From: Candidatus Aminicenantes bacterium
Lineage (GTDB): Bacteria > Acidobacteriota > Aminicenantia > Aminicenantales > JAFGAV01
Length of the DNA stretch: 64,000 bases
Assembly: GCA_963705895.1 (NCBI GenBank)
Contig: OY970122.1
Location: 2,914,774 to 2,978,773, forward strand
Reading direction: 5' to 3'
The notes below the pieces were generated by a model that did no database searches, had not been told where the DNA came from, and saw only the letters and a program-made list of their open reading frames with translations. Shown piece after piece: positions 1 through 64,000 of the stretch (within the stretch, counting starts at the first letter, position 1; every line of letters begins with the position of its first letter). The position numbers were made by a program, and so were the translations under genes.

Positions 1-547
1 AATATTGCGAAAGGGCTTCGGGGTCGATATCGCGGGGACAACCGGCCGCGAGCAGGGCTTTGATCTCCGAGGCGAAATAGAGCTTCCGGTCCTTGATGAA
101 ATAGTGCAGGGGCTTGATCCCTAAACGGTCCCTGATCAGCATGAACCGGCGGCGCCCCTTGTCCCAGAGGGCGATGGCGAACATGCCGTTCAGCTTGCGG
201 ACGAAGTCCGGCCCGTGTTCCTCATAGAGATGGACGATGACCTCCGTATCGGACCTGGTGGTGAAGGTGTGGCCTTTGGCCTGAAGCTCTTCTCTCAGGA
301 CGGGGAAATTGTAGATCTCGCCGTTGAAAACGGTCCAGATCGTCCCGTCTTCGTTGGCGATTGGCTGATGGCCGGTGGCGAGGTCGATGATGCTCAGCCG
401 CCGCATGCCCAGCGCGACGCGATCGTCGCAATAATAGCCCTCGTCGTCCGGCCCCCGGTGAACGATGGCCGAGCACATGGCCCGGACCGTCTCCCGGATC
501 TCCGGGGTCAGGCCGTCAAACCCGACGATGCCGCAGATGCCGCACAT
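1..547 (-). CDS. asnB: Asparagine synthetase (glutamine-hydrolysing), N-terminal part; gene continues beyond window start
   Basis: Reverse-strand translation from ATG at 547 reads MCGICGIVGF...RRLSIIDL...HLYEEHG. This is the class-II glutamine amidotransferase N-terminus (Cys2 nucleophile) fused to an AsnB domain. Not in the ORF track because it runs off the window edge. Confidence 0.8.
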   Translation of the reverse strand, partial: MCGICGIVGFDGLTPEIRETVRAMCSAIVHRGPDDEGYYCDDRVALGMRRLSIIDLATGHQPIANEDGTIWTVFNGEIYNFPVLREELQAKGHTFTTRSDTEVIVHLYEEHGPDFVRKLNGMFAIALWDKGRRRFMLIRDRLGIKPLHYFIKDRKLYFASEIKALLAAGCPRDIDPEALSQY

Positions 548-696
548 GATTTATCCCGGAGCATTTTATGACTTTTTATCCCAAAAGGCCACCCGTCGTC
601 CCCGCCCGAGGGCGGATTCCTTGATTTTGCGGCCTTCTTTCAGAATAATAGCCTCGTTTTGGGTCTTCCGCTCGACCCGGGCGGCCGGAAACGCCG

Positions 697-1101
697 ATGA
701 ATGGAGTCAATATCAACGCCGATGATTTACGGTTTAGATCATCCGTCAAGGAGGGCCCCATTCTTGCCCGCGGGGACGGCGTTCCGCCCGGAACACGAAT
801 GAAAGGACCCGTCCGGCGTGCCGGCGTGGTGATTGCCGACCGATTTTATGGTATATCTAGGAACGGCCGGATGACGGCCGAGGCCTTGAAGGCCATCCCA
901 TCCCGGGAATCGGACGGCTCCGCGGAGACGAGGATTCATCCTGGCTTTATGCGGGCGGCCTTCCCCGAACCGGAGCCGATCATCGGCCGTTCCTCCGTCA
1001 ACGCCCGCCGGGAGCAGGAGCTCGAGGCTCTCCTCGACCCGATTTTGAAAGAGGCTGTCCGAGACCTGGATGTTCGGCCTATCAATTTCAGCGATCTGTG
1101 A
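697..1101 (+). CDS. Hypothetical small protein (134 aa) in the 577-bp divergent intergenic region
   Basis: Open frame only; no recognisable motif. May be non-coding promoter DNA. Confidence 0.2.
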   Translation: MNGVNINADDLRFRSSVKEGPILARGDGVPPGTRMKGPVRRAGVVIADRFYGISRNGRMTAEALKAIPSRESDGSAETRIHPGFMRAAFPEPEPIIGRSSVNARREQELEALLDPILKEAVRDLDVRPINFSDL

Positions 1102-1121
1102 GGGCCATGAGGAATGACACC

Positions 1122-2102
1122 ATGAAGAGCACGGAAATCTCGGTCATCGTCCCTTTTTACAATGAAGAGGAAAATGTCGAGGAGCTCTACGAGCGTTTGA
1201 CTCGCGTGCTGTCCAGGCTGAAGCGGACCTATGAACTCATCTTCGTTGACGACGGCAGCACCGACCGGACTCCCGACCTCCTCTTGAAGATCTATAAAAA
1301 GGACCGGCGCGTCCAGGTCATCCGGATGAAGAAGAATTTCGGCCAGACGGCCGGGCTCCAAGCCGGGTTCGACTATGCGGCCGGCGAGATCGTCATCTCC
1401 ATGGACGGCGACCTCCAGCACGACCCGGCCGAGATCCCCGTCTTCCTGGACAAGATCGACGCCGGATACGATATCGTCAGCGGCTGGCGCAAGAAGAGAG
1501 TGGACAATCCGCTCTTGCGCAAGTTTCCCTCCTGGGTGGCCAACCGGATGATGAAGTTCCTTTCCGGGGTCGATCTCCATGATTTCGGGACGACCTTCAA
1601 GGCCTACCGCCGCTCGGCCCTGAAGAACCTCCGCCTGTACGGGGAACTGCACCGCTTTATCCCCGCCCTGATCAGCCGGCAGGGCGTCAGGATCGCCGAG
1701 GTTCCCATCTCGAACATCGTCCGACTGCGGGGCAAGTCCAAGTATGGTCTGTCCCGCGTGCGGCGGGTCATGTTCGACCTTTTGACGGTCAAGTTCATGA
1801 TCAGCTTCGTCGACCGCCCCCTCCAGCTCTTCGGCATGATCGGGTTCATCCTGGGCGGGATCGGCTTCACTATCGCCCTGGTCATCACCATCGGTTTCTA
1901 TTTCTTCGGCTGGCAGATCAGGGAGAACCTGGGCAACCTGCTGTTGAGCGTCTTCCTGATGGTGGTCGGCCTCCAGCTCGTCATGACCGGCCTCCTGGCC
2001 GAGGTCCTGTCCCGCGTTTATTTCGCATCGCACAGGATCAAGATCTATAACGCCGAGGAGCTCCTCTTCCATCGGCCCGTCCCCGAGGAGAAAATTGACT
2101 GA
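1122..2102 (+). CDS. GT2 family polyprenol-phosphate glycosyltransferase (DPM1/ArnC/GtrB-like) with two C-terminal TM helices
   Basis: VIVPFYNEEENV...FVDDGSTD...ISMDGDLQHDP signature (DxD) and a hydrophobic C-terminus. ATG at 1122 with GAGG about 10 nt upstream. Confidence 0.9.
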   Translation: MKSTEISVIVPFYNEEENVEELYERLTRVLSRLKRTYELIFVDDGSTDRTPDLLLKIYKKDRRVQVIRMKKNFGQTAGLQAGFDYAAGEIVISMDGDLQHDPAEIPVFLDKIDAGYDIVSGWRKKRVDNPLLRKFPSWVANRMMKFLSGVDLHDFGTTFKAYRRSALKNLRLYGELHRFIPALISRQGVRIAEVPISNIVRLRGKSKYGLSRVRRVMFDLLTVKFMISFVDRPLQLFGMIGFILGGIGFTIALVITIGFYFFGWQIRENLGNLLLSVFLMVVGLQLVMTGLLAEVLSRVYFASHRIKIYNAEELLFHRPVPEEKID

Positions 2103-4218
2103 AGGTCGCCAGGGACCGCGGTCGCCCGCCGAGGGGTCCCTCGTCCGCCTCCTCGCCTCCGCCGACGGGATGAGCTGGATGTTTGTGGCCCTGCTCGCCG
2201 CCGCCCTTTTCGTCGTCCTCGTTCAGAACCTCGCCTCTCTCTCGATGTGGATGGACGAGTGTTTTCATTATCTCGCCGCCAAAGGGATCCTGGAGCACGG
2301 CTATCCTCTCTTTCCCTCGGGACATATCTACTGGAAAGCGATCCTGTATACCTATGCCCTATCGCTTTTCTCGGCCCTGTTCGGCCTGAACGCTTTCAGC
2401 CTGCGGATCCTCAGCGTCCTGGCCGCGGCGGGCTGTATTCCTGTGCTCTACGCCTTGGCCCGAAAGCTCTTCAACCGCTGGGTCGGGTTGGCGGCCTGCC
2501 TTCTCTTCGCCCTGTCGCCCTGGGTGGCCGAGGACGGCCGGGCGGCCCTGTACTTTGCGCCCCTTCTGCTGTTCGTCCTGGTCTCACTCCTTCTTTTCTA
2601 TAAGGGCTTTTTTGAGGGGAGCCGGCGGAGCAAAACCTGGGCCGTGGTCTTCATCCTGATCACGCCCCTTGTCCATCAGCTGGGCATGGCCGTTTGGTTC
2701 GTCTTCCCGGCATTTCTTTTTGTCCGCGGGCTGAAGCGCTTCTTGAAAAAGGACGTTCTCCTCAGCTTGGGCCTGGTCACGGCGTTCTACGGCCTCATCC
2801 AGGTCCAGGAGTTCTTTTTCTGGAAAGTGGGCTATGTCTACGTTAAGACGGATACCGGCCTGAAGGGCATGATCAAGTATTATTTCTCTGGATTTTCTCT
2901 GGCCTATTTCATGGAGCTGTTCCGGAGCTTTCCGGCCATGAGCCTTCTCGTCCTCGCCGGCGCGTTCTTTTGCCTGGGGATGCGCCTGGCCGGCCGGAGG
3001 GACGCCTCCGAGGCGGGGGGATCGGACCTCGACGGCTGGAGCTTTCTCAACCTTTGTCTGCTCTTCCCCCTTCTCTTCCTCGGGTTCTTCCGGACGCACC
3101 TTCAGCCCCGTTACCTCTATGAGCTCTATGGACTCTTCCTCCTCCTGTTCTGTGCCAGCCTGTTCTACCTGAGCCGAGGGCTGACCGACCTTTTCCTCGC
3201 CCCACTCTTCCGCGGGCTGAGGGACAAAGCGCGGAACGCCGTCGTCCTCGTCCTGTTCGCCGCCCTGCTCCTGGGCTTCACGGAAAACATCGGCTGGGGA
3301 CGTGTCTCGGCCATCGTTCAGAGGCAATACAAGGACCCCGTAGCCACCGACATCATCTACCGCTCGGGCCGTCCGGAGCAGGAAGATCACGAGAACCCGG
3401 GGTTGTACGTCCGGCATTTTCTCAAAGCGGACGATATCGTCATCGCCATCCACGTCGTGTTCGGGTACATCTATGCCGGCCGGGCGGATTACTGGCTCTG
3501 GACCGGAGGGCCGGGCACGTGGGACGCCTGGGAAAAGACGCCGACGGGCTGGCGCGATTTCTATGTCGGCGCGCGCTGGCTCAACAACCTGCCCGACCTG
3601 GAACGGGTCATCAAGGACAACCCCGGCCGGAGGGTTTGGCTCATCGCCTCGAATTCGCTCCTCCGCCGCGATCACATCAGCGACGCCATTCGGGACTTCG
3701 TTCAGGCGAACTCCGATAAGCTGGTGTTCCGCGGCAAGGACGGCCAGTCCGGTGTCTACCTCTGGAATGAAAGCCCGCCGCGGCTGACCGCGGTCCGTCC
3801 CACCCTCGAAGCCGAATGGCTGCCCGTGCGCCGGGCCGGGATCGTCTACCGGGAAGGCCTGTCGAGAGAATGCGGCCTCGCCCTGCATCGCGGGCAGCGG
3901 CAACGCGCCCTCTTTTCTTACGACCTCGGGCCGGCCTGGCCCGCCGGGCGCTACCGTATGACCTGGAGAGCGGCCGCCCCCGTGACTCACTCGACCGAGA
4001 CAGCCCTTGTTTTGAACCTGCTCACGGACAAAGGAGCGAAATTGCGCTCTCTCGCGATCGGGCCGAGCCTGTTCGCGGCCGCCGACCGGCTTCAGGATTT
4101 CACGGTCGATTTCACCCTGCCCACCGAAAGCCGTCTCGTCCTGAAAGGGCTCTATTCCGGCCGGGCGGACCTGCTCCTGGATTTCTGCGATATCACCCGT
4201 CTTGCGGAGGGACCATGA
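2095..4218 (+). CDS. GT-C superfamily glycosyltransferase (PMT_2/ArnT-like, GT39/GT83-type), 707 aa, with a large C-terminal periplasmic domain
   Basis: Multi-TM N-terminal half with the first-loop motif WMDECFHYLAAKGILEHGYPLFPSGHIYW (the DE/acidic loop typical of PMT/ArnT). About 350-aa soluble C-terminal domain. 8-bp overlap with the upstream GT2 gene. Confidence 0.85.
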   Translation: MTEGRQGPRSPAEGSLVRLLASADGMSWMFVALLAAALFVVLVQNLASLSMWMDECFHYLAAKGILEHGYPLFPSGHIYWKAILYTYALSLFSALFGLNAFSLRILSVLAAAGCIPVLYALARKLFNRWVGLAACLLFALSPWVAEDGRAALYFAPLLLFVLVSLLLFYKGFFEGSRRSKTWAVVFILITPLVHQLGMAVWFVFPAFLFVRGLKRFLKKDVLLSLGLVTAFYGLIQVQEFFFWKVGYVYVKTDTGLKGMIKYYFSGFSLAYFMELFRSFPAMSLLVLAGAFFCLGMRLAGRRDASEAGGSDLDGWSFLNLCLLFPLLFLGFFRTHLQPRYLYELYGLFLLLFCASLFYLSRGLTDLFLAPLFRGLRDKARNAVVLVLFAALLLGFTENIGWGRVSAIVQRQYKDPVATDIIYRSGRPEQEDHENPGLYVRHFLKADDIVIAIHVVFGYIYAGRADYWLWTGGPGTWDAWEKTPTGWRDFYVGARWLNNLPDLERVIKDNPGRRVWLIASNSLLRRDHISDAIRDFVQANSDKLVFRGKDGQSGVYLWNESPPRLTAVRPTLEAEWLPVRRAGIVYREGLSRECGLALHRGQRQRALFSYDLGPAWPAGRYRMTWRAAAPVTHSTETALVLNLLTDKGAKLRSLAIGPSLFAAADRLQDFTVDFTLPTESRLVLKGLYSGRADLLLDFCDITRLAEGP

Positions 4219-4991
4219 CCGAAGAGTCGTTCCGGGCCAGCACTCAAAAGAAGCTTCTGGACAAGAACGTCTCGCTCCTGTCCAAGTATTCTCTCCTTTT
4301 CCTGGGACGAAAGAGCCGCCTGGGGCTCCTGAAGTTCGAGCTCATCAACCTTTTCGTGTCCTGGGTGCCCGGCGCACTAGGGCTGGTCCTGCGCCGAATC
4401 TTTTATCCGAGTCTCCTGGGCCGCGTCGGCCGGGACGTCGTCTTCGGTCAGAACATCACCCTCAGACATCCGCACAAGATCCGGATCGGGGACCAGACCG
4501 TGATCGACGACTACGCCGTCCTGGATGCCAAGGGCGATTCGAACGAGGGCATCAGCATCGGCCGGAACGCCTACATTGGCCGAAACACCACCCTGAGCTG
4601 TAAGGAAGGGTCCATCCGCCTTGATGATTACTGCAATGTCTCGGCCAACTGCATGATCCTGTCCGAGACCGAGGTCAGCCTGGGCAAGCATTGCTTCCTG
4701 GCCGGGAACTGCTACCTCGTGGCCGGCGGGAACCATAGCTTCGACGAGCCCGACGTGCCGATCATGTTCCAGCCCTCCTTTTCCAAGGGCGGGATCAAGA
4801 TCGACGACGATTGCTGGCTGGGCGCCGGGGTGGCCGTCCTCGACGGCGTGACGATCGGCAAGGGGAGCGTCGTGGGCGCGGGTTCGGTCGTGACCAAGCC
4901 CCTGCCCGAGTATTCGATCGCCGTGGGGAGCCCCGCCCGCAGGATCCGGGACCGCCGTAACGAAAAGGATCCGAACCGGGTCCGCCCCTAG
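4215..4991 (+). CDS. Left-handed beta-helix (hexapeptide-repeat) acetyltransferase, WcaF/WbbJ-like
   Basis: Repeated [LIV]G-x-x-x-x hexapeptides (IGDQTVIDDYAVLDA, IGRNAYIGRNTTL, CWLGAGVAVLDGVTIGKGSVVGAGSVV) and an N-terminal hydrophobic segment. ATGA overlap with the GT-C stop. Confidence 0.85.
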   Translation: MTEESFRASTQKKLLDKNVSLLSKYSLLFLGRKSRLGLLKFELINLFVSWVPGALGLVLRRIFYPSLLGRVGRDVVFGQNITLRHPHKIRIGDQTVIDDYAVLDAKGDSNEGISIGRNAYIGRNTTLSCKEGSIRLDDYCNVSANCMILSETEVSLGKHCFLAGNCYLVAGGNHSFDEPDVPIMFQPSFSKGGIKIDDDCWLGAGVAVLDGVTIGKGSVVGAGSVVTKPLPEYSIAVGSPARRIRDRRNEKDPNRVRP

Positions 4992-6223
4992 TCCGTCGTC
5001 TTCCGCATTCTCTGTTCCGAAGCCTGGATAACGACCGCTCCGGCCATGCTGCCGATGATGTTGGCCGTCGTTCGGCACATGTCGAGGAGCCGGTCGATGC
5101 CGAGAATGAGGGCGATCCCCTCGAGCGGAATGCCGACCTGCTTCATGATCAGGGCCAGAGTAACGATGGCCGCGGACGGCACGCCGGCCGCGCCGATGGT
5201 GGCCAGGGTGGTCATGACCAGGATGACGGCCTGATCGCCCAGGCTCAGGGGGATGCCGAAGATTTGGGCGATGAACACCGCCGCCACTCCCTGGTAGAGG
5301 GCTGTCCCCGCCTTGATCGTCGTCCCCAGGGGAAGGACGAAGCTCGAATACTCGCGGGTCACGCCCAGGCCCTCCACGCGCTCCATGGCCACGGGCAGCG
5401 TAGCGCTCGAGCTCGAAGTGCTGAAGGCGATGAGGATCGCGTCCTTGGTCGCGCGAAAAAAGCGACGGGGATCGACCTTGGCCAGGACGATGAGGATGAG
5501 GCTCGTGAGGACGACGGCGTACAGGACAAGCCCGGCCAAGACGACGAGAGCGTACCGCAGCAAGCTGAGGAGGACCGACGCTCCGAACTGCCCGATGGCC
5601 GAGGCCACCAAAGCCAGGACGCCGAGCGGGGCGATGGACATGACGATGTGAATCACGCGGAGGATGACGTCGTTCGCTCCCTCGAGGAGGCGAAGCACGG
5701 GCCCGGCCCGCTCAGGGGGGATGAGTGCCAGGGCCACGCCGAAGATCAGGGCCAGAAAAATGACCTGGAGCATGTCGCCCTCGGCCAGGGCCTTGAAGGG
5801 ATTGGCCGGAACGATGTTGACCAGAATGTCGGTCGCCTTGGGTTTGGCTTCCAGGTTCCGCAGCCGGTCCTGGGCGCCGGCCTCGTAGTCTTTGAGAAGC
5901 TCCTGCTTGACGCCGGGGCTGACGCTCCGGCCCGGCTTGAGCAGGTTGACGAGTGCCAGACCCAGAGCGATGGCCGCGACCGTTGTCATCACGAAATAAA
6001 GGATGGTCTTGAGACCGATGCGCCCCAGCTTGCGGACATCGCCCAGGCCGGCCGTGCCCAGCATCAAGGAGATCAGCACCAGGGGGACGACGATCATCAG
6101 GATGAGTCTCAGGAAGATCGTGCCCACGGGCTCGACGAACCGGGCCTTTGGGCCGAGGACAAGGCCGAGAAGGATTCCCAGGGCCAGGGCGATTAGGATC
6201 TGCGTGTGGAGCTTGACCTTCAT
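4988..6223 (-). CDS. Dicarboxylate/amino acid:cation symporter (DAACS, GltP/DctA family)
   Basis: 411-aa polytopic protein with DAACS-typical hairpin motifs (SSSATLP, AGVPSAAIVT). Confidence 0.9.
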   Translation of the reverse strand: MKVKLHTQILIALALGILLGLVLGPKARFVEPVGTIFLRLILMIVVPLVLISLMLGTAGLGDVRKLGRIGLKTILYFVMTTVAAIALGLALVNLLKPGRSVSPGVKQELLKDYEAGAQDRLRNLEAKPKATDILVNIVPANPFKALAEGDMLQVIFLALIFGVALALIPPERAGPVLRLLEGANDVILRVIHIVMSIAPLGVLALVASAIGQFGASVLLSLLRYALVVLAGLVLYAVVLTSLILIVLAKVDPRRFFRATKDAILIAFSTSSSSATLPVAMERVEGLGVTREYSSFVLPLGTTIKAGTALYQGVAAVFIAQIFGIPLSLGDQAVILVMTTLATIGAAGVPSAAIVTLALIMKQVGIPLEGIALILGIDRLLDMCRTTANIIGSMAGAVVIQASEQRMRKTTD

Positions 6224-6232
6224 CGGCGGCTC

Positions 6233-7201
6233 CTAGAGCCAGCCCTTGTCCCTGTACCAAGCGACCGTCTGGGCCATGCCCTGGGCGAAGTCGACCCGAG
6301 GAGAATAGCCGAGCTCCCGGACGGCCTTGCGGATGTCCATGGGTTTGGAGCGGATGAAAAAGGCCAGGCGCGAAGGGGTGAGCGGAGCTTCTTTCTTGAA
6401 GAGGCGGAAGGTCTTGTCCAGGATCGAAGCGGCGGCCGCGGCCGGACCGAGGGGGAGTCGGAGGCGCGGAGGCTTCACGCCCGCGGCTTCGGCGATCAAT
6501 CGAATCATGTCTTTTATGGCCAGGATCTCCGGCCCGGCCAGGTTGTAGACCTCGGCCCTGCGTCCTTTTTCGAGACAGCGCAGGGTTCCCTTGATCAGGT
6601 CGTCGATGTAAACCGGCGACTGGAGGGCGTCGCCCTGTGAGACCATGAGGATCCTTTTGCGGGCCACGGCGCGGATGAGCTTGAGGGTGCGTCTGTCGCC
6701 CGGGCCGTAGACCCAGCCGGGCCGGATGATCCTTACGTCGAGCCCCCGGCGGCCGAAATCCAGGGCGATTCGTTCCCCCTCGAGCTTGCTCCGGTCATAG
6801 GCGTCAAGGGGATGGGGAGGATAGGATTCGTTCACGGGGCGCATCCCGGGCACGTGGCCCAGGACCCCGGCCGAGCTGAAATGAATGACGGTCCGCACCC
6901 GGGCCTCCGAGGCCGCTTTCAGGACGGATTGCGTCCCGCCGGCGTTCGTCGCCTGGAATTCTCCGTTGGAGATGAGCGACGAGCCGAGGGCCGAGGCCAG
7001 GTGGAAGACGACGTCGGTTTTTTTCAAAGATTTCTGAAGACCGGCCCGATCGGACAGGTCCCCGCTCACGGCTTCGAGCCCCGGGGCCGGGGGCAGCGGA
7101 TGCTTGTGGATGATGACCCGGACTTCCCAGCCCCGGCGCAGGAGTTCGTTCAGAAGGTGCGTCCCGATAAAGCCCGAGGCGCCGGTGATGAAAGCGCGCA
7201 T
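6233..7201 (-). CDS. NAD-dependent epimerase/dehydratase (extended SDR)
   Basis: N-terminal GASGFIG Rossmann motif; about 320 aa. Confidence 0.9.
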   Translation of the reverse strand: MRAFITGASGFIGTHLLNELLRRGWEVRVIIHKHPLPPAPGLEAVSGDLSDRAGLQKSLKKTDVVFHLASALGSSLISNGEFQATNAGGTQSVLKAASEARVRTVIHFSSAGVLGHVPGMRPVNESYPPHPLDAYDRSKLEGERIALDFGRRGLDVRIIRPGWVYGPGDRRTLKLIRAVARKRILMVSQGDALQSPVYIDDLIKGTLRCLEKGRRAEVYNLAGPEILAIKDMIRLIAEAAGVKPPRLRLPLGPAAAAASILDKTFRLFKKEAPLTPSRLAFFIRSKPMDIRKAVRELGYSPRVDFAQGMAQTVAWYRDKGWL

Positions 7202-7212
7202 GCAATCCCTCC

Positions 7213-8388
7213 CTAGCGGAACCGATCGTCTTTTCTTGGGACGGCCTTGGCCAGCGCTTCGCCGATCTTGGCCAGATAAGCGGAGTCGGTGTACTCTTTA
7301 TCAGCCTTGGCCTTGGCGGCCTTGGCCTTCTTCTGCGCCCCCCGTTCGAACAGGGCGAAAGACAATCCCTCGGCCATGCTTTCGGCCGTGGGTTCGACGA
7401 GAACGGCGATCTCCTCGTTCACGACCTGGGTGTGAGTCCAGAGGTTCGTGGCCACGAGAGGCTTGCCCGACCTCAGGAAGGAATAGATCTTGAGGGGCGT
7501 GTTCGTCCCGGACAGGCGGGGCGAGACGAGAACGTCCGCCGCGGCGATGTAGAGCGGAACGATGTCCGGGGCGACCCGGCTGACGAAAACCACCCGGCCG
7601 GCGATGCCCAGGGCCTCGCACTGCCGCCGAAGGTCTTTTTCATCGGTCTCCGTCACTCCCACGAGAGCCAGGACGGCTTTGCCCTTCACCCGGGCCAGGC
7701 CTTCGAGGAGAAGCGATATTCCCTGATAGGGCTGGAAGTTGCCTGCGTACAGAACAATCTTCTCGCCGCGCGGGGCAAGCGCCTTGCGGATGCCGTCGAC
7801 GTCCCGGGCCCCTCCTGCGGGAGGTTCGAAATCCAGGAAATTCTCAAGAAACACGGCTTTGCTTCCGAAGCCTTTGGCCTGGACGAGGCGCTCGAGGTCG
7901 CGGCAGATGACGATGACCGAACCCGAACGCCGCAGGACGAAATCCTCTATGAGGATAAAAAGGCCCCTGAGGATCGCCGATCGCGAGAAGTTGAAGTTGT
8001 CGAGTTGTTGGGGCAGGCTGGAATGCATGTCATAGAGATGGGGTATGCGCCAAAGCCTGCCCAGGACCGTGCCCAGGAAACCCGCTTCCTCATGGGAAAA
8101 GATGAGGTCATAGCGATCCCTGAGAAGCTCGCGGCCGGCCTTCAAAAAGAGGAGGATATCCAGGGGCAGTTTCATGAGCGATGGCCCGATCTTGATCGCT
8201 CTTACTCCCGGCGGCCGAGGGATCCGGGCGATGCGCAACCCGGGGAAGCTCCGGTCCTCACCGAGCGGATACGTGACGAGAGTCACGCGGTGTCCAAGCT
8301 CGGACAGGGCTTTGAGGCGAAAATAGATGCTGATGGGCGTGCCCCGGGGCTGGAAAAACGGCTCCGGAGCCAGCATCAGGATGTTCAT
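7213..8388 (-). CDS. GT4 family glycosyltransferase
   Basis: GT-B fold with N-terminal MNILMLAPEPFF...RGTP and a C-terminal E-x7-E region. 4-bp overlap with the upstream GT2. Confidence 0.85.
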   Translation of the reverse strand: MNILMLAPEPFFQPRGTPISIYFRLKALSELGHRVTLVTYPLGEDRSFPGLRIARIPRPPGVRAIKIGPSLMKLPLDILLFLKAGRELLRDRYDLIFSHEEAGFLGTVLGRLWRIPHLYDMHSSLPQQLDNFNFSRSAILRGLFILIEDFVLRRSGSVIVICRDLERLVQAKGFGSKAVFLENFLDFEPPAGGARDVDGIRKALAPRGEKIVLYAGNFQPYQGISLLLEGLARVKGKAVLALVGVTETDEKDLRRQCEALGIAGRVVFVSRVAPDIVPLYIAAADVLVSPRLSGTNTPLKIYSFLRSGKPLVATNLWTHTQVVNEEIAVLVEPTAESMAEGLSFALFERGAQKKAKAAKAKADKEYTDSAYLAKIGEALAKAVPRKDDRFR

Positions 8389-9377
8389 CGAGCAGGGGAG
8401 GGGTTCTCTTTGCCGGGCCGAGCTTCCAGGACCTCCCGGACGAAGTAGGTCGTCTTGCCCGCGGCCTCATGGTAGGCCCGGACCATGATCTCGGCCAGAA
8501 GGCCCAGGGTGATGAACTGGATGCCCAGGATGGTCAGGAGGATGCTCAGGAGAAGCAGGGGCCGGTTGGCCATGCTGATCTTCAGGATCAGGCGCTGGTA
8601 GCCCAGGATGAGGAGCAGGATGCTGCCCAGCCCGCCGCTGATCAGGCCGCACAGGCCGAAGATCTGGAGAGGCTTGGTGGAGTAGCTCAGGAGAAATTTC
8701 ACGGTGAGGATGTCCAGGACGACACGCACCGCGCGGAAGATGGTGTACTTGGACTTGCCGTGGATGCGCGGCCGATGGTTGACCGACACCTCGGCAATGG
8801 TCACGCCGATGTTGCTGGCGATGGCCGGGATGAAGCGGTGAAGCTCGCCGTAGAGCTTGATGCTTTTGACCACCTCGTGGCGGAAGGCCTTGAGCGTGCA
8901 GCCGTAGTCATGAAGGCGAACCCCGGTGATGCGCGAGATCAGCCGGTTGGCCAGGATCGAAGGCAGGCGCCGGGTCAGAAACCTGTCGAAGCGCCTCCTT
9001 CGCCAGCCGGCGACGATATCATACCCTTCGTCGAGCTTGGCCAGAAGCATGGCGAAGTCGGCCGGGTCGTTCTGGAGGTCTGCGTCCAGGGTGATAATGA
9101 CCTCGCCCCGAGAGTAATCGAACCCTGCGGACAAGGCCGCGGTCTGGCCGAAGTTCTTGCGAAGGCGGATGACCTTGACCCTCTTATCCCGCATCTGGAT
9201 CCTTTTCAGGACATCAAAGGAGCCGTCCTGGGAGCCGTCATCGATATAGAGGATCTCATAGGAGTGCTTGAGCTTGGGAAGCTCGGCGGCCAGCTCCTTA
9301 TAAAGGGGCTCCAGGTTCTCGGCCTCGTTAAAAACGGGGATGACGACGGATAATCCCAAACCGTTCTTTTTGTTCAT
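8385..9377 (-). CDS. GT2 family polyprenol-phosphate glycosyltransferase (DPM1/ArnC-like), paralog of the 1122..2102 gene
   Basis: VVIPVFNEAENL...YIDDGSQD...ITLDADLQNDP with two C-terminal TM helices. About 55% identical to the first GT2 over the catalytic domain. Confidence 0.9.
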   Translation of the reverse strand: MNKKNGLGLSVVIPVFNEAENLEPLYKELAAELPKLKHSYEILYIDDGSQDGSFDVLKRIQMRDKRVKVIRLRKNFGQTAALSAGFDYSRGEVIITLDADLQNDPADFAMLLAKLDEGYDIVAGWRRRRFDRFLTRRLPSILANRLISRITGVRLHDYGCTLKAFRHEVVKSIKLYGELHRFIPAIASNIGVTIAEVSVNHRPRIHGKSKYTIFRAVRVVLDILTVKFLLSYSTKPLQIFGLCGLISGGLGSILLLILGYQRLILKISMANRPLLLLSILLTILGIQFITLGLLAEIMVRAYHEAAGKTTYFVREVLEARPGKENPSPAR

Positions 9378-9503
9378 TTTGGCCAATATAGCACAAAGTC
9401 CGGAAGGCGAAAAGACTCAACCCGGCGAGAGCGATCGTTTACGACGAGCACAAGGCCGTTGCGGACTCGCCCCCGATTTTTTCCGAACTTCCGGATCTGA
9501 GGC

Positions 9504-11084
9504 TCAGGCGGGAGTTCTTGGGAGCTTCAGGGCCGGCTTCATCGCCGCCGAAGCCGCAGGATTCGGCGCGATGATGACCGTCACGGACGCCGAATTGTTG
9601 GACGCAACCAGGTCCAACTCGTTCAGGGCGCTCACGCTGGCCGTATTCTTTGCTTTTCCCGTGCTGACCGCCCTGACCGTGATCGTTAGGGTCGCCGCGG
9701 CGCCTTTGGCCAGGGAGCCGATACTCCAGACCCCGCTGCCCGGCTTATAAGTCCCCTGGGACGCGGACGACGAGACATAGCTCAGGCGCGCTGGAAGCCG
9801 GTCGGTGACCTTGAGGCCTGTGGCTGCATCCGGGCCCTTGTTCGTGGCGGTGATGGTGAAATTGAACTCATCGTCCTGCACGGGCGCGAGGTTATCGCTG
9901 GATTTGGAGACATCGATATTCGCCGCCGGTGGATTGAAGGAAAAGATCGTGCCGACACCCTGCGCCCCTCCTAGGTTTGTCATTCCATAGAGCATGGCTC
10001 CGCCGGACACCAGCGACCCCATCGGGGTATCCCCATCCGCTTCGTCGTAGCTGTCAAACGAATGAAGATAAACGGATCCCGTTCCGTCCGCATTGATCTT
10101 GAATATCGTCCCGCAAAGATGGGCGCCGCCGGAGCTGGTCATTCCGTACAACGTAGAACCGTTGAATATCAGTGAACCCTTCGGCAGATTTCCATGGAAG
10201 CCGCCGGCAAAAGAATAAAGTAGGCTGAATCCCGTGCCGTTTGTATTGATCTTAAATATCGTCCCATTGTCGCTCGCGCCTCCCATAAACGTCATTCCAT
10301 ACAAGGCAGAGCTGCTCGAAACCAGGGCGCCCAAGGGGCGGGATCCATCGGACGGGGCGCCGGCGAACGAATGAAGCACGCGGAATCCGGTGCCGTCCGT
10401 GTTGATCTTGAAGATCGTTCCGCCGTCGGAACCGCCGCCGAAGTAAGTCATTCCGTACATGGTCGAGCCACAGAGGACGAGCGATCCGTACGGCTTTTCC
10501 CCGTCGGCCGGGGCGCCGGCGAATGAATGAAGTACTAAGAATCCGGTGCCGTTCGTATCGATCTTAAATACCGTGCCGTCGCTGTTGGCGCCCGAGTCGG
10601 ACGTCATGCCGTATAAAGTCGCTCCGCTCACGATCAGAGAACCGAAAGGGTATCTTCCTTCGCCGGAGACTCCGGAGAAGGAGTGGAGGAGCCCGAATCC
10701 CGTGCCGTCCGTGTTGATCTTGAATATCGTCCCGGCGTCGGAACTGCCGCCAAGGCAAGTCATCCCGTACAGGGTCGAGCCTCTGAGGACGAGTGATCCG
10801 AGGGGAGTTTTTCCGTCGGAGGAGCCCCCGGCGAACGAATGGAGCAGGCGGAATCCCGTGCCGTCCGTATTGACCCGGAATATTGCGCCCATAGAGCTCC
10901 CTCCGCCTTTCGCGGTCATGCCGCAAAGGGTGGAACCGTCCAAAATGAGCGAGTCACAAGGATATGACCCGTCCAATGAAGCGCCGGCAAACGAATGGAG
11001 CAGCCTGAAATGCGCCGAAAAAAGCGGGGCGGCGAGGACGACCCCTAGGATCAAAGCCAGGCCGATCTTCCTTTTGTTGATCAT
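9504..11084 (-). CDS. Secreted tandem-repeat surface protein: signal peptide + 7x approx. 50-aa GloVer-like repeats + C-terminal DUF11 (conserved repeat domain)
   Basis: Start ATG at 11084 preceded by AGGGAGGGG. Signal peptide MINKRKIGLALILGVVLAAPLFSA. Seven repeats of the form F.LLHSFAG...DG..P.GSLV..GSTLYGMT..GG...GTIFKINTDGTG. C-terminal ...TITATNKGPDAATGLKVTD...NTASVSA.N..D.V.SNNSASV resembles DUF11. Confidence 0.85.
   Translation of the reverse strand: MINKRKIGLALILGVVLAAPLFSAHFRLLHSFAGASLDGSYPCDSLILDGSTLCGMTAKGGGSSMGAIFRVNTDGTGFRLLHSFAGGSSDGKTPLGSLVLRGSTLYGMTCLGGSSDAGTIFKINTDGTGFGLLHSFSGVSGEGRYPFGSLIVSGATLYGMTSDSGANSDGTVFKIDTNGTGFLVLHSFAGAPADGEKPYGSLVLCGSTMYGMTYFGGGSDGGTIFKINTDGTGFRVLHSFAGAPSDGSRPLGALVSSSSALYGMTFMGGASDNGTIFKINTNGTGFSLLYSFAGGFHGNLPKGSLIFNGSTLYGMTSSGGAHLCGTIFKINADGTGSVYLHSFDSYDEADGDTPMGSLVSGGAMLYGMTNLGGAQGVGTIFSFNPPAANIDVSKSSDNLAPVQDDEFNFTITATNKGPDAATGLKVTDRLPARLSYVSSSASQGTYKPGSGVWSIGSLAKGAAATLTITVRAVSTGKAKNTASVSALNELDLVASNNSASVTVIIAPNPAASAAMKPALKLPRTPA
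9915..11009 (-). repeat. Seven in-frame tandem approx. 150-bp coding repeats (GloVer-like) inside the surface-protein gene
   Basis: Periodicity read directly from the translated product. Confidence 0.7.
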
Positions 11085-11199
11085 TTTTTCCCCTCCCTGT
11101 GGATCAAGGGGAGCACGGTTCTCCACGTCGTCAAGAGCGGATTCACTTTCCCCTACAGAAAATAGTTGCAAAATTCGGGTCCTGTGTCAAGGAGCATGA

Positions 11200-11228
11200 T
11201 TGACATCCTGCGCGATATTCGCTTAAAA
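11200..11228 (+). promoter_or_regulatory. Sigma70-like promoter (TTGACA-N17-TTAAAA) upstream of the receiver gene
   Basis: TTGACA at 11200-11205, 17-nt spacer, TTAAAAT at 11223-11229, ATG at 11246. A minus-strand TTGACA at 11186-11191 suggests a divergent promoter for the surface-protein gene. Confidence 0.4.
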
Positions 11229-11245
11229 TCGAAGGCGCAGGGACA

Positions 11246-11713
11246 ATGGCCGTCAAAAAGATCCTGATCGTTGATTTCAACCCCCAAAGTCTGGAGGCTA
11301 TGGTCCAGCTTTTCAAGCCCTATAAATTCCAGATCATCAAGGCTTCGGACGGCGCTGAAGCCTATGAAAAGTTCAAAGAGGAAAATCCCGACCTCGTCAT
11401 CGTGGAAGCCATCCTGCCCAAGCTCGACGGGTTCCAGCTGACCGAGAAGATCACCCATGAGACCAAGGGCCGCATTCCCGTGATCATCGTCACCGGCGTT
11501 TATCGCGGGCCCCAGTATCGGCGCGAAGCCCTGGCCAGTTTCGGGGCGGCTGATTATTTTGAAAAGCCGTTCGACAAGGAAAAACTCATCAATTCCGCCC
11601 TCAACCTCCTCAAGGAGGAGTCCGAGATCTGGGTGGACCTTCCCAGCCCGGAATCGGTGGCCGAATTTTTACATCGTAAGCTGGAAAACCCGCCCAAGGC
11701 CAGCAAAAGCTAA
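11246..11713 (+). CDS. Single-domain response-regulator receiver (CheY-like) with Glu in place of the phospho-acceptor Asp (atypical/pseudo-receiver)
   Basis: KILIVDFNPQ...DLVIVEAILPKLDGF...VIIVTG...FEKPF. Aligned to CheY: D12 kept, D13->F, D57->E, T87 kept, K109 kept. Confidence 0.8.
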   Translation: MAVKKILIVDFNPQSLEAMVQLFKPYKFQIIKASDGAEAYEKFKEENPDLVIVEAILPKLDGFQLTEKITHETKGRIPVIIVTGVYRGPQYRREALASFGAADYFEKPFDKEKLINSALNLLKEESEIWVDLPSPESVAEFLHRKLENPPKASKS

Positions 11714-11723
11714 GCGGTTTGTG

Positions 11724-11766
11724 TTCCGGACCGGCCCGGGCCACGGGGTCCGGCGGTTTCGGGTTT
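11724..11766 (+). terminator. Possible GC-rich hairpin followed by a T-rich tract after the receiver gene
   Basis: CCGGACC...GGTCCGG stem with internal palindrome GGCCCGGGCC, followed by CGGTTTCGGGTTTG. Confidence 0.25.
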
Positions 11767-11838
11767 GACTTTTGCCGAAGAATGAGGGTAGCATGCGGCT
11801 GCCCTGAAATATCATTGAGCAAAGGAAGAAGGTCGAAA

Positions 11839-12642
11839 ATGGCTGATTCGGCTTTGTGGACGAGATGCAATCACTGCGGGAAGATCCTCTATGTCCAGGA
11901 CATCGTCGAAAACATCTCGGTCTGCCCCGCGTGCAACTTTCACTTCCGGCTGTCGGGGCTCGACCGGCTGGCCGCCCTGTTGGATGACGGCCATTACCAG
12001 CTCATCGATGAGAACATCTTTCCCGTGGACCGCTTGAATTTCGTGGACAGCATCAAGTACTCCCAGCGGCTTGAGGACAGCCAGAAGAAGACCGGGCTGG
12101 TCGAGGCCGTGATCAACGCCACGGGCAACATGGGCGGGATCGAGGTCATCATCTGCTCCATGGACTTCACTTTCATGGGGGGGAGCATGGGCTCGGTCGT
12201 GGGGGAGAAGATCACTCGGGCCATCGAGCGGGCCCATCAGGAAAAGAAACCCCTGCTCATCGTCTCCTGCTCGGGCGGGGCGCGGATGCAGGAGGGCGTC
12301 CTGTCGCTCATGCAGCTCCTCAAGACGAGCGCCGCTCTGGCCAAGCTCGACCGGGACGGCATCCCCTATATCTCGGTCCTGACCGACCCCACCACCGGCG
12401 GCACCACGGCCAGCTTTGCCATGCTGGGGGACATCAACGTGGCCGAGCCGAACGCTCTCATCGGTTTCGCCGGCCCGCGGGTCATCGAGCAGACGATCAA
12501 AGAAAAGCTGCCCAAGGGCTTTCAGCGCTCGGAGTTCCTCCTCAAACACGGCATGGTCGATGACGTCGTGGAGCGCAAGGTGCTTCGCCGGTATCTCATC
12601 CGGGCGCTCCGGCTGTTCCTTAACCGGCCTCCGGCCGCATGA
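11839..12642 (+). CDS. accD: Acetyl-CoA carboxylase carboxyltransferase beta subunit
   Basis: N-terminal Zn-ribbon CNHCGK...CPACNFH and carboxyltransferase core GGSMGSVVGEKI...CSGGARMQEG. ATG at 11839 with AAGGAAGAAGG upstream. Confidence 0.9.
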   Translation: MADSALWTRCNHCGKILYVQDIVENISVCPACNFHFRLSGLDRLAALLDDGHYQLIDENIFPVDRLNFVDSIKYSQRLEDSQKKTGLVEAVINATGNMGGIEVIICSMDFTFMGGSMGSVVGEKITRAIERAHQEKKPLLIVSCSGGARMQEGVLSLMQLLKTSAALAKLDRDGIPYISVLTDPTTGGTTASFAMLGDINVAEPNALIGFAGPRVIEQTIKEKLPKGFQRSEFLLKHGMVDDVVERKVLRRYLIRALRLFLNRPPAA

Positions 12643-13946
12643 ACCCCCGGGAGTGCCGCTCCTACCTGGAGCGGGTTGAGGTTTACGGCATCAAGTTCGG
12701 CCTGGACAACATCGGGGCCGTGCTGGATGATCTGGGTCGGCCGCAGGATTCATTCCCCTCCATTCATGTCGCCGGGACCAACGGCAAGGGATCGGTCTGC
12801 GCCATGCTGACCGAGGTCCTTGCCCGCCACGGCCTCCGGATCGGGCTTTACACTTCGCCCCACCTCGTCTCCGTCGAGGAGAGGATCCGCCTGGGTCACC
12901 GGCCGATCGCCTCCCGGGATTTTTGCCGCCTTCTCGCCCGAGTCAAGAGATCCTGCGACCGGCTCCTTCGCGATGGGAAGCTGGCCGCGCCCCTGACCTA
13001 TTTCGAGCACTTGACGGCTATGGCCTTTCTCTATTTCCAGGAAAAACGCGTGGACGCGGCGGTCCTGGAAGTGGGGATGGGCGGACGGCTTGACGCCACG
13101 AACGTCGTCCGTCCGCTCGTTTCGGTCATCACTTCGATCGGGCTTGACCATCAGAAATTCCTGGGCGGGACCCTGGCCAAGATTGCGGCGGAGAAAGCGG
13201 GCATCATCAAGCCCGGTATCCCCGTCGTCTGCGGAGTGAATGACGGAACGGCCGAGCGGGTGATCCGCAGGAAGGCCCGGGAGGCCGGGGCGGAGTTCGT
13301 CGGAGTTTTTGACCCCCCGAACCGAATCCGGTCGGAGAGAATCGGATCGGGCTTCCGGTTCACGTTCGTCCACGCCGGAGAAACGTTTCGCTTCAAACCC
13401 CGACTGGCGGGCCTGCACCAGGGCCGCAATGCGGCCACGGCTCTGGCCGCAGCTTCGGTGCTCGACCGGACCTGGCGCAAACTCGAGCGTCGAAAGATCA
13501 TCCAAGGCATCGAGCAAGCCTCCTGGCCCGGCCGGCTCGAGGTCTTCGGCCGCTCCCCCCTGGTCATTCTTGACGGCGCGCACAACGAGGAAGGAGCGGG
13601 GGTCCTGGCCGCCTACGTCCGGGATTTTATGCCCAAGCCGGTCCATTTGGTCTTTGCCGTGATGCGCGATAAGGATTTTCGGCCTATCGTCCGCCTGCTT
13701 TTTCCCCAAGCCCGAAAGATCATCCTGACTACGATCCCTTTTCATCGGGCGGCCGCGCCCGAGGAGATCCTCCGCAAGTCCGGCGGGTTTCGGAGAAGGA
13801 TCTCTCTCGAGGCCGATTTTCGCAGAGCCCTGACCCAGGCCCGAGCGGCGGCCTGGGCGGCCGGCGGAAGCGTCCTCGTGGCGGGCTCACTGTTCCTCGT
13901 CGGCGAAGTCAAGAAGCAGAAGCTCGCGGCGGCGAGGGAGTTCTGA
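12639..13946 (+). CDS. folC: Bifunctional folylpolyglutamate synthase/dihydrofolate synthase
   Basis: P-loop HVAGTNGKGS, Mur-ligase middle and C-terminal domains. ATGA overlap with accD; this is the classic accD-folC linkage. Confidence 0.9.
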   Translation: MNPRECRSYLERVEVYGIKFGLDNIGAVLDDLGRPQDSFPSIHVAGTNGKGSVCAMLTEVLARHGLRIGLYTSPHLVSVEERIRLGHRPIASRDFCRLLARVKRSCDRLLRDGKLAAPLTYFEHLTAMAFLYFQEKRVDAAVLEVGMGGRLDATNVVRPLVSVITSIGLDHQKFLGGTLAKIAAEKAGIIKPGIPVVCGVNDGTAERVIRRKAREAGAEFVGVFDPPNRIRSERIGSGFRFTFVHAGETFRFKPRLAGLHQGRNAATALAAASVLDRTWRKLERRKIIQGIEQASWPGRLEVFGRSPLVILDGAHNEEGAGVLAAYVRDFMPKPVHLVFAVMRDKDFRPIVRLLFPQARKIILTTIPFHRAAAPEEILRKSGGFRRRISLEADFRRALTQARAAAWAAGGSVLVAGSLFLVGEVKKQKLAAAREF

Positions 13947-13990
13947 CCCGATGCGTTCCCAGGATCCGCTCCCGACGCGATCGGGGCCGC

Positions 13991-14019
13991 TTGACAAGCC
14001 GATTTTCATAATGTAATGT
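13991..14019 (+). promoter_or_regulatory. Sigma70-like promoter TTGACA-N17-TAATGT upstream of the S8 protease
   Basis: Read directly from the sequence; ATG at 14049. Confidence 0.35.
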
Positions 14020-14048
14020 TCGCACGCCTGGGTCGATAGAGAATCGTA

Positions 14049-15518
14049 ATGACACCATCCGCTCCGCGACCGCCATCGAAAGAGAAACGACAGTCCCTCA
14101 TTTCCGCGAGTCCATTCCGGTCGTCCGTCCCGAAGCTCATCGTGAGCGCCTGCCTATTCGCCGCGCTCATCATGGCTGCCGGCTCGCTCTTCTTCGGCTC
14201 CGCCATGGAATCGCCGGTCATCACTTCCTACCGGGGCGCGCCCTGCGTCGAGGGCGAGATCCTGGTAAAATTCGAGCCCGCGGCCAGCTTGTCCGAGGTC
14301 CGCGGTCTCATGCGCCTCCTGCGGAGCCAGGACCTCGAAGTGATCCCGGGCATCGGCGTCCACCGGCTGAAGCTCCCCGGCGGGGGCGGGCTCGCGGCCA
14401 GCCTCGACGCCCTGCGCCGTGACCCGCGCGTGGAGTATGCGGAACCCGATTATTGCCTGCACCTGGCTTCCACGGTTCCGGATGATCCCATGTTCAGCTA
14501 TCAGTGGGCGCTCCGAAACACCGGCCAGGCCATCGCCCCCCCGGACTTCCATCTTCCGAGCGGCACGTCCGGAGCGGACATCAAGGCCTGTGAGGCCTGG
14601 GACATCTTCCAGGGCAGTTCGGCGACGCTCGTCGGCGTCGTCGACACCGGCGTAGACCTGACGCATCCCGAACTCATCAACCGCATCGAATCCCCGGGAA
14701 TCGACTTTCCGAACAATGACCAATCGGCCCAGGACGATCATGGCCATGGAACGCACGTGTCCGGCATCATCGCCGGAGAGGCGAACAACGGCCTCGGGAT
14801 CTCGGGCGTCAACTGGAACGTCCGGATACTTCCGGCCAAGGTCTTCAACCGAAACGCCGTCGGCCAGACTTCTTGGGTGGCCAACGGCATCATCTATGTC
14901 GCGTCGCACGGGGCGCGCGTCATCAACATGAGCTTGGGCGGCCGCGATGTCGTCGTCAATCAAACCCTGGAGTCGGCCATCAAGTTCGCCTATGACCGGG
15001 ACGTGGTCCTCGTCGCCGCGGCGGGCAACAACGGAACCGCCGGGGTCTGGTATCCCGCCGCCTACGAGCCCTATGTCATCGCCGTCGCGGCCACCGACCA
15101 GAACGACGGGCGCGTCAGCCTGGAATCGACGAACGGACTGTTCGGCTCGAATTTCGGGCCGGAAGTGGATGTGGGCGCGCCGGGAATCGACATTCTCAGC
15201 ACCTGGCCCATCGGTCTCTGGCAGCGCGGGCATCCGGGCTTCCCGGGGTATGTTTACCAATACGGGACATCCCAGGCCACGGCGTATGTCTCCGGCCTGG
15301 CCGCCCTCATCATTTCTTTCCGTCCCGACCTGCACAATCGGGAAGTCATGGACATCATCCGCTGGTCCGCCGACGACGTCAACGCGGCGACGCTCCCCGG
15401 CCGCGACGATTATCTGGGCTATGGCCGGATCAATGCCGCCAGGGCACTGACCCTGGCCGCCCTCTGGGATATTCTTAGGGGATGGATTTTTCCGCTTCGC
15501 CTCGTGGCCGGGTTCTAG
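14049..15518 (+). CDS. Secreted subtilisin-like serine protease (peptidase S8) with N-terminal I9 propeptide
   Basis: Catalytic triad motifs VGVVDTGVD, HGHGTHVSG, GTSQATAYVSG. N-terminal hydrophobic segment. Confidence 0.9.
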   Translation: MTPSAPRPPSKEKRQSLISASPFRSSVPKLIVSACLFAALIMAAGSLFFGSAMESPVITSYRGAPCVEGEILVKFEPAASLSEVRGLMRLLRSQDLEVIPGIGVHRLKLPGGGGLAASLDALRRDPRVEYAEPDYCLHLASTVPDDPMFSYQWALRNTGQAIAPPDFHLPSGTSGADIKACEAWDIFQGSSATLVGVVDTGVDLTHPELINRIESPGIDFPNNDQSAQDDHGHGTHVSGIIAGEANNGLGISGVNWNVRILPAKVFNRNAVGQTSWVANGIIYVASHGARVINMSLGGRDVVVNQTLESAIKFAYDRDVVLVAAAGNNGTAGVWYPAAYEPYVIAVAATDQNDGRVSLESTNGLFGSNFGPEVDVGAPGIDILSTWPIGLWQRGHPGFPGYVYQYGTSQATAYVSGLAALIISFRPDLHNREVMDIIRWSADDVNAATLPGRDDYLGYGRINAARALTLAALWDILRGWIFPLRLVAGF

Positions 15519-15665
15519 GCCGGAAGACCCTGACCTTTATTGGCCTCGGAGCTGAGCGCCCGCCTCTTTGCCCCAATGAACCAGGCGATTATTCAACTGC
15601 GGACGGAACTCTGCTGAGATGAAAGAGAACGAATGACTGTCGTGTCCCTGGAGGGCGAGCCTTCT

Positions 15666-16523
15666 TTAAAGATTGACCTTGAACCCGAGCGTGGCGGCCA
15701 CCCCCGTGAAATCAAAATGGCCCCGGCGGGCGTTCGAGATATCCGGATTCTTGGGCTCATAGGCCTGGAATGATGTCTGGGGGTAGGATTTTTCGCCCGC
15801 GACAAACTCGTAGTACCATAAGTACTGGCCCGGCACGCTCACGGAATAGGGCGATCCGAAAAATGACCCGCTGACATTTCCGTCGCCCTTGATGTTGTTT
15901 GCCCGTGCGTATCGGCCCCGCACGTCGAGGACGACCGCCAGTCGACGGCCGAGCGAGACTTCCACTCCCAATCCGCCTTGGAATCCGAGGACGGCCTTGT
16001 CGGCCGTGAAAAGGGAATCGAAGTTCCAGTCGAACTGCGTGGAGCTATAAAGATTCTCATAGCTGAAGTGGCAGAGATAAACGCCGGCGCCGGCGCCGAG
16101 GTTCAGCCTGACCGGACCCAGCGGAAAAAAATAATGAAGGTTGAGGGTCACGGGGACCGCGGAGAACCGCGGGTGGACGGTGAGAGTGTCATGGAATGTC
16201 GCCGCGGGGATCCTCCAATCATATTCGATGGTGCTCTTTTCGCTCGTCGAGAGATACCCGACGCCGATTCCCACGCTGAAACGGCGCGTGATGTCATAAC
16301 CGGCTTCGAATTGGAGTTCTAGGGCCCGGTCGAGCTTGGCCAGAACTCCGCTGACGTTCGTATAGAGGACGCGGAACAGGTCGTTCGAGCCCGGCACGCT
16401 TCGGTTATAGTCGCCTCCATTGATCGTGGCGACACCGCCTCCAGCCTTCAGCCAAAAGCTGCCGGGAAAGGCCGTGAGGGAACACGCCAGGCACAGGCTC
16501 GTCGTCAGTAGAAGTTTTCTCAT
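15666..16523 (-). CDS. Putative outer-membrane beta-barrel protein with signal peptide
   Basis: Signal MRKLLLTTSLCLACSLTAF followed by alternating amphipathic beta-strand pattern rich in G/Y/S. Confidence 0.55.
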   Translation of the reverse strand: MRKLLLTTSLCLACSLTAFPGSFWLKAGGGVATINGGDYNRSVPGSNDLFRVLYTNVSGVLAKLDRALELQFEAGYDITRRFSVGIGVGYLSTSEKSTIEYDWRIPAATFHDTLTVHPRFSAVPVTLNLHYFFPLGPVRLNLGAGAGVYLCHFSYENLYSSTQFDWNFDSLFTADKAVLGFQGGLGVEVSLGRRLAVVLDVRGRYARANNIKGDGNVSGSFFGSPYSVSVPGQYLWYYEFVAGEKSYPQTSFQAYEPKNPDISNARRGHFDFTGVAATLGFKVNL

Positions 16524-16675
16524 GAACTCTTCCTTTCCGGAACGAAATTTAACAGCGCGGGTTTATTTTGTCAACAAAGGGACGGAAGAGACCGCCGCCC
16601 GGCTTGCTTTTTCTTAGGAAAAATGACAAAATTTTCCTTCGAACTTGACCCGATCAGAATATCCGGGTTGAAAAC

Positions 16676-17092
16676 ATGCTGAACATTGATGCGACCTTTC
16701 TTGTCGTTTTCGTCATCATCTGGATCCTCGTCTTCGTGCTGAATAAGGTGTTTTTCAATCCCATGAAGAGGATCCGTGATGTGCGTCGGGGCGAGCTCGA
16801 CCGGAATCAAGGCACGGCCCGCCGGTCTCTCGAAGAATATGATCGAACTCTGGAGCGCCTGGAACAATCCCTTCGGGAAGCCCGGTCACAAGCGGACCGG
16901 ACGCGGGAGTCCCTGAGCGCCGAAGCCCTGAAGGAAAAGGCCAAGCTCTTGGAGGACCTTGGCGCCGAGTACCGGCGCAACGTGGAAAAAGCCAAGGAGG
17001 ACCTCCGGAGCGAACTGCAGGGCCTCAAGCGGGACATGGACTCTCAAGTGGAATCCCTCGCTCGAAAGATCGAGGAAAGGCTGGTCTCTTGA
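16676..17092 (+). CDS. F-type ATP synthase subunit b' (second b-type stator subunit)
   Basis: Single N-terminal TM then a long charged coiled-coil (EYDRTLERLEQSLREARSQADR...). Confidence 0.8.
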   Translation: MLNIDATFLVVFVIIWILVFVLNKVFFNPMKRIRDVRRGELDRNQGTARRSLEEYDRTLERLEQSLREARSQADRTRESLSAEALKEKAKLLEDLGAEYRRNVEKAKEDLRSELQGLKRDMDSQVESLARKIEERLVS

Positions 17093-17709
17093 GGCTCCCC
17101 AAGCGCGCGTTGGCCCTTCTCGCGGTTCTGATTATTTTCATGGCGTCTGGGTTCGTCCAGGCCGCGGAGAAAGGCCCGGCCCGGCACTCCTCCTCCGCTG
17201 ATTTCCTGGGCAAGGTCATCAATTTCGTCCTCCTTTTCGGCACGCTGGGCTACGTCCTTCGCAAGCCCCTCGGCAAATTCCTGGCGGATCGCGTCGCGCT
17301 CGTTCGGTCCGGCCTGAAAAGCGCCGAGGAGACGGCCCTCCAGGCCCAGGCCAAACTGCGCTCGATCGAGGACCGGACGGGAACTCTCGAGTCCGAGGTC
17401 GAGGCCATGGAGACGAAGGCTGAGACCGACGGCCGGACGGAGATGGACCGCATCATGCAGGCGGCGCGCCGGGAAGCCGCTCGGCTCCAGGAGTTCTCCG
17501 AGCAGGAGATCGAAGCCCAGGTGAGGGCAGGGGTCCGCCAGCTCAAGGAGTACGCCGCGGACAAAGCCCTGGCCCTGGCCCTTGACCGCGTGCGCGCCAA
17601 GCTCACGCCCGACGCCCAAAGTCGGCTCGTTGACGCGTCCATCGAAAAATTGGCTGAGGTCCATGAAAAAAGAGATTCTCGTCCAGCGCTACGGCCACGG
17701 ACTCATTGA
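17089..17709 (+). CDS. atpF: F-type ATP synthase subunit b
   Basis: N-terminal membrane anchor then an A/E/R-rich helical stalk. ATGA overlap with the b' gene. Confidence 0.8.
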   Translation: MRLPKRALALLAVLIIFMASGFVQAAEKGPARHSSSADFLGKVINFVLLFGTLGYVLRKPLGKFLADRVALVRSGLKSAEETALQAQAKLRSIEDRTGTLESEVEAMETKAETDGRTEMDRIMQAARREAARLQEFSEQEIEAQVRAGVRQLKEYAADKALALALDRVRAKLTPDAQSRLVDASIEKLAEVHEKRDSRPALRPRTH

Positions 17710-18205
17710 CGCCCTCCGCGGCGAAGCGGAGTTCCAGGCCGTCCTCGGGGAAATCAAGGACATGTCCGGGCTTTTTTTCACACCCGGAGCGCTCGAGGAC
17801 TTTCTGGCCAGCCCTTTCGTGGTCAAGTCCAAAAAGGCCCGGGCCCTGAGGGACATCTTGTCCCGGGCGGCGCTCAACCCCAAGACGACGCGCTTCTTGC
17901 TCCTCCTCCTGGACAAGGGCCGGCTGGAGCTTTTGCCGGAGATCGTCGAGATCCTGCCCGAGCTTTGGAACGAGAGCCGCGGCGTGCTCACGGCCCGGGT
18001 CGCCTCGGCCGTGCCCCTGAGCGACGCCCAGCGCCGACGCCTGACCGAGCGGCTGGAGCAGCTCGAGGGCCGGCCGGTGTCCCTGACTTGCGCCATCGAC
18101 CCGACGCTCGTCGGCGGCCTGACGGTAACCGTGAACCACCAGGTCTATGACATTTCGATCAAAGGCCGGGCGGAAAAGCTCATGGAAATCATCACCGAAG
18201 GATAA
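17663..18205 (+). CDS. atpH: F-type ATP synthase subunit delta (OSCP)
   Basis: MKKEILVQRYGHGLIDAL...LTCAIDPTLVGGLTVTVNHQVYDISIKGR. ATG at 17663 lies 47 nt inside the end of the b gene. Confidence 0.8.
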   Translation: MKKEILVQRYGHGLIDALRGEAEFQAVLGEIKDMSGLFFTPGALEDFLASPFVVKSKKARALRDILSRAALNPKTTRFLLLLLDKGRLELLPEIVEILPELWNESRGVLTARVASAVPLSDAQRRRLTERLEQLEGRPVSLTCAIDPTLVGGLTVTVNHQVYDISIKGRAEKLMEIITEG

Positions 18206-18211
18206 AGGCCC

Positions 18212-19732
<1,521 letters not shown>

Positions 19733-19745
19733 GCCGAGGAACCCC

Positions 19746-20603
19746 ATGCCCGCCCTGATCGACCTCCGGCGCCGCATTAAAAGCGTGCGCAACACCCAGC
19801 AGATCACCAAGGCCATGAAGACCGTCTCAACGGCCAAGTTCAAGAAGGCCCAGCGGCTGGTCTTGGAGAGCCGGCCCTGGTGGCATCTCTACCCCGAATT
19901 CATGTCTCGGGTGGCCGGCGGACTGGACCCTCGATCGCATCCCCTGCTCGAAGTGCGCCCGGAGAAGAAGATCCTGGGGGTCGTCTTGACCTCGGACAAG
20001 GGCCTGTGCGGCGCGTTCAATTCGAACCTTCTGGCCGCCGCCCAGAAGTTCTTTAAGGATAAGTCGCAGGCGTCCGAAGTTCGGCTGACGCTCATCGGAA
20101 AGAAGGCGGTCGCCCATTTCAAACGACAACCCTTCCCCGTCGACCTAGCTCTATCGGAGAAAGTGGACAAGATCCCGCTGACCGCCCTGAAGGAGATCGC
20201 TCGAGGGCTGATGCGGCGCTTCGCGTACTATCGCACCGACGCCGTCTACGTGGCCTATAACGAATTCAAGTCCATTCTCTCCCCGAGGGTGACAATCGTC
20301 CGTCTCCTGCCGGTGCGTCCGAACAAGGATAAGGCGGCCGGTCCGCCGCAAGGCTGGGAACCCGAGGCCGATGTCCTTCTCCGGTCCCTTCTGCCCATGT
20401 TCGTCGAGCACCAGCTTTATCATTGTTTCTTCGAATCCCAGGCCGCCGAGCAGGCCGCCCGGATGATGGCCATGGACAACGCCACTCAGAACGCCGAGGA
20501 CCTCATCGGCCGGCTGGTCCTGTACCTGAACAAGGTTCGCCAGGCGTCCATTACCAAGGAGCTGTTGGAGATCATGACCGCGGTCGAAGCGCTGTCCAAA
20601 TAG
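19746..20603 (+). CDS. atpG: F-type ATP synthase subunit gamma
   Basis: N-terminal MPALIDLRRRIKSVRNTQQITKAMKTVSTAKF and C-terminal coiled-coil LNKVRQASITKELLEI. Confidence 0.95.
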   Translation: MPALIDLRRRIKSVRNTQQITKAMKTVSTAKFKKAQRLVLESRPWWHLYPEFMSRVAGGLDPRSHPLLEVRPEKKILGVVLTSDKGLCGAFNSNLLAAAQKFFKDKSQASEVRLTLIGKKAVAHFKRQPFPVDLALSEKVDKIPLTALKEIARGLMRRFAYYRTDAVYVAYNEFKSILSPRVTIVRLLPVRPNKDKAAGPPQGWEPEADVLLRSLLPMFVEHQLYHCFFESQAAEQAARMMAMDNATQNAEDLIGRLVLYLNKVRQASITKELLEIMTAVEALSK

Positions 20604-22310
<1,707 letters not shown>

Positions 22311-22339
<29 letters not shown>

Positions 22340-23054
22340 GGACGAGACCCTCGACACCTTTTTCCACGGCCGGATTCTGGTCCGGCAAAAAAGGAAAGGG
22401 TATCGTTTTTCCGTCGATGCGCCCCTCCTGGCCGCGGCCGTTGAAACGCGGGCCGGGGACGATCTCTGCGAGCTGGGGACCGGCTGCGGCATCGTCTCTC
22501 TTCTCTTGAGCGTCAAACCCTTTCGGCGCATCACCGCTCTCGAGATCCAGGATGGGCTGGCCGACCTGGCCGAACGGAACGTCCGCCTCAACGGCCTCGA
22601 GTCCCGGATCACCATCGTTCGGGCCGACCTCAGGGAGTTCCGGCCGCCGGAGCGGTTCGACGTCGTCTTCTCGAACCCGCCCTACATCAAAAAGCGGCAA
22701 GGCTTTCTCAGCCTGTCCGCGGAAAAATCTGTTGCGAAACACGAAATAAAATGCGATATACTGGAGGTCATGCGCGCCGCCGCCGGACTCCTCAAGGAGG
22801 ATGGACGGGCCTTTTTCGTCTATCCCGAAAAGCGGAACAAGGATTTTTGTCTGGCGGCCGAGGCGGCGGGGCTGGGCGTGGCCTGGCTGCGCCGGGTCCA
22901 TCCTCGCCGGAGCGAGCCGGCCAACCTTTTCTTGGCTCGATGCGAGTTCCGGGCCTCGACGGTCGAGACCGCGCCGCCGCTCGTTCTTTTTGAGGACGGG
23001 GGAGGATACACCGATGAGGCGCGCCGAATCTTTGCCGGACAGTTCCATGCCTAA
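22311..23054 (+). CDS. Class I SAM-dependent N6-adenine methyltransferase, TrmN6/YfiC-like (NPPY motif)
   Basis: LGTGCGIVSL SAM motif and FSNPPYIKK. N-terminal F.GRI.V.Q...GYRFS.DA.LLA resembles YfiC. Start is uncertain (GTG 22308 or ATG 22311). Confidence 0.7.
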
Positions 23055-23877
23055 GATCATCGACAACCTGAGCCAACTCATCAAGTGCCGGGTCCTCATC
23101 CAAAACCTGGTCGGCCGCGAACTCAAGGCCCGGTACCGGGGGACGGTGCTGGGCTTTCTGTGGTCCTTCGTCAACCCCCTTCTCCTCATGACGGTCTACA
23201 CGGTCGTCTTCGGGTTCATCATCAAGCCGCGCGACCCGGCCTTCAACAACAACCCGATCATCTACGCCCTGTACCTTTTCTGCGGCGTCCTGCCCTGGAC
23301 CTGGTTCGCTTCGTCGTCGATCGAGTCGGCCAACATCCTCATGATCCAGGGCAACCTGATCAAGAAGGTCCTTTTCCCGGCCGAGGTCCTGCCCACGGTC
23401 GTCGTCACCTCGAACTTCATCAACTTCCTTTACGGCCTGCCCATCCTCCTCGCGGCCAAGGTCATCATCGCCCTGGCCGTGCCGGGGGCGCCGGGGTTCT
23501 CTCCCGCCATCCTCCAGCTTCCCCTGATCATTCTCGTCCAGTTCATCTTCTCCCTGGGGTTCGGATTCCTGCTCGCGGCGCTGACGGTCCACTTCCGGGA
23601 CATCAAGGACATCCTGAGCAACCTGCTGACCTTCTGGTTCTTCGCCACTCCGATCGTCTACACCCTGCGGCTGGTCAAGGACGCGCCCGTGATCCGGACG
23701 CTTCTCAACCTCAATCCCATGACCCATGTCATCAGCGGCTACCACTCCTGCCTCTTCTACGGAGAGCTCATCCACTGGAAGCGGCTGGGCATCACCCTCG
23801 TCGCGGCGGTCCTCCTCCTGGCGGCCGGGATGTACGTCTTCGACAAATTGCGCGACTCCTTCCCGGAGGAAGTCTGA
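23047..23877 (+). CDS. wzm: ABC-2 type polysaccharide/O-antigen export permease (Wzm)
   Basis: Six TM segments, RYRGTVLGFLW ABC-2 signature. 8-bp overlap with the upstream methyltransferase. Confidence 0.85.
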   Translation: MPKIIDNLSQLIKCRVLIQNLVGRELKARYRGTVLGFLWSFVNPLLLMTVYTVVFGFIIKPRDPAFNNNPIIYALYLFCGVLPWTWFASSSIESANILMIQGNLIKKVLFPAEVLPTVVVTSNFINFLYGLPILLAAKVIIALAVPGAPGFSPAILQLPLIILVQFIFSLGFGFLLAALTVHFRDIKDILSNLLTFWFFATPIVYTLRLVKDAPVIRTLLNLNPMTHVISGYHSCLFYGELIHWKRLGITLVAAVLLLAAGMYVFDKLRDSFPEEV

Positions 23878-23879
23878 CC

Positions 23880-25166
23880 ATGGCTCCCTCTTACGCGATC
23901 GACGTCGACCACGTCACCCGGGTCTATCAGAAGTACTCGGCCAAGCACCGCTTCCAGACTTTCAAGAGCGCCCTGGTCAAGGGCGACCTGTTCCGGTCGA
24001 TCCGCCCCGAGGAGCTGGTCACGGCCTTGGACAACGTCAGCCTCCGGGTCGAGAAGGGCAAGACCTTCGGCCTCATCGGCGAGAACGGATCGGGCAAGAG
24101 CACCCTCCTCAAGGTCGTGTCGGGCATCTCCAAACCCAGCTCGGGCGCGGTTAAGGTCCAGGGCAAGGTCTCGGCCCTGATCGAGCTTGGGGCGGGCTTT
24201 CACCCCGAGATCTCCGGCCGGGAAAACGTCTTCATCAACGGCATCATGCTCGGGTTATCCAAGAAGGAGATCAGCGATAAGTTCGACGAGATCGTCCGTT
24301 TCGCCGAGCTCGAGGACTTCATCGACGCGCCGGTCAAGACCTATTCCTCGGGCATGTACATGCGGCTGGGTTTCTCGGTGGCCATCAACGTCAACCCCGA
24401 CGTCCTGCTCATCGACGAGGTCCTGGCCGTGGGCGACGCCTCGTTCGTTCCCAAGTGCCTGGACCGGATCGACGACTTCCGGCGCCGGAAGAAGACGATC
24501 CTCTTCGTCAGTCACGACCTGGCCACGGTGGAAAAGATCTGCGACCGCGTGGTCTGGCTCAAGAACGGCCGGATCCAGGCTCTGGGCGAAGCCAAGCGGG
24601 TCATCGACCTCTACCTCCAGGATATCGCCGCCAAGAAAGAGGGTGAGTTCCGCAAGCGCCAGGAGGACGTGGACATCGATAATATCCCGGTCGGCGAAGG
24701 CCGCCGCGAGGCCCGCTGGGGCAAGCGCGAGGTCGAGATCACCCGGGTGGTGCTCAAGGACACGGCCGGCCGGCCGAAGCATGTCTTTTCGCCCGAGGAG
24801 GGAATGCTCATCGAGATGGAGGTCAAGGCCCCTAAGCCGCAGAAGGATTTCGTCTTCGGCATCGGCGTCTTCAACTCCCAGGGCACCTCCTGCTACGGAA
24901 CGAACACCCACCTCGAGGAATTCCGGCCGGTCCGGGTGGAGGGCGCGGGCAAGGTGGTCTGCCGGATCAAGAAGCTGAACCTGATCAACGGGACGTATTA
25001 TCTGGACATCGCCGTGCACAAGGTGGACGGGACACCCTACGACTATCTCCGGAACCTGTATTCCTTCCTGGTGGCCTCTCTGCACAAGGACGTGGGCATC
25101 GCCCGGCTGGACCATGCCTGGAAGTTCTCGTCCAGGATCGGGATCAAGCCCCCCAGGAAACGTTGA
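23880..25166 (+). CDS. wzt: O-polysaccharide ABC transporter ATP-binding protein (Wzt) with C-terminal carbohydrate-binding domain
   Basis: Walker [10 protein letters not shown], signature [11 protein letters not shown], Walker [12 protein letters not shown], plus an approx. 170-aa C-terminal beta-rich extension. Sits in the frame of the long ORF 23085..25166, with the real ATG at 23880. Confidence 0.9.
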
Positions 25167-25696
25167 TCGAAAGTATCATGGCCCGCTCGAGGGAAGACGT
25201 GGCAAAGAAGAAGATCGGAAACAGGAAGATTTATTCCCTGGCCCGACTTCTCAAGGTCCGCCGCACGCTGAGGGCCCAAGGAAAAAAGGTCGTCTTCACC
25301 AACGGCTGTTTCGACCTTCTTCACGCCGGCCACATCAGGCTCTTTCGCGAGGCCAAGGCGCGGGGCGACGTCCTCATCGTGGCCCTGAACGAGGACGCTT
25401 CGATCCGAAGGCTCAAAGGTCCGGCGCGTCCCATTTTTCCGCTGGCCGAGCGGCTTGAGGTCTTGTCGGCCATCGGCGATGTCGATTATGTGACATGGTT
25501 CGGCGAGGATACCCCCCAAAAGATCATCGCCGCTCTCCTGCCAGATGTCCTGGTCAAGGGAGGGGACTGGACGCCGGAAACGGTCGTCGGCCGGTCCGAG
25601 GTCGAAGCCGCCGGGGGCAAGGTCATCATCATCCCCACGCTCAAGGGAAGCTCGACGACCGGCATCATCGACAGGATGCGGAAGGTTTGTTTGTAA
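25163..25696 (+). CDS. hldC: D-glycero-beta-D-manno-heptose-1-phosphate adenylyltransferase (stand-alone HldE domain II / RfaE2)
   Basis: [16 protein letters not shown]...[16 protein letters not shown]...[22 protein letters not shown] aligns closely with E. coli HldE domain II. Confidence 0.9.
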
Positions 25697-26379
25697 CCAG
25701 TAGGTCGAGGGTTCAAATACCAAACCAGCGGGGAGGCGACGAACCGGGCGCAAACCCTCCTGAAAAATGCGGTCGACGCGGTCCGCTCTCAAATCCCCCC
25801 CGGGTTTGAACTTGGACGATGAGGGCGACGGCTAGGTGGACAACGTTTGCTTCATAGGGGAAGGCGCCTGGGACAATTGGAGCGACCTGCTTTGGCCGCA
25901 CATGTGGGTTCTTTATACAAAAGCAGCCTACATCAATGGCAAAAAGGTTTGTCTTGTGAATGCCGCCATCGGCCCGCAATTCGACTCGATGGCGCCGGCC
26001 GCACCAGGGGATTTTGCCGGTCTTGCTAGCCCAAGGGGCTTGAGGAATCGGGCGAGTGGCTGCGGGAGGCGAATGGGGGCGGGGCAGACGGAGCGGGTAT
26101 CTTCCCCCCATATCGACGACTCACGGTTGACGGAGGTCTTCGCCCGGGAGGTCCTGGCGATGCTTGTCCGCCGCACATCCGACCGACCACCCTCCCTCAC
26201 CGAGCCTGAACCGGCATATTAAAGTCATTTTGCGGCGGCCGCAAGGATTAGACAAGATCCTGAACCGCCATCCCCGGACCCAGCCCGGGGACCAAAAAAA
26301 CTGCAAGAATCTGAATCACTCAGGCAGTACGGTTCTTTGAGACGAAGTCAAAAGCCGACGGCTCGGAGCTCCCGGTCGG

Positions 26380-27276
26380 TCACCGATTCGGGCGGAGGCG
26401 CCAGGCCTTGAACAGGATGTTGACCACTTTCCACTGATCGTCAAAAAAAGCCAGCTGAAAATAACTGGTGCTTGAAGGCGCATCCCCCGCCACAAAGGCC
26501 AGACCGTCCATCACGTCGAGCACACGAACCTCGTACTTGCGTTGATCGTCGGGAGGAAGACCTTGTTTGTCCTGGGTCATTTCAGCCAGCTGGCCCGGCC
26601 CTGTCCTTAAGATAATGGTCTTGCCCGTCTGTGGAATGCGGAAAACCTGGGCCGGCCTGACCTCCGGATGAACGGCTTTCTCCAGACGAGCGACGTCCCC
26701 GCCAAACCGGCCTTCGTAATAATCACGGGCTGTGGCCTTGATCACATCCCGTTCCTTTTCGAGGTCGAATTCGGGCGGCGCCATGCGGTTCATCGAGTCC
26801 GGGCCGTAGGTCCAAAGCACATTGACGATCTTCCACTGCCCATCGAAGTTGACCATGTTCAGATAATCATCGAACAAGGCCGAAGTCAGCTTGACGCAGG
26901 CCATGTCGTCCTTGACTTCAAGGACAGTGACCTTGAGCTTACGCTCACTCTCGTCGGGACGACCGATCTCGATTCGGCAATTCTCAACCATCTCCGAGAA
27001 GGATGAATAGTTGAGGACGATTTTGCCGGTCCTGATGAACAGGAACGGAGCGACCTTATTCAGGTCGGGGTGAAGAGACCGTTCCATGCGGGCTGCGTCC
27101 CCCGTGTAGAATCCTTCGCCGTAATCGAGAGCGGTCTTGATGATCCCCTGCTTATCCGTATTAGGAGCCGGGGCAGAGGTCGGGGCCGTTTGAGCTAAAA
27201 GCAGCACGGCCGCAGGGAGCACGGCCATGAAGATCGTGGTCAGCTTGCGCACCATTTCTTTCTCCTTTCTTCCCAT
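26380..27276 (-). CDS. Secreted protein with two tandem NTF2-like (putative lumazine-binding-like) domains
   Basis: Signal peptide, then an internally duplicated module of about 130 aa (DYGEGFYTGDAARMERSLHPDL...W / DYYEGRFGGDVARLEKAVHPEV...W). Confidence 0.6.
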   Translation of the reverse strand: MGRKEKEMVRKLTTIFMAVLPAAVLLLAQTAPTSAPAPNTDKQGIIKTALDYGEGFYTGDAARMERSLHPDLNKVAPFLFIRTGKIVLNYSSFSEMVENCRIEIGRPDESERKLKVTVLEVKDDMACVKLTSALFDDYLNMVNFDGQWKIVNVLWTYGPDSMNRMAPPEFDLEKERDVIKATARDYYEGRFGGDVARLEKAVHPEVRPAQVFRIPQTGKTIILRTGPGQLAEMTQDKQGLPPDDQRKYEVRVLDVMDGLAFVAGDAPSSTSYFQLAFFDDQWKVVNILFKAWRLRPNR

Positions 27277-27488
27277 AATATACCTTAGAACCAGGCCGAT
27301 GCTTATAACAGTTTTTTTGTGGGGAGTTGTGGCGTATTTTTTATGGTGGAATGCCTGTTTTGAAAAACCGTATGGCCTTAATCTGTCAGGGAATAATTGT
27401 CAAGACAACAATGACATGATGGCAAGAAAACAGCCGGTCGACCCATCCCATAGATTGTTTATATGAATGCGGGGAGAATTTATATCCG

Positions 27489-27857
27489 TCAACGCCCAAA
27501 AAGCATGAGATGATATGTTCCGACCTCGAAGAAGAGGCTAAATTTGCAGGATAGAGAAAACCTCTCCGCCTGAAAGCAATTGCCCCTATCCGAAGGGGAA
27601 GGCCCGACCGAAAATCTCTTGAAACTTGCCTCGGCGTATTGGTGGGTTATTATGACCGCTTTTAAATAAGCCCCCTCGTCGCCATAAAACGTGACATGCC
27701 AAACATCATTCGGATTTATTCTTGTGTCCGAGGGAATCCAGGAATATTTCGTCCAGGATGTGTTGAAGACTGTAGGAAAAGCGATTGTCTGATTTTTAGA
27801 GATGATGGGCTTGCGGCACCCGTCCTCGGGGACAGGACGACAGCGTATTGTTATCAA
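27489..27857 (-). pseudogene. Degenerate partial paralog of the C-terminal half of the 27920..28516 gene (tandem partial duplication)
   Basis: Motif WIPSDTRINPNDVWHVTFYGDEGAYLKAVIIT matches TTPSDTTIYPKDTWYLTACLYTGAKFYGAVVT. The 3' flanking DNA is also duplicated (27588-27657 versus 27875-27940). TTG start. Confidence 0.35.
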
Positions 27858-27919
27858 AATGCAGACCCCCCATTCAGAAGGGGAGGTCCGCCCCGAAAGC
27901 TTTTAGAACCTGCGCCGAT

Positions 27920-28516
27920 TTACTTGTAAGTGACTACGGCTCCATAAAACTTTGCTCCCGTATAGAGGCAGGCCGTGAGATACCAAGTATCCTTCGGATA
28001 GATGGTCGTGTCTGAAGGAGTCGTGATGTAATCCATTATGAGGGAACCATAGTTGCTTGACCAAAAGTCTACTATCTTGTAACTATAATCAACAGGGAAA
28101 TACTTATCGAACATTCTGCACCACGCTGAAGATCCCATGAAGTCCGTTATGATCCATTCCACTTTAACGATAGTCTTTGCACCTTTCGGGAAAATGACGG
28201 GGGCACAAAGGCAGGGAAAATAGGCATCACTGCCGGTAATACCGCCATATACGAAAAAATTGAAAAAGCCGGTAGCGCCGCCATCCCACGTAAACGCGGC
28301 CGCGGGGATATTAATCGTTTTTTGTATCCCTTTTGCCGGCGACCGCGCCATATCTGCGGAGGCCAATTGCGCGACGACCGTGCCTACGGCAACTTGGTTG
28401 CTCTTGTCCGAATTTAGCGTCCGCTCGGCGGCAAGGGCCGCCTGCGGCAGAAAATAACCCGCCACGACCACGACCGCAATCGTCGCCAAAACGATTGCCC
28501 ATCCTCTTTTGTTCAT
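27920..28516 (-). CDS. Secreted hypothetical protein (lower-GC islet)
   Basis: ATG at 28516 preceded by AAGGAGAGG. Signal MNKRGWAIVLATIAVVVVAGYFLPQAALA. Aromatic-rich beta-type sequence. Confidence 0.6.
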   Translation of the reverse strand: MNKRGWAIVLATIAVVVVAGYFLPQAALAAERTLNSDKSNQVAVGTVVAQLASADMARSPAKGIQKTINIPAAAFTWDGGATGFFNFFVYGGITGSDAYFPCLCAPVIFPKGAKTIVKVEWIITDFMGSSAWCRMFDKYFPVDYSYKIVDFWSSNYGSLIMDYITTPSDTTIYPKDTWYLTACLYTGAKFYGAVVTYK

Positions 28517-28650
28517 GGTATCCTCTCCTTTCTCCTTTGGCGGCCATAAAAACGTCCACACCTCATTCGAGATTTAGATATTTTTATTATGACCCCCCTT
28601 CCCATAACATAAAAAGCTTTTGTTGTTTTGTCAAGCGAATAAATCATGTT

Positions 28651-29288
28651 ATGCCCCATCTCATTTGTTATCTCCGAGGCGGGGATCCAGCAACTCATAA
28701 CCGCGCCGGCGCCTCGATTGCGGCCAACCCTCTTGCCGGCCTTCGGGACAGGGCTTCCGGGGGCGATATCCTTGGGCTCAAGTGGACTGACGTTGACCTG
28801 GACCACGGCATCATAACCCTATTCATGCAAAAGACCGGCGATTCAATTGAGATCCCCACGCTCCCGATGGTCAGCGAATTGCTATCGCACATGAAGCGAG
28901 TTGCCGGCAAGTCCGCCTATATTTTTACGAACCCCAAAACGGGAGAGAAAGGCTAGGCAGCATTAAAACGGCGTTCAGGCGGGCGCTGGAACGCTCCAAG
29001 CTGGATGACAAAGGCTATCGCTTCCAGGACATTCGGCGGACGCTTGCTACCATGCTTCACAATCGGGGCGTCAGCCTGATTAAGATTCAGCGACTGCTTA
29101 GCCATAAATCGGTCCTGACCACGGAACGATATCTTGGGGTCAAATTTGAGGAAACCCGGCAAGCGGTCATGCTGCTTGCTTCCGTGCTAGGGCCGGCCGA
29201 GTGCACAGTAAGTGCACAGTTAGCCCCCGCTCCGCCTTCAAACCCTTTATTATCAGAGGCATCACAAGCCAGAGAAAACCCTTCGTAA
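28651..29288 (+). pseudogene. Tyrosine recombinase/phage integrase remnant: 5'-truncated catalytic domain with an internal +/-1 frameshift near 28940-28956
   Basis: Frame 1 reads ...LAGLRDRASGGDILGLKWTDVDLDHGIITLFMQKTGDSIEIPTLP...SAYIFTNPKTGEKG*. Frame 0 continues ...LGSIKTAFRRALERSKLDDKGYRFQDIRRTLATMLHNRGVSLIKIQRLLSHKSVLTTERYLGV (box II with R and Y). No integrase N-terminal domain lies upstream. Confidence 0.6.
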
Positions 29289-29397
29289 GCACCGAACTCG
29301 TGTCCCTCTTTGTTGGGGGCATCCATAGAGTTGCACATATGTTTTGGGGCATAATCGCCTCTCCTCAGCCTCTATGTCGGAAGGGAGAACGCATGGG

Positions 29398-30040
29398 TCA
29401 GAAAGCCGTCTTGATCTTTCTCCTGCCCAAATAGAGGAGGCCGCCGAGAAGGAGGCCGATGACTCCCACCGTAATCGATCGCCAGGGGATGAAAACCAGA
29501 AGCGCCAGACATATTGCCAGGCCCGCGGCGGGCACCGCCTTGGGATGGGGGACTGCCTTCAGGCCAAGCCGAAGCGCCGAACCGTTGGCAAGTGCATAAC
29601 AGATAAGGGGAGCAAAAGCACTGATTGCCACTACTCCCAAGAGCGGCATGAGCACCGCTGCCACGGCAATCAATCCCCCCCTGAATAACACGACAAGCGT
29701 CGGTGTGTCGTGCTTGGGATGAACCGTAGCCAGGACATGCGGCAGCTCCCTGGGTTGGGCCATGGCGAAGGACATACGTGACACGCCGAGGATGGAGGTC
29801 AGAAGCACGCTGGCCGTAGCCACAAGGCCGCCCGAGGAGACGATATAAACAAGAATGACGATGTTGGCGGCGATGAGGATCGACAGGACCAGGGCTGGCC
29901 CGGCCAAGCCGGCCACGATCCCGGTGACGACATAGATTCCGCCCGCGATGATCGCCCCCAGCCCGATGGCCGTTGCATCGAGCGGGTTCAGGGCCGGCTT
30001 GAATATTCGTCTTGCAGCCTTATCCCCGCCGCGGGCCGAA
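29398..30040 (-). pseudogene. APC-family amino-acid permease remnant with internal deletion (TM1-2 fused to TM10-12)
   Basis: In-frame upstream of the GTG at 29916 is ...KPALNPLDATAIGLGAIIAGGIYVVTGIVAGLAGPALVLSIL (an APC N-terminus). Joined directly to ...SRMSFAMAQPRELPHVLATVHPKHDTPTL...LYLGRRKIK (an APC C-terminus). Too short for a 12-TM permease. Confidence 0.5.
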
Positions 30041-30180
30041 GGTCGTTTGTTTTCACGTCGGTCCTTAGGAAGCGAGGAATGATGACTTCCTCCATCCCCT
30101 GCGCTATTGCATCACGAGGAAAGGGCGGCCAAAGCTGTTCGAAAGTCCTTCGAGTCTTGTTTCCCGGATTCTAAAAAAGT

Positions 30181-30879
30181 ATGATGATTGATTATAAGGT
30201 CATGATCCGTTTAGTGAACGTCTCGAGGCAATACGGCTGGGGAGAGCAAGCCACCCACGCCCTGCGGGAGGTGAGCATCGAGGTCCCTGACGGGGCCTTC
30301 GTCAAGGTCGTGGGCACTTCCGGCTCGGGCAAGACGACGCTGCTCAATATCATCGGCGGCCTGGACACCGAGTATTCCGGGACGGCTGAGGTGGCCGGCC
30401 TGAACCTCAGAGATAGGACTGACAGGGAGCTCAGCCGTTTCCGCAACCGGACGGTCGGTTTTGTCTTTCAGCATTTTCATCTGCTCGACCACCTGGATGC
30501 CCTCCAGAACGTCGGCCTGGCTGCGTTCTTTTCCGATGCGGACGTCCGCCGGATCGCGGAGCGCGCCGAGGAAGCCCTGGTCCGGGTGGGATTGGGTGAT
30601 AAGCTTCATCAACGGCCGGGGCAGCTGTCCGGGGGCCAGAAGCAGAGGGTGGCCATCGCCCGGGCCCTCTTCAACCGGCCGCGCCTGATCCTGGCCGACG
30701 AGCCCACGGGCAACCTGGACACGCGGACCGGGGCGCAGGTCATCGACCTTTTCCAATCCCTCAACCGCGAAGACGGGCTGACCATCGTGGCCGTGACTCA
30801 CGAGGACCAGCTTTTCCGTCTGGCCCAGCGGGCCGTCCGTCTCGAGGACGGCCGGATCGTGGAGGACAGCGTCCGATGA
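30181..30879 (+). CDS. ABC transporter ATP-binding protein (MacB/LolD/FtsE-type)
   Basis: [36 protein letters not shown]. Confidence 0.9.
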
Positions 30880-32231
30880 AGCCCCGCAGCCTGCGCCGGC
30901 TCATTCTCCAGAACATCGGACGGAACCGGGCCAATTTCGTTTTTTCCGGGATCGGGATCGTGGCCGGTATCTCGAGTTTCATCTTTTTTATCGCCCTGGG
31001 CGGAGGGATCAAGCGAGTCGTTTCCCGGGAGATCTTTCCCGTGGAGGCCGGACGCATTCAGGTCGTGCCCGCGGCGGCGCAGTTCGAATCCTGGATGCGC
31101 GGACGGAAGATTGACGACGACACCCTGGACCGGCTGGCTGGAATTCCCGGGGTGACCGCGGTCTACCCCCGGATGAAGCTGACCGTGCCGGCGACGATGA
31201 CCCTCCTCGGCATCCGGATTCCGAGTGAGGATTTGATTCGCCTGACCAGGATGCCGGGCGTTACGCCGGACATGGTTTTGGCGGTCAAGAAACTCCAGGT
31301 CTGGATGGAGATCATGGCCGACGGCATCGACCCCCGCCTGGTGAAGGGCGACGCCGTATTCGGCCCATTCGCCGATCAACCGCCCGGCCAGCCGATTCCC
31401 GTTCTGCTCTCCAAGAGGCTCGTCGAAATCTACAACTCGAGCTTCGCCAAGTCACGTTCCCTGCCGCCGATCAGCGAAATCCTCATCCCCTACATCCCCC
31501 GCTTGCCCTTGACGCTGAACGATTCCTACATCACCCGGGACATGACCGGCCCCAAGGTCGAGTCTGCGGTCAAGATCGTCGGCACGAGCGCCTATGCTCT
31601 TCTCGGGGGGGTGACCATGCCGCTCGACACGGTCCGGCGCCTGAACCGGCAATTTGCCGGGGAAGCCGCGGCCCATGCTTACGATATGGCCGTGCTCGAG
31701 GTGCCCGCCTCGGACAAGCTGACTCCTGTCCAGGAGGCGGTGCGCGGACTGGGCCTCGACATCGACATGAGCCAGAAGCGCATGGCCGAGAGCGTGGCTT
31801 TCGCCGTGACGCTGGTGACGCTTGGCTTCAGCCTCCTCAGCCTGGCCATGGTGGCCGTGGCCGCGGTCAACATCGCCCACACATTCTTCATGATCATCTA
31901 TGAACGAAAACGCGAGATCGGGCTGATGAGGGCCCTGGGGGCGTCGCGGCGCGACATCCGCTCCCTGATCCTAGGGGAGGCGGGGCTGGTGGGTGCCGCC
32001 GGGGGGCTGGCGGGCCTCATCCTGGGCGTGGTGTTGTGCCTGGGGGTAAACGTCCTGGCCGTCCGCCTGCTTCCTGACTTTCCGTTCAAGCCCCGGAAGT
32101 TTTTCAGCTATCCGGCCTGGCTCTTCGCGAGCGGGCTCGTCCTGGCCGTCTGCTTTTGCCTGGCCGGCGCGTTTTCCCCGGCCCGCCGCGCCGCCAGGAT
32201 GGACCCGGCCGGTACGCTGTCGGGCCGCTGA
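30876..32231 (+). CDS. ABC transporter permease, FtsX/MacB-like (4 TM with a large periplasmic loop)
   Basis: N-terminal TM, an approx. 250-aa periplasmic domain, C-terminal three-TM FtsX domain. ATGA overlap with the ATPase gene. Confidence 0.9.
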   Translation: MKPRSLRRLILQNIGRNRANFVFSGIGIVAGISSFIFFIALGGGIKRVVSREIFPVEAGRIQVVPAAAQFESWMRGRKIDDDTLDRLAGIPGVTAVYPRMKLTVPATMTLLGIRIPSEDLIRLTRMPGVTPDMVLAVKKLQVWMEIMADGIDPRLVKGDAVFGPFADQPPGQPIPVLLSKRLVEIYNSSFAKSRSLPPISEILIPYIPRLPLTLNDSYITRDMTGPKVESAVKIVGTSAYALLGGVTMPLDTVRRLNRQFAGEAAAHAYDMAVLEVPASDKLTPVQEAVRGLGLDIDMSQKRMAESVAFAVTLVTLGFSLLSLAMVAVAAVNIAHTFFMIIYERKREIGLMRALGASRRDIRSLILGEAGLVGAAGGLAGLILGVVLCLGVNVLAVRLLPDFPFKPRKFFSYPAWLFASGLVLAVCFCLAGAFSPARRAARMDPAGTLSGR

Positions 32232-32481
32232 CGGCCCTCTCATTCAGGGATACAACGCCGAATCGCGCTCCGGCTTCGTGTCTTCCTGAGGTTCAGACTC
32301 CGGGAATAGGAAGAATGAGGTTGAGTTTGAACAGGGCTCGCGCCGCCGCCCCCGAGCGAACACCCGGGCGGAAGAAGCTTCCCTTGCTGCATCGGCAGGC
32401 TGAAAGATAAAAAGGGGGAGCCGGGCACGGGCTGAACGGGGGCGAAGCTCAGTGCCGAAATGACATGGGAGTGAGCGCCGG

Positions 32482-33762
32482 CTATTTCAGGTAGCCGAGG
32501 CTCTTCAGCCGTTTGATGATCGCTTGGTCAAAATGTGTTTCGATCGGCTTGTCCGAGGAGTCCTTCCTCGGACCGTAGGAGGCGATCGTTTGGATCCGGT
32601 GGGCCGCAACGAACTTGGGAGTCATGGCCTCCAGGCACACCCGGCCGTCCATATCCTCGGCCACGGGCAGGCCCACGAGGTAAAGCAGCGTGGGGCAAAT
32701 GTCGACCAAGGCGACGGGTTTCTCGAGCCGGACGCCGCGCTTGATCCCCTGGCCGGAGATGATGAACACTCCGTTCTTCGTGTGTTCGCCCCTCATCAGG
32801 CCATGGTCGGAGGAGATGATGATGGTCGTATCGGCGCCGGCCGCATCCAGGAAAGGCTTGATCATCTCGTCCATGGCCAGGTAGTAGTTCCTCTGGACGT
32901 CTCCCGCTACGGCTATGACGGCCAGCCTTTTTTTGGATTTCTTGCCCGTAAAGCGATGGCCGACGACATCGACGCCGCTCAAGTAGATAGCGAAAACCCG
33001 GGGCTTTTGGGATCGGTAAAGGCGAATTCCGATCTCGCTGTAGATCGCATCCGTCATAAAAGCCCAATCCGTCTGGGTGACGACAGGCGGAACCTTGGTG
33101 AACTTCGATTGGGGGATTATCTTTTCGGAACTTTGTCGATACTTTTTTTCTCCCTCCAGGCTCGCCTTCTTGGTCTCGTCTTCGAGCGAGGGCGGATAGA
33201 CCATCTGCGGAACATCGCTGTAGAACGACCCCTTCCAGATCGGCTGGAGACCCGGGCCCCGGACGCCCAAATAGGAGGAGACCATGAATCCCTTGACCGC
33301 TTCCACGGGCCAGGTGATGTACCATCCCACGATTCCCACGGAGATGTCCTTCTCGGAGAGGATGTTCCAGAAGGCCTTGGTCCTGCGGCGGTTGCTCGTG
33401 TTGGGGATCATCTTTTGGGTCTGGGGCTCGATGATGACGAAGCCGTTGATCCCGTGCTTTGACGAGAACTGGCCCGTGGCCACGTCGGTCCAATAGAGCG
33501 CGCTTCCCTTCCCCCATTCATTGGTCTCGATCTTGGCCGAGCAGGCGCCCTTGATCAGCCGGTCGAAGTTGGGCAGAAGGCCCTGCCCTCTAAGGGTGTC
33601 GACCAACTCCCAGTCGAGGCCGTCGATGCCGATGTACAAGATCCTGCGCTGCCCTCCGACCCGGCAGGATACCGCCAGGAAGGCGAGACATATCAGACCG
33701 ATAAAAAAAACCAGGATTCTTTTGCTCGACATCGCCCCTCCTTTATTCGATCCGCGCTTCAT
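32482..33762 (-). CDS. Alkaline-phosphatase-superfamily enzyme, type I phosphodiesterase/nucleotide pyrophosphatase (NPP)-like, secreted
   Basis: ILYIGIDGLDWE metal-binding start and TGQFSSKHGI, which resembles the NPP TG..P..HGI motif. Signal peptide. Start could be 33732. Confidence 0.85.
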   Translation of the reverse strand: MKRGSNKGGAMSSKRILVFFIGLICLAFLAVSCRVGGQRRILYIGIDGLDWELVDTLRGQGLLPNFDRLIKGACSAKIETNEWGKGSALYWTDVATGQFSSKHGINGFVIIEPQTQKMIPNTSNRRRTKAFWNILSEKDISVGIVGWYITWPVEAVKGFMVSSYLGVRGPGLQPIWKGSFYSDVPQMVYPPSLEDETKKASLEGEKKYRQSSEKIIPQSKFTKVPPVVTQTDWAFMTDAIYSEIGIRLYRSQKPRVFAIYLSGVDVVGHRFTGKKSKKRLAVIAVAGDVQRNYYLAMDEMIKPFLDAAGADTTIIISSDHGLMRGEHTKNGVFIISGQGIKRGVRLEKPVALVDICPTLLYLVGLPVAEDMDGRVCLEAMTPKFVAAHRIQTIASYGPRKDSSDKPIETHFDQAIIKRLKSLGYLK

Positions 33763-33837
33763 GAAATATGAATAATATTATCAAATCCCAGGAGAAGTCA
33801 ATCGAGACAGAGAAGGAGGCTGTTCCGCTATTCGGGC

Positions 33838-35118
33838 TTATTTCAGGTAGCCGAGGGTCTTCAGCCTTTTGATAATGGACTCATCGAAATTCGTCTCGAT
33901 CGGCTTGTCTGACGAGTCCCTCCTCGGGCCGTAGGAGGCGATCGTTTGGATCCGGTGGGCCGCGACGTGCTCGGGAGTCATGGCCTCCAGGCATACCCGG
34001 CCGTCCATGTCCTCGGCCACGGGCAGGCCCATGAGGTAAAGCATCGTGGGGCAAATGTCGATCAAGGCGACGGGTTTCTCGAGCCGGACGCCGCGCTTGA
34101 CCCCCGGCCCGGACAGGACGAAAACGCCGTTCTTCTGGTGCTTGCCCCTCATCAGGCCGTGGTCGGAGACGAGAAAAACAAAGGTCTTATCATCGATGGA
34201 GGAGACGATAGGCGCGATCATCTCATCCATGGCCAGGTAGCAGTTCTTCTGCACGTCGGCGAATTTCCCGGGAGCCTTGGCCTTCCGCTTGCGGTTCTTA
34301 TGGGTGAACATATGCCCGACCGTATCGATGCTGCCCAAGTAGACGGCGAAGACCTCCGGTTTCATCTTCTCGTAGAGGTGCCGTCCGACCTCGAGATAAA
34401 TAGAGTCGGACATGATGGCCCACTCCGCCTTGGTGACGGTCGGCTGGCTTGTCGTCGGAGCCTCGAGGGGGATGATCTTGCGAATCCTCTGTTGGTACTG
34501 GGTTTCTCCCTTATGCACGTAGTCCTTAGTTTCGTCGGCAAGGGCTCGGGGGTAGATCATGTCCGGCTCTTGGGCATAATACATGCCCCTGATCGTGGGC
34601 TGGACATCTTTATAGGTAAAGTAGGAGGACACCATGAACCCCCTGACGTTCTCCACCGGCCAGGTGATATACCAGCCTACCACGCCCACCGAGACCCCCT
34701 TCTCCGAAAAGATATTCCAAAAGGCCTTGGTTTTCCTGCGGTTGCTCGTGTTGGGGGTCATCTTCCCGGTCTGGGGGTCTGTATAAACGAAGTCGTTGAT
34801 CCCGTGCTTTTTGGAGAACTGGCCGGTGGCGATGTCGGTCCAGTACAGAGCGCTTCCCGCTCCCCATTCATTGGTTTCGATCTTGGCCGAGCAGCCTGTC
34901 TTGATCAGGCGGTCGATGTTGGGCAGCAGGCCCTGATCGCGCAGGGTGTCGATCATCTCCCAATCGAGGGCGTCGATCCCGAGGAAAAGGATCTTGTTGG
35001 GAGTTCCCGGATGACAGGATAAAGAGACGCCCGCGAGCAAAGCCAGAGCGAAACCGGCGACCTTGCCGACGAACGAACGAAGGATCATCCGTTCCGAACC
35101 TTTGAATTCCAGCTTCAT
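33838..35118 (-). CDS. Second NPP-like alkaline-phosphatase-family paralog (tandem), secreted
   Basis: ILFLGIDALDWE...TGQFSKKHGI. The last approx. 90 codons are nearly identical at DNA level to the downstream paralog. Start MKLEFK at 35118. Confidence 0.85.
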   Translation of the reverse strand: MKLEFKGSERMILRSFVGKVAGFALALLAGVSLSCHPGTPNKILFLGIDALDWEMIDTLRDQGLLPNIDRLIKTGCSAKIETNEWGAGSALYWTDIATGQFSKKHGINDFVYTDPQTGKMTPNTSNRRKTKAFWNIFSEKGVSVGVVGWYITWPVENVRGFMVSSYFTYKDVQPTIRGMYYAQEPDMIYPRALADETKDYVHKGETQYQQRIRKIIPLEAPTTSQPTVTKAEWAIMSDSIYLEVGRHLYEKMKPEVFAVYLGSIDTVGHMFTHKNRKRKAKAPGKFADVQKNCYLAMDEMIAPIVSSIDDKTFVFLVSDHGLMRGKHQKNGVFVLSGPGVKRGVRLEKPVALIDICPTMLYLMGLPVAEDMDGRVCLEAMTPEHVAAHRIQTIASYGPRRDSSDKPIETNFDESIIKRLKTLGYLK

Positions 35119-35176
35119 AGTTCCATCCAATCTACTTGCCGTGATTCCAGATGTCAAGCGCGAAAGAGCTCCGAGC

Positions 35177-36022
35177 CTAGTACAAGACGCGGTCTTCGCC
35201 CCGGGCCGTGACGAGGGACTCGATCCCCCGGAGCAGCAGGTCCCGCCGCACGAGCAGCTCATCGATCTCGGAGCTGGTCAGATAATCCTCCACGGCCGCC
35301 CGAATGCCGGCGTGGGTCAAAGCCCGCATCCCTGCGACGAATCGGCGCGGGAGCCGGCCGATTCCGGGAGTGCCGAGGTCATCGCCCACGGGATAGAGGA
35401 GTCGGCCGGTGTAAGGCGGCAGGTCGCGGAAGGACTGGCTGTGATCGATGAGAACCAGGCGCCAGTCTTCTGTGTAACGCATGTTTTGAAGCGTCCGGTC
35501 GGAATTGGCGATGAGACTGTCGAACGCTCTCTGCAACGAACGGGCCTTGTCGCGCGCGTCCTGGATGCCGGCCGGCGGGACGATATTCTCCTTGGCGAGC
35601 TTGAGCTCGCTGTAGGACAGGTCCACCCAGAGCTGGAGCGATCCCGCGTAGCCGTGGTAGGAGCGCTCGACGACGGGGGGGACCATGTTGAGCCCCAGGA
35701 TCCTATCCAGGCGATAGGCGGCGATCTCATGCTCCCATTTATCAAAACGGCCGGACCCGGCCGCGGACGGCCGCTTCCAAAGGCCGAACGCTTCGACTTG
35801 GCCCTTTTTTAGGCGCAGTCTCTTGGGATGGGTCACACCCTCCCCGACGTTCTCGGCGTCGATGATCTTGGCCTCTTTCAGGAACTTTTCCCAAAACGGC
35901 CGGCGGGCGATATCATCGTCGGTCAATTGAGCTCGACTCCAAAGGCCGAGACCGAGAACCAGGGATGCCGCGAGGAGGCCTAGGACCATCCGTCTCCTCC
36001 GCCGGGCAAGATCGGGTTTCAT
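35177..36022 (-). CDS. Secreted FAM20/four-jointed-like secretory-pathway kinase homolog (DUF1193-like)
   Basis: Signal/Tat-like N-terminus MKPDLARRRRRMVLGLLAASLVLGLGLWS. EIAAYRLDRILGLNMVPPVVERS recalls the FAM20 motif FHLDRILGFRRVPPVVGR. FDSLIANSDRTLQNM...LVLIDHSQSF recalls FDFLIGNMDRHHYE...HLDNGRGF. Confidence 0.7.
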   Translation of the reverse strand: MKPDLARRRRRMVLGLLAASLVLGLGLWSRAQLTDDDIARRPFWEKFLKEAKIIDAENVGEGVTHPKRLRLKKGQVEAFGLWKRPSAAGSGRFDKWEHEIAAYRLDRILGLNMVPPVVERSYHGYAGSLQLWVDLSYSELKLAKENIVPPAGIQDARDKARSLQRAFDSLIANSDRTLQNMRYTEDWRLVLIDHSQSFRDLPPYTGRLLYPVGDDLGTPGIGRLPRRFVAGMRALTHAGIRAAVEDYLTSSEIDELLVRRDLLLRGIESLVTARGEDRVLY

Positions 36023-36675
36023 TTTCGAGTCAATCGCTCGAGAAGCACACGGCTGTTTTCCTCAATGCAGAGCCATTCCGCTTCGGTCAGCCCGGCCCCC
36101 AGGCCGACGCTCTTCCATCCGTCGGGGAAGAGAAGATCCTCGCCGGAATGGGCGTCGCTGTTGACGACCAAGGGAATCCCAAACTCATGTGCCTTGCGTG
36201 CCACGTGGCCGTTGGTCAGGCAATGGCCCTTCCGCGCCGAGAGCTCAAAAAAGATCCCCTTTTTCCCGGCCAGACGGCAGTCCTCGTCCGAGACAAGGCC
36301 GGGATGCGCCAAGATATCCGCTCCCCCTTCGATCGCGGCCCGGTTGGTGCCGGGCCGGACCGGCTCGACGACGGTTTCCCCGTGCACGATGACCGGCCGC
36401 GCCCCCGCTCTGCGGGCGAGGTCGATGAGCTCGGGGATGAGCTCGGGCGGGACATGGGTGATCTCGACCCCGGACAAAAGGATGAGGCCGCTTATCGCGT
36501 TGAGTCGGCGGCAAACGCGGCCCGTTTCCTCGATGAGCCGCTCGATGTTCGAGAAATCCGCGTGGTCGGTGAGTCCCAGGGCCCGGTAACCGCGGACCTC
36601 CGCCTGACGCGCCGCTTCGGCGGGGAGCAAGAGCCCGTCGCTCGAAAACGTGTGGGAATGAAAATCGATGACCAA
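36019..36675 (-). CDS. PHP-family metal-dependent phosphoesterase (YcdX-like)
   Basis: PHP motifs IDFHSHT, LTDHAD, GVEITH, AHPG, NSDAHS. ATGA overlap with the kinase-like gene. Confidence 0.85.
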   Translation of the reverse strand: MVIDFHSHTFSSDGLLLPAEAARQAEVRGYRALGLTDHADFSNIERLIEETGRVCRRLNAISGLILLSGVEITHVPPELIPELIDLARRAGARPVIVHGETVVEPVRPGTNRAAIEGGADILAHPGLVSDEDCRLAGKKGIFFELSARKGHCLTNGHVARKAHEFGIPLVVNSDAHSGEDLLFPDGWKSVGLGAGLTEAEWLCIEENSRVLLERLTRK

Positions 36676-36738
36676 GGATTCACCCTCCTCTCCTCTGTGC
36701 GAATTCTAGCATGGTCCTGCCCGGGGGTCAAAAATCGC

Positions 36739-36784
36739 AAAAAAAAGCTCACGGCGTCCCAGTTCAGGACTGGGACGCGTGAGC
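36739..36784 (-). terminator. Rho-independent terminator on the minus strand (16-bp GC-rich stem, loop, T8)
   Basis: Plus-strand A8 (36739-36746) followed by GCTCACGGCGTCCCAGT-TCAG-GACTGGGACGCGTGAGC. On the minus strand this reads hairpin then TTTTTTTT. It separates the C26 gene from the PHP-kinase operon. Confidence 0.6.
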
Positions 36785-36960
36785 TTCCTTCAAGAGAGCA
36801 GTTTTACATCGTGCTCAGGATGCACGTCGGCAGCCGCTCTTGCAGTGGCTGACCCGAGGAACCAAGTATCTCGACATGGTCGGCTCCTTTCCCAAAAAAT
36901 CAAAATCCTATAAATAATATAGGATAACTTACTGCCTGCGTCAACGGATAAATGAAGGCT

Positions 36961-38100
36961 TCAGTGCCTGCCCGCCAATCGGGCAGTGAACCAGGCCCAC
37001 AACTTCTTGTGGAATTCGAGGCTCGGCGGATGGGCTTCCAAAAAACCTTTCCAGGTCAAGGGCGAGGTTTCCTGGGGAGAAAGGCGATAGGGACGGGACG
37101 CATCCCAGAGGTTCATGTTCTCGGGATGGAACTGGACGGCCAGGACGTTCGGGAATCGGTCGTGGCTCATGGCCTCAACGATCTTGCCGTCGAGCGAGGT
37201 GGCCTCGACCCGAAGGTTCTTGCCCAGCTTGGCCACGGCCTGATGATGGGAGCTCAGGACATATGGCTGGGCGTCGGGGGCCAGCCCCAGCTCCCGGGCG
37301 AGCTTGCCCTTGTCCAGCGGAGCTATCGGATGAAGCGTCCCGGCCGGAAGATCGGACGTCGGATAGAGCTTCGCGTAGGGGTTATCGTGCCAGTCGGGCA
37401 GCCCCAGAAGAAGGATATCCTCGATGAACATCTTGCCGTAGACCTCGTTCCAGATGTCCTGGATGAGCGTCCCGCCCGCGGCCACGTTCAGGCTTTGGGC
37501 GCCCAGGCAGATGGCCAGGATGGGATAGTCGGGCCGCGAGCCGAGGAGGGGCTCGAATTTCTCATCCTGGTAACCGCCCAGCAGTTGATAGAGGACGGAC
37601 AGCTCGAATTCGTGGCGGGCCGGGTCTACGATCGTCGTCAGGAGGCTTGTTGGGCTCCCGTACATCTCGGGGGGAATATCCGGACCGCCGGTGAAGATCA
37701 TCCCGTCCGATGCCCGGAAGATCCGCTCTATCTCCGGGCTGAGGACGTTCGCCCGAAAGACATCCTTGGTCTCGAGAGAGGCCGGGATCTCATGGAACTT
37801 GAACCAATCCAGGTGCTCGTCCCGGACCAAGGCTTTGGCCGCCTCGATATCGAAGGATTCCTTTTGATGGTAGACGCCGATGACCGTCAGGTCCGCGAGG
37901 TCGATGAGCTTCTCCGCGCGGAGGGCCGCGATATCCCTGACTCGATTCGCTGTCGGATGAAAAACGACCAGCCGCACGCCGCTGTGTTCGGGTCCGACCG
38001 TATCGAAGAACCTGTTCTCGGATCGTGCGGCGGAAGCGGCCGATAGGACCGGAACCGCCGCGGCCAGGATGAGGATCGCCGCGAGGAGTCTCTTGGTCAT
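36961..38100 (-). CDS. Secreted class-I glutamine-amidotransferase-like / peptidase C26 (gamma-glutamyl hydrolase family) protein with N-terminal extension
   Basis: ILAICLGAQSLNVAAGGTL (Cys nucleophile), SSHHQAV, VQFHPE. Signal peptide. Confidence 0.8.
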   Translation of the reverse strand: MTKRLLAAILILAAAVPVLSAASAARSENRFFDTVGPEHSGVRLVVFHPTANRVRDIAALRAEKLIDLADLTVIGVYHQKESFDIEAAKALVRDEHLDWFKFHEIPASLETKDVFRANVLSPEIERIFRASDGMIFTGGPDIPPEMYGSPTSLLTTIVDPARHEFELSVLYQLLGGYQDEKFEPLLGSRPDYPILAICLGAQSLNVAAGGTLIQDIWNEVYGKMFIEDILLLGLPDWHDNPYAKLYPTSDLPAGTLHPIAPLDKGKLARELGLAPDAQPYVLSSHHQAVAKLGKNLRVEATSLDGKIVEAMSHDRFPNVLAVQFHPENMNLWDASRPYRLSPQETSPLTWKGFLEAHPPSLEFHKKLWAWFTARLAGRH

Positions 38101-38284
38101 GGGATGTTGGGCCTCTCTTTCAAAGGGAAGATTATCACAGCAGGCGGCAAAATACTCGTCCGGACCCGGACCGCCGTTCCGGCTCGGGCGCCGGGCAGGA
38201 AAGGAAAGGAAGCGGCCGAAGATGATCCAGGGCGGACGTTTTGCCTTTCTTTGATAAAGCCGTTTTTATGATCACCTCCGACGG

Positions 38285-38929
38285 TCAGGCGAGACGGATC
38301 AGGGCGAGCAGGGCCAGACAGACCGCGACGGCGGCCGGGATGATCAGGTAATAGGCCCCCGTCCGCTTGAAGCCGAGCCGCTCGCCCGCCCAGGCACCGA
38401 GCGGGACGGTGACCAGAGACAGGCCGATGGCCCAGGCTGCGTAATGCCAGGCCAGAGGCGTGTGCGTCCCAGGAACGACACAGGCGGGGATGCCCGTGCA
38501 GAACTTCACCAGGGGAAAGGCGGCCACGGCCAGCAGGGCCGAAGCCCCGCCCAGGAGTGACCGTCCGAGGGCCCGGGATTTCCAGGCCGTCCGGGCCAGG
38601 GAGAAGACGAGGGCAAAGGCCAGGCCTTCGGTGACGAAGGCGAAGAGCGGGTTGGCCACCGCGCCGCTGCGAATGGAGAGCGAAAGCAGGCGGGCGTCGA
38701 ACAGCTTGAACAAGCAGGTGACGAGAACCAGAACGGGCAAGACGGCCATTCCCCCCGAACGCGTCCAGGCGGCGCTCACGAAAAACAGCGCCGCGGCCGT
38801 CATGATCGAGCCCGAAGCGAGGGAGGCGCAGCTCTTGAGTCCAAGCCCCAGCCCGGCTTCAGCCAATCCCCAGGCCGCCCCGAGAAGGATGACCACGCCC
38901 CATGACCGAGAAGAGGACTTTCCCGACAT
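38285..38929 (-). CDS. Hypothetical polytopic membrane protein
   Basis: Five to six hydrophobic helices; no recognisable motif. Confidence 0.5.
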   Translation of the reverse strand: MSGKSSSRSWGVVILLGAAWGLAEAGLGLGLKSCASLASGSIMTAAALFFVSAAWTRSGGMAVLPVLVLVTCLFKLFDARLLSLSIRSGAVANPLFAFVTEGLAFALVFSLARTAWKSRALGRSLLGGASALLAVAAFPLVKFCTGIPACVVPGTHTPLAWHYAAWAIGLSLVTVPLGAWAGERLGFKRTGAYYLIIPAAVAVCLALLALIRLA

Positions 38930-39089
38930 GGCGAACTCCTTGTCTTTTTTGGTCGAAGAGATGAAACCATTATAGAGCGCGTTCCGCGTCTAATCAATGT
39001 CAAGGGGGCCGGTTTTTTCCCCGGGCCCGTGGGAACGGGACTTCCCCCCGACGTTGACTTTCCTCATCCCCTCCGCTATAAGGAACTGG

Positions 39090-40394
39090 ATGAACAAGAA
39101 GATTCCGATCCTGATCATGGCCGTCCTTTCGCTCACGATCACGATGCGGGCCTCCGGTTCGGCGGCGTCTCAAGCCCTGGAGAAAAGGATTCCGGACATC
39201 GTCCGGAGCATCACCCCGTCGCTGATCGATGTTCGACGGGACATTCATGCCCATCCCGAGCTCTCGACCAAGGAAGTCCGCACCGCGGCCCTTGTTGCCG
39301 GCTATCTTGCCAAGCTGGGGCTCGAGGTCCGGACCGGGATCGGCGGAACGGGCGTGCTCGGCATTCTTCGAGGGGGGAAGCCCGGACCCGTGGTCGGCAT
39401 CCGGGCCGAAATGGACGCCCTGCCGATCACCGAGGAGACGAACCTCGACTTTGCCTCCCGGGTCAAGGACGAAGTCGACGGCCGGGCCTGCGGCGTCATG
39501 CATGCTTGCGGCCACGACATCCATACCACGGTCATGCTGGGGGTGGCCGAGGTCCTGTCCCGGCTGCGCCGAGACCTGCCGGGGACCGTGCTCTTCGTTG
39601 CGCAGCCGGACGAAGAGGTGAGCGACGGCGCCCAGCGGATGCTGAAGGATGGGGTCTTCAAAGACATCCGACCCGATGTTATGTTCGCCTTCCACGTCAA
39701 TGATGAGGTCAAGGCCGGGGTCATCACCTATGTGCCCGGATTTGCCACGGCCAACTGCGATGGGTTCCGGCTGACGATCAAGTCCGAGGGATGCCACGGT
39801 TCCGAACCCTTCCTGTGCGTGGACCCCATCATGGTCGGGGCCCAGGTCGTGATCGCCTTGCAGGGCATGATTGCGCGGGAGATCAACGTTTACGACAAGA
39901 CCGTCATCACCGTGGGTTCTTTCCATGCCGGGTCGGCCTCGAACATAATTCCCGATAAGGCCGTGCTCGATGCCACGGTCCGAAGCTACGGCGAAGAACA
40001 GAGGAAGGTCCTTAGGCAGAAGATCGAGCGGGTCATTGCCGGGATTTGCCAGGCGGCCCAAGCCGCCTATGACCTCGACTACCATTTTGGGACGGTATCG
40101 CTCTACAACGACCCGGCCCTCATGAAACGGATCCTGCCCACCGTGGCCCGCGTTCTCGGGGGAAATCAGTTCCTCAAAGAAGACCCGCCGGAGATGGGCG
40201 GCGAGGATTTCGGCTTCTTCGCCCAGGAAGTCCCCTCTGTCATGCTCCTTTTAGGGGCCGTGCCCAAGGACCTGGACAAGACCGCTGTGCATTCCCCGAC
40301 TTTTAGGGCCGACGAGGACAGCATCCCGCTGGGCGTGCGGGTCATGTCCTCGCTGGTTATCGACTACCTGTTCGATCCGCTCGTGAAAAAATAA
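39090..40394 (+). CDS. M20D family amidohydrolase (hippurate-hydrolase-like) with signal peptide
   Basis: MHACGHDIHT metal-binding motif. Start MNKKIPILIMAVLSL at 39090. Confidence 0.9.
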   Translation: MNKKIPILIMAVLSLTITMRASGSAASQALEKRIPDIVRSITPSLIDVRRDIHAHPELSTKEVRTAALVAGYLAKLGLEVRTGIGGTGVLGILRGGKPGPVVGIRAEMDALPITEETNLDFASRVKDEVDGRACGVMHACGHDIHTTVMLGVAEVLSRLRRDLPGTVLFVAQPDEEVSDGAQRMLKDGVFKDIRPDVMFAFHVNDEVKAGVITYVPGFATANCDGFRLTIKSEGCHGSEPFLCVDPIMVGAQVVIALQGMIAREINVYDKTVITVGSFHAGSASNIIPDKAVLDATVRSYGEEQRKVLRQKIERVIAGICQAAQAAYDLDYHFGTVSLYNDPALMKRILPTVARVLGGNQFLKEDPPEMGGEDFGFFAQEVPSVMLLLGAVPKDLDKTAVHSPTFRADEDSIPLGVRVMSSLVIDYLFDPLVKK

Positions 40395-40875
40395 AAGGGA
40401 CGAGGAAACCGTGCGGCTGGCGAGAGGAGTCCGTCGTGTTTCGTGCCGCGTCGAATTCTATGCCGGGTCAAAGGCCGAAGAAACTCCCCGCCGCGTCCAT
40501 TGCCAAGGCAAGGATATGAACGTCGACGAGGTCCTAGGCAGGCGGCGGGTCATGGACAAGGCTTCCGGCAGAACGACCGAAGAATTCACCCTGGTCCTTG
40601 ACGGACGGATCGCCAGGATCCGCCGGACGATCTCAGGCCGCTGGTCTCTCCTGCTTCCTCTTGCCTGATTTTTTTTCCAGGGTTTTCACCCTTCCCTCGA
40701 ACCTCTCAACTTCCGGTTTCGCAGTCAGTTGGCCCAGACCCTCGTCCCGGGCGACGTGGAAAAAGGCGGGGACCGGCTTGGCGTTGCCTCTCCCGCAAGG
40801 CCCGGCGGCGGGCAATATCTTTAGGCTTATTCGAGTGGGGAAGAATCGTTTTCGGGGAAGCCGTGGTGAGGCGGC

Positions 40876-41709
40876 CTATAAGACAAGCGCTTCATCGAGG
40901 GCAAAACGGCCGTGCTCGTCCATCTTCACCCGGCCCGCGGGGATATGGGGGTCATGACAAAAAACAACGATCCAGCGCCCGGCGACCGCGCGGCGCAGGA
41001 AATCCTCTTTCTCCCGGAGAAGCGTCTCGGCCGACATGTCATAGCCCATCAAGAAAGGGAGGGGGAGATGATGAGAGGTGGGTATCAAGTCCGAGGGGAA
41101 GGCAATGGATTCCGCGCCGTTCTTGACTTCTAGCCATTGCTGACCCCTCGTATGTCCGTTATTGCCGTGAACCCAGAGGCCAGGGTAGATTTCCTGCGAT
41201 CCGTGAGTGAGCTCGAGGGAAGCCTGCTCGAGAACCCGCACATTCTCGCTCAGGTAGCTGGCCCTCTCGCGGGGATTGGGGTTGCGGGCGGTTTGGTAGT
41301 TGTCCTCTTGGAGAAAGACCCGGGCCTGCGGATAGCAGAGTTCGAGATCGGCGGCACTCCCGGGCCGGTACCTGGATATCCCCCCGCCATGGTCGAAGTG
41401 AAGATGAGAGAGGACGATGTCCGTAACGGTCTCGGGGTCGATACCTGTTTCTTTCGGAGAGAAATGACGGATGGCGTAGATCCGCCGAAGTTTTTCGGAC
41501 CACTTGTCCCCCGAGCCCGCGTCCACCAAGAATCGTCTCTCGCCGGTGTCGACGAAGAGGGCCCGGGTAGCAAGAGAAATACAATTTTCTGCATCGGGGG
41601 AGATCAGACCGGACCAGATATTCTTGGGGACCGTCCCGAACATCGCCCCTCCGTCCAGGCGGTAAAAGCCGAGATTGGGGGCGGAGACTCTGAATTTTCC
41701 GAAAGTCAT
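40876..41709 (-). CDS. MBL-fold metallo-hydrolase
   Basis: HLHFDHGGG motif. Confidence 0.85.
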   Translation of the reverse strand: MTFGKFRVSAPNLGFYRLDGGAMFGTVPKNIWSGLISPDAENCISLATRALFVDTGERRFLVDAGSGDKWSEKLRRIYAIRHFSPKETGIDPETVTDIVLSHLHFDHGGGISRYRPGSAADLELCYPQARVFLQEDNYQTARNPNPRERASYLSENVRVLEQASLELTHGSQEIYPGLWVHGNNGHTRGQQWLEVKNGAESIAFPSDLIPTSHHLPLPFLMGYDMSAETLLREKEDFLRRAVAGRWIVVFCHDPHIPAGRVKMDEHGRFALDEALVL

Positions 41710-42011
41710 CGGGCGAACGCTGGCCTCTTCCGTAACCGCCGGCGGCAGGGAATTCCAGAAAACATCTCAATATCAAGTTACCACACCGGGGGCACTCCAA
41801 CAAGGATTCGTTGTCCTGGACTTCGAGGATCAAAGTCCGGCGTCAGCCCATCCCCGATTGGGGCCGGGTAACCCGCCGGCGGGCCATGACCCGAGCGCGC
41901 CCGGGACCCATCCCCCGGGCCCATGTGTTTGGGGTTGCCCGCAACGGAGAAATTTTGTATCTTGGGAATGCCATAATTCTTCGTCGGTCATATCTTCAAA
42001 GGAGTCCGATC

Positions 42012-43430
42012 ATGATTCATAAGCCCTCGGTCATCAAGCTCGACCAAATCGCCGACATCCTGGCCCGTGAGTTCAAGGGGCGGGACACCATCACCTGCTA
42101 TGTCGGCTCCAATGCGGCGGTGCCCACGGCCTCCCTGGAATCGCTGACCGCCGCCCTGAAAGCGCGCAGCCCCAAGCTTCCCTACATCAGGATGGTCCAT
42201 CTCCTTCTTCAGGGCCCCGTCCCGTACGTTGAGGAAGGGCTTCAGGACCGCGTCATGACCTATTCGATCTTCTCTGCGGGCCAAGTCCGAAAGGCGGCCA
42301 ACGAGGGGCGCGCCTTCTACTTGCCGTGCACCCTTGCCAACCTGGACAGCCTGATCGGCCACGGCCGGCCGTATCAGCCCGATGTCGCTCTTTTTAAGGT
42401 GCGGCCGCACGAGATCACCGGCGAGTACAGTCTGGGGTTGTCCGTGGAGGCCATCCACACGGCCGTCGATCAGGCCCGCGTGGTGATGGCCGAGGTCGAT
42501 TTCAGCATGCCCTTCACCCAGGGACAAAGCATTGTCGACGCCCAGTCCATCGATTACCTGATCGACGACGATGACGTCAAGAGCTGTTACGATTTCCCCA
42601 GTCCCGATTTTTCCAACTTGCCCAAGGCCGAGCACCGGATCGGGGAACTCATCACTCAATATTTCATCTGCGATGGAGCCACTCTGCAGGTGGGAATCGG
42701 ACAGATCCCGGATGCGGTTGTCGGGACGATCCATGAGTCGAACTACAAAGACCTCGGCATCCAAACCGAGCTCTACGGCGACGGTCTGATGCGCCTGCAA
42801 AGGTCGGGCATCGTGACCAACCGGCATAAGAAGCAGCACATGGGCTACAGCGCGACCTCCCTCATCATGGGCTCCACGGAGCTGTATGAGTTCGTCCATA
42901 TGCGAGCAGGAATCCAGATGACACCCTGCGCCATCACCAACGCCGCGGAAGTCGTCCGGCGCAACAGCCCTTTTATCTCCATCAACACGTCCATGGGTGT
43001 CGACCTGTTCGGCAATGTCTGGGCCGACTACATCGACGCCCACCGCTATTACAGCGGCGTCGGCGGCCAGCCGGATTTTGTCCGCGCCCTTAACGATCCC
43101 GCCTACGGCGTCCCCATCATCGCCTTTAAGAGCATCACCGACGACGGCCAATCGAAAATCGCCAAGGTCCATCCCTCGGGAGTCAGCTTGACGGCCTCGG
43201 CCTATGACGGCGTCGTCATCGTTGATGAATACGGGATCGCCGACCTGCGCGGCCTGACCGCCGGTGAAAAAGCCCTGGCCATCGCCAGCATCGCTCATCC
43301 CAAATATCGGGATGAGTATCTCAAGAGCATTTTCGACGACCCGATGTTTACCAAACCCCTCGGTGCGAGCCTGGGTCGGAAGCCGCTGGGCGTCACGATG
43401 TACGAAGGCCCGATCAAGCTCGAGGACTAA
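42012..43430 (+). CDS. Acetyl-CoA hydrolase/transferase family protein (Cat1/AbfT/4-hydroxybutyrate CoA-transferase-like)
   Basis: About 470 aa with a C-terminal GGQPDF-type region (SGVGGQPDFVRA). Confidence 0.85.
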   Translation: MIHKPSVIKLDQIADILAREFKGRDTITCYVGSNAAVPTASLESLTAALKARSPKLPYIRMVHLLLQGPVPYVEEGLQDRVMTYSIFSAGQVRKAANEGRAFYLPCTLANLDSLIGHGRPYQPDVALFKVRPHEITGEYSLGLSVEAIHTAVDQARVVMAEVDFSMPFTQGQSIVDAQSIDYLIDDDDVKSCYDFPSPDFSNLPKAEHRIGELITQYFICDGATLQVGIGQIPDAVVGTIHESNYKDLGIQTELYGDGLMRLQRSGIVTNRHKKQHMGYSATSLIMGSTELYEFVHMRAGIQMTPCAITNAAEVVRRNSPFISINTSMGVDLFGNVWADYIDAHRYYSGVGGQPDFVRALNDPAYGVPIIAFKSITDDGQSKIAKVHPSGVSLTASAYDGVVIVDEYGIADLRGLTAGEKALAIASIAHPKYRDEYLKSIFDDPMFTKPLGASLGRKPLGVTMYEGPIKLED

Positions 43431-43452
43431 GCCCGGGGCGCGGCGCTCATCC

Positions 43453-43935
43453 TCAGAGCTTAAGGGACAGGCGGTAGCGGCTCCCCAAATCCAGCCTGAC
43501 GAAGGAGCAGGATTCGATCACCGCCAGCTCGGGCAGGTTCCACTTGGCGATGCAGGCGTAGATCTCTTTATAGCCCTTGCGGCGGGCGTGTTCGATCGCC
43601 TTCCGGTGGAGCGCCTTCGAGACCCCCTTGTTCCGGAACGCCTCGGAAACAAAGGTGATCTGCAGGTAGTACTCCGGCGGTTTCCAGAGGGGCGACCCGG
43701 ATAGGACGTCGTACATGTTGTCGACTTCAGGGGAGCCCAGTGAGGGACGGCCGATCATGTAGCCGATGATCCGGCCTCCGGCTTCGGCGACGAACGTCTC
43801 GTACCGTGTCCCCGGCTTCAGATAGCGGGTCCTGTAGTTGCGGAGGCCTGATTGGATTCGGACTTCCGGGAATTTTCGAGCGAGCTCGGATTCGAATTCG
43901 CGGACGAGGACAAGCACATTGGCCAAGTCGGACAT
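43453..43935 (-). CDS. GNAT family N-acetyltransferase
   Basis: Motif A region ITFVSEAFRNKGVSKALHRKAIEHARRKG. Start MSDLANV. Confidence 0.8.
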   Translation of the reverse strand: MSDLANVLVLVREFESELARKFPEVRIQSGLRNYRTRYLKPGTRYETFVAEAGGRIIGYMIGRPSLGSPEVDNMYDVLSGSPLWKPPEYYLQITFVSEAFRNKGVSKALHRKAIEHARRKGYKEIYACIAKWNLPELAVIESCSFVRLDLGSRYRLSLKL

Positions 43936-44135
43936 CCGATAGTTTCGGACTTTGAACTTGAAGCCCTCACTATCGGGGCGGCGCCCACCCTTTTGCTTGC
44001 CCCGGTCCCCGTCGTTTCGAATCATGCTCGGTTCGGCCGTATCATTCCTGCCGCTGATGTTGGATCCCCGTCGGGCGGCAGCCCCTCCCGCCGCTGGGGC
44101 CGGGCCGCGCCGGGCGGCTCGACAGACATCCATTA

Positions 44136-44918
44136 TTATCTTAAGAAAATCTTCTCCGGATCGACCTCCTCCCGGAGAATTCGGAGTTCTTCCTCGGTTG
44201 GAGGGATCGTTTCCACGGCCTCTTTGATATCCAGGGCGAAGCCGGTCGCCTCGGCGACCGATCGGGCCTTGAGGCCCGGATGATAGCTGGCCAAGTAGAT
44301 CTCCTTGGAATCCGCACGGAAGCGCATTACGCCCATAGTGGTGACGACCGTGTTTGGCCCGCCCCAGGGGAGGCCCGATTTTCGCCGGGTCGTCCCGCCC
44401 TCCAGCCAGCCCGGGCTCGTGATGTAGTCGACTTTTTCCGGGAAGCGGCGCTTTTCATGCTTGGCGATAATGATCGTCCGCCTGGCCAGGCAGGCGATGT
44501 CACAGGCTCCGCCGCTCCCCGAGAAGCGCACCGAGGGCCTCCGGGGATTCGGACCGATCGAGGTGCTGTTGATGTTGCCGAAACGGTCCACCTGGGCTCC
44601 GCTCAGGAAGCCGATATCCACGCGTCCCGCCTGGAGGACATAAGTGAAGACCTCCATCAGCCCGGCTGCGCTGGCGGCTCCGCGCATCACCCGAGGGTCG
44701 CCGACCGACATGGGCAGATGGGCCAATTGACTGTCCACCGTCCCCGCCTCAAAGACGATGATACACCGCGGGGCGTGAGTCCGCTGGGCGAGCATGACTC
44801 CCAGCATGGGCAGGCCGGTGCCGGCGAAAACCACCTCGCCGTCTCCGATCTCGCGAGCAGCAGCCACGGCCATCAGCTCGGTTAAGGTGTAATCAGAAGT
44901 CGTCATGGCTCTGGTCAC
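44136..44918 (-). CDS. CoA-transferase subunit B (glutaconate CoA-transferase/AibB-like)
   Basis: Family I CoA-transferase beta-subunit motifs (GSGGACDIA). Confidence 0.85.
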   Translation of the reverse strand: MTRAMTTSDYTLTELMAVAAAREIGDGEVVFAGTGLPMLGVMLAQRTHAPRCIIVFEAGTVDSQLAHLPMSVGDPRVMRGAASAAGLMEVFTYVLQAGRVDIGFLSGAQVDRFGNINSTSIGPNPRRPSVRFSGSGGACDIACLARRTIIIAKHEKRRFPEKVDYITSPGWLEGGTTRRKSGLPWGGPNTVVTTMGVMRFRADSKEIYLASYHPGLKARSVAEATGFALDIKEAVETIPPTEEELRILREEVDPEKIFLR

Positions 44919-45874
44919 CTCCGCTTGAGGTCGGGGCTGTAGCCGAAGCCGGGCGCGGCCCTAAGAGCATCGAGACGAGCCTGACCGCCCACGGCCTTTA
45001 AGTAGGCCTCATGGTCCCGGACGCCCAGAACGTACCTTTCTAGATAGCGCTGGAACCCGTCATCGTCCCGTGCCCCCTCATGGTATTCCTTCAATTGCAA
45101 AGGGTCATAATCATAATAGTTATAGACGGCGTAAGGGTGAGCTCCATAGGGCACGAGACAAACATGGGTCACAGCGAAATGCGGGATTGGATTTCGCTCG
45201 GGCTCACGGCGCAGGGAGTCTTCGTCGACGATCTCTTCCGCGGTCACGATGACCGTCCTCGCGCAGAGGGCCTGCTGGACGTCGGCGAAGGTCTGTCCCT
45301 CGATCCGCAAGGTGCCTTTCTCGGTCGCCTTCTGGACATGGAGGACGGCGAAGTCAGTGTGGATGGCCGGCACGAGAACCACCTGCTCTCCAGGCTCAAA
45401 AGGAGAGGCCATCACATGGAGTTTTTTGGAGGCCGTGTGCGGATCGGTCCTCCTCCGTGCCGGGCCCAAGGCCTCCTGTTCCAGAAGGTCGCTCCCCAGC
45501 AGGCTGCGAACCGGCATGAACGGGATGCCCATGGCCCCGGCCGTGAATCGGGCGACCATCGTGAAATTGCTGTAATCCTCCCACTCGATCCGCCCGCTCT
45601 CCACGGCCATCCGCCAGCGCGGGCCCACGGTGTTGAAGGCCTCATCGGCCTCGTAGGCAAGTTCCACCCTCTTGACGGCTCCGGCCCCGATCAGGATATC
45701 CCAATCCCCTCCCGGCGAATGTCCGAACAGGTAGAGGTCTTTCTTTTTCTGACGGATGAGTTCATAGACAAAGGCCATGGGATGACGCTGGGTAGTGAAA
45801 CCTCCGAAGGAGATCGTGGCGCCGTCTGGAATCAGGGCCGCGGCCGAGTGAAGGTCGATCACTTTTCCTGGCAT
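44915..45874 (-). CDS. CoA-transferase subunit A (glutaconate CoA-transferase/AibA-like)
   Basis: Family I CoA-transferase alpha subunit. ATGA overlap with subunit B. Divergent from the HMGCS gene. Confidence 0.85.
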   Translation of the reverse strand: MPGKVIDLHSAAALIPDGATISFGGFTTQRHPMAFVYELIRQKKKDLYLFGHSPGGDWDILIGAGAVKRVELAYEADEAFNTVGPRWRMAVESGRIEWEDYSNFTMVARFTAGAMGIPFMPVRSLLGSDLLEQEALGPARRRTDPHTASKKLHVMASPFEPGEQVVLVPAIHTDFAVLHVQKATEKGTLRIEGQTFADVQQALCARTVIVTAEEIVDEDSLRREPERNPIPHFAVTHVCLVPYGAHPYAVYNYYDYDPLQLKEYHEGARDDDGFQRYLERYVLGVRDHEAYLKAVGGQARLDALRAAPGFGYSPDLKRR

Positions 45875-46058
45875 GCGAATCCTCCTTCGATGGGGCCTAT
45901 TCTAGATCAGCTTCCTCCCTAAATCAATTCCGCATCTTGACTTCGCGCCGAAGATATGGAAGGATAAATAATCTTGAAACTGGCCAAGCGATCCTTTCCC
46001 TGGTTTTCACCCGTCCCCAAAGCTGAGGCCTAAGTCTGCCTGGAAGGAGGTCCCGTCC

Positions 46059-47105
46059 ATGTCCGGAATCATCGGCTATGGAGCCTACATTCCCCGGAAT
46101 CGAATCAAAGTCGAGGAGATTGCCAAGGTTTGGGGAGCGGACGCCCCGAGCTATAAAAAGGGGCTGCTGCTCGAGGAAAAATCCGTACCCTCCCCGGACC
46201 AGGATACGATCACCATGTCCGTGGAAGCCTCGAAGAATGCCCTAAGAAGGGCCGGCATCGATCCGCGGGAGATCGGAGCTGTTTATATCGGGTCGGAATC
46301 TCATCCCTACGCCGTGAAGCCGAGCGGGACCGTGTTGGCGGAGGCCCTTGGCGCCACGCCCGACGTGCACACCGCGGACCTTGAATTCGCCTGCAAAGCC
46401 GGGACGGAGGGCATGTTCATCGCATTAAGCCTGGTCCAGGCGGGCGCGGTCAAGTATGGCTTGGCCGTAGGGGCCGACACATCTCAAGGGGCGCCCGGCG
46501 ACGCGCTCGAATACTCGGCTGCGGCTGGCGCGGCGGCCTTCATCTTCGGCAAGGACCGGCTCGTGGCCGAGGCCCTGGAGACGTATTCGTACACGACCGA
46601 TACCCCGGACTTTTGGCGGCGCGAGTATCAATATTATCCGCAGCACGGCGGCCGGTTTACCGGAGACCCGGCCTATTTTAAACACGTCGTGGGCGCCGCC
46701 CAGGGGTTGTTGGCCAAGGCCAAGATGAAGCCGTCCGATTTCGACTACGTCATCTTCCATCAGCCCAACGGCAAGTTTCCGCTCCGTGCCGGGGAAATCC
46801 TGGGCTTCGAGAGGAAGCAGATCGAGCCCGGGTGGCTGGTGCCCAAACTGGGCAATACCTATTCAGGGTCATCTCCCCTCGGGTTGACGGCCACTTTGGA
46901 TATCGCCAAGCCCGGCCAGATGATCATGCTGGTTTCCTACGGCTCTGGAGCGGGAAGCGACGGTTTCGTTTTTCGCGTCACGGACCGGATCGACGAGGTT
47001 CGGGGCCTGGCCCCCCGGACGCGCGACCTTCTCGAACGGGACAAGGTCTACCTTGAGTACGGGGTGTACGCCAAGTACCGCCGCAAGATCCGGAAGGCGA
47101 GCTAG
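46059..47105 (+). CDS. Hydroxymethylglutaryl-CoA synthase, short archaeal-type (348 aa)
   Basis: MSGIIGYGAYIPRNRI...ADLEFACKAGTEG (Cys nucleophile). Lacks the C-terminal extension of bacterial MvaS. Confidence 0.9.
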   Translation: MSGIIGYGAYIPRNRIKVEEIAKVWGADAPSYKKGLLLEEKSVPSPDQDTITMSVEASKNALRRAGIDPREIGAVYIGSESHPYAVKPSGTVLAEALGATPDVHTADLEFACKAGTEGMFIALSLVQAGAVKYGLAVGADTSQGAPGDALEYSAAAGAAAFIFGKDRLVAEALETYSYTTDTPDFWRREYQYYPQHGGRFTGDPAYFKHVVGAAQGLLAKAKMKPSDFDYVIFHQPNGKFPLRAGEILGFERKQIEPGWLVPKLGNTYSGSSPLGLTATLDIAKPGQMIMLVSYGSGAGSDGFVFRVTDRIDEVRGLAPRTRDLLERDKVYLEYGVYAKYRRKIRKAS

Positions 47106-47114
47106 GGGGCAACC

Positions 47115-48269
47115 ATGAGAGATGTCGCTGTCATCGGTGTCGGTATGACCAAATGGGGCGAGCTGTGGGACAAGCCGCTCCGGACGATCTTCGTCGAATC
47201 CGCTCTGCTGGCCATCCAGGACGCCGGCCTGGACAAGATCGATTCCATGGTCGTCGGCTGCATGTCCTCGGGCCTGTTCATCGGCCAGGAGCACCTGGCC
47301 TCCCTTCTGTCCGATTACCTGGGCCGGAACCCCATCCCGGCCACGCGGGTGGAGTCGGCCTGCTGCTCGGGAGGGCTGGCCCTCCGCCAGGGCTTTATAG
47401 AGGTCGCGTCCGGGATCAGCGACGTGGTCCTTGTCGGAGGTGTAGAGAAGATGACCGATGTGACGGGCTGCGAGGCAACCTACGCCCTGGGGACAGCGGC
47501 CGACCAGGAGTATGAAGGTTACCATGGGCTGACGTTCCCCGGACTGTACGCCATGATGGCCGTGGCCCACATGCATCGATACGGAACCACCCGGGACCAG
47601 TTGTCGATGGTCGCCGTTAAAAACCATGACAACGGCTCGAAAAACCCGTTGGCCCAGTTCCCATCCAAGGTTACGATCGAAATGGTGAACCAATCTGTGC
47701 TGGTGGCCGACCCCCTGCGAATTTTGGATTGTTCACCCATCACCGACGGAGCCGCAGCCGTTGTCCTGTGTCCGCTGGACATGGCCAAGAAAATGAAGAA
47801 ACCCGTAGTGCGAATCACGGGCAGCGGCCAGGCCACGGATACGATCTCTCTCAGTTCCCGGAAAGATATCACCCGGCTCGAATCGACCCGCGTCGCGGCG
47901 GGCAAGGCCCTGGCTATGGCCGGCCGGAAGATCGAAGACATGGATCTGTTCGAAGTCCATGACTGCTTCACCATCGCCGAGATCATGATTACCGAAGCCC
48001 TGGGGCTTGCGGCCCCTGGTCAGGGCGGAAAGGCGGTCGAGGAGGGGGTGACCGGACTTCGGGGAAAGCACCCCGTCAACCCCAGCGGCGGGCTCAAGTC
48101 CAAAGGCCATCCGGTTGGAGCAACGGGCATCGCCCAAGCCGTGGAAGTCGTCAAGCAGCTTCGCGGCGAAGCCGGCCCGCGTCAAATTAAAAACGCCAAG
48201 CGGGGCCTCACCCAGAACATGGGGGGCACGGGCGGCAGCGCCCTCGTCCATATTTTTGAGGCGGATTGA
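47115..48269 (+). CDS. Thiolase (acetyl-CoA C-acetyltransferase), archaeal/SCP-x type
   Basis: [15 protein letters not shown]...ESACCSGG (Cys) and C-terminal ...GHPVGATG. Confidence 0.9.
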
Positions 48270-48281
48270 AAGGAGAGCCCG

Positions 48282-48674
48282 ATGCCTACACCCTCACGAT
48301 ACTGGCGTGAAATCCCCCAGCGCTACAGGCTGGAGGCGGAAAAATGCAAAGGCTGCAGCCTGATCCTGTTCCCACCCCGGCTGGTTTGTCCGCAATGCGG
48401 AAAGCAGGAATTCGAAAAAACGAAACTGGCCGGCACAGGAAAGCTTGTCACCTATACTATAATCCGGGTCGCGCCCGAGGGTTTCGAGGACCAGTCCCCC
48501 TACGCGGTCGGCATCGCCGAGCTGGACGACGGCGCCCACTTGACAGCCCAGGTTGTGGACTGCGATTTTTCACAGCTAAGAGTGGGACTGCGGGTCAAGC
48601 TCGAATTCCGCAAGATTCACGAGGACGGCGCGGCGGGAATTATTCATTACGGTTATAAGTTCGTCCCGGAATGA
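48282..48674 (+). CDS. DUF35 Zn-ribbon + OB-fold protein (scaffold of the thiolase/HMGCS complex)
   Basis: CKGCSLILFPPRLVCPQCG rubredoxin-like knuckle followed by an OB-fold. Confidence 0.85.
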   Translation: MPTPSRYWREIPQRYRLEAEKCKGCSLILFPPRLVCPQCGKQEFEKTKLAGTGKLVTYTIIRVAPEGFEDQSPYAVGIAELDDGAHLTAQVVDCDFSQLRVGLRVKLEFRKIHEDGAAGIIHYGYKFVPE

Positions 48675-48677
48675 ATC

Positions 48678-50285
48678 ATGTTTAGGATCGAATCCAAGGT
48701 CGACACCCAGAACCCGGACTATAAGCAGAATTTCGAACATCTCAGCCGGCAGGTGGCCGAGCACAAGGCCCTCTTGGCTAAAGTCCAGGAGGGAGGGCCG
48801 CCCAAGGCCCGTGAACTTCACAAATCCCGGAAGAAGCTCCTCGTCCGGGAGCGCCTGGACAGACTCTTCGACCGCAACACACCCTTCCTGGAACTGAGTC
48901 CCCTGGCCGCCTGGAATATGTACGACAACGAGGCGCCCGGGGCGGGAATGGTCACGGGCGTCGGCGTCGTCCACGGCCGCGAGGTGCTGGTCGTGGCCAA
49001 CGACGCCACGGTCAAGGGCGGGACCTATTTCCCCATGACCATCAAGAAGCACATTCGCGCTCAGGAAGTGGCCATGGAAAACCGGCTGCCCTGCATCTAC
49101 CTCGTCGATTCGGGCGGGATTTTCCTGCCGCATCAAGCCGGGACGTTTCCCGATAAGGAGCACTTCGGCCGAATCTTCTACAATCAGGCGCGACTGTCCG
49201 CCATGGGCATTCCCCAAATCTCGATCGTCATGGGTTCGTGCACGGCCGGGGGGGCCTACGTTCCGGCCATGAGCGACGAGACGGTCATCGTCAGGCGCCA
49301 GGGCACCATCTTCATCGGCGGCCCCCCTCTGGTCAAGGCGGCCACGGGCGAAGAGGTCACGGACGAAGATCTGGGCGGGGCCGACGTCCACTGCCGGATC
49401 TCCGGCGTCTCGGACTATTACGCTCAAAACGACGAACACGCCCTGGAGATCGCCCGCAACATCGTCGAAACCCTCGACCCTCCGCGGCGCTTCGAGCTTG
49501 GCAGGGCCGATCCCGAAGACCCCTACTACGATCCCCGGGAGATCTACGGGATTATTCCTCGCGACCTTCGCCGGCACTTCGACATCAAGGAGGTCATCGC
49601 CCGCCTCGTGGACGGCAGCCGCTTCCAGGAGTTCAAGGAACTTTACGCCCAGACGCTCGTGTGCGGTTTCGCCCGTATCATGGGCTATCCGGTCGGCATC
49701 CTGGCCAACAACGGCGTCCTCTTTTCGGAGAGCTCGCTCAAGGGAGCGCATTTCATCACCCTGTGCAGCATGCGCAAGGTGCCGCTCATTTTCCTCCAGA
49801 ACATCACCGGGTTTATCGTGGGCAAACAGTACGAACACCACGGAATCGCCAAGGACGGGGCCAAGCTCGTCCACGCCGTGGCCAATGCCGACGTGCCCAA
49901 GCTGACCGTGATCGTCGGCGGTTCCTACGGCGCCGGAAACTATGCCATGTGCGGCCGGGCCTACCAGCCGCGCCTCCTCTGGATGTGGCCCAACGCCCGG
50001 ATCAGCGTCATGGGCGGCGAGCAGGCAGCCGGCGTCCTGGTCACGGTCAAGGTCAAGCGGCTCCAGGAGCAGGGCCGACAAATGACGGAAGAAGAGAAGA
50101 AGGCCATGATCAAGCCCATCCTGGAAAAATACGAAGAGGAAGCCAGCCCCTGCTATAGCACAGCCAGGCTCTGGGACGACGGCATCCTCGACCCCTTGGA
50201 GACGCGCTCGGCCCTGGCCCTGGGAATCGCCATGAGCCTGAACGCGCCCATTCCGGACTACAAGGTTGGAATCTTCAGAATGTGA
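48678..50285 (+). CDS. 3-Methylcrotonyl-CoA carboxylase carboxyltransferase (beta) subunit-like acyl-CoA carboxylase
   Basis: 535-aa carboxyltransferase, two crotonase-fold domains. N-terminus resembles MccB/LiuB. Confidence 0.85.
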
Positions 50286-50310
50286 CCGGGAGCCGCACCA
50301 GGGGAAGGAT

Positions 50311-51105
50311 ATGAGGGACAAGTCCTACGCAACGATCCGAGTGTCGCGGGAAGGACAGACAGTCGGCCTTTGGCTGAACCGGCCCGAGGTGCACAACGCC
50401 TTCAACGCGCTGATGATTCGCGAGTTGCGGGACGCTCTCCGGATCATCAGGACCGACACGTCGGCGCGCGTCGTTATCCTCTCGGGACAAGGGGCTTCCT
50501 TTTGCGCCGGCGCCGACCTGAACTGGATGCGCGAAATCATACGTTTTTCCTACGAACAAAACCTTCAGGAATCCCTGGACCTGGCCGGATTCCTTTACGA
50601 GCTTTATAACCTGCCCAAGCCGACCGTCGCCCGCGTCAACGGCGCGGCCATCGGCGGCGGCGCAGGATTCGTCGCCGCGTGCGATATCGTCGTGGCTTCG
50701 TCCGAGGCCAAGTTCGGCCTGAGCGAGGTGAAGATCGGTCTGGTACCCGCCTGCATCGCGCCCTATGTCCTGCGGAAGATGGGAGAGGGGTGGTGCCGCC
50801 AGTATTTCCTGACGGGCGAGCGTTTCGATGCCAAGCGAGGCCGGGACATCGGACTGGTTCACATCGTGGCCAAGCCCGCGGAACTGGACAGCCGGATCGA
50901 GGAGCTCATCGGCCGCCTCCTGACGTCGGGGCCTGAAGCCATGGCCAAGGCCAAAGAGCTGCTGGGGCGCGTTCCGGGCATGAGCTTCAAGGAGGCTCAG
51001 CGCTTCACGGCCGAGATGATCGCCGGGCTGAGGACAAGCCCGGAGGGGCAGGAAGGCATGGCCGCTTTCCTTGAGAAACGAAAACCGAAATGGGTCAAGG
51101 ATTAG
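50311..51105 (+). CDS. Enoyl-CoA hydratase family (methylglutaconyl-CoA hydratase/LiuC-like)
   Basis: Crotonase motifs ...ASFCAGADL...GGG. Confidence 0.85.
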   Translation: MRDKSYATIRVSREGQTVGLWLNRPEVHNAFNALMIRELRDALRIIRTDTSARVVILSGQGASFCAGADLNWMREIIRFSYEQNLQESLDLAGFLYELYNLPKPTVARVNGAAIGGGAGFVAACDIVVASSEAKFGLSEVKIGLVPACIAPYVLRKMGEGWCRQYFLTGERFDAKRGRDIGLVHIVAKPAELDSRIEELIGRLLTSGPEAMAKAKELLGRVPGMSFKEAQRFTAEMIAGLRTSPEGQEGMAAFLEKRKPKWVKD

Positions 51106-51134
51106 AGAGATTGCAGGTGCCCAAAGAGAGGTCG

Positions 51135-52661
51135 ATGTTCCAGAAGATCCTAGTCGCCAACAGGGGTGAGATCGCGGTCCGCGTCATCCGGGCTTGTCGC
51201 GAGATGGGGATCGTCCCGGTCGCCGTCTATTCCGAGTCGGACCTGACAAGCCTGCACGTCCAACTGGCCGACGAAGCCGTCCTCCTCGGTCCGGCCCCGG
51301 CAGCGGACAGTTATCTCCACATGGACCGGATCATTCAAGCCGCCAGGCAGACCGGCGCCGAAGCCATCCACCCGGGTTACGGGTTTCTGGCCGAGAACTC
51401 CGACTTCGCCCGGCGATGCGAGAACGAGGGATTGGTCTTCATCGGGCCGAACTCACGGGCCCTGGCGCTTGTAGGCGACAAGGTCCGGGCCCGTCAGACC
51501 ATGGAAGCGGCGGGGGTGCCGATCATTCCCGGGATGATGTCCATTCCCCAGACCGTGTCGGAGTTTAAGAAGGAAGCTCGTCGGCTCGGCTATCCGGTGA
51601 TCGTCAAAGCCTCGGCGGGCGGCGGCGGCAAGGGGATGCGCGTTGTCCAAAGCGAAAAGGACCTGGAGCCAGCAGTCGAGGCCGGGAGGCGCGAGGCCAA
51701 GTCCGCCTTCGGAGACGAATCGGTCTATCTTGAAAAGTATATCGAGGAACCGCGGCATGTCGAGTTCCAGGTCCTGGCCGACTGTCACGGCCGGATGGTC
51801 CATCTCTTTGAGCGCGAATGCTCGATCCAGAGACGCCACCAGAAGCTTATCGAGGAAACTCCCTCCCCCGCCCTCGACCTGGAATTGAGGGCGAAAATGG
51901 GAGAGACGGCCAAGAAGGTCATGGCTGCGGCGGGCTATACGAACGCCGGGACGGTCGAGTTTCTCTTGGACAAAGAGCGTCGCTTCTACTTCCTCGAGGT
52001 GAACGCGAGGCTCCAGGTGGAGCATCCCGTGACCGAGTTCGTTACAGGCGTGGACCTGGTCCGTCAGCAGATCCTTATCGCCGCGGGAGAGCCACTGGCC
52101 TTCGGGCAGGAAGACATCCATCAGCGCGGCCATGCCATCGAATGCCGGATCTATGCTGAGGACGCCGCTCATGGCTTCCTCCCGTCCTCGGGCAAAATCC
52201 TGTTTCTCAAGGAGCCGAAAGGTCCCGGAGTCCGCCTCGACAGCGGGATTTTCGCGGGCTGGGAGGTGCCGGTCTACTATGACCCGATTCTGGCTAAGCT
52301 CATTGTCTGGGCCGAAAGCCGGGATCAGGCCTGCAGGAGGATGGCCGTCGCCTTGCAGGAGTACGTCATCCTGGGCATCCATACCACCATAGAATATTTG
52401 CGGGATGTCGTCCGCCATCCGGAATTCCGGGCCGGACGGCTGCATACGGGGTTCTTAGAAAAGAATTTTAAAGGCTGGGGAGAGAACAGCAAAGATGAGG
52501 CCGCGACGCGGTTGGCCTTGGCGGCCGCGGCTTTCGAAGAGATGGGCCGGCCCGCGCGGGCCGGGGACGGTGCGTCGCAGACCAAGCGCAGCGACTCTCT
52601 GTCTCCTTGGCAATCGCTGGGCCGCTGGAGGCTCGGAGGGCTGGATTCACATGGAATTTGA
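51135..52661 (+). CDS. Biotin carboxylase subunit of an acyl-CoA carboxylase (no fused BCCP domain)
   Basis: ATP-grasp motifs KASAGGGGKGMR and ...EMNARLQVEHPVTE. Confidence 0.9.
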   Translation: MFQKILVANRGEIAVRVIRACREMGIVPVAVYSESDLTSLHVQLADEAVLLGPAPAADSYLHMDRIIQAARQTGAEAIHPGYGFLAENSDFARRCENEGLVFIGPNSRALALVGDKVRARQTMEAAGVPIIPGMMSIPQTVSEFKKEARRLGYPVIVKASAGGGGKGMRVVQSEKDLEPAVEAGRREAKSAFGDESVYLEKYIEEPRHVEFQVLADCHGRMVHLFERECSIQRRHQKLIEETPSPALDLELRAKMGETAKKVMAAAGYTNAGTVEFLLDKERRFYFLEVNARLQVEHPVTEFVTGVDLVRQQILIAAGEPLAFGQEDIHQRGHAIECRIYAEDAAHGFLPSSGKILFLKEPKGPGVRLDSGIFAGWEVPVYYDPILAKLIVWAESRDQACRRMAVALQEYVILGIHTTIEYLRDVVRHPEFRAGRLHTGFLEKNFKGWGENSKDEAATRLALAAAAFEEMGRPARAGDGASQTKRSDSLSPWQSLGRWRLGGLDSHGI

Positions 52662-53157
52662 ATTCGTTGTGGACGGAAGCCGGCGGACCATCACTTTGGA
52701 CAAAAAAGACGATGTATTCATCATCCGAGATGGAGACCAGACCCAGGAGGTCGACATCCGGAGAATCTCTCCGTGCGAGCTCCTGGTGCGCAGGGGAGGG
52801 CACTCGGAGATAGTCTACATCGCCCGCGAGGGTGATCGCAGGTTCGTCTCCGCCGGAGGCCACTATTACGGCGTCTCGGATCCCGCTCAGGATTCGGGGC
52901 GCTATTCCGGCGGTGACGAAAGGACGCCGGAAGGGGGCACCTGCATCAAGGCGCCCATGCCGGGAAGAGTCATCAAGCTGAACGTCGTTGAAGGCGAAGA
53001 GGTGAAGAAGTATCAATCTCTGTTGATCGTCGAGGCCATGAAGATGGAAAACGACATCCGTTCGGCCGCGGACGGCGTGGTCAAGAAAATCCATGTTGTG
53101 GCCGGAGAGCTCGTGGACTCCGAAAAGACTCTCATCGAACTCGGACCGAAAACCTAG
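52651..53157 (+). CDS. Biotin carboxyl carrier protein (stand-alone BCCP)
   Basis: Biotinylation motif EAMKMEN. 11-bp overlap with the biotin carboxylase gene. Confidence 0.85.
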   Translation: MEFEFVVDGSRRTITLDKKDDVFIIRDGDQTQEVDIRRISPCELLVRRGGHSEIVYIAREGDRRFVSAGGHYYGVSDPAQDSGRYSGGDERTPEGGTCIKAPMPGRVIKLNVVEGEEVKKYQSLLIVEAMKMENDIRSAADGVVKKIHVVAGELVDSEKTLIELGPKT

Positions 53158-53200
53158 GGGCGAAACCGGAAGGGATCCTGCGATCCAGGAGGGCACGGAA

Positions 53201-54343
53201 ATGGACGACACGTATGCGGAATCCGTGAAGGAATGCCGGGAGATGGTGCGGGACTTCGCCCGCGCGGAGATCGCTCCCCATGTCCGGGAATGGGACGACA
53301 AGGCCTATTTCCCCGTCGAGGTTTTCCGCAAGCTCGGCGAACTGGGGCTGATGGGGATTTTGATCCCCGAGGAGTTCGGCGGAGCGGGGCTGAGCTATCG
53401 GCACTACGTCGCGATCCTGGAGGAACTGGGTGCCGTCGAGGGAGGCATCGGGCTGTCCGTCGCCGCCCATAATTCACTGGGCACAAATCATGCTTACATA
53501 TTCGGTTCCGGCGAGATTCGCAAGGAATGGGTGCCCCGGCTCGCCCGGGGTGAGGTCCTCGGCGCGTGGGGTCTCACGGAGCCGGAAGCGGGCTCGGACT
53601 CCGGGGCCACCAAAACCACCGCCGTCCGACAGGGAAAGGAATGGATCCTGAACGGCACCAAGAATTTCATCACCCATGCCGGAGCGGGCGGCGCGGCCGT
53701 GATCATGGCCCGGACGACTCCGGGAAAGGACCACCGCGGCATATCAGCCTTCTTCCTGCCGCTCAACAGCCCGGGGGTTACGGTCGGCAAACATGAGGAC
53801 AAGGTGGGGATGCGGATCTCGGATACGGCCTCACTGATCCTGGAGGACTGCCATGTCGGCGAGGGCGCCCTGCTCGGCCGCGAGGGCGACGGGTTCATCC
53901 AGGCCATGCAGGTGCTCGACGGCGGCCGGATCTCGATAGCCGCCCTGGCCGTGGGAATCGCCCGGGGAGCCATGGACGCGGCCGTCTCCTACGCCAAGCA
54001 GCGATGCCAGTTCGGACGGCCGATCGCCGCCTTCCAGGGAATCCGCTTCAAGCTGGCCGATATGGCCACGGAGGTCCAAGCAGCGAGGCTTCTCACCGAG
54101 CGCGCGGCCGACGAGAAGGACGCGGGGCGAAAAACCACGCTCATCTCCTCGCAAGCCAAGCTGTACGCCTCCGAGGTCGCGGTCCGGGCCGCGGAGAACG
54201 CCGTGCAGATTATGGGCGGATACGGCTACTGCAAAGACTACCCTGCGGAAAAATTCTGGCGCGACGCCAAGCTGTGCACCATCGGCGAGGGGACGAGCGA
54301 GATCCAGCGTCTGGTCATCGCCCGAGAGCTTATCGGTGAGTGA
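53201..54343 (+). CDS. Acyl-CoA dehydrogenase (isovaleryl-CoA dehydrogenase-like)
   Basis: ACAD N/middle/C domains. C-terminal ...YCKDYPAEKFWRDAKLCTIGEGTSEIQRLVIAREL. Confidence 0.9.
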   Translation: MDDTYAESVKECREMVRDFARAEIAPHVREWDDKAYFPVEVFRKLGELGLMGILIPEEFGGAGLSYRHYVAILEELGAVEGGIGLSVAAHNSLGTNHAYIFGSGEIRKEWVPRLARGEVLGAWGLTEPEAGSDSGATKTTAVRQGKEWILNGTKNFITHAGAGGAAVIMARTTPGKDHRGISAFFLPLNSPGVTVGKHEDKVGMRISDTASLILEDCHVGEGALLGREGDGFIQAMQVLDGGRISIAALAVGIARGAMDAAVSYAKQRCQFGRPIAAFQGIRFKLADMATEVQAARLLTERAADEKDAGRKTTLISSQAKLYASEVAVRAAENAVQIMGGYGYCKDYPAEKFWRDAKLCTIGEGTSEIQRLVIARELIGE

Positions 54344-54471
54344 AGACGGCGACCCCCGGCCTGTTCAGGGACCCGGAAAACGCCGGGCTTGAGTTTGCCG
54401 CTTGCGAGAGGCCTTGCTTTTTCGCCATCTCGTCGATCGCCGGAAATCGCGAATCCATCAAGGAGAAGAGA

Positions 54472-54981
54472 ATGACCATCGATGAAGCGATTAAGACCGC
54501 CCTTCAATACGAAAACCGTGTCGTAGAGGTTTACGATGAGGCAGTGGGCAAGACCGTCGACCCGACCGGAAAGCGGGTCTTCAAAGCGCTCGTCCTGGAG
54601 GAAAAGAAGCATGTCGAATACCTCGAGGCCAGGCTGGTCGAATGGAACAAGACGGGGCACGTGACGGCCGTCGAGTTGGGCACGATCGTTCCCTCCCGGA
54701 AGAGCATCGAGGAAGGGATTCAAAAGCTCAAGGCCCGGGTGTTAACCGAGGCTAAGGAAACGGAGGTGAGGCTCCTCAAGCGAGCTCTCGACGTCGAAGT
54801 CGAAACGAGCCGTTTCTACACCGAAGTCGTCCGGGAGCTTCCCCCCGAAGGCCAGAAGCTCTTCGAGCGGTTTGTCGAAATCGAACAAGGACACCAGGCT
54901 ATCGTTCAAGCCGAGATGAACGCCGTGTCCGGGCTTGGCTTTTGGTTCGATATGCAAGAGTTCACTCTCGAAGGCAGCTGA
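54472..54981 (+). CDS. Rubrerythrin/ferritin-like diiron protein
   Basis: Two E-x-x-H motifs (EEKKHVE, EIEQGH) in a four-helix pattern. Confidence 0.6.
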   Translation: MTIDEAIKTALQYENRVVEVYDEAVGKTVDPTGKRVFKALVLEEKKHVEYLEARLVEWNKTGHVTAVELGTIVPSRKSIEEGIQKLKARVLTEAKETEVRLLKRALDVEVETSRFYTEVVRELPPEGQKLFERFVEIEQGHQAIVQAEMNAVSGLGFWFDMQEFTLEGS

Positions 54982-55005
54982 CAAGCTCCCAATCTCGGGC
55001 GAAGG

Positions 55006-56250
55006 CTAAGCCCGCCGATAGACGATGGCCACCACCGTCTTGTCGTTCCCGCCCATGTTCACGGAGAGAGCGTAAGGCCTCTGCGGCGAGATTTCGATCT
55101 GCCAGTTGCCGGCTTTTCCGGTGAGCTGCTGCCAGACCGTAACGGCCTGCCGCACGCCCGTGCCGCCCGTGGGATGCCCCCAGCCGATCAACCCGCCGCA
55201 GGTGTTGAAGGGCACGCTTCCCCCCCGGGAGGTTTCACCGGCCAGGATATAATCCGGTCCCTCGCCCCGGCCGGCAAACCCGACGGCTTCCACGGACATC
55301 AGCCCCGAGATTGTGAAACAATCATGGCATTCAACCGTTCCGATGTCTTTCAGAGCAATCCTCGCCGAATCGAGCGCCTTCGTTACGGCCCGGGCCGTCG
55401 TTTCCAGATAGGTCGGGTCCTCGGGAGGAACGGTCAGGTCGGCTTCGACCTGGCCCCAGCCGACGACTTCCACGGCCTGGGATTCGGGAAGGCCGGTCCG
55501 TTTCAATCCGTCTTCGGAGACGACGGCGATCGCGGCCGCCGCGTCCGAAACCTTGGAGCAGTCATAGACATTCAAATGATCGACAAAGCCCTTCGGGTTC
55601 GGCTCCGTCAGGGCCAGCGCTTCCAGGTCCGGACAGGTGTTATGGAATTCCTGGGCGGTTTCGCACAGACGGGCGTTTTCGACGGCGGCCCGGTACCAGC
55701 GGGCAAACGCACGCCGAGTCTTGTCGCGGCCATACTTATCAAAATAGGCGCCCGCCCGGTCGCTGAAAAGCGCGGGAAAGAAAAAGGCGTGACCCTTTTT
55801 TCGCTCGCCCCGGAACCAGCCGGCGCCGGCCAGGTAATCCGCGCCGTACACGGCCTTGACCGTGTTCTGGACTTCGACGCCAATCGTCAGGACGACGTCC
55901 GCGGTCTCGGCCAGGACGGACTTGAGCGCGGTCATGAGGGCCAACCCGCCGGAGCCGCAAGCCCCTTCGACCCGGCAACACGGCTTATACCGCAGGCTTG
56001 GGTCCACGGAGGGGATGAGGGCCGCCAAGTGGCCCTGCTTGTTGAACCGGGCCGCCATGAAGTTGCCGATTACTCCCTCGTCGACCCTCTCGCCGCCGCC
56101 GATCTGCTTCAGTGTGCCCTGGCCGGCTTCACGAATGAGCTCCTCGAGGCCGGGCCGGGGCTTCTTGGGGCTGAATTCCTTCCGCCCCGTGCCCATGGAG
56201 ACTGTCGTGTATCCCGCAGTCATGAAAATCCGTTTGCGCTTCTTGGTCAT
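55006..56250 (-). CDS. Thiolase-family protein (SCP-x/nsLTP-like thiolase domain)
   Basis: CRVEGACGSGG (Cys nucleophile) and ...GHPTGGTG C-terminal motif. Confidence 0.85.
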   Translation of the reverse strand: MTKKRKRIFMTAGYTTVSMGTGRKEFSPKKPRPGLEELIREAGQGTLKQIGGGERVDEGVIGNFMAARFNKQGHLAALIPSVDPSLRYKPCCRVEGACGSGGLALMTALKSVLAETADVVLTIGVEVQNTVKAVYGADYLAGAGWFRGERKKGHAFFFPALFSDRAGAYFDKYGRDKTRRAFARWYRAAVENARLCETAQEFHNTCPDLEALALTEPNPKGFVDHLNVYDCSKVSDAAAAIAVVSEDGLKRTGLPESQAVEVVGWGQVEADLTVPPEDPTYLETTARAVTKALDSARIALKDIGTVECHDCFTISGLMSVEAVGFAGRGEGPDYILAGETSRGGSVPFNTCGGLIGWGHPTGGTGVRQAVTVWQQLTGKAGNWQIEISPQRPYALSVNMGGNDKTVVAIVYRRA

Positions 56251-56261
56251 GGCATGTCCTC

Positions 56262-57602
56262 TCAATCGAAATAGGGATTGATCGGGCCGTAGGCGTGATA
56301 AAACCCGGTCAGCAGGACCGTATTGACGTCATTCTCCGAGGCCGCAACGCCGCTCTTGATCAGGCCCAGTCCGATGTCCTTGGATTTCCGGCCGTGGCGC
56401 CTGGCCAGGTCGGCACCGAGGGTTTTCATCCCAGAGAGCTGCTTGAAGTATTCCTCGAGGTAGCTCGCCTTCTGGGGGTCCTGGATGACGCTTTTCCAGG
56501 GTTTGGCCTGGCCCGGCAGCCCGCCCAGCCTCTCGTCGCACCGAGCCGCGATGTCCGAGACGGCGACATAGGATTTCCGGTCCGGGTCATAGACCCCGGC
56601 CGGGCGGCCCTTATCGTATTTTAGGAATCCGTCCTTCTGGGACCCGTCGACGAACTGGCCGCCCCGGACGCCGGTTGCGACCAGCCCGTCGATGAGCGGG
56701 CTGTGGAGCCCGGCGCCGGGAAGGCGGTCGTTCATAACGCGCAGGATGCTCTGACAGACATCGAGGCCGACATAGTCAACGAGCTGGAAGATACCCATGG
56801 GCCGGATGAGGAAATCCTGGCTGACCTTGTTCACCATGTAAACGGCGTCCACGAAACCGGACTCCTTGGCCAGGCTTTCGACCTCCGACAGGGCATAGAG
56901 GCCGTCCCTCATGAAGTGGCCGTTGCCGATGAACCCGGCCACATCCCGCGACGGCACGACGGTTTTGCGCAGCTTCTTGGCCAGCTCGACCGAGAAATCC
57001 CCCAGCGCGGAGAGTGAGGAATCGGCTCGGATCAGCTCCACCAGCTTCTGCACAGCCGGCGGATTGTAGAAGTGGAAGCCGACGATGCGTCCCTCAAGTT
57101 TCACTCGATCGTTCAACTCGGAGATGGGAATCGAGGAGGTGTTGGTCAGGAACCAGACGTCCCGCGAGTTGTGAGATTTGATTTTCGACAGGAGGTTGAC
57201 CTTGAGGTCTGGGTTCTCGTTGACCGCCTCGAAGACCAGTGTGGCGTTGTAGGACGCCTCGACCTGGGTGGAGGGCCGGACGATGGACATGACGTCCTGC
57301 ACGTACTGGCCGATGACCTCCTCATTTTCTATGAGATCCTCGCGCTTGGCGTAAGCTTTCCTCAGCCAGACGGCTTTTTTCTCTGCCGCTTTATGAACCT
57401 GGGTTCGGAGATACTCCAACAGCCCCGTGAGCATCTGGTCGGATATGTCCACAGCGTGGAGGACCCTGTCCTTGGGCGGCTGCCCGGCGTCCAGGCCCAG
57501 GTCGGCCATTTCCATGGCCGCGAGCAGGACGATGCCGCTCCCCATCTTGCCTGCGGCGCCCAGGACCGCTACGTTCTCGAAACGCTCGGCGTAATTCATC
57601 AT
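56262..57602 (-). CDS. 3-Hydroxyacyl-CoA dehydrogenase (NAD-binding + C-terminal dimerisation domains)
   Basis: VAVLGAAGKMGSGI Rossmann motif and FHFYNPP. 4-bp overlap with the thiolase. Confidence 0.85.
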   Translation of the reverse strand: MMNYAERFENVAVLGAAGKMGSGIVLLAAMEMADLGLDAGQPPKDRVLHAVDISDQMLTGLLEYLRTQVHKAAEKKAVWLRKAYAKREDLIENEEVIGQYVQDVMSIVRPSTQVEASYNATLVFEAVNENPDLKVNLLSKIKSHNSRDVWFLTNTSSIPISELNDRVKLEGRIVGFHFYNPPAVQKLVELIRADSSLSALGDFSVELAKKLRKTVVPSRDVAGFIGNGHFMRDGLYALSEVESLAKESGFVDAVYMVNKVSQDFLIRPMGIFQLVDYVGLDVCQSILRVMNDRLPGAGLHSPLIDGLVATGVRGGQFVDGSQKDGFLKYDKGRPAGVYDPDRKSYVAVSDIAARCDERLGGLPGQAKPWKSVIQDPQKASYLEEYFKQLSGMKTLGADLARRHGRKSKDIGLGLIKSGVAASENDVNTVLLTGFYHAYGPINPYFD

Positions 57603-57619
57603 TCTCTCTCCTGTCGGTC

Positions 57620-58399
57620 CTAGGACTGACTCGGCCAGCGAGGCGCGCGTTTTTCCAGGAAGGCGCGCATCCCCTCGGCGGCTTCGTTCTCGAACAGGGA
57701 GCCGAAGGTCTCTGATTCCAGGGCGCAGCCCGATTCGAAATCCATCAGGAAGCCCTGACGAGCAACTTTCTTGACGAGCTGAACGGCCCTGGGGCCCTTG
57801 GAGGCGATGGTTTTGGCCAGCTCGGTTGCCGCGGCCAAGAGCTGCTCGGGCTCGACGACCTTTTGGACGAGTCCCATCCGCAGGGCCTCGTCGGCGCCGA
57901 TCATCTCCCCCGACATCAAAAGATAGAGTGCGTTTCCCAGCCCGACGAGCCGCGGAAGCCGTTGCGTTCCGGCATACCCCGGGATGACGCCCAGGTTGAC
58001 TTCGGGCTGTCCGAACTTGGCCTTCGAACTCGCGATCCGGACATCGCAGGCCAGGGCCAGCTCGCAGCCGCCGCCCAGGGCGAACCCGTTCACGGCCGCA
58101 ATCACCGGCTGGGGAAGGAGCTCGAGTTTGCGGAATGTCTTTTGTCCTCGCTTCGAAAATTCTCGGCCCTCGTCCTGGGTTTTTTGAACCATCTCGGCGA
58201 TGTCGGCTCCGGCGACGAAGGCTTTCCCCTCACCGGTGATGACCAGAACCTTGACCTCTCGCCGTGAACTCATCTCAGAAATAAGATTGTCCATCTCCTG
58301 GAAAAATCGCGTGTTCAGGGCGTTGAGCGCCTCGGGCCGGGAAATGGTGATAACCGCCACTCCCTCGCTTATCTGCATTTTCAGAATCTGGAAATCCAT
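57620..58399 (-). CDS. Enoyl-CoA hydratase (crotonase)
   Basis: KAFVAGADI...GGG crotonase motifs. Confidence 0.9.
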   Translation of the reverse strand: MDFQILKMQISEGVAVITISRPEALNALNTRFFQEMDNLISEMSSRREVKVLVITGEGKAFVAGADIAEMVQKTQDEGREFSKRGQKTFRKLELLPQPVIAAVNGFALGGGCELALACDVRIASSKAKFGQPEVNLGVIPGYAGTQRLPRLVGLGNALYLLMSGEMIGADEALRMGLVQKVVEPEQLLAAATELAKTIASKGPRAVQLVKKVARQGFLMDFESGCALESETFGSLFENEAAEGMRAFLEKRAPRWPSQS

Positions 58400-58411
58400 T
58401 GTCGGCCTCCT

Positions 58412-59557
58412 TCAATCGCCGATCAGCGACCGGGCGATCACCAGACGCTGAATCTCGGACGTGCCCTCGTAAATCTCGGTGATGCGTTGGTCACGATAGA
58501 GTCGCTCCACCTTGTAGTCCTTCATGAAGCCGTACCCCCCGTGAATCTGCAGGGCTTTGTGGCAGACCCGATGCGACATCTCCGAGGCGAACAGTTTGGC
58601 GATGGCCGACTCCTTAGTAAATCGTTTCGCCCCGGAATCCTTCATCCAGGCGGCTCGGTAGACCATGGTCTTGGCCACTTCCACGTCAACGGCCATATCG
58701 GCCAGCATAAACTGTAAACCTTCCAACTCCACCAGCGGCTTGCCGAATTGGACTCGCTCCTTGGCATAACGAACCGCCTCCTCCAGGGCCGCCTCGGCGA
58801 TGCCCACGGCCTGGGCCGCGATGCCGATCCGGCCGCAGTCCAGCGTGGCCAGGGCAATGCTCAACCCTCGGTTTTCCTGACCCAGAAGACAGGAGGCCGA
58901 GACCCGGCAGTCGGTGAAAACGAGCTCAGTCGTGCTCGACGACCGGATGCCCAGCTTGTTCTCATGTTTGCCTACGGCGAAACCAGGGATGTCCTTCATG
59001 ATGAGAAAGGCCGAGATGCCCTTGGCCCCCTTCGTCTTGTCGGTGCAGAAAAAGGCGATGATCACGTCGGCGAAGGCACCATTGGTCGTGAAGTTCTTGG
59101 TGCCGTTCAGGACGAAATCGGTCCCGTCATGGACGGCAGTGGCCCGCAAGGACCCCGGGTCGCTGCCTGCGCCGGCCTCGGTCAGGGAAAAGCAGCCGAA
59201 CCATTCGCCGGAGGCCAGCTTGGGCAGGAACGTCCGCTTCTGTTCCTCCGAGCCGAACATCGTCACGGCATCGTTGACCAGGGAGTTCTGGACCGAAACA
59301 CCCACGGCCGTGCCGGCGTCCACCTTGCTGAACTCGATCATGGCCCCGGCGTAGACCACGGCGCCCAGGCCTGTCCCGCCGTATTCCTCCGAAACGGTCA
59401 TGCCCAGGTAGCCGAGCTCACCCAGCTTTCGGAGCGCGGCGATGTTCGATTCCTGCTTGGCATCCAGCTCCTCGGCGACCGGCGCCAGCTCCTTTTCGGC
59501 GAATTTCTTTGCCCCGTCGATGACCATTTTTTGTTCCTCAGAAAATTCGAAGTTCAC
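58412..59557 (-). CDS. Acyl-CoA dehydrogenase (short-chain/butyryl-CoA dehydrogenase-like)
   Basis: ACAD fold. C-terminal YEGTSEIQRLVIARSL. Confidence 0.9.
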   Translation of the reverse strand: MNFEFSEEQKMVIDGAKKFAEKELAPVAEELDAKQESNIAALRKLGELGYLGMTVSEEYGGTGLGAVVYAGAMIEFSKVDAGTAVGVSVQNSLVNDAVTMFGSEEQKRTFLPKLASGEWFGCFSLTEAGAGSDPGSLRATAVHDGTDFVLNGTKNFTTNGAFADVIIAFFCTDKTKGAKGISAFLIMKDIPGFAVGKHENKLGIRSSSTTELVFTDCRVSASCLLGQENRGLSIALATLDCGRIGIAAQAVGIAEAALEEAVRYAKERVQFGKPLVELEGLQFMLADMAVDVEVAKTMVYRAAWMKDSGAKRFTKESAIAKLFASEMSHRVCHKALQIHGGYGFMKDYKVERLYRDQRITEIYEGTSEIQRLVIARSLIGD

Positions 59558-59584
59558 GGTCTTGCCTCCTTTTTTATTCCATGA

Positions 59585-60019
59585 TCAACGAGTATGAGAT
59601 GAGTGCCAACCCTTGATGTAATCGACGATTTCCTGTAAGTTGTCTCCGGGTCCGAACACCTTTTCAACCCCCAGGATGCGCAGCTTTTCCTGGTCCTTGG
59701 TGGGGATAATCCCGCCGCCGGTCAAGAGGCGGTTTCCCAGGCCGGCTTTGTCCATGAGTTCCCGGACCCTGCGGAAATGGGCCAGGTGAGCGCCCGACAG
59801 GATGGACAGGCCAATGACATCGGCATCCTCTTCGACCGCGGCCCGGACGATGGATTCGGGGGTCTGCTGGAGCCCTAGGTAGACGACTTCCATCCCGGCC
59901 TCGACCAGGGCCCGGGCGACCACCTTGGCGCCCCGGTCGTGTCCGTCGAGTCCCGGCTTGGCGATGATGACTTTGATCTGTGGGCTGGCCATGTTCGCTT
60001 CCCCTTGTGGTGATGTCAA
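59585..60019 (-). CDS. Cobalamin-binding small subunit of an acyl-CoA mutase (IcmB-like)
   Basis: DxHxxG B12-binding motif (LDGHDRG) in a Rossmann-like domain, about 140 aa. Confidence 0.9.
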   Translation of the reverse strand: MTSPQGEANMASPQIKVIIAKPGLDGHDRGAKVVARALVEAGMEVVYLGLQQTPESIVRAAVEEDADVIGLSILSGAHLAHFRRVRELMDKAGLGNRLLTGGGIIPTKDQEKLRILGVEKVFGPGDNLQEIVDYIKGWHSSHTR

Positions 60020-61659
60020 TAGAAGGGCCGCTCCCGGTATTCCCCGAAGACCCTGGTGAGCGTCTCGCTGATCTCGCCCACCGAGGCGTACACCCGCGAG
60101 GCCTCCAGAAGATGGGGGATTAGGTTCTCGGTTCCGGCGGCGGCCTTCTCCAGGACGGCCAGCCGGCTCCGGACGGCCGCGTTGTCCCGCTGCTTCTTGA
60201 TCTCCGCCAGGCCCCGGACCTGGTCGGTCTCGACGGATTCCTCGATTTCCAGGACCGGAATTTCCACCGTTTCCCGGGCGTTGATGAAGTCGTTGACCCC
60301 AACCAGGATCTTCTTCTTGCGGGACAGGGCCAGCTGGTACTGGTAGGCGGCCCGGGTGATCTCGCGCTGGAAAAACCCCTGCTCAATGGCGGGGACCACG
60401 CCACCCAGCTCCTCGATTCTTTGGAAATAGTGCTCCGCCTCGCGCTCCAGGTCGTCAGTCAGCTTTTCGATGTAGTAGGAGCCGCCTAGCGGGTCGATGA
60501 CCTCGGCCACGCCGCTCTCAAAGGCGATGATCTGCTGGGTGCGCAGGGCGATCTCCACGGCTTTTTCCGAGGGCAGGGCCAGGGCCTCGTCCATGGAATT
60601 GGTGTGAAGGCTCTGGCAGCCCCCCAGAACGCCGGCCAGGGCCTCCAGGGCGGTGCGGACGATGTTGATCTCCGGCTGCTGGGCGGTCAGGCTGCAGCCG
60701 GCTGTCTGGACATGGAAGCGGCACAGCCAGGAACGCGGATTCTTGGCTTTGTATTTCTCCTTCATGTGCCGGGCCCAAATCCTGCGGGCCGCCCTCAGCT
60801 TGGCGATCTCCTCGAAGAAGTCCAGGTGGGAGTTGAAAAAAAAGGACAGCCGCGGGGCGAAATCGTCGATGTCCATTCCGGCTCTCAAGGCGTGCTCCAC
60901 GTAGCTGAACCCGTCGGCCAGGGTGAAGGCCAGTTCTTGGGCCGCCGTGGACCCCGCCTCGCGGATGTGGTAGCCACTGATGGAGATAGTGTTCCACTGG
61001 GGCACGCGGTCCGCGCAGAAGGCCATGAGGTCGGTGATGAGGCGCAGGTGCGGTTCGGGCGGGAAGATCCACTCCTTCTGGGCGATATACTCCTTGAGGA
61101 TATCGTTCTGGAGGGTCCCCCGGAGGGCCGCCAAGGGGATGTTTCTTTTCTCAGCGTTGGCCAGGAACATGGTGAAGATCCAGGCTGCCGGAGCATTGAT
61201 GGTCATAGAGGTCGAGATCTTGTCCAGGGGGATGTCGCGGAATAGGCGCTCCATGTCGGCCAGGGTATCAACGGCCACGCCCGTCCGCCCCACTTCGCCC
61301 GCGGACAGGGGATGATCAGAATCCCGGCCGTAGAGCGTCGGGTTGTCGAACGCCACCGACAGGCCCGTCTGTCCCCGGGCCAGGAGGAAATGGTACCGCT
61401 CGTTTGTTTGCCCGGCGGTGCCCATCCCTGAAAATTGGCGCATGGTCCAGAGCTTCCCCCGGTACATCGAGGGATGGATGCCCCGGACATAAGGGTACTC
61501 GCCGGGGAAACCCAGGCGGCTTTCGTAGTCGAAGCCGGCGATGTCATCCGGAGTGTAGAGGGGCTGAAGCTGCCGCCCGGAGATCGAGGAAAACTCAGCG
61601 TCACGCAATTCCGAATTTCGGTATTGTTCTTCCCAGTGTTTTTTAGTGGCGTTGTTCAT
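60016..61659 (-). CDS. Acyl-CoA mutase large (catalytic TIM-barrel) subunit with isobutyryl-CoA mutase-type specificity residues
   Basis: TMRQFSGMGT has Phe where MCM has Tyr89. ILKEYIAQKEWIFPP has Gln where MCM has Arg207. ATGA overlap with the small subunit. Confidence 0.9.
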   Translation of the reverse strand: MNNATKKHWEEQYRNSELRDAEFSSISGRQLQPLYTPDDIAGFDYESRLGFPGEYPYVRGIHPSMYRGKLWTMRQFSGMGTAGQTNERYHFLLARGQTGLSVAFDNPTLYGRDSDHPLSAGEVGRTGVAVDTLADMERLFRDIPLDKISTSMTINAPAAWIFTMFLANAEKRNIPLAALRGTLQNDILKEYIAQKEWIFPPEPHLRLITDLMAFCADRVPQWNTISISGYHIREAGSTAAQELAFTLADGFSYVEHALRAGMDIDDFAPRLSFFFNSHLDFFEEIAKLRAARRIWARHMKEKYKAKNPRSWLCRFHVQTAGCSLTAQQPEINIVRTALEALAGVLGGCQSLHTNSMDEALALPSEKAVEIALRTQQIIAFESGVAEVIDPLGGSYYIEKLTDDLEREAEHYFQRIEELGGVVPAIEQGFFQREITRAAYQYQLALSRKKKILVGVNDFINARETVEIPVLEIEESVETDQVRGLAEIKKQRDNAAVRSRLAVLEKAAAGTENLIPHLLEASRVYASVGEISETLTRVFGEYRERPFY

Positions 61660-62689
61660 GGCCGGTCCTTTTTGTCCTGTGTTGGATTTTAACCTGAGCG
61701 CAGAGCCGACGGATGTAAGGGTATGGAGACCTCCGGTTCTTGGTGAACCTCTCGGCTGCAGCCGGGATTCCTTCTCCGGCCTTGGTCAAGGCCGAAAACC
61801 TGTCCCATAAATTCCGTTGGATCATGTCCCGGATCTCTCTCTCCATGAGCGCGCGTCTCTTTTCATGATATTTACCGGACGTGAGAAGCGCCTGGATTCG
61901 GTTCTCCATCTCCCTGTGGACATCGTCCAGCCCTTCGTCGCGGAGGGCCGATGCGGCCAGGATAGGTGGGACACCTCCGGCCTCCGGCCGGCGGCTGATT
62001 TCGAACATAAAACGGAGGGACTCCAGGAGCGTTTCTGTCCCCGGGAGGTCGGCCTTGTTGATCAGGAACATGTCCGCCGCTTCCAGAATCCCGGCCTTGA
62101 GCGCTTGGATCTCGTCGCCCGTGCCCGGTTGGAGCACGAGAATGAGAAGGTCCACACAGCCGAGGACGTCCAACTCGGCCTGGCCGACGCCGACCGTCTC
62201 GATGAAAATGCGGTTCAGACCGAAGGCGTCGAGAACGTCCGCGACCAGGGGAGTCGCGGGAGACAGGCCGCCGTGCCCTCCGCGCGAAGCGAGCGAGCGG
62301 ATGAAGATATGATCGTCGCCGCTTAGATCCTGCATTCGGACGCGGTCTCCCAGGAATGCGCCGCCGGTGAAGGGGCTGGAGGGGTCGACGGCGATGATGC
62401 CGACAGTCTGATTATGTTGGGCGGCCCGGCGGGCCAAGGCCGCGGTGACGGTGCTCTTCCCGACCCCCGGCGGTCCGGTGATTCCGATGCGAAAGGCGCC
62501 GTTCAGGTGGGGGATCACATGGTCACGAACCTCCGGCCCGATCGTCGGATAATTTTCAATGGCGGTGATCAGGCGCGCGCATGCCAGTCGATTGCCGCGA
62601 AAAAACTCAGTCCATAACTCGGCTGAGATCAACAAACTGGGCTGTTTATTTTTGCCGCGAAAATCCTTCTTCTTGACCTCAGAGATCAT
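61643..62689 (-). CDS. meaB: MeaB/ArgK-type G-protein chaperone for B12-dependent mutases
   Basis: P-loop GPPGVGKST, NKAD G4 motif. Confidence 0.9.
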   Translation of the reverse strand: MISEVKKKDFRGKNKQPSLLISAELWTEFFRGNRLACARLITAIENYPTIGPEVRDHVIPHLNGAFRIGITGPPGVGKSTVTAALARRAAQHNQTVGIIAVDPSSPFTGGAFLGDRVRMQDLSGDDHIFIRSLASRGGHGGLSPATPLVADVLDAFGLNRIFIETVGVGQAELDVLGCVDLLILVLQPGTGDEIQALKAGILEAADMFLINKADLPGTETLLESLRFMFEISRRPEAGGVPPILAASALRDEGLDDVHREMENRIQALLTSGKYHEKRRALMEREIRDMIQRNLWDRFSALTKAGEGIPAAAERFTKNRRSPYPYIRRLCAQVKIQHRTKRTGHEQRH

Positions 62690-62869
62690 TTTGCCACAAA
62701 CGGCCTTTAATAGAATGGTGGTAAAAATATATTCCCCGGATAGGGGCCTGTCAAGGATTTGAACGCGTCCACTACATCCGAGACGCCGAGGTCTTATGAG
62801 ATTGAAGCCAAGAGCGGCAATATTCGGCCGGGGTTAGGTATTCAAGGGTCTGAACTCGTTTTCCATCGC

Positions 62870-62899
62870 CTTGGGCACCTCTCAGCCTTTGGTCTATAA
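62870..62899 (+). promoter_or_regulatory. Possible promoter TTGGGC-N18-TATAAT with a very short leader before mfd
   Basis: TATAAT at 62894-62899; mfd ATG at 62910. Confidence 0.2.
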
Positions 62900-62909
62900 T
62901 AAAAAGCCT

Positions 62910-64000
62910 ATGAGCCTGAATTTCCTCTTCGAGACGGCCGAGTTCAGGCGTCTCACCCAGGCCCTCGAGCAAGGCCGACAGGGGATGACTCTGTCCGGGG
63001 TTTCCGACCCGGCCAAGCCCTACATTCTTTCCTGCCTGGCTCAAAAAATGGGCCGGCCTATGGTCGTTGTCCGGCCCTTCTCAGCCCGCCTGACGGATTT
63101 CGCCGACCGCTGCCGGTTCTTCCTGAGGGAGCTCTCAGGCCGGGCGGACGTGGCCGTTCTCCCGGCCCTCACCTTCGACCCCTATGAGGACATTCCGCCC
63201 TCGCTTGACTCGGTCGCGACGCGGATGAGGTTTTTTTACGAACTACAGGCCAAGAGGCCGGCCCTGATCGTGACCAACCTGCCGGGCCTGCTCAAGCCTT
63301 TCCCGGCGCCCGAGGAGCTCGAATCATTCTTCCTGAGGTTGGAGAAAGGACAGGGATACGAACGCGACAGCCTGCTCCGGCGCCTTTCGGAATTCGGCTA
63401 TGCCCGCGAGGAGCTGGTCGCTTCCCACGGCGAATTCGCCGGCCGGGGCGGGATCGTCGACGTCTTCTCGCCCTGGGAGACCTATCCCTTTCGCATCGAG
63501 TTCAGCGGCGAAGACGTGGTCTCGATCCGGACCTTCGACCCGTCCTCCCAGCGTTCCGTGGAAAGGCGGGACCGGCTTGTCCTGCCCTCGCTCCGGGAAT
63601 TCCCCGGCACGGCCGATTTTTTCCGCGCTTGCCTCGAGGCGGCCCTGAAACGGTCGGGCTCGGCCTACGAGGACGTCGCCTCCAAACAGGCGCTCCTCGA
63701 ACAGGGCGAGGTCTACCCGGCCTTTCACTGTGAGTCCCTCATCCGGGCCGAGCGCTTCGCTTCCTTCGATCGCTACCTGCCCGAGGCGATGTTCGTGGTC
63801 GATGACCTCGATGACGTCGAAACCGAATGGAAGGAATCCCGGGAAGAGCTGGCCCGGGAATACGATGAGCTTCGGTCCAAGCGAAAGTACGGCCTTCCTC
63901 CCGACGAGATTTTTCCGCCCGCGGGCTGGACCAAGATCCGGACGGAGGCGACCCTGTTCCGGACTCTCGTCTCGCCCGGCGACCGCAGCGTCTTCACCTT
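62910..64000 (+). CDS. mfd: Transcription-repair coupling factor, N-terminal (UvrB-homology) region; continues beyond window
   Basis: MSLNFLFETAEF... and ...HGEFAGRGGIVDVFSP, typical of the Mfd N-terminal domain. Runs off the window end. Confidence 0.85.
   Translation, partial: MSLNFLFETAEFRRLTQALEQGRQGMTLSGVSDPAKPYILSCLAQKMGRPMVVVRPFSARLTDFADRCRFFLRELSGRADVAVLPALTFDPYEDIPPSLDSVATRMRFFYELQAKRPALIVTNLPGLLKPFPAPEELESFFLRLEKGQGYERDSLLRRLSEFGYAREELVASHGEFAGRGGIVDVFSPWETYPFRIEFSGEDVVSIRTFDPSSQRSVERRDRLVLPSLREFPGTADFFRACLEAALKRSGSAYEDVASKQALLEQGEVYPAFHCESLIRAERFASFDRYLPEAMFVVDDLDDVETEWKESREELAREYDELRSKRKYGLPPDEIFPPAGWTKIRTEATLFRTLVSPGDRSVFT

Follow-up and report, generated by a model that had tools for sequence, protein, structure and literature searches.

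The window, that is, the whole 64-kb stretch of Aminicenantes DNA analysed here, begins with a group of glycosylation genes. Profile searches recovered all seven genes named in a preliminary description of this DNA: asnB, two family GT2 glycosyltransferases (GT2a and GT2b), a GT-C transferase, an acetyltransferase, an extended SDR and a GT4 enzyme. That description had read them as one locus, and while the genes are there, the single unit is not, since they belong to three transcription units, with asnB divergent from a plus-strand cassette and the remainder in a minus-strand operon. Two features that it had not listed, a YdjC remnant ORF at 697-1101 (+) and a symporter gene at 4988-6223 (-), are included in the following list.

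2..547, minus strand: asnB-type glutamine amidotransferase, N-terminal 182 aa within the window, running off the window start (GATase_7, E 3e-49; TIGR01536, E 4e-69)
621..649, plus strand: sigma-70-like promoter match, TTGATT-17-AATAAT, upstream of the YdjC-remnant ORF
697..4991, plus strand: operon of YdjC remnant, GT2a, GT-C and acetyltransferase, in that order
697..1101, plus strand: YdjC/HpnK-family deacetylase remnant (pseudogene), 134-codon ORF covering only positions 179-265 of the 266 in the Pfam YdjC profile
1098..2102, plus strand: GT2a, ArnC/GtrB/DPMS-type polyprenyl-phosphate glycosyltransferase (PF00535, E 2e-37)
2095..4218, plus strand: GT-C glycosyltransferase, 707 aa (PMT_2, 43.9 bits, cut-off 26.1; PMT, PF02366, 29.9 bits, cut-off 22.7)
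4215..4991, plus strand: hexapeptide-repeat (left-handed beta-helix) acetyltransferase of WcaF/WbbJ type, 258 aa (Hexapep, E 1e-15)
9386..4988, minus strand: operon of GT2b, GT4 and SDR, then an unrelated SDF symporter
4988..6223, minus strand: sodium:dicarboxylate symporter of GltP/DctA type, 411 aa (PF00375, E 4e-121)
6233..7201, minus strand: extended SDR ("NAD-dependent epimerase/dehydratase"), 322 aa, third in the GT2b-GT4-SDR operon (PF01370, E 2e-40)
7213..8388, minus strand: GT4 (GT-B fold) glycosyltransferase, 391 aa, its start overlapping the GT2b stop by 4 nt (Glyco_trans_1_4, Glycos_transf_1, Glyco_trans_4_4)
8385..9386, minus strand: GT2b, second polyprenyl-phosphate glycosyltransferase, first gene of its operon (PF00535)

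In the plus-strand operon the last 8 nt of GT2a are shared with the beginning of the GT-C (an alternative GT2a start is possible at the ATG at 1122), and the GT-C stop overlaps the acetyltransferase start by 4 nt. The locus has normal GC content and a fixed place among the housekeeping genes ksgA, accD and folC, which fits a core envelope trait and not a mobile serotype island. The symporter between the two glycosylation operons is probably a passenger; elsewhere other genes replace it or its strand differs.

The GT-C transferase and the two GT2 enzymes

The membrane part of the GT-C protein comprises about 11 transmembrane helices (residues 23-395). The acidic first loop recognized in the preliminary description (WMDE) is borne out by the invariance of D54 and E55 across 38 homologues, and in the AlphaFold model (pLDDT 88.4) this motif lies just past TM1, in the first outer loop. 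A soluble C-terminal part was also correctly anticipated, at ~310 aa (approximately residues 396-707) instead of 350, and consists of a periplasmic alpha/beta domain (~400-560) bearing the invariant loop DYWLWxGGPGTWDAWE followed by a CBM-like beta-sandwich (~580-707) that varies more than any other part of the protein. The description of the enzyme as unusually large holds next to ArnT (~550 aa), but 707 aa is ordinary for GT-Cs of PMT, STT3 or PglB type.

Foldseek searches with the GT-C model place ArnT (5f15) first at E 5e-9, followed by STT3/AglB, Emb, ALG9, Pmt4 and PglB, and give modest matches of the beta-sandwich to CBM4-2, CBM6 and CBM61 (E ~3e-4). The profile check proposed earlier placed the protein above the cut-offs of both PMT_2 and PMT. 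Sequence searches of the PDB returned no solved structure, even with a profile, NCBIfam gave no ArnT match, and the hhalign comparison with E. coli ArnT was not significant (E 0.25). With arnA, arnB, arnD, arnE and arnF also absent from the locus, the orthology to ArnT that the preliminary description had held against its own reading finds no support. The GT-C contains no MIR domain, and its family is so far confined to Aminicenantes, an uncultured phylum.

GT2a combines a GT-A domain with C-terminal membrane helices and aligns over its full length, helices included, with solved ArnC (E 8e-51) and with GtrB sll0501 (E 8e-41). It is 33% identical to E. coli ArnC and scores 194 bits on the NCBIfam ArnC model NF007986 (cut-off 529) and 180 bits on PgfS; the NCBIfam profile search gave no HpnI match. 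GT2a is presumed to be the donor synthase for the GT-C, and the proposed logic of a polyprenyl-phosphate sugar synthase paired with a GT-C is upheld by the 8-nt overlap and by the 42 related loci that had enough flanking sequence, 25 of which have GT2a no more than 300 bp ahead of the GT-C. The second DPM1-like paralogue is likewise confirmed. GT2b is 47% identical to GT2a and 40% identical to E. coli ArnC over its full length, matches solved ArnC at E 3.5e-60 with the membrane helices included, scores 221 bits on the ArnC model (cut-off 529) and has a dN/dS of 0.065. The window encodes one GT-C and no partner GT-C for GT2b within its 64 kb, and so the suggestion of two different periplasmic decorations is not supported. 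The best 120 homologues of the adjoining GT4 are all Aminicenantes-type, with at least 58% identity, and the closest named family of the SDR is hopanoid-associated HpnA (TIGR03466, 160 bits, cut-off 368). This separate, conserved GT2b-GT4-SDR operon probably makes another lipid-linked sugar or a glycolipid.

Conservation of the cassette and loss of its deacetylase

Comparison of about 50 Aminicenantes loci reveals a conserved unit of YdjC deacetylase, GT2a, GT-C and acetyltransferase beside asnB, a methyltransferase gene and a GT9 gene. This order is kept in about 30 loci with GT-C identities of 45-72%; YdjC or GT2a occurs somewhere in the locus in 34 of the 42 related loci with enough flank, and in 33 of 46 loci the acetyltransferase lies no more than 300 bp downstream of the GT-C. 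Even in three rearranged loci (L047, L053 and L055) YdjC, GT2a, asnB and the methyltransferase still adjoin the GT-C. Two glycosyltransferase genes lie upstream in relatives, the GT9 gene, which is divergent and of the heptosyltransferase family, and one for a GT2; GT9 enzymes include protein heptosyltransferases too. The full-length asnB relatives are most like the amidotransferase of the XrtA/PEP-CTERM system, with the orthologue in relative L001 scoring 646 bits on TIGR03108. A B12 radical SAM gene, for which HpnJ is the best named match (186-190 bits, cut-off 578), is added in ~40% of loci and is missing from this species. The acetyltransferase scores 100 bits on the WcaF-family model NF007797 (cut-off 192). 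The locus has no gene for a flippase of the GtrA or ArnE/F kind.

Alignment with full-length 282-aa orthologues shows that the YdjC remnant keeps approximately the first 20 and last 95 codons. The missing middle amounts to 168 codons including both conserved His, with 20 unrelated codons in their place, giving a net in-frame loss of 148 codons, and DNA alignment sets the deletion junctions at window 756/817, corresponding to L001 8218/8723. Two sister strains (L004 and L005), at 4% nucleotide divergence, carry a GAA to TAA change at codon 71. Between two deletion-bearing strains the remnant has a non-synonymous rate of ~0.027 (8 amino-acid-changing differences in 134 codons), compared with ~0.008-0.0095 for GT2a, GT-C and acetyltransferase. 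In this species, then, only a dead remnant of the deacetylase gene is left. By contrast the other three genes are still kept by purifying selection here, with dN/dS values between the same strains of 0.22 for GT2a, 0.135 for the GT-C and 0 for the acetyltransferase (whose 6 differences from the sister strain are all synonymous). Because window 620-756 aligns with the region of L001 upstream of and into YdjC, the 5' end of the operon outlived the deletion.

The full-length YdjC proteins of relatives score 219-221 bits on HpnK (cut-off 232.6). HpnK removes an acetyl group from lipid-linked GlcNAc (PMC13459092), and NaxD, of the YdjC superfamily, deacetylates undecaprenyl-phosphate-GalNAc before its transfer to lipid A (PMC11279074). 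The deacetylase is the most informative clue in the cassette, one that points to an N-acetyl-hexosamine donor and a pathway of Lgm/NaxD type.

A putative carrier-lipid glycosylation cassette and its relation to known systems

We consider it probable (about 0.6) that the plus-strand operon is an Aminicenantes-wide carrier-lipid glycosylation cassette that works as follows. GT2a, an enzyme type assigned by homology, would load undecaprenyl phosphate at the cytoplasmic face with the sugar of a nucleotide-sugar donor; an N-acetyl-hexosamine is the likeliest candidate, judging from the deacetylase that is dead here. In relatives the conserved gene order suggests that the HpnK/NaxD-like YdjC then strips the N-acetyl group, and that in ~40% of them an HpnJ/AprD4-like B12 radical-SAM enzyme reworks the amino sugar further. 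A flippase encoded outside the locus would carry the lipid-linked sugar across the membrane, where the ArnT-fold GT-C may pass it to a periplasmic-side acceptor via the loop with the invariant D54-E55 pair. Judged by the CBM-like domain and by the GT9, asnB and methyltransferase genes nearby, this acceptor would be a conserved envelope glycan, most likely LPS lipid A or the core region, and the hexapeptide acetyltransferase would add an O-acetyl group. Since the deacetylase is dead while GT2a, GT-C and acetyltransferase are kept, the sugar transferred in this species is probably still N-acetylated, and neutral instead of cationic. Alternatively, a substitute deacetylase encoded elsewhere may act.

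The deletion and the sister-strain nonsense codon could also mark a first step in pseudogenization of a cassette that is decaying and no longer functional in this species. However, the intact state of the three remaining genes, their low dN/dS between deletion-bearing strains and the retained promoter-like region make this highly improbable. A possible but doubtful alternative is that the cassette adds a side branch to an O-antigen or capsule in the manner of Gtr or Gml, with the polymer exported by the nearby Wzm-like permease and Wzt with a Wzt_C carbohydrate-binding domain (22.8-25.2 kb of the window) and O-acetylated by the acetyltransferase, whose WcaF/WbbJ type is typical of polysaccharide loci. 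Both GT2s match GtrB (sll0501) at E ~1e-41, and the CBM-like beta-sandwich, the most variable part of the GT-C, suggests polysaccharide binding as in the Emb enzymes. Nevertheless, a GtrA-type flippase is missing from the locus, which is native and syntenic class-wide, neither variable nor phage-borne; its conserved neighbours are the GT9-family gene and asnB with no O-unit genes, and ArnT is the best fold match.

Protein O-glycosylation like that of Ppm1/Pmt or Streptococcus mutans Pgf, on Ser/Thr of secreted surface proteins, is unlikely. It would account for the PMT score of the GT-C (PF02366), the PMT-like Asp-Glu pair of loop 1, the PgfS score of GT2a and the adjoining gene for a secreted GloVer/DUF11 repeat protein, the last of which had earlier been put forward as a target. 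That gene is a species-specific insertion and is absent from this position in the other relatives that keep the cassette, and so nothing marks the repeat protein as a target. The lack of a MIR domain, the low rank of Pmt structures among the fold matches compared with ArnT, STT3 and Emb, and a sugar-acting deacetylase and radical SAM enzyme without counterpart in Pmt/Pgf systems argue in the same direction. Construction of an amino sugar or cyclitol by GT2, YdjC and radical SAM on a hopanoid or other membrane lipid instead of a carrier, along the HpnI, HpnK and HpnJ pathway (PMC13459092; PMC5462960), has very little probability. The near-threshold HpnK scores favour it, as do HpnJ and HpnA being the best named matches of the radical SAM enzyme and the SDR, but the latter scores lie far under their cut-offs, GT2a is a full-length ArnC/GtrB homologue with no HpnI match, the Hpn pathway has no GT-C step, neither the window nor related loci contain squalene/hopene genes, and the radical SAM gene is missing from this species' locus.

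Carrier-lipid glycosylation as proposed here for the plus-strand operon shares elements with several described systems. For HpnI/HpnK/HpnJ, which make the bacteriohopanetetrol cyclitol ether, the relation is one of nearest named families for the relatives' YdjC and radical SAM proteins, and the substrate of HpnK and HpnJ is lipid-linked GlcNAc or GlcN; the cassette differs in a glycosyltransferase that is not HpnI-like, in the presence of a GT-C, in the weak HpnJ score and in having no hopanoid genes nearby. GtrA/GtrB/GtrC and Klebsiella GmlABC add O-antigen side branches, a GtrB-type synthase feeding a periplasmic polytopic transferase that decorates the finished glycan. The cassette GT2s match GtrB, whereas the transferase is PMT_2/ArnT-like, no GtrA flippase is present and the locus belongs to the syntenic chromosomal core instead of being phage-borne. 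With mycobacterial PpgS/Rv3779, in which polyprenyl-phosphate-GalNAc is made and deacetylated and a GT-C transfers GalN to arabinogalactan, and with the Emb arabinosyltransferases, which have C-terminal carbohydrate-binding modules, the links are a PpgS model match of 42 bits and the place of Emb among the fold matches; sequence similarity is distant and the diderm Aminicenantes envelope is different.

The E. coli/Salmonella ArnC-ArnD-ArnT system (arnBCADTEF, L-Ara4N on lipid A) has the same pairing of synthase and GT-C and a lipid-linked de-N-acylation, along with the ArnC identities of GT2a and GT2b and the ArnT fold of the GT-C. It differs in its arnA, arnB, arnD (CE4 type), arnE and arnF genes, in the ArnC equivalog cut-off that both GT2s miss, in the lack of an ArnT match to the GT-C by NCBIfam, PDB sequence search or hhalign, and in its polysaccharide-deacetylase-family deacylase in place of YdjC. 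An ArnC-like GT2, a YdjC-family deacetylase and a GT-C are what the relatives' cassettes share with Lgm and with the Francisella/Acinetobacter NaxD/FlmF2/FlmK system (hexosamine on a lipid A phosphate), likened by their described roles and not by sequence; the family assignments of LgmA/LgmC/LgmB and of FlmF2/FlmK are general background. Relative to these systems the Aminicenantes GT-C is ~150 aa longer than the ArnT type, with an extra CBM-like beta-sandwich and no detectable ArnT sequence similarity, the cassette has a hexapeptide acetyltransferase in addition, joined in many relatives by a B12 radical SAM enzyme, and in this window the deacetylase is present as a pseudogene. In Bordetella, GlcN on lipid A requires lgmA, lgmB and lgmC (PMC4993483). 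The cassette as conserved among the related loci follows the logic of the hexosamine pathways of Bordetella (Lgm) and Francisella (NaxD), and not that of a canonical arn operon.

Gene organization at the start of the window

Profile annotation recovered every gene that the preliminary description had listed for this region, and it divides what was described there as a single locus into three transcription units. The strand and partial state of the asnB-type gene, the symporter and the remnant of a YdjC gene (HpnK/NaxD-like deacetylase family) had been overlooked. Four plus-strand genes (697–4991) form the operon referred to here as the cassette: the YdjC remnant, the glycosyltransferase GT2a, the membrane transferase GT-C and an acetyltransferase. 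GT2b, a paralogue of GT2a, forms a second, minus-strand operon with GT4 and SDR genes.

Genes in the first 11 kb of the window (G+C ~61%), identified by profile search (Pfam/NCBIfam profiles for the amidotransferase)
2–547, minus: asnB-type amidotransferase, first 182 codons, running off the window start
697–1101, plus: 134-codon ORF matched by the YdjC profile over its last third only
1098–2102, plus: GT2a
2095–4218, plus: GT-C, 707 aa
4215–4991, plus: hexapeptide acetyltransferase
4988–6223, minus: sodium:dicarboxylate symporter
6233–7201, minus: SDR 'epimerase'
7213–8388, minus: GT4
8385–9386, minus: GT2b
9504–11171, minus: secreted GloVer-repeat/DUF11 protein

An 8.3-kb contig (L061, Logan ERR10755944) is 100% identical to window positions 166–8400. 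The GloVer/DUF11 gene is a species-specific insertion between GT2b and a response-regulator gene, with a local GC of 0.564 versus about 0.62. Between the two strains it is far more diverged (dS 0.25, with 87% amino acid identity and 5 gap positions in its product) than the neighbouring genes, which have dS values of 0.03–0.08; this divergence suggests recombination or diversifying change. Further into the window, GC falls to 0.535–0.547 between 26000 and 30000 versus about 0.61 elsewhere, in a stretch holding short ORFs only, among them a five-helix membrane ORF (29401–30111, minus). Two adjacent alkaline-phosphatase-superfamily (type I phosphodiesterase) genes (32482–35262, minus) lie beside an FtsX-type permease gene (30876–32231). 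The run from 41811 to 62689 is devoted to acyl-CoA metabolism and is unrelated to the cassette; it encodes CoA transferases, thiolases, acyl-CoA dehydrogenases, a carboxyltransferase plus biotin carboxylase, and methylmalonyl-CoA mutase with MeaB.

The glycosyltransferases

GT2a and GT2b are 47% identical. Residues 12–327 of each align with the ArnC structures 9hwj, 9bhc and 8vxh (E 8e-51 for GT2a, 3.5e-60 for GT2b), full length and with the membrane helices included, and both proteins also align with GtrB sll0501 (5ekp) and Pyrococcus dolichol-phosphate mannose synthase. Both contain the motifs DDGS.D and D(G/A)DLQ.DP. The pair thus combines the GT-A domain, DxD-type motifs, C-terminal membrane helices and full-length alignability to solved members that define the ArnC/GtrB/DPMS-type class, and from these alignments both are predicted to be polyprenyl-phosphate glycosyltransferases. 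Identity to E. coli ArnC is 33% for GT2a and 40% for GT2b, and both miss the ArnC equivalog NF007986 (194 and 221 bits, respectively, against a cut-off of 529). No arnA, arnB or arnD neighbours occur in the window or in relatives, and GT2a gave no match to HpnI.

GT-C belongs to the Pfam PMT_2 (GT39/GT83-like) superfamily, as indicated by a PMT_2 score of 43.9 bits versus a gathering score of 26.1, a polytopic membrane domain, an acidic loop-1 motif and the GT-C fold. D54 and E55 of that motif (WMDE) are invariant among 38 homologues. The D54–E55 pair and a match to PMT (PF02366; 29.9 bits versus 22.7) are traits of the PMT family, and the MIR domain is absent by Pfam search. The preliminary description had staked its interpretation on GT-C not proving to be an ArnT orthologue, and no such orthology was found: the NCBIfam ArnT model does not match GT-C, searches of solved structures (PDB, E up to 10) with the single sequence or the 38-sequence profile returned nothing, and hhalign against E. 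coli ArnT was non-significant (E 0.25), with WMDE happening to fall opposite WQPDE of ArnT.

An AlphaFold model based on the 38-homologue alignment (pLDDT 88.4, pTM 0.88) contains ~11 membrane helices, with D54–E55 opening the first outer loop. The C-terminal 310 residues are likely to lie on the same side of the membrane as this loop, since the short loops 301–308 and 369–376 are basic. They comprise an alpha/beta domain (about 400–560) that bears an invariant Trp-rich loop, D465–E480 (DYWLWxGGPGTWDAWE), followed by a far less conserved beta-sandwich (about 580–707). Foldseek comparison of the model with the PDB placed ArnT at the top (5f15, E 5e-9, target TM-score 0.58), followed by AglB/STT3, Emb, ALG9, Pmt4 and PglB, with Pmt4 ranked 27th and Pmt1-Pmt2 37th. 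On its own, the beta-sandwich hits Cry-toxin domain III as well as modules of the types CBM4-2, CBM6 and CBM61 (E about 3e-4). When residues 400–707 were used for an exhaustive search, only 234 cluster representatives among 1.84 billion were retrieved, about ten of which carry the complete two-domain module; by itself, the alpha/beta subdomain with its Trp-rich loop also terminates other PMT_2-type GT-Cs. A few of these carry a fused CE4 polysaccharide deacetylase, GDSL/SGNH hydrolase or N-terminal GT2 domain (P0188, P0159, P0256).

Conservation of the cassette and loss of its deacetylase

Metagenome bins of Candidatus Aminicenantes or Acidobacteriota are the source of all full-length GT-C homologues (44–72% identity, plus 98% within the same species). 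A conserved gene order, with asnB on one strand and YdjC, GT2a, GT-C and the acetyltransferase on the other, is shared by 51 loci from genomes and by several metagenome contigs. Of the 42 loci whose upstream sequence is long enough, 25 have GT2a within 300 bp of GT-C and 30 have YdjC within 1.5 kb; in 33 of 46 loci the acetyltransferase lies within 300 bp downstream. Even where the locus is rearranged (L047, L053 and L055), GT-C remains beside YdjC, GT2a, asnB and a methyltransferase gene. In relatives, the genes upstream of asnB are those for a methyltransferase, a divergent GT9 (heptosyltransferase-family) and a small GT2, followed by ksgA. GC content and gene-order comparison indicate that the cassette locus is native and syntenic. 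The GT2b-GT4-SDR genes are also conserved near the cassette, at varying distance and with varying intervening genes; a GT4 search aimed at linking them to a known system returned Aminicenantes-type proteins only.

The full-length YdjC proteins of relatives score 219–221 bits on HpnK, just below the 232.6 cut-off. Of 28 syntenic loci, 12 (about 40%) have a B12-binding radical SAM gene ahead of YdjC, and such genes adjoin the YdjC-GT2 pair at 5759–7138 of L058 and 17539–18921 of L057; the gene is absent from the window and from the related loci L001 and L002. The best named matches of the encoded enzyme are HpnJ (186–190 bits, cut-off 577.6) and then AprD4 diol dehydratase. Several GT-C paralogues that appear to stand alone, without close neighbours, are a few kb from another cassette of YdjC, GT2, radical SAM and a 791-aa GT-C. 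In L057 this second cassette (15093–20112, its GT-C matching PMT/PMT_2) is ~4 kb from a 703-aa paralogue, an arrangement repeated in L029, L035, L037, L039 and L040. The proposal in the preliminary description of two periplasmic decorations finds no second GT-C encoded within the 64-kb window (BLAST, family HMM, tblastn with the 791-aa paralogue, hydropathy scan).

Compared with its 282-aa orthologues, YdjC of the window species retains about 20 codons at the start (MxxxxINADD...) and about 95 at the end. Window positions 620–756, spanning a promoter-like site, the start codon and the first codons, correspond to 8080–8218 of L001, and 817–1101, the 3' part, to 8723–9007; between them 60 bp replace 504 bp, which leaves the reading frame intact and 148 codons shorter overall. 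Both conserved histidines, H60 and H126 of the L001 protein, are lost; from the TTHB029 structure of the YdjC family, we take these to be metal-binding. The deacetylase is thus predicted to be dead in this species. The sister strains L004 and L005, contigs from other samples that match the window at 96.8% identity across 12.3 kb, share the deletion and additionally carry a GAA to TAA change at codon 71, with 4.0% of bases in the remnant differing from the window. An assembly artefact was considered and ruled out by these two contigs. The deletion is therefore real and predates the split of the window and sister strains. Low dN/dS values between the window and the sister strains (GT2a 0.22, GT-C 0.135, acetyltransferase 0, GT2b 0.065) indicate that the rest of the cassette has been under selection since the deletion. 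For the remnant, a dN/dS of 1.29 is unreliable as the stop codon upset the codon alignment, and a codon-by-codon listing was used instead. A sigma-70-like site is kept upstream of the remnant (621–649).

A predicted envelope decoration and its alternatives

By homology, GT2a would place a sugar on undecaprenyl phosphate. Because relatives keep a conserved deacetylase, this sugar is likely an N-acetyl-hexosamine, which in those species would become a free amine while linked to the carrier; NaxD deacetylates undecaprenyl-phosphate-GalNAc (PMC11279074), and HpnK deacetylates GlcNAc-bacteriohopanetetrol (PMC13459092, PMC5462960). A flippase would then move the carrier-linked sugar, and GT-C would transfer it on the periplasmic side. 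The ArnT-like fold of GT-C, its CBM-like module, the neighbouring GT9, asnB and methyltransferase genes and the fixed, native position of the locus in the genome speak for a conserved envelope glycan as acceptor, most likely the lipid A or core of LPS, rather than for a protein or a variable O-antigen. Despite loss of the deacetylase, the acetyltransferase remains fully conserved and so would act independently of a free amine, making O-acetylation more likely than re-N-acylation. For the window species, transfer of the still N-acetylated sugar is probable, unless the genome encodes a substitute deacetylase at another site.

The main competing explanation is that the cassette adds side branches to an O-antigen or capsule. 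The similarity of both GT2s to GtrB fits this explanation, as does the CBM-like domain of GT-C. The window also encodes Wzm/Wzt at 22.8–25.2 kb: an ORF for a six-helix, Wzm-like permease and, after it, a gene for a Wzt ATPase bearing a carbohydrate-binding Wzt_C domain (22750–25166, plus) indicate polysaccharide export by an ABC transporter, encoded about 13 kb away from the cassette. Protein O-glycosylation, for which the PMT traits of GT-C might be cited, is weakened by the low Foldseek ranking of Pmt folds and by the restriction of the repeat-protein gene to this species. The preliminary description had suggested the adjacent repeat surface protein as a target; its gene is seen in this species only and is absent from the conserved neighbourhood, which removes it as a candidate. 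A hopanoid pathway is not borne out, as GT2a is not HpnI-like and neither shc nor hpnH occurs in the window or related loci. Loss of YdjC could be read as simple decay of the cassette, a reading contradicted by the selection data for GT2a, GT-C and the acetyltransferase.

Transfer of a hexosamine-type sugar to a conserved envelope glycan, most likely LPS lipid A or core, remains the preferred explanation. A bolder extension concerns the ancestral cassette, in which an HpnJ-like B12 radical SAM enzyme, an HpnK-like deacetylase, an ArnC-like GT2, the ArnT-fold GT-C with its CBM-like domain and the acetyltransferase may together make an undecaprenyl-phosphate-linked amino sugar that is remodelled by radical chemistry, perhaps being deoxygenated or having its ring rearranged while still on the carrier lipid, before its placement on LPS. 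That this is so, and new to biology, we regard as unlikely (probability about 15%). If true, it would be an envelope modification not known from any organism, and the window species would represent a stepwise natural reduction of the pathway, where the missing radical SAM gene and dead deacetylase would turn a conserved decoration from cationic to neutral.

Aminicenantes abound in sediments and in the subsurface. To our knowledge they have never been cultured, and we consequently know of no envelope chemistry for them; no paper on Aminicenantes LPS was found in the literature. The cassette is class-wide and has LPS-core-type genes beside it, and the prediction from it is a conserved outer-membrane decoration of hexosamine type. 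Its GT-C represents a distinct family with an added carbohydrate-binding-like domain. A species that has lost the deacetylase and kept the rest is a natural experiment that reveals the dispensable steps and may signal an altered surface charge.

By gene content, the cassette follows the same logic as the Lgm and NaxD/Flm pathways and more loosely resembles ArnC/ArnD/ArnT. The Lgm/NaxD trio of ArnC-like GT2, YdjC deacetylase and GT-C is intact in about 30 loci, where a full-length 282-aa YdjC lies beside GT2a and GT-C, and is broken in the window. GT-C, GT2a and GT2b fall outside the ArnT and ArnC orthologue groups, and the HpnK and HpnJ scores of relatives, like the missing HpnI match of GT2a, place the cassette outside the HpnI/HpnK/HpnJ equivalogs. 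Gtr-type O-antigen glucosylation employs a GtrA flippase, GtrB and a serotype-specific GtrC and is usually prophage-borne, whereas this locus is native and syntenic and contains no small GtrA-like membrane ORF. The radical SAM pairing of some relatives has no counterpart in known Arn, Lgm or NaxD pathways. Several features set the cassette apart: its GT-C family is clade-specific and bears a CBM-like domain, an acetyltransferase is attached, an HpnJ-like radical SAM enzyme is optional, and the window species has naturally lost the deacetylase; for the field of lipid A modification, this would extend a familiar scheme rather than overturn it.

Follow-up and report, generated by a model that had tools for sequence, protein, structure and literature searches.

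A gene graveyard around two intact exported-protein genes in an Aminicenantes-like chromosome, with a possible scar of an integrase-associated insertion

The window analysed here is a 64-kb (64,000-nucleotide) stretch of Aminicenantes-like chromosome, and a patch of 4.5 kb in it (25697-30180) raises the question of whether it is the scar of an old integrated element and whether the secreted proteins encoded there were the cargo of that element, as the original prediction had proposed. The patch is an ordinary gene graveyard around two intact exported-protein genes, a tandem NTF2-like gene (26380-27255, minus strand) and the gene P0001 (27920-28516, minus strand), in which an integrase and an amino-acid transporter are both broken and a relic of another locus is also present. 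The left border is hldC (25163-25696, plus strand; D-glycero-beta-D-manno-heptose 1-phosphate adenylyltransferase; TIGR02199, 189.4 bits with a cut-off of 181.5; PF01467), the final gene of a conserved cluster; positions 18.2-25.7 kb are syntenic with locus L014 (59-87% amino-acid identity), and this synteny stops at hldC. The right border is an intact pair of MacB/LolCDE-type ABC ATPase and FtsX permease genes (30181-32231, plus strand; PF00005, PF02687, PF12704), which is conserved as a pair alone in Aminicenantes MAGs (64-74%) and Myxococcota MAGs (57-70%). Both neighbours had been named correctly from the sequence.

The GC content of 1-kb windows outside the patch had a mean of 0.615 (sd 0.024, minimum 0.547), and the predicted drop at about 27.3-29.4 kb was found in the sliding-window analysis, with a minimum of 0.454 at 27251-28250 (z -6.8); the nine 1-kb windows with the lowest values in the 64 kb were all between 26.5 and 29.5 kb. 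The core (27256-29397, 2.1 kb) had a GC content of 0.498, and its codon usage was non-host, again as expected. The composition of the patch is a mosaic in which the AT-rich core lies beside host-like parts, namely the permease relic described below and the gap next to hldC (25697-26379, 683 nt, GC 0.597). This gap, the predicted non-coding stretch of about 680 bp, contains no recognisable gene or RNA: its ORFs of 128-132 aa had no Pfam, PHROG or PADLOC match, the Rfam search was empty even at E<=1, and no significant match was found among the loci compared.

A chimeric join in a metagenome-derived genome could also produce apparent truncations; the source is apparently a single 3.31-Mb contig from an uncultured lineage, and indel errors are common in long-read assemblies. 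However, the independent Logan contig L001 (run ERR10755944, which may share its sample with the source) matched positions 26972-30708 with one mismatch, a substitution, and no gaps. Since L001 reproduces the lesions, those in the part that it covers, which starts at 26972 and thus leaves the left junction (25697-26971) outside, are not local assembly errors, and an assembly or binning artefact is the least probable of the explanations considered here.

The tyrosine integrase pseudogene (28735-29288, plus strand) still has the catalytic domain between the Arg-I region and the C-terminus. It was aligned with XerA (138-274/292) and lambda Int (213-342/356) in the PDB, with NF040815 (positions 130-261/263) and, after frameshift correction, with phrog_1 (E 3.4e-25), and is of the phage type; its first piece matched PF00589 at profile positions 39-99/172 with 20.7 bits, below the cut-off of 27.1. 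The first frame runs to the TAG at 28954-28956 and the other starts at about 28953 and ends with the stop codon at 29286-29288 (GC3 of this second piece, 0.57), and three-frame translation placed a single frameshift between 28939 and 28955. The His-I residue is replaced by Gln (RFQDIRRT, 29019-29042), the N-terminal ~90-210 residues are missing, and no integrase similarity was found upstream of about 28735; the loss of the N-terminal half and the frameshift had both been noticed beforehand. The relic is divergent from P0001 and directly adjoins it, with no room for the integrase 5' half. The integrase fragments, for which a BLAST search had been proposed to find an intact relative and its att site, matched 222 plasmid records, with identities of 32-34% among the matches listed. 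No att direct repeats were found around the patch. No tRNA or tmRNA target was found at the patch, and no empty site was seen in the related genomes compared.

The second broken gene encodes an APC-superfamily amino-acid permease (29398-30012, minus strand; GC 0.606, host-like; CAI 0.555). It has clear similarity across TM1-2 and TM8-12 to transporters of the GkApcT / BcaP / TIGR00909 type, matching residues 26-71 and 305-450 of 461 in GkApcT (6f34), PF00324 at 276-423/470 and TIGR00909 at 277-427/429. Unlike these transporters, it lacks ~233 central residues, through an in-frame deletion with the junction near 29827-29865, and the start codon (there is no ATG, GTG or TTG upstream of the GTG at 29916), and it is therefore a pseudogene. 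With helices numbered after the GkApcT topology, TM1, part of TM2 and about TM8-12 are kept; the internal deletion and the survival of TM1-2 agreed with the original prediction, whereas the remainder had been put at TM10-12 only.

Gene callers predict ORFs for the permease and integrase pieces and for a 122-aa piece at 27489-27857, and the permease deletion is in frame, so that a seven-helix permease, an integrase C-terminal piece or the 122-aa ORF might be domesticated short genes. However, the permease lacks a start codon as well as TM3-7, the core of the LeuT fold, the integrase is frameshifted, carries the His-to-Gln change and has lost its DNA-binding half, the 122-aa ORF exists only through the loss of a stop codon and reads through a former terminator, and codon adaptation is poor (0.42-0.59). 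We consider that living fragments are very improbable, and no mobile function can remain in the patch.

The 122-aa ORF had been taken as a decaying tandem duplicate of the 3' half of P0001 and its downstream flank; it actually overlaps a relic in which the end of a P0002-type gene is joined to the intergenic region that follows such genes and to the beginning of accB. Positions 27289-27773 were 73-77% identical to the metagenomic locus L093, in which a family paralog of a different type is followed by an intergenic region and then accB, and the relic is collinear with L093 from the end of the gene through the terminator and the intergenic region into the first bases of accB (453-nt alignment with L093 1430-1879, 73% identity; E 3e-69 in the pairwise comparison, 1.6e-49 with the whole window). 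The family pseudogene (27636-27773, minus strand) is what remains of a P0002-type paralog, its last ~45-47 codons; the 5' ~150 codons are missing (family HMM positions 152-200/200, E 5e-9), and its stop codon is changed from TAA to TAC (27638-27636); the ORF part at 27774-27857 had only a faint, non-significant trace of similarity. The relic is closer to P0002, P0004 and P0125 than to its neighbour P0001, with tblastn identities of 53% (P0002), 57% (P0004) and 36% (P0001) and DNA identities of 77% to L093 versus 59% to P0001. The intergenic relic (27345-27635, minus strand), corresponding to the region normally 3' of P0002-type family genes, occurs once in the window and in none of the other loci compared. 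It includes a TTGACA box (27403-27398), found upstream of accB in L093, and a decayed terminator hairpin (27583-27598) that folds no better than shuffles (z +0.5); the L093 counterpart of this hairpin has a 13-bp G+C stem followed by UUUUCUCU. The gene accB encodes biotin carboxyl carrier protein, and its 5' relic (27289-27344, minus strand) could be aligned with L093 1861-1961, where a PF00364 gene upstream of accC begins, with a 12/12 match to CATCGGCCTGGT at 27290-27301; the start codon is changed from ATG to ATA (27344-27342), and ~46 nt are deleted inside. Since the relic has both the intergenic region and the accB start, the source locus was probably of the ffh / family gene / accB-accC type represented by L093.

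The patch might alternatively be a single foreign low-GC island with the secreted proteins, the NTF2-like protein included, as cargo and a recent local tandem duplication in it, and three observations are consistent with this: the GC dip, the presence of an integrase relic, and the 59% similarity, without gaps, of the DNA at both gene ends and terminators. However, that similarity is limited to the last ~49 codons and the terminator, and a local tandem copy of P0001 was rejected: the copy is 77% identical to the locus of another paralog and includes accB sequence without a counterpart in the neighbour. The GC dip is, moreover, a trait of the family. The word-index search found 3 proteins of the P0001 family and the exhaustive profile search (E<=1e-3) 162 cluster representatives, and further intact copies (P0002 and P0004) are apparently on the same 3,311,678-nt contig as the window. 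Family genes in L093, L095, L100 and L103 have housekeeping neighbours that differ among the four loci, the 2.7-20 kb seen there contain no integrase, and most of the family genes are 5-10 GC points under their flanks; no members were found in IMG/VR viral contigs. Because low GC goes with the family everywhere, neither the GC argument nor the idea of secreted proteins as cargo is secure, and the low GC of the patch is weak evidence of foreign origin. Because the family genes are elsewhere in integrase-free housekeeping neighbourhoods, mostly with the same GC dip, they could have resided here for a long time, next to an integrase with no relation to them.

The tandem NTF2-like gene also bears on this island. 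Its product (291 aa, exported) has two PF12893 (Lumazine_bd_2) stretches (92.8 bits) behind a signal peptide called by eye, as had been predicted, and the start at 27255 is the same as in the gene call on L001; as this gene and P0001 are intact, not every element of the patch is damaged or odd. The two-domain form is shared with about 80 metagenomic proteins of 280-300 aa, but the nearest of the 138 homologs are only 57-59% identical and have no neighbourhood in common with it, and the redoxin/AhpC-TSA domains fused to some relatives are absent from it. Its relatives are in integrase-free contexts unrelated to the patch, and its composition (GC 0.566, GC3 0.70, CAI 0.63) is low but within the host range. 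Since their composition is host-like or in the low host range, the NTF2-like gene, the permease relic and the gap need not belong to any element, and we regard the single foreign island as unlikely.

The reading that we prefer, with a probability of about 0.5, is that the patch contains the scar of an integrase-associated insertion carrying captured chromosomal DNA, inside a decaying neighbourhood. Of the proposed old element, the pseudogene cluster and the integrase relic are retained here; the deviant GC and codon usage of the core also speak for this reading, although low GC is a weak foreign sign. The core (27256-29397) would most likely be what is left of a segment brought in by a single insertion with the phage-type integrase, whose tie to the family genes we infer from adjacency alone. 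The 3' ends of the integrase and of the resident permease gene are 109 nt apart, and the latter is a plausible former attachment point. The segment would have carried two tandem genes for ~200-aa exported jelly-roll proteins, together with the chromosomal DNA normally 3' of the second, possibly captured by imprecise excision or illegitimate recombination. Deletions and point mutations may then have removed the N-terminal half of the integrase and shifted the frame of the remainder, cut away three-quarters of the second family gene from its 5' end and altered its stop codon, and destroyed the accB start codon with all but the first ~100 nt of that gene; separately, the resident permease would have lost its start codon and TM3-7, and the 683 nt beside hldC any recognisable coding. 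Both exported proteins are probably still expressed, namely the tandem NTF2-like protein and P0001, whose gene has a promoter-like site and a terminator of its own.

Degenerate islets and cryptic prophage remnants marked by a truncated tyrosine integrase pseudogene are similar in several ways: an integrase relic borders a block of deviant composition, pseudogenes lie nearby, a few accessory genes for exported proteins survive and no mobility functions are left. In contrast to these, the patch has neither att repeats nor a tRNA target, only ~2 kb survives, the putative cargo family is otherwise chromosomal with equally low GC, and one piece can be shown to be captured chromosomal DNA. Ordinary chromosomal sequence that belongs to another type of locus lies here beside an integrase gene, which resembles specialised-transduction-type capture of flanking host DNA through imprecise excision, although the ends of an element, an excisionase and phage genes are all absent and simple illegitimate recombination would look the same. 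It is also possible, though we hold it more tentatively, that unrelated pieces (an integrase element, a segmental family-gene/accB copy and a dying permease) accumulated and decayed independently at a spot that tolerates recombination, where the polysaccharide/heptose cluster ends, with no single island and no integrase cargo. The mosaic composition, the ordinary chromosomal nature of the family genes elsewhere, the lack of att sites, the end of the L014 synteny at hldC and the conservation of the ABC genes solely as a pair, even across phyla, are in accord with this; on the other hand, one continuous AT-rich block holds the integrase relic with the family genes right beside it, and a single insertion is more economical than a number of separate ones in these 2 kb, though this is not decisive.

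P0001 encodes an exported protein of 198 aa with a signal peptide and a jelly-roll beta-sandwich of ~135 aa. It fits the family profile end to end with all family motifs present, and it had no Pfam, NCBIfam, PHROG or PADLOC match; its GC content is 0.50, and its GC3 (0.57) and CAI (0.49) are below those of the rest of the window (~0.75 and ~0.68). The AT-rich upstream region (28517-28734; GC 0.416 at 28517-28689) sits where the integrase 5' part is missing, and the promoter scan found a promoter-like site in it (TTGACA-17-TATGTT, 28634-28606, minus strand, 10/12 matches). In the 3' flank (27858-27919, minus strand), the terminator scan found an intrinsic terminator (stem-loop 27885-27866, then AUUUUG; -22.2 kcal/mol, z -2.75), which is positionally homologous to the hairpin of the neighbouring relic. 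In the AlphaFold2 model (pLDDT 85, pTM 0.73), the beta-sandwich (~63-198) resembled CBM6, CBM29, CBM35, CBM86, BT0996-C, Cry toxin domain III (Cry11) and the Eph ligand-binding domain (Foldseek E ~1e-3, target-normalised TM 0.4-0.63), but with sequence identities of 6-16% only and no sequence-family membership. P0001 is a member of an unannotated, unnamed family of ~200-aa jelly-roll, CBM-like proteins, and the predicted fold suggests extracytoplasmic glycan or surface binding. In contrast to the CBM-like domains, the domain of P0001 stands alone after a signal peptide and is not attached to an enzyme.

The interval at 25697-30180, between hldC (25163-25696) and the genes for a MacB-type ABC ATPase and an FtsX permease (30181-32231), proved to be a genuine patch of decay. 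The independent contig L001 (Logan) reproduces 26972-30708 with one substitution and no indel, so the lesions are not local assembly errors; the substitution, at 28833 (G in the window, A in L001), is the only difference over 3737 nt and falls inside the integrase pseudogene. For annotation, the frames at 27489-27857, 28651-28956, 29052-29288, and 29398-29916 should be regarded as pseudogene pieces, not as hypothetical proteins. The original prediction held that every element was damaged; two genes (26380-27255 and 27920-28516) were found intact.

The ORF at 27489-27857 (minus strand) had been read as a partial tandem duplication of the neighbouring gene 27920-28516 (minus strand), which encodes the 198-aa exported protein P0001. 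Its likeness to P0001 was weak (36% over 36 residues) compared with that to the paralogs P0002 (53%) and P0004 (57%), which are encoded outside the window, and the family HMM picked out only positions 152-200 of 200. At the DNA level, 27326-27768 was aligned with 1430-1879 of the Logan contig L093 (73% over 453 nt; E = 3e-69 pairwise, 1.6e-49 against the whole window), where the gene of another family member, P0125 (82% identical to P0002), is located between ffh and an accB-accC pair. The alignment runs in the order of L093: the last ~45 codons of the family gene, the stop codon, the terminator hairpin, the whole intergenic region with a TTGACA box, and the first codons of accB. The stop codon TAA of L093 reads TAC in the window (27638-27636), and the accB start ATG reads ATA (27344-27342). 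Past a deletion of ~46 nt, a further 12 of 12 nt at 27290-27301 match accB codons ~30-33. The terminator of the relic folds no better than shuffled sequence. Because of the collinearity with L093 through the accB start, the fragment (27289-27773) is what remains of a P0002-type locus together with the beginning of accB. Local duplication of 27920-28516 was ruled out: in a shared stretch of 150 nt the relic has 77% identity with L093 and 59% with the neighbouring gene, and it holds some 350 nt, intergenic and from accB, that the neighbour does not have. The apparent tandem duplication thus turned out to be the fossil of a different locus; it proves that DNA from another locus type was placed here, and it can serve as a natural tag for the movement of DNA segments within or into an Aminicenantes-like genome. 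The intergenic segment occurs once in the window and in none of the other fetched loci. A biotin carboxylase-like gene (65% identical to the N-terminus of L093 accC) is present at 51090-52661, with a Biotin_lipoyl-like segment ~270 nt downstream (52924-53118); this is probably a paralogous carboxylase, not the source accBC operon of the relic.

The low GC content of the interval was confirmed. The window averages 61%, and the 1-kb windows outside the interval gave a mean of 0.615 (sd, 0.024; minimum, 0.547); the strongest dip was at 27251-28250 (GC, 0.454; z, -6.8), and the nine lowest 1-kb windows were all located within 26.5-29.5 kb. The next-lowest windows of the 64 kb were 11001-12000 (0.547) and 15751-16750 (0.554). 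ORFs elsewhere in the window had an average GC3 of 0.75 and CAI of 0.68 (clear genes, mostly 0.75-0.85 and about 0.70, respectively), compared with 0.57 and 0.49 for the P0001 gene and a GC3 of 0.57 for the second integrase piece. The permease relic (0.606) and the 683-nt gap (0.597) resemble the host in GC content, and the tandem NTF2-like gene (GC, 0.566; GC3, 0.70; CAI, 0.63) falls towards the lower end of the host values; the deviation in GC and codon usage is therefore restricted to a core at 27256-29397 (GC, 0.498). A crude scan for stretches lacking host-like coding ORFs picked up real genes of lower GC3 as well, and was given little weight. In L093 and in three further contigs (L095, L100, and L103), most family genes show a similar deficit within housekeeping contexts, 5-10 GC points below their flanks whatever the context (0.52 vs 0.61, 0.53 vs 0.62, and 0.59 vs 0.69) and strongest in the 3' half. 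Thus, the low GC content seems to be a property of the family and is no proof of recent import; it could stem from an amino-acid composition with many Y, F, I, K, N, and T residues, from low expression, or from ancient transfer. A large share of the dip stems from a gene family with AT-rich members in every setting, and the case is an example of how a low-GC dip and a piece of an integrase together can make a foreign island look more likely than it is.

The predicted tyrosine integrase, said to be frameshifted and to have lost its N-terminal half, was recovered as such. Similarity starts near 28735 (AGLRD...GGDILGLKW), continues in one frame to a TAG at 28954-28956, and resumes in another frame (LGSIKTAF...RFQDIRRT...LLSHKS...TERY) to a stop at 29286-29288. 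The joined 166 residues were matched to XerA 138-274/292, lambda Int 213-342/356, and NF040815 130-261/263. The first piece alone scored 20.7 bits with PF00589, under the Pfam cut-off of 27.1, and the frameshift-corrected sequence gave E-values of 3.4e-25 (phrog_1), 2.1e-23 (phrog_216), 9.4e-15 (NF040815), and 1.8e-7 (XerA, 4a8e). Since the matches begin at 130/263 (XerA profile), 147/295 (XerC), 91/301 (phrog_216), and residue 213/356 of lambda Int, the relic has lost the core-binding domain and the start of the catalytic domain. Tested as a tyrosine recombinase, the relic has no N-terminal core-binding domain, no uninterrupted frame, and no complete Arg-Lys-His-Arg-His/Trp-Tyr set, the His of the H-x-x-R box being Gln (RFQDIRRT); its Arg-I region (GLRDRASGGDIL) contains extra residues relative to lambda Int. 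Arg-II, His-II (LLSHKS), and Tyr (TERY) are present. An integron integrase was rejected: TIGR02249 scored 23.6 bits against a cut-off of 265, over profile positions 242-301 only, and no extra domain was seen. The stretch from the beta-hairpin Lys to the H-x-x-R box has the short canonical length, as judged by comparison with IntI1. The relic thus differs from an integron (IntI with attI and attC) in having no IntI-specific domain, and the hairpins that follow the family genes have U-tracts and are intrinsic terminators, not attC sites; one of them recurs in a housekeeping locus.

Relatives of the integrase were found, and its att site was not: the repeat search gave only chance-like pairs of 14-23 nt, the tRNA scan detected no tRNA or tmRNA in the 64 kb, and there was no Rfam match at gathering or at E<=1. 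The integrase ends 109 nt from the 3' end of the permease relic, and this adjacency is no more than suggestive of an insertion site; the combination of att repeats with a tRNA/tmRNA or gene-3'-end insertion, by which an island was tested for, was not seen. In favour of an island we counted that the integrase relic abuts the promoter region of the P0001 gene in divergent orientation, both being in one AT-rich block, and that the relic at 27289-27773 brings in DNA of another locus type. Against an island we counted the lack of att repeats, of a tRNA or tmRNA, and of viral-contig relatives of the family, the ordinary chromosomal setting of family genes elsewhere, and the GC deficit that most of these also show. 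The best single account is an integrase-associated insertion carrying family genes and captured accB-flanking DNA, followed by deletions, to which we assign a probability of roughly 0.5. Ranked next is the view that independent events piled up at a spot that tolerates them, the separate pieces each having their own origin; we consider this less likely. Of the original prediction, decay and an integrase relic stand, and local duplication and NTF2-like cargo are mostly contradicted. Mechanistically nothing in the interval is new, and it matters little beyond annotation; only the exported CBM-like family, which has no annotation, and the fossil with the accB start are mildly novel.

The permease relic is open from 30012 to 29398, with no start codon before a GTG at 29916. 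It aligns with the APC transporter GkApcT only at 26-71 and 305-450 of 461, about 233 residues (TM3-7 and parts of TM2 and TM8) being missing in frame, and so does not hold the 12-TM (5+5 inverted repeat) APC core in a single frame. The predicted internal deletion is real; its extent was revised, since about TM8-12 is kept rather than TM10-12.

The gene at 26380-27255 (minus strand) encodes a 291-aa protein with two stretches matching PF12893 (Lumazine_bd_2, NTF2-like), above the Pfam gathering threshold (92.8 bits vs 22.1). There were 138 homologs, about 80 of the same tandem form and the nearest 57-59% identical, and these nearest relatives adjoin beta-lactamase-family and methyltransferase genes, with no synteny with the window. 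Together with its near-host codon usage, such unrelated contexts mostly contradict the view that the protein is cargo of the element. Some homologs (P0063, P0067, P0068, P0070-P0074, and P0076) are fused to a C-terminal redoxin/AhpC-TSA domain, which hints at a periplasmic redox-related role for the tandem architecture. The gene's own upstream sequence comprises only about 34 nt (27256-27289), and the former accB upstream region with the TTGACA box (27396-27425) now lies ~110-150 nt upstream of it; the -10-like hexamer has lost its final T relative to L093. From this arrangement, the gene may be a case of promoter capture from accB.

P0001 has an N-terminal signal-peptide-like segment by inspection. 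A promoter-like site (TTGACA-17-TATGTT, 28634-28606) precedes its gene, which is followed by a good intrinsic terminator (27885-27866; -22.2 kcal/mol; z, -2.75). A word-index search of 5.8 billion proteins gave three relatives only, a word-index profile search gave 6 matches on short contigs, and an exhaustive profile search of 1.84 billion cluster representatives gave 162 family members at E<=1e-3; a profile search with alignment A2 found no relative in viral contigs. Most members are about 200 aa long and have in common the motifs IPAAAF..DG, GGY.G, CL.APV.FPKGAK.I, and YG..V.Y. None of the 38 aligned members had a Pfam match, and P0001 had no match in NCBIfam, PHROG, or PADLOC. The AlphaFold2 model from the 38-sequence alignment (pLDDT 85, pTM 0.73; an earlier model from 3 sequences, pLDDT 58, was not used) predicts a jelly-roll beta-sandwich for the mature part. 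The best PDB matches of the model were CBM29, CBM6, CBM35, CBM86, BT0996-C, Cry11 toxins, and Eph ligand-binding domains (E about 1e-3; target TM, 0.4-0.63; identity, 6-16%). P0001 is thus like CBM6/29/35-like modules in predicted fold but differs from them in having no CBM sequence-family match (Pfam, NCBIfam); as far as the model goes, the likeness is a resemblance of fold and not family membership. With a confident predicted fold and no family model, the family is a candidate for a new domain-of-unknown-function entry.

Two or more additional full-length copies, among them P0002 and P0004 (92% identical to each other and about 51% to P0001), appear to be encoded in the genome outside the window. 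Elsewhere, family genes were found after an M28 peptidase gene (L095 and L103) and between IDH and Nramp genes (L100-L102), and no integrase was seen within 2.7-20 kb of the family genes in L093, L095, and L100-L103. It would be improbable, in our estimate, that these undescribed, multi-copy, fast-diverging proteins are extracytoplasmic glycan- or surface-binders spread in this lineage between chromosomal loci with flanking DNA by integrase-mediated capture, with the relic as a fossil of such transfer; under capture, the former accB promoter in the relic may now help to drive the NTF2-like gene. In two contigs the family gene is downstream of a Peptidase_M28/M20 gene (L095, 91-1320; L103, 5019-6248), which hints that this neighbourhood is conserved in one branch of the family, and in L100-L102 a small gene for a Trans_reg_C protein (OmpR-type DNA-binding domain) precedes it. 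Two members (L095, 3089-3703 and 4407-5018; L096) stand ~700 nt apart with an RF-1-domain (ArfB-like) gene on the opposite strand between them; the multi-copy arrangement seems to be a habit of the family.

On the left side, 18.2-25.7 kb is syntenic with the metagenomic contig L014 (59-87% identity), including a Wzt-type ABC ATPase and ending with hldC, which passes the TIGR02199 equivalog cut-off of NCBIfam (189.4 bits vs 181.5). Among the 80 loci obtained in the metagenome scan with hldC, only L013, L014, and L070 were syntenic, and these stop 70-660 nt past hldC. ORFs of the 683-nt gap and other small ORFs had no match in Pfam, PHROG, or PADLOC, and low-stringency tblastn/tblastx of the gap gave only noise. 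On the right side, the closest relatives of the FtsX/ABC pair are from MAGs of Candidatus Aminicenantes (64-74% amino-acid identity), and those from Myxococcota MAGs come second (57-70%). The scan of genome contigs with the FtsX permease gave only distant relatives (57-68%), in which the common part was the ABC pair alone, nothing beyond it being conserved in the Aminicenantes or Myxococcota relatives. In the window (30181-32231) and in L002-L010, the MacB-type ATPase and FtsX genes form an isolated two-gene module with no other neighbourhood in common, which suggests that the module moves or is retained independently of the neighbouring genes.

Follow-up and report, generated by a model that had tools for sequence, protein, structure and literature searches.

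The most noteworthy part of the locus studied here is its FAM20-like kinase, a member of an undescribed, presumably exported family whose usual partner is a PPP-type phosphatase rather than the NPP-like and PHP enzymes encoded next to it. On balance, we favor reading the stretch as a lineage-specific juxtaposition of three co-directional units, not as a conserved four-gene machine. Since NPP and PHP genes are absent beside the kinase in the wider family and PPP and TLC genes are the partners found there, the locus in the window (the whole stretch of Aminicenantes DNA analyzed, 64,000 nucleotides long) would be a lineage-specific satellite of an undescribed phosphorylation system that is probably periplasmic.

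Locus organization and transcription units

An earlier note on this DNA, made from the sequence alone, had described four tightly packed minus-strand genes, and these open reading frames exist as described (Table 1), their protein identities being borne out by Pfam, NCBIfam, profile and fold comparisons. Some details depend on the start codons. The reported ATGA overlap between the PHP and kinase genes is found in the sequence but holds only with the kinase start at ATG 36022; the alternative ATG at 35989 has the better Shine–Dalgarno sequence (GGAGGAG) and gives a length of 270 aa, that of the database entries of the kinase's 90%-identity cluster and of the next closest homologue. The 58-bp gap between the kinase and NPP-like 1 was given correctly, whereas the gap of about 75 bp between the NPP-like genes applies to the first ATG and becomes 105 bp with the more probable start at 33732, which is preceded by the Shine–Dalgarno sequence AAGGAGG and agrees with a 416-aa database entry (P0123). 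The supposed MacB/FtsX exporter is indeed a convergent ABC/FtsX system, but its ATPase and permease are separate reading frames.

Table 1. Coordinates of genes and regulatory features at the kinase locus
Feature	Position	Strand	Details
ABC ATPase	30181-30879	plus	convergent to the four-gene stretch
FtsX-type permease	30876-32231	plus	convergent; separate ORF from the ABC ATPase
NPP-like 2 lipoprotein	32482-33762	minus	likelier start 33732, giving 416 aa
NPP-like 2 promoter	33772..33801	minus	TTGACT-N18-TATTAT
NPP-like 1 lipoprotein	33838-35118	minus	426 aa; alternative start 35088
NPP-like 1 promoter	35129..35157	minus	TTGACA-N17-TAGATT
FAM20-like kinase	35177-36022	minus	281 aa; 270 aa with start 35989
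PHP phosphoesterase	36019-36675	minus	TTG start, 218 aa
PHP-kinase unit promoter	36703..36731	minus	TTGACC-N17-TGcTAGAAT, extended -10
Intrinsic terminator	36739..36784	minus	15-bp stem, then T8
Small ORF or small RNA body	36814..36876	minus	20 codons, MSRYLVPRVSHCKSGCRRAS, Shine–Dalgarno AAAGGAGCC
Promoter-like site	36916..36944	minus	TTGACG-N17-TATATT; belongs to the conserved small unit that follows the C26 gene
Exported peptidase C26 / class-I glutamine amidotransferase-like protein	36961-38100	minus	upstream neighbor

Conserved promoters before both NPP-like genes speak against the proposal that the four genes form one operon. In this region, 10 sites resemble promoters, where 2.1 ± 1.4 would be expected. 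The promoter of the PHP-kinase unit recurs at the same position in the relatives L081, L086 and L089, that of NPP-like 1 is shared with L081, L084, L088 and L089, and that of NPP-like 2 has a counterpart in L084; moreover, TTGACA-N17-TAnnnT stands at orthologous positions in all five kinase-to-NPP spacers and both NPP-to-NPP spacers of the relatives, although these spacers are otherwise divergent. The conserved sigma-70-type promoters before PHP, NPP-like 1 and NPP-like 2 suggest three transcription units, the first of them comprising PHP and the kinase. No internal terminators were found within the four-gene stretch, so read-through and co-transcription of all four genes could still occur.

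The strong terminator upstream of PHP was rightly recognized: it is kept in relatives with compensatory changes, and the 183-nt stretch containing it has z = -4.1. It closes the transcript of the C26 gene and of a small conserved unit, insulating PHP. The promoter-like site of this small unit lies outside the PHP-kinase unit and is invariant in four relatives, and about 75 nt of the unit are near-identical in L081-L087 and L089; the stretch has no Rfam match, and the 20-codon peptide is absent from the protein collection searched.

A probably exported FAM20-like kinase

By both profile and fold, the kinase is FAM20-like: against the PDB, the family profile matches FAM20A, FAM20B and FAM20C only (E 5e-7 to 0.04), and the AlphaFold model has a pLDDT of 90. 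None of the catalytic residues K83, E99, D175, N180 and D193 varies among 28 homologues or among the 12 copies that were assigned to the window's group, and the canonical residues are kept over hundreds of family copies, with the K1 paralogue as the exception; the diverged catalytic loop of the latter recalls Fam20A, the pseudokinase among the metazoan proteins (Fam20C being a casein kinase and Fam20B a xylosylkinase). In the alignment of the bacterial and metazoan motifs, the alphaC segment WExEIAAYxLDxLLG pairs with NAEIAAFHLDRILDF, FDSLIANxDRtxxN with FDFLIGNMDRHHYE, and LIDHS with HLDNA. Proteins on both sides have signal peptides and work outside the cytosol, the bacterial one presumably in the periplasm and FAM20 in the Golgi. 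Unlike FAM20, the bacterial kinase has a mature length of only about 250 aa (solved Fam20 chains have 350-450 aa), scores under the Pfam thresholds of Fam20C and FAM198, has no cysteines and thus cannot form disulfides, and belongs to a family partnered by a PPP phosphoesterase and TLC transporters. Sub-threshold Pfam matches to HipA_2 and PI3_PI4_kinase occur in 26 and 11 of 28 family members, respectively, and CtkA and CotH are likewise bacterial kinases acting outside the cytoplasm; however, the structural scores for type II PI4K, HipA, CtkA and CotH are below those for FAM20, the kinase has no HipB-like antitoxin partner, and its genomic context is neither that of a spore coat nor that of a pathogen.

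The three signal peptides of the earlier note were confirmed as export-type N-termini in the kinase and both NPP-like proteins, which thus look exported, while PHP has none. That of the kinase (approximately residues 1-31) combines a charged n-region with a hydrophobic core and the motif A-x-A|Q, with predicted cleavage at SRA|Q. A kinase-like protein without export or without catalytic activity, for instance a membrane-anchored pseudokinase in a locus without a phosphorylation function, appears very improbable to us. Such a protein would fit the start at 35989, which yields an N-terminus without the charged n-region, as well as the periplasm normally being devoid of ATP and the window containing no TLC gene; on the other hand, the catalytic residues are invariant outside the K1 paralogue, the relatives' kinases have conventional K/R-rich n-regions and a conserved A-x-A|Q site, and TLC-type transporters cluster with the family elsewhere.

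Under the three-unit reading that we prefer, the PHP and kinase genes would be transcribed together from the conserved extended -10 promoter, the PHP stop abutting or overlapping the kinase start. The kinase would be exported via Sec, cleaved at A-x-A|Q and active outside the cytoplasmic membrane, with K83 and E99 holding ATP, D175 acting as the catalytic base and N180 and D193 binding metal, and would transfer phosphate to a hydroxyl of an exported protein or envelope glycan; TLC-type NTP/NDP exchangers, if working in the presumed direction, could deliver ATP to the periplasm. The NPP-like enzymes, each made from a one-gene unit with its own conserved promoter, may process phosphoesters in the same compartment.

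Conservation of the neighborhood and the PHP gene

The link between kinase and NPP is lineage-specific and limited to one shallow Aminicenantes clade. This clade spans about 57-96% kinase identity, and its whole neighborhood (M20, C26, FtsX/ABC) is syntenic, the ABC/FtsX pair and the C26 gene being constant neighbors, with a DUF5916 gene between the pair and the cluster in L081. PHP and NPP genes are often on the kinase's contig (seen in the fetched loci, otherwise inferred from contigs of matching length), start/stop coupling of PHP and kinase recurs, and kinase and NPP are adjacent in the window, L081, L084, L088, L089 and probably about nine more contigs. Nevertheless, the number of NPP-like genes in close relatives is 0, 1 or 2, and L085, L087 and L090 have lost NPP and retained the kinase. 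As the co-occurrence of kinase, NPP and PHP is confined to a single, fully syntenic clade, it carries little independent weight.

PHP itself is cytoplasmic as judged from its sequence, with no hydrophobic N-terminus and the HxH metal motif right at its start. It belongs to the PRK06361/NF004981 family (274 bits in NCBIfam NF004981, cut-off 117), for which over 6,900 homologues were counted at E<=1e-10, with 52-60% identity across phyla. Its closest outgroup, 60% identical, lies inside a his operon (hisDCBHAF-PHP-hisIE), and two other relatives adjoin tol-pal, not his genes. Four relatives keep the kinase without an intact PHP gene: L085 and P0005 show an in-frame deletion, and L084 and L087 lack the gene. 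These losses, the contexts, the breadth of the family and the lack of a signal peptide point to PHP being unrelated to the kinase; it looks like a housekeeping enzyme and may be a histidinol-phosphatase. It shares the PHP fold and the N-terminal HxH motif with HisJ/HisK-type histidinol-phosphatases and YcdX, but assignments to YcdX (NF006702, 18.7 bits against a cut-off of 264) and HisJ (TIGR01856, 17.4 against 90) were rejected.

Partners across the kinase family

Within a large family centered on the Aminicenantes, the kinase is one of the dispersed paralogues. This family of bacterial FAM20-like kinases, predicted to be exported, is undescribed, and our searches turned up no such bacterial system that has been described, in agreement with the novelty claimed earlier for the gene combination. 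The earlier note had proposed neighborhood conservation as a check and held that kinase homologues without PHP or NPP genes elsewhere would speak against it. This is what we found outside the one clade: at 80 species-level loci, no NPP-like or PHP gene stands beside the kinase, and the two next-closest kinases sit in unrelated contexts without either. What recurs instead is an exported PPP-type metallophosphoesterase adjacent to the kinase (36/80 loci), a TLC-type nucleotide transporter in the cluster (36/80) and an RsbW-like gene (43/80). In the window, neither a PPP nor a TLC gene is present. Fusions of a signal peptide, PPP and kinase make up 34 of 149 family representatives, among which no kinase fusion to NPP or PHP was seen. 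The pairing of exported kinase and exported PPP-type metallophosphoesterase is thus strongly supported at the family level, and the idea of an exported kinase with a phosphoesterase holds, although with another partner than proposed. The partner has the signature GDxHG/GDxxDRG/GNHE, and its nearest named models, matched weakly, are protein Ser/Thr phosphatases and Ap4A hydrolases; the canonical cluster also includes a phytase-like beta-propeller lipoprotein.

The family's TLC proteins score 60-69 bits with Pfam TLC, above threshold, resembling the NTP/NDP exchangers of Rickettsia, Chlamydia and plastids, with a weak TIGR00769 match. Unlike known exchangers, one copy has HEAT repeats, and in contrast to Rickettsia and Chlamydia, the organisms are known from environmental metagenome assemblies alone and give no sign of an intracellular lifestyle.

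These patterns bear on the functional module that the earlier note saw in the four genes, in which the exported kinase marks a secreted or surface substrate, the NPP-like lipoproteins take the phosphate off or process it, perhaps together with PHP, and ABC/FtsX may export the substrate. We consider it rather unlikely. Its genes are tightly packed, co-directional and free of internal terminators, kinase and NPP-like proteins are predicted to reach one compartment and are adjacent within the clade, and the family-level pairing with phosphoesterases, PPP and phytase-like, makes non-orthologous replacement by NPP conceivable. Sulfatase-family genes, members of the alkaline-phosphatase superfamily as well, occur no more than 7 kb from dispersed kinase copies at 6/80 loci, a raw count that hints at a recurrent theme of kinase and alkaline-phosphatase superfamily. 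Coherence is nevertheless hard to uphold with a cytoplasmic, dispensable PHP, a variable and sometimes lost NPP, a separate conserved promoter for each NPP gene, co-occurrence in one syntenic clade only, 34 fusions to PPP and none to NPP or PHP, and an ABC/FtsX pair that is convergent and, in L081, set apart.

The NPP-like lipoproteins

The two NPP-like proteins, paralogues with 63-64% identity, match Pfam Phosphodiest above threshold (87 bits for NPP-like 1 and 82 for NPP-like 2) and carry lipoboxes, VSLSC and LAVSC, respectively. They are predicted to be NPP-fold lipoprotein phosphoesterases in which the two-metal site is intact and Ser (Ser89 in NPP-like 1) serves as the nucleophile. No kinase gene neighbors the homologues of 45-49% identity, which stand beside YfhO, sulfatase, PMT_2 or GT9 genes or in unrelated contexts.

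Such envelope-glycan surroundings, together with the phytase-like lipoprotein of the canonical cluster, would suit a kinase acting on a glycan, lipid or small polyol of the envelope (compare FAM20B xylosylkinase and PI4KII) and not on proteins, with the NPP-like lipoproteins cleaving envelope phosphodiesters. We regard this as possible but tentative, as the fused or adjacent partner has a PPP phosphatase signature and its nearest models point, if weakly, to protein phosphatases.

We know of no characterized member of the NPP-like family, which JGI names 'predicted AlkP superfamily phosphohydrolase/phosphomutase'. With NPPs (Xanthomonas NPP, ENPP4/6/7) and PafA-type phosphatases, the two proteins share the two-metal ligands and the position of the nucleophile; unlike these, they are lipoproteins, and their nucleophile is Ser, not Thr as in known NPPs. 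The last His ligand follows the DHG motif by just 7 residues, as in iPGM and phosphopentomutase-type enzymes.

The earlier reading and the kinase itself

The earlier note had taken this region for an operon in which a PHP phosphoesterase, a FAM20-like kinase and two NPP-type phosphodiesterases form a coherent writer and eraser module. The four minus-strand open reading frames that it described across 32482-36675 are present, and NPP1 and NPP2 are 63-64% identical to each other. The ATGA overlap of PHP and kinase is also found in the sequence but hinges on the choice of the kinase start codon: a stronger SD (GGAGGAG) precedes an alternative ATG at 35989, and two database proteins, P0001 (the representative of the kinase's 90%-identity cluster) and P0002 (the next closest homologue), have the 270 residues that fit this start; the upstream start is favored because the n-regions of relatives are rich in lysine and arginine. 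The NPP1-NPP2 gap is about 75 bp when measured to the first ATG but 105 bp with the start of NPP2 that is most likely, at 33732, which has an AAGGAGG SD and agrees with the 416-aa database entry P0123.

Features of the window and of the loci of relatives discussed in the text
Feature	Location	Strand	Details
PHP phosphoesterase	36019-36675	-	218 aa, TTG start; NCBIfam NF004981/PRK06361, 274 bits vs cut-off 117
Kinase-like protein	35177-36022	-	281 aa
Kinase Q32	about 35927-35929	-	+1 of the predicted cleavage
NPP1, AP-superfamily paralogue 1	33838-35118	-	426 aa; Pfam Phosphodiest 87 bits
NPP2, AP-superfamily paralogue 2	32482-33762	-	426 aa; Pfam Phosphodiest 82 bits
-10 element to first ATG, NPP1	35118-35134	-	
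-10 element to first ATG, NPP2	33762-33777	-	
Small unit	36739-36944	-	promoter TTGACG-N17-TATATT, SD, 20-codon ORF MSRYLVPRVSHCKSGCRRAS (36876-36814), strong terminator
Terminator	36784-36739	-	15-bp stem and T8
Phage-integrase fragment	28333-28956	+	
Truncated amino-acid permease	29398-29916	-	
Conserved kinase cluster, example	L058 1394-12046		
K1 paralogue, example	L058 5799-6647		
Kinase joined to the first 15 PHP codons	L085 7899-8756		
Sulfatase-family gene	L014 1948-3519		
Sulfatase-family gene	L028 10868-13003		
Sulfatase-family gene	L046 11261-12730		
Sulfatase-family gene	L074 11259-14356		
Sulfatase-family gene	L002 14412-16550		
Sulfatase-family gene	L060 12178-14448		
Closest PHP outgroup	L098 85-6276		
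PHP of two Desulfobacterota	L100, L101 about 3100-9900		

No Pfam or NCBIfam model matches the kinase at threshold, and none of the curated models covers its family. Below threshold, it scores 17.9 bits against FAM198 (PF15051; cut-off 25), 15.5 against HipA_2 (PF20613; gathering threshold 27) and 32.8 against TIGR03843 (cut-off 172), and Fam20C (PF06702) gives no match; Fam20C matches below threshold in 6 of 28 kinase homologues and is passed by a single member, P0245 (29.4 vs 26.8 bits), while the matches of homologues to HipA_2 and PI3_PI4_kinase (PF00454) are mostly sub-threshold. A profile built from the 28 homologues matches only FAM20A, FAM20B and FAM20C in the PDB (E 5e-7 to 0.04), with alignments that span helix alphaC as well as the loops for catalysis and metal binding. 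The kinase has the Fam20-type atypical kinase fold, and its structural comparison ranks DrFam20C1 (19.5), a Hydra Fam20 xylosylkinase (19.4) and C. elegans Fam20 (18.8) ahead of PI4KIIa (17.3), CtkA (15.3), HipA-type kinases (about 12) and CotH (11.4). It carries the FAM20 catalytic set of beta3 Lys, alphaC Glu, catalytic-loop Asp in xNxDRxxx and DFG-equivalent Asp: K83, E99, D175, N180 and D193 do not vary, either across the alignment or among all copies assigned to the window group, with D175 aligned to the D of GNMDRH and D193 to the D of HLDNA in FAM20A. Given the profile matches and the invariant catalytic residues, "FAM20-like kinase" is therefore a fair name for the fold and the active site but not for formal Pfam membership. 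The protein also departs from FAM20 in having no cysteine, where FAM20 has a disulfide-stabilized luminal domain, and in its size, the mature chain being about 250 aa long where the solved Fam20 chains have 350-450 aa.

The N-terminus of the kinase has n-, h- and c-regions and a Sec-type signal with an A-x-A|Q site (SRA|Q), which would place the protein beyond the cytosol; our N-terminal analysis agrees with the earlier one in giving export signals to three of the four proteins (kinase, NPP1 and NPP2). The Gln at position +1 of the predicted cleavage (Q32) occurs in 28 of 28 aligned kinases and may become an N-terminal pyroglutamate or serve as a recognition element.

Conservation of the four-gene combination

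From GTDB genomes we collected 80 loci at species level, in which the kinases share 42-56% identity with that of the window; a metagenome scan with a single kinase sequence as query gave six loci. By tblastn and HMM, none of the 80 loci has an NPP-like gene, nor does any have a PHP gene apart from a tblastn match in L004 that is 26% identical and on the opposite strand. The nearest outgroup kinases, P0019 (58%) and P0027 (54%), lie in unrelated contexts, and the NPP homologues at 45-49% identity have no kinase neighbor: two are found among YfhO and sulfatase-family genes, one of these also with PMT_2 and GT9, and one is in an unrelated context. The combination is limited to relatives with close kinases, at 61-71% identity in the loci that were fetched and at about 57-96% when contigs are matched, and in those the whole neighborhood is syntenic, running from M20, a 214-aa membrane protein and the C26 peptidase gene through the kinase to FtsX/ABC.

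Even among these close relatives, the gene content varies. From C26 to FtsX, the window reads PHP-kinase-NPP-NPP, and the relatives read PHP-kinase-NPP-DUF5916 (L081), PHP-kinase-NPP (L089), GltS-kinase-NPP-NPP without PHP (L084), GltS-kinase with neither PHP nor NPP (L085 and L087) and kinase followed directly by FtsX (L090). In L085 and in the database protein P0005, the first 15 PHP codons (VIDFHSHTFFSDGLLL) are fused in frame to the kinase signal peptide, a natural in-frame deletion of PHP that left the kinase behind the PHP start codon. The case for a coherent PHP/kinase/NPP operon is weakened: PHP is effectively excluded, and the link to NPP is lineage-specific. The four genes should not be treated as a unit; what is of real interest is the kinase family with its PPP/TLC cluster.

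The transcription signals point the same way for the proposal of a single operon, which is undermined by internal promoters kept in relatives and by the varying gene set. The region holds 10 promoter-like sites against an expectation of 2.1 +/- 1.4, and such sites sit exactly upstream of PHP, NPP1 and NPP2. TTGACA-N17-TAnnnT recurs in the kinase-NPP spacer of L081, L084 and L089, with an N18 variant (TACGCT) in L088, and the same element is found in the NPP-NPP spacer of L084; apart from these elements, the spacers vary in length and, as judged by inspection, in sequence. The PHP promoter has a conserved extended -10 and lies immediately past the strong terminator, and in loci without PHP, the kinase follows the glutamate symporter gene with an SD alone between. 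Folding of the intergenic spacers revealed no internal terminators. The best reading is three units, PHP-kinase, NPP1 and NPP2, with read-through possible. The -10 elements of NPP1 and NPP2 end 9-10 nt before the first in-frame ATG, so that the mRNAs would be nearly leaderless unless translation begins at the second ATG (35088 and 33732, respectively); that of NPP2 has a strong SD.

PHP and the NPP-like lipoproteins

PHP matches NF004981 over its full length and above the equivalog cut-off, falls marginally under the Pfam PHP threshold (24.6 vs 26.4) and is not "YcdX-like" as had been proposed (NF006702, 18.7 vs 264 bits). Its chain opens with an HxH metal motif, no hydrophobic segment being present at the N-terminus. 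Its family numbers over 6,900 homologues at E<=1e-10, and members from Aquificota, Desulfobacterota, Verrucomicrobia and other phyla show 52-60% identity. At 60% identity, the closest outgroup lies inside hisD-hisC-hisB-hisH-hisA-hisF-PHP-hisIE, two from Desulfobacterota lie between MiaB/BFN genes and tol-pal, and the fourth context is uninformative. From the cross-phylum family and these outgroup contexts, PHP is therefore a cytoplasmic housekeeping-type enzyme, and a role in erasing an extracytoplasmic mark is implausible. It is possibly a histidinol-phosphatase; we did not adopt this as confirmed, the his operon being seen in one of four outgroup contexts, and the 64-kb window contains no his genes. 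PRK06361-type PHP proteins may be the missing histidinol-phosphatase of some lineages. A HipBA-like toxin-antitoxin reading of the PHP-kinase pair was rejected on account of the signal peptide, of FAM20 as the closest fold and of the housekeeping type of PHP across phyla.

The NPP-like proteins pass the Pfam PF01663 threshold and have an NPP-type fold. Both carry lipoboxes (VSLSC in NPP1 and LAVSC in NPP2), and a lipobox Cys with an Arg after it recurs in most relatives. The metal ligands D49, D265, H269, D319 and H320 are invariant and H327 is nearly so, but an invariant Ser89 stands at the nucleophile position in place of the Thr of NPP/type I phosphodiesterases. A direct PDB sequence search with NPP1 found no match, and the family profile reached a best sequence E-value of 6e-10; the structural model (pLDDT 87) is closest to Xanthomonas NPP (25.7), ENPP7 (25.6), PafA (25.3), ENPP4 (25.1) and ENPP6 (24.5), and sulfatases rank close behind. 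From sequence and model, the two are predicted to be catalytically competent lipoprotein phosphoesterases.

In the window clade, these lipoproteins would act in the compartment of the kinase. That they act on the kinase's own product is unlikely; alternatively, they would be independent of it, for instance in the turnover of envelope phosphodiesters or in scavenging phosphate. In 6 of the 80 loci, genes of the sulfatase family (AP superfamily), some of them with TPR repeats, lie no more than 7 kb from dispersed copies of the kinase, a weak point in favor of the earlier module.

The conserved partners of the kinase family

The kinase family gave 1,220 matches in a word-indexed search, and an exhaustive profile search of 1.84 billion representatives (50% clustering) gave 4,641, 1,923 and 578 at E<=1e-3, 1e-10 and 1e-30, respectively. 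Among the matches listed, those with a named source are all "hypothetical protein" and come nearly all from Candidatus Aminicenantes MAGs. The members are predicted to be exported and catalytically intact, with FAM20 as the closest known fold, and in a neighbor-joining tree of 186 kinase copies, the window clade nests among dispersed "orphan" paralogues that form one group.

About 45 of the 80 species-level loci (L001-L080) share a conserved kinase cluster. Its order is TLC (an NTP/NDP-exchanger-type transporter) with HEAT (-), STAS (-), an exported PPP-type Metallophos (+), the diverged kinase paralogue K1 (+), TLC (+), a phytase-like beta-propeller lipoprotein (-), two to three tandem kinases (+) and an RsbW-like gene (-). 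Counted singly, PPP and TLC are each found in 36 of the 80 loci, RsbW-like in 43 and phytase-like in 26; homologues of the TLC, PPP, phytase-like, STAS and RsbW genes are all absent from the 64-kb window. The PPP protein of the cluster combines a signal peptide with the GDxHG/GDxxDRG/GNHE signature. In 34 of 149 family representatives (P0259, P0288, P0299, P0313, P0324 and 29 others), signal peptide, PPP domain and kinase domain are fused in one protein, whereas none of the 149 has the kinase fused to an NPP-like or PHP domain; read as a Rosetta-stone test of the kinase's partner, this is decisive. The K1 paralogues adjoin PPP and retain K83 and D193, and in the alignment D175 and N173 of the catalytic loop are lost and N180 is replaced by D, although misalignment is possible. 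By analogy, K1 may be the pseudokinase of a pair like that of Fam20A and Fam20C.

A possible periplasmic phosphorylation system

FAM20-type kinases solved the century-old puzzle of animal secreted phosphoproteins, and the periplasm is usually taken to be without ATP. The nucleotide transporters beside exported kinases suggest a supply of ATP to the periplasm, with TLC-type exchangers bringing it in. The kinase would leave through Sec, be cleaved before the invariant Gln and phosphorylate an exported protein or an envelope glycan, and PPP would undo the phosphorylation. We tentatively propose, as a possibility that is still somewhat doubtful, that Aminicenantes have an extracytoplasmic, ATP-fed periplasmic phosphorylation system built on bacterial FAM20 relatives. 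The system would consist of several exported kinase paralogues, including a possible Fam20A-like pseudokinase, and, as the eraser, an exported PPP phosphatase that often shares one polypeptide with the kinase, with STAS and RsbW-type partner-switching genes flanking the cluster; the window locus would be a satellite where a dispersed kinase recruited NPP-fold lipoproteins.

If true, the proposal would make this the first ATP-fed kinase/phosphatase system of the periplasm and a candidate prokaryotic relative of FAM20. It raises the questions of whether diderm bacteria phosphorylate periplasmic proteins or glycans and where periplasmic ATP would come from, and to the latter, the clustered TLC-type transporters suggest a testable answer. 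The earlier note knew of no described bacterial system that combines the four genes, and the literature on bacterial FAM20-like exported kinases or the cluster yielded nothing relevant; a Fam20 review leaves bacterial relatives unmentioned.

Flanking genes and side elements

The convergent neighbor consists of a separate ABC ATPase polypeptide and an FtsX permease. The permease scores 73 vs 25.5 bits for FtsX and 20.1 vs 27 for MacB_PCD, and the ATPase scores under the LolD, DevA and MacB cut-offs.

A self-contained, extremely conserved small unit separates the C26 gene from the PHP promoter, and about 75 nt of it are nearly identical in eight related loci with flanking proteins just 59-85% identical to those of the window. 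It is found even where PHP is missing and therefore travels with C26. A scan of 29000-41000 against Rfam gave only the terminator hairpin (a spurious miRNA score) and a spurious lncRNA, with no Rfam family for the unit, and exact look-up of the 20-codon ORF peptide in the protein collection gave no record. The unit could be an sRNA or encode a micro-protein.

A tRNA scan of 24000-42000 found none. Across 26000-30000, GC falls from about 0.61 to 0.535-0.547, and the segment, which holds the phage-integrase fragment and the truncated permease, looks like the remnant of a decayed mobile element beside the ABC/FtsX pair.

Follow-up and report, generated by a model that had tools for sequence, protein, structure and literature searches.

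The window, a stretch of 64,000 nucleotides from an uncultured member of the Aminicenantes (Acidobacteriota), contained the genes and features listed in Table 1. The central gene encodes what is predicted to be a small exported enzyme, and its nearest solved relatives on profile comparison are the animal Golgi FAM20 kinases. The open reading frame is a genuine gene, since a word-indexed search gave more than 1220 homologues at E ≤ 1e-3 and an exhaustive one 4739 clusters (50% identity), and since its motif residues were invariant in an alignment of 34 sequences. A horizontal-transfer island was rejected: the GC content was even (0.56-0.64) over 30-41 kb, and the composition of the gene was uniform with that of its flanks. 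A tblastn search of plasmids for homologues of the kinase gave 0 matches.

Table 1. Features of the kinase locus and segments of the encoded protein, with positions in the window
Feature	Residues	Position	Strand	Remarks
Promoter-like site TTGACC-17-TAGAAT with TG		36703..36731	(-)	Upstream of the PHP-kinase pair; consensus scan only, given no functional weight
PHP-family phosphoesterase gene, 218 aa		36019..36675	(-)	Upstream of the kinase gene; Pfam PHP; no signal peptide
Kinase gene		35177..36022	(-)	281-aa ORF; ATG start; stop codon 35177-35179
Signal peptide MKPDLARRRRRMVLGLLAASLVLGLGLWSRA	1-31	35930..36022	(-)	Predicted signal peptidase I cleavage before Q32
Gly-rich-loop analogue NVGEGVTHP	58-66	35825..35851	(-)	Between predicted beta1 and beta2; putative role
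K83, predicted ATP-binding (ion-pair) Lys	83	35774..35776	(-)	End of beta3; corresponds to FAM20C K285
Block 1 FDKWEHEIAAYRLDRILGLNMVPPVVERSY, alphaC helix and beta4	93-122	35657..35746	(-)	HMMER alignments to FAM20A/B/C
Catalytic loop AFDSLIANSDRTLQNM	166-181	35480..35527	(-)	Aligned with FAM20 FDFLIGNMDRHHYE
DFG-equivalent LVLIDHSQSFR	189-199	35426..35458	(-)	Aligned with FAM20 IHLDNGRGF
C-terminal helical region	226-281	35180..35347	(-)	Aligns with FAM20A/C C-terminal helices
Promoter-like site		35157..35129	(-)	Ahead of the downstream Phosphodiest gene; consensus scan
Exported alkaline-phosphatase-superfamily protein, Phosphodiest		33838..35118	(-)	Downstream of the kinase gene; PF01663, E = 3e-24
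Second, paralogous exported Phosphodiest protein		32482..33762	(-)	PF01663, E = 1e-22

The PHP-family protein scored 274 bits with the NCBIfam model PRK06361 (cut-off 117). Its stop codon overlapped the start codon of the kinase gene (ATGA), so the two genes are probably co-transcribed and translationally coupled, and a 218-aa gene also overlapped the kinase start in the orthologous locus L089. The Phosphodiest protein next to the kinase likely starts at M49 of a long open reading frame, and its N-terminal hydrophobic segment ends in VSLSC. The kinase-Phosphodiest adjacency was retained in the orthologous loci L088 and L089, with two Phosphodiest copies in L088, was limited to close orthologues and was lost at 54% identity. 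Among 84 related loci searched for the window neighbours, Phosphodiest, C26 and M20 genes were found in none (0/84) and PHP in one (1/84). As the neighbourhood of the singleton was not conserved outside close relatives, the adjacency may be plain synteny. The window neighbours were rejected as conserved partners, adjacency in close orthologues not counting as strong evidence of function. At E ≤ 1e-3, no solved relative was found for the Phosphodiest neighbour, and the PHP protein gave weak matches only. Homologues of TLC, STAS, HATPase_c_2, SdiA-like and Metallophos proteins were not found within the window.

The kinase is predicted to carry a signal peptide, as the preliminary description had proposed, with a hydropathy maximum of 2.64 over 12 residues of the N-terminus. 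Position -1 of the predicted cleavage site was occupied by A, G or S in 110 of 124 relatives and position -3 by L, A, S or V in the same number (110/124), while Q32, directly after the site, was invariant. A hydrophobic N-terminal segment was present in 76 of the 81 family representatives, and signal peptides were predicted in every paralogue class; a Sec-type signal peptide is, by these predictions, a trait of the family. The suggestion of Tat export, made in the same description, was not upheld. The RR pair occurred in only 21 of 124 relatives, the S/T-R-R-x-F-L-K consensus was absent, and the n-regions were mostly short and Lys-rich; that of the window protein reads RRRRR and then MVLGLL, without the Tat consensus.

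FAM20C is the Golgi casein kinase and FAM20B a xylosylkinase, and the FAM20 enzymes depend on Mn2+ to phosphorylate either secreted proteins (at S-x-E) or xylose. Searched singly against the PDB sequences, the window protein gave a marginal match (FAM20B, E = 0.037). With the profile of 34 sequences, FAM20 alone rose above noise (8e-7 to 1e-2), and with a profile of 81 single-domain family representatives the E-values were 1.6e-15 for FAM20A, 2.5e-11 and 1e-10 for FAM20C, 2.5e-11 for FAM20B, 4.4e-8 for the C. elegans FAM20 and 2e-5 for PI4KII. Judged by these values, the FAM20 likeness of the family is far beyond chance. The alignment of the 81-sequence profile with FAM20 ran from the beta3 lysine to the C-terminus in two stretches, beta3 to beta4 and catalytic loop to C-terminus. 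Comparison of the predicted structure (pLDDT 91.5) with solved structures placed the fold closest to FAM20, the top Foldseek TM-score being that of FAM20C (0.58-0.59), and the structural neighbours (FAM20C, CtkA, actin-fragmin kinase, HipA and CotH) were otherwise mostly protein kinases.

A FAM20-like kinase had already been proposed for this gene from two sequence blocks. All the strings quoted for them were located in the 281-aa ORF, and the FAM20 motifs given for comparison were essentially those of the PDB alignments (AAFHLDRILDFRRVPP, NMDRHHYE and HLDNGRGF). The profile matches, the aligned lysine and aspartate positions and the signal peptide support that reading, and each check proposed for it gave a favourable result. 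FAM20A/B/C were the best solved matches of the family profiles, and at first the only ones. The window protein fell below the Pfam cut-offs of Fam20C and FAM198.

The residue equivalences were drawn from the sequence alignment of the 81-sequence profile, and the residue roles from FAM20C, in which K285 and E311 form an ion pair, E306 is FAM20-specific, D458 is catalytic and D478 binds metal (PMC4421793). The three positions proposed for checking, one lysine and two aspartates, aligned as expected, K83 with K285, D175 with D458 and D193 with D478. K83 lies in AFGLWKRP (residues 78-85), the string put forward as the source of the ATP-binding lysine. It was invariant in 34 of 34 sequences, and the profile segment 'kavfK' aligned with 'KAMFK' of FAM20A; in some divergent family members the column is occupied by R, Q or H. 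In the glycine-rich-loop analogue, flanked by strands 52-58 and 67-73 in the predicted model, G62 was invariant and T64 was present in 33 of 34 sequences.

In block 1, D94 is the counterpart of E306 (D or E in 34/34 and 80/81 sequences, mostly Asp) and E99 that of the ion-pair E311 (34/34), with a spacing of 5 residues that matches E306 to E311 of FAM20C. The catalytic loop had been likened to DRHHYE. This held for D175, the counterpart of the catalytic D458, but the motif itself, DRTLQN, is of the PI3K/PI4K type DRxxxN, with N180 at +5 from D175. D175, R176 and N180 were invariant, and so were D193, the counterpart of the metal-binding D478, and H194, S195, F198 and R199 of the DFG-equivalent. 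The predicted model showed helices at 226-279, the terminal L280-Y281 was invariant, and the profile alignment to FAM20A extended to '...GQQSVIV'. Each of the five FAM20C active-site residues has a conserved counterpart in K83, D94, E99, D175 and D193. All five catalytic residues were strictly invariant in 30 of 30 singleton orthologues and in every sequence of the 34-sequence alignment, in which K83, E99, D175, N180 and D193 did not vary. As five catalytic residues are invariant in its subfamily, the window protein has the pattern of an active enzyme. It is a predicted exported, probably active, minimal FAM20-like kinase.

The Pfam and NCBIfam scan of the window protein and the 81 single-domain members gave no model at its cut-off. 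The window protein had no match to Fam20C (PF06702; gathering score 26.8 bits) and scored 17.9 bits with FAM198 (PF15051) against a cut-off of 25 bits. Sub-threshold Fam20C matches were present in 8 of 34 and 12 of 81 relatives, and its cut-off was passed only by a two-domain protein (P0125, 29.4 bits). PI3_PI4_kinase (PF00454; gathering score 27.1 bits) did not match the window protein and was the commonest sub-threshold Pfam match among the relatives (13/34 and 49/81, best E 2e-7), while a Kdo kinase model weakly matched 17 of the 81 members. TIGR03843 (SCO1664 family), an uncharacterised, actinobacterial, PI3/PI4-kinase-like 'hypothetical equivalog', was the sole NCBIfam model to match all 81 representatives (best E 6e-19, all below the cut-off). 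It matched residues 97-264 of the window protein, from alphaC to the C-terminal helices, with E = 4e-8 and 32.8 bits (cut-off 172.4), and on these scores the SCO1664 family is the closest curated bacterial model. These matches show bacterial members to exist in the kinase clade already, and the statement that FAM20-like kinases are essentially eukaryotic needs this nuance. As the family is at present annotated as 'hypothetical protein', and its fusions only as 'metallophosphoesterase', a Pfam or NCBIfam domain model for it is missing. In sources that cover subscription journals thinly, no paper was found on FAM20-like kinases of bacteria, on TIGR03843 or on what SCO1664 does, and an earlier mention is possible.

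FAM20 structures have conserved disulfides and a core enlarged by an N-terminal segment and insertions. With about 250 residues, the bacterial domain is shorter than FAM20, which has about 350-400 (solved chains 351-418). It is devoid of the cysteines, and FAM20's N-terminal extension and its insertions are missing from it as well. The window protein contains 0 cysteines and therefore no disulfides, and its relatives contain 0-5. Besides the lower Pfam scores and the bacterial host, the domain differs in reading DRxxxN and IDHS where FAM20 reads DRHHYE and LDNG. The likeness lies in the best profile and structural match among solved proteins, active-site residues of the same kind in the same order, including the acidic D94 for E306, the alphaC-beta4 motif E-I-A-A-[YF]-x-L-D-[RK]-[IL]-L-x(3,4)-V-P-P, the C-terminal helices and the predicted N-terminal export signal. 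As both bear such a signal, FAM20 and the bacterial kinase would both act outside the cytosol.

Other kinases were more distant. PI4KIIα/β are cytosolic, palmitoylated eukaryotic lipid kinases, with a profile E-value about ten orders weaker than that of FAM20 and a match only around the catalytic loop. The PI3K/PI4K family (PF00454), marked by DRHxxN and DFG, has the DRxxxN spacing in common with the bacterial domain, in which the DFG position reads IDHS. H. pylori CtkA (3AKJ), a proinflammatory host-directed factor by its PDB title, showed 12% identity and no profile match, and it stands outside any large environmental family. The CotH spore-coat/secreted kinases and the HipA toxins (including HipA_2, PF20613) stood much further away, by sequence as well as by structure. 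HipA toxins act in the cytoplasm and are paired with antitoxins; no antitoxin was present beside the window kinase.

Among the relatives, more than 1600 proteins combined an N-terminal Metallophos domain with a C-terminal kinase domain and had signal peptides. At 38 Aminicenantes loci a signal-peptide-bearing Metallophos gene lay directly upstream of a kinase paralogue, and the Metallophos protein matched the Shewanella protein-tyrosine phosphatases 2Z72 and 1V73 (about 1e-33). An envelope kinase/phosphatase cycle is suggested, because relatives of the kinase are fused or adjacent to this exported Shelph-type protein phosphatase; the link was seen in K1 and the fusions, which belong to a paralogous subfamily outside the orthologue group of the window protein. 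In the K1 paralogue of Aminicenantes, C or S occupied the D175 column and R176 and N180 were lost. Judged by such substitutions, the family clearly gives rise to pseudokinase-like paralogues. In each genome, several kinase paralogues were grouped with transporter and regulator genes in a stable cluster on the chromosome, and the Aminicenantes clusters included ATP/ADP-transporter homologues.

It is fairly probable, in our judgement, that the window protein is a Sec-exported, catalytically competent atypical kinase, a minimal bacterial homologue of FAM20, with a protein as its likeliest substrate. Once cleaved ahead of Q32, the domain would lie in the periplasm or at the surface of the cell. 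The nucleotide would bind between the GEGVT loop and K83, K83 would pair with E99, D94, like E306 of FAM20C, would help to keep the metal and the lysine in place, and D193 would bind the metal. With D175 as the catalytic base, the gamma-phosphate would pass to a hydroxyl of an extracytoplasmic substrate. The neighbouring exported Phosphodiest enzymes may have an opposing or related role in the window lineage.

A counterweight to a protein kinase is that several of the structurally close kinases act on other substrates, FAM20B on a sugar and PI4KII on a lipid. It is possible, if on the unlikely side, that the protein is an exported kinase whose target is a glycan, a lipid or a small molecule, such as a sugar or head-group of LPS, exopolysaccharide or a glycolipid in the envelope. 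Its precedents are FAM20B on xylose and PI4KII on phosphatidylinositol; DRTLQN fits the PI3K/PI4K motif, PI3_PI4_kinase was the commonest sub-threshold match (49/81), weak Kdo kinase matches were found (17/81), and the ancestral FAM20 activity is held to be that of a glycan kinase (PMC7948968). Fusion with or adjacency to the Shelph-type protein phosphatase fits a protein substrate better, most of the other structural neighbours are protein kinases, and no glycan- or lipid-biosynthesis genes were consistently near the kinase in the loci examined.

Since ATP is scarce outside the cytoplasm, and we know of no ATP supply in the periplasm, the protein could also act without phosphotransfer in vivo, as a nucleotide- or ligand-binding scaffold, a pseudokinase or an enzyme of, for example, AMPylation. 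The K1 paralogues, the R, Q or H in the K83 column of divergent members and the precedent of FAM20A, a pseudokinase that activates FAM20C (PMC4421793), are consistent with such a role. The invariance of the five catalytic residues in the window subfamily makes it improbable, and the canonical kinase residues argue against SelO-type flipped-nucleotide chemistry, short of excluding it. A secreted effector or toxin that would target the inside or surface of other cells and not the envelope of its producer, with H. pylori CtkA and the HipA type as models, was rejected as highly improbable: the loci examined had no adjoining immunity, antitoxin or secretion-system gene and no polymorphic-toxin architecture, several paralogues per genome lie in a stable cluster with transporters and regulators, and the gene has the composition of its flanks and no plasmid homologues.

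FAM20 has been described as confined to animals in a review (PMC7948968) and a kinome survey (PMC9758233). As the nearest solved relatives belong to this supposedly animal-only group, a large unnamed bacterial family is indicated that may phosphorylate extracytoplasmic targets. To our knowledge, bacterial extracellular phosphorylation is almost unexplored. The family is a candidate for the prokaryotic origin or a sister group of the secretory-pathway kinases. A wider reading, speculative and rather doubtful, would place the window gene as a stand-alone member of a bacterial extracytoplasmic phosphorylation system made up of exported FAM20-like kinases, a FAM20A-like pseudokinase, the Shelph-type phosphatase, an SdiA-regulated-type beta-propeller and ATP-exporting NTT/TLC transporters (one an NTT-HEAT fusion), with animal FAM20 descended from such kinases. 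Its hosts would include the Aminicenantes, probably together with some Gammaproteobacteria and other Acidobacteriota. If true, this would also account for what NTT transporters do in free-living bacteria, a point that had been left open (PMC5381601). The family also prompts the question of ATP-dependent phosphorylation in the periplasm and of its fuel, which is testable because of the repeated phosphatase fusions and the clustering with homologues of ATP/ADP transporters. The bacterial domain offers a minimal, cysteine-free model of the FAM20 core with 250 residues, and its expression in E. coli should be straightforward.

The kinase gene of the window is certainly real. The strings quoted in the preliminary description, which had read its product as an exported bacterial kinase of the FAM20/four-jointed type, were all found where they had been placed in the window protein, and the open reading frame and the homologue counts confirmed the observation. 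A word-indexed search returned more than 1220 homologues, nearly all of about 273 aa, named 'hypothetical protein' and from Candidatus Aminicenantes, while an exhaustive profile search at E<=1e-3 returned 4739 clusters at 50% identity, 595 of these at E<=1e-30. The base composition of the gene was that of its flanks. The C-terminal L280-Y281 was invariant in the close family, and an aromatic end was present in most distant members.

Taken alone, the window protein gave weak, sub-threshold matches to the Pfam models FAM198 (E=0.0015) and HipA_2 (E=0.011), a sub-threshold match to NCBIfam TIGR03843 (SCO1664 family, E=4e-8) and a weak match to FAM20B among the PDB sequences (E=0.037). At cut-off, the Pfam/NCBIfam scan of the window protein and 81 family members gave 0 models. 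A profile of 34 homologues (A1), run against all PDB sequences, matched FAM20A, B and C and C. elegans FAM20 at 8e-7 to 1e-2, with every non-FAM20 match at E>=0.4. A profile of 81 representatives with pairwise identity <50% (A2) provided the expected FAM20 match, with FAM20A at E=1.6e-15, FAM20C at 2.5e-11 and 1e-10, FAM20B at 2.5e-11, C. elegans FAM20 at 4.4e-8, PI4KIIα at 2.4e-5 and PI4KIIβ at about 1e-4. The A2-FAM20 alignment began at the beta3 lysine ('kavfK' vs 'KAMFK'), took in alphaC/beta4, the catalytic loop and the DFG-equivalent, and reached the end of the C-terminal helices. Of the curated bacterial models, that of the uncharacterised actinobacterial SCO1664 family came nearest by sequence, with sub-threshold matches in 81/81 members (best 6e-19). 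Among the proteins tested, the Pfam Fam20C gathering score was reached by P0125 only (29.4 vs 26.8 bits), a family protein of 671 aa in which a signal anchor precedes two kinase domains in tandem, both with His at the K83 column (AIFHDV).

The AlphaFold2 model of the window protein (input A1) was confident (mean pLDDT 91.5, pTM 0.85), with the predicted secondary-structure order of a protein-kinase-like fold. Its structural ranking against solved proteins, another check named in the preliminary description, placed FAM20C (5YH0, 19.4), Hydra FAM20B (5XOM, 19.3) and C. elegans FAM20 (4KQA, 18.8) at ranks 1-3, followed by PI4KIIα (ranks 4-5; 17.5, 17.0), H. pylori CtkA (rank 6; 15.3), actin-fragmin kinase (rank 8; 12.9), HipA proteins (ranks 9-11 and 14; 10.9-12.7) and CotH (rank 12; 11.4). 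Foldseek gave the top TM-score to FAM20C (0.58-0.59), with VPS34 and PI4KIIβ at comparable E-values. Since the sequence-profile and structural matches agree, FAM20 is the nearest solved family, its margin over PI4KII being modest in structure and large in sequence.

HMM-profile alignments with chain offsets mapped the FAM20C ion pair K285-E311, the FAM20-specific E306, the catalytic D458 and the metal-binding D478 (PMC4421793) to K83-E99, D94, D175 and D193, respectively, so that the anticipated lysine and two aspartates align. K83, E99, D175, N180 and D193 were invariant in A1 and in the 30 closest singleton (stand-alone, window-type) orthologues, and the D94 column was D/E in 34/34 sequences of A1 and 80/81 of A2. 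The GEGVT loop linking beta1 to beta2 may plausibly be the analogue of a Gly-rich loop. The catalytic motif is DRTLQN, which fits the DRxxxN pattern of PI3K/PI4K, whereas FAM20 has DRHHYE, and the metal-binding segment is IDHS in place of LDNG. Unlike FAM20, the window protein contains no cysteine, and so none of the FAM20 disulfides, and it falls about 100-150 residues short of the FAM20 cores, without the FAM20 extensions.

Because of the missing disulfides and extensions and the scores below the Pfam threshold, the window protein is classed outside FAM20 itself, as a sister family and new bacterial variant; it is homologous to FAM20 and predicted to work like a FAM20-type kinase. Except for the Tat route, the FAM20-like exported kinase first proposed is supported. 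A review and a kinome survey describe FAM20 as animal- or Metazoa-specific (PMC7948968, PMC9758233), and a literature search of partial coverage turned up no paper about FAM20-like kinases in bacteria. The case is of interest because the phyletic position is unexpected, the protein is predicted to be exported and its link to phosphatases and nucleotide transporters can be tested.

The N-terminus showed a basic n-region and a hydrophobic core of 17 residues, with a 12-residue hydropathy maximum of 2.64, and Q32 was preceded by S-R-A; 76 of the 81 representatives had a hydrophobic N-terminus of this kind. Among the 124 relatives keeping Q32, 110 had A/G/S at position -1 and 110 had L, A, S or V at position -3. 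This -3/-1 pattern, a variable signal sequence and a Q32 invariant across the close family give the look of a Sec signal with predicted cleavage; even with the signal uncleaved, the positive-inside rule would place the kinase domain outside the cytoplasm. As first residue after the predicted cleavage, Q32 is a possible pyroglutamate. Tat export, thought possible in the preliminary description, found no support as a family feature, RR being present in only 21/124 relatives and never in the Tat consensus.

Family context was examined in 84 Aminicenantes loci, all outside the window, and took two forms, singleton (32 loci) or a strongly conserved cluster with three paralogues of the window kinase (K1, K2 and K3). 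The window protein was closest to the singletons (up to 56% identity), and at least five assemblies carried both forms (contig names matched to cluster data). The cluster order was NTT/TLC(-), STAS(-), Metallophos(+), K1(+), NTT/TLC(+), SdiA-regulated/phytase-like beta-propeller(-), K2(+), K3(+) and HATPase_c_2(-). A Pkinase-TPR gene often came next, and locus L003 additionally had a SpoIIE phosphatase gene. All catalytic residues were kept in K2, K3 and the singletons. K1 kept D193 and mostly K83, and is a predicted pseudokinase because D175 is replaced by C or S and R176 and N180 are lost; this recalls FAM20A beside FAM20C. An identical kinase protein (P0113) in the same gene order was found in L004/L029 and L003/L028, its sources being a MAG that carries the label 'Candidatus Hydrothermarchaeota archaeon', probably through a binning error, and an Aminicenantia MAG of the same study. 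Numerous related contigs labelled 'uncultured Eubacteriales' look like Aminicenantes.

A signal-peptide-bearing Metallophos gene lay directly 5' of K1 in 38 loci, and its product matched cold-active protein-tyrosine phosphatases of Shewanella (2Z72 and 1V73) at about 1e-33. In other lineages, more than 1600 proteins were fusions with a signal peptide, this same Metallophos domain at the N-terminus and a C-terminal kinase domain (e.g., P0174, P0180 and P0208; loci L085-L087), named 'metallophosphoesterase' and nothing more in the database. The fused phosphatase was a Shelph-type PPP (motifs GDxHG/GDxxDRG/GNHE), and the named hits came from Acidobacteriota and from Gammaproteobacteria, Woeseiaceae and Xanthomonadales among them. 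That the two are fused in some genomes and encoded side by side in others is a classical sign of a functional link, and this pattern favours a kinase/protein-phosphatase pair working outside the cytoplasm. The fusion gene adjoined DUF4956, an SdiA-regulated-type propeller (E=4e-9) and two unannotated genes in L087. In L086 its neighbours were DUF4956, a 335-aa gene lacking annotation and a gene with a weak CotH-kinase match (E=0.002). Since the propeller occurs in L087 and in the Aminicenantes cluster, its association crosses phyla.

In the best-supported reading, the window protein would be an exported, active atypical kinase phosphorylating an extracytoplasmic substrate, with a leaning to protein because of the Shelph link; the main rival has it act on a glycan, as FAM20B does, or on a lipid, as PI4KII does. 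For an extracytoplasmic kinase of either substrate, the ATP source is an obvious difficulty. TLC-family homologues (PF03219; ATP/ADP-transporter) were present in 39/84 loci (one checked, E=1.8e-16, above the gathering score), the minus-strand copy of L003 being an NTT-HEAT fusion, and the NTT/TLC genes of the cluster suggest that exported ATP could supply the exported kinases. This idea fails in three gammaproteobacterial loci checked, and the window has no NTT/TLC gene. The function of NTT and NTT-HEAT in free-living bacteria is not known (PMC5381601).

Coordinates of the window kinase, its neighbours and related loci
Feature	Position	Strand	Remarks
Kinase gene	35177..36022	-	ATG start, 281 residues
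AFGLWKRP	residues 78-85		window protein
...EIAAYRLDRILGLNMVPPVVERS	residues 93-122		window protein
LIANSDRTLQNM	residues 170-181		window protein
LVLIDHSQSF	residues 189-198		window protein
Q32	35927-35929
L280-Y281	35180-35185
ATGA overlap	36019-36022		kinase start, PHP stop
PHP protein	directly upstream of kinase	same	NCBIfam PRK06361, 274 bits
Secreted Peptidase_C26/GATase protein	36961..38100	-	upstream, signal peptide
M20 peptidase	38997-40394	+	signal peptide, flanks kinase locus
Phosphodiest paralogue	33838-35118	-	downstream; Pfam Phosphodiest, E about 1e-23; own promoter-like site
Phosphodiest paralogue	32482-33762	-	downstream; Pfam Phosphodiest, E about 1e-23; own promoter-like site
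Cluster example	L003 1-12585		contig shared with L028; about 50 further loci among L013-L082
K1 examples	L003 4447-5247; L032 5307-6119		after Metallophos gene
L087	4251-7836		gammaproteobacterial fusion locus
L086	5121-7857		Woeseiaceae fusion locus

The kinase start codon overlaps the stop of the PHP-family gene, and a promoter-like site lies 5' of the latter. The two exported Phosphodiest proteins (alkaline-phosphatase superfamily) may be lipoproteins, because their N-terminal hydrophobic segments end in Cys (…AVSC, …SLSC); the search for solved relatives at E<=1e-3 came up empty, and NCBIfam gave them no name. The window gene order was kept in orthologous loci L088 and L089 (63-71% identity), lost in L090 (54%) and found in 0 of the 84 other loci, and its link to the kinase is at most suggestive. 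A peptide-degrading lifestyle has been proposed for Aminicenantes, and the flanking C26/GATase and M20 proteins and the large M14 peptidases close to the kinase in L001 and L002 fit it; the loci inspected showed no specific link between peptidases and kinase. The 69%-identical orthologue P0005 starts with MVIDFHSHTFFSDGL, joined straight to the kinase signal peptide; this start is the N-terminus of the window PHP protein (MVIDFHSHTFSSDGL) but for one residue, F for S, which suggests that this genome has lost the PHP gene by deletion or that its assembly or gene calling is at fault.
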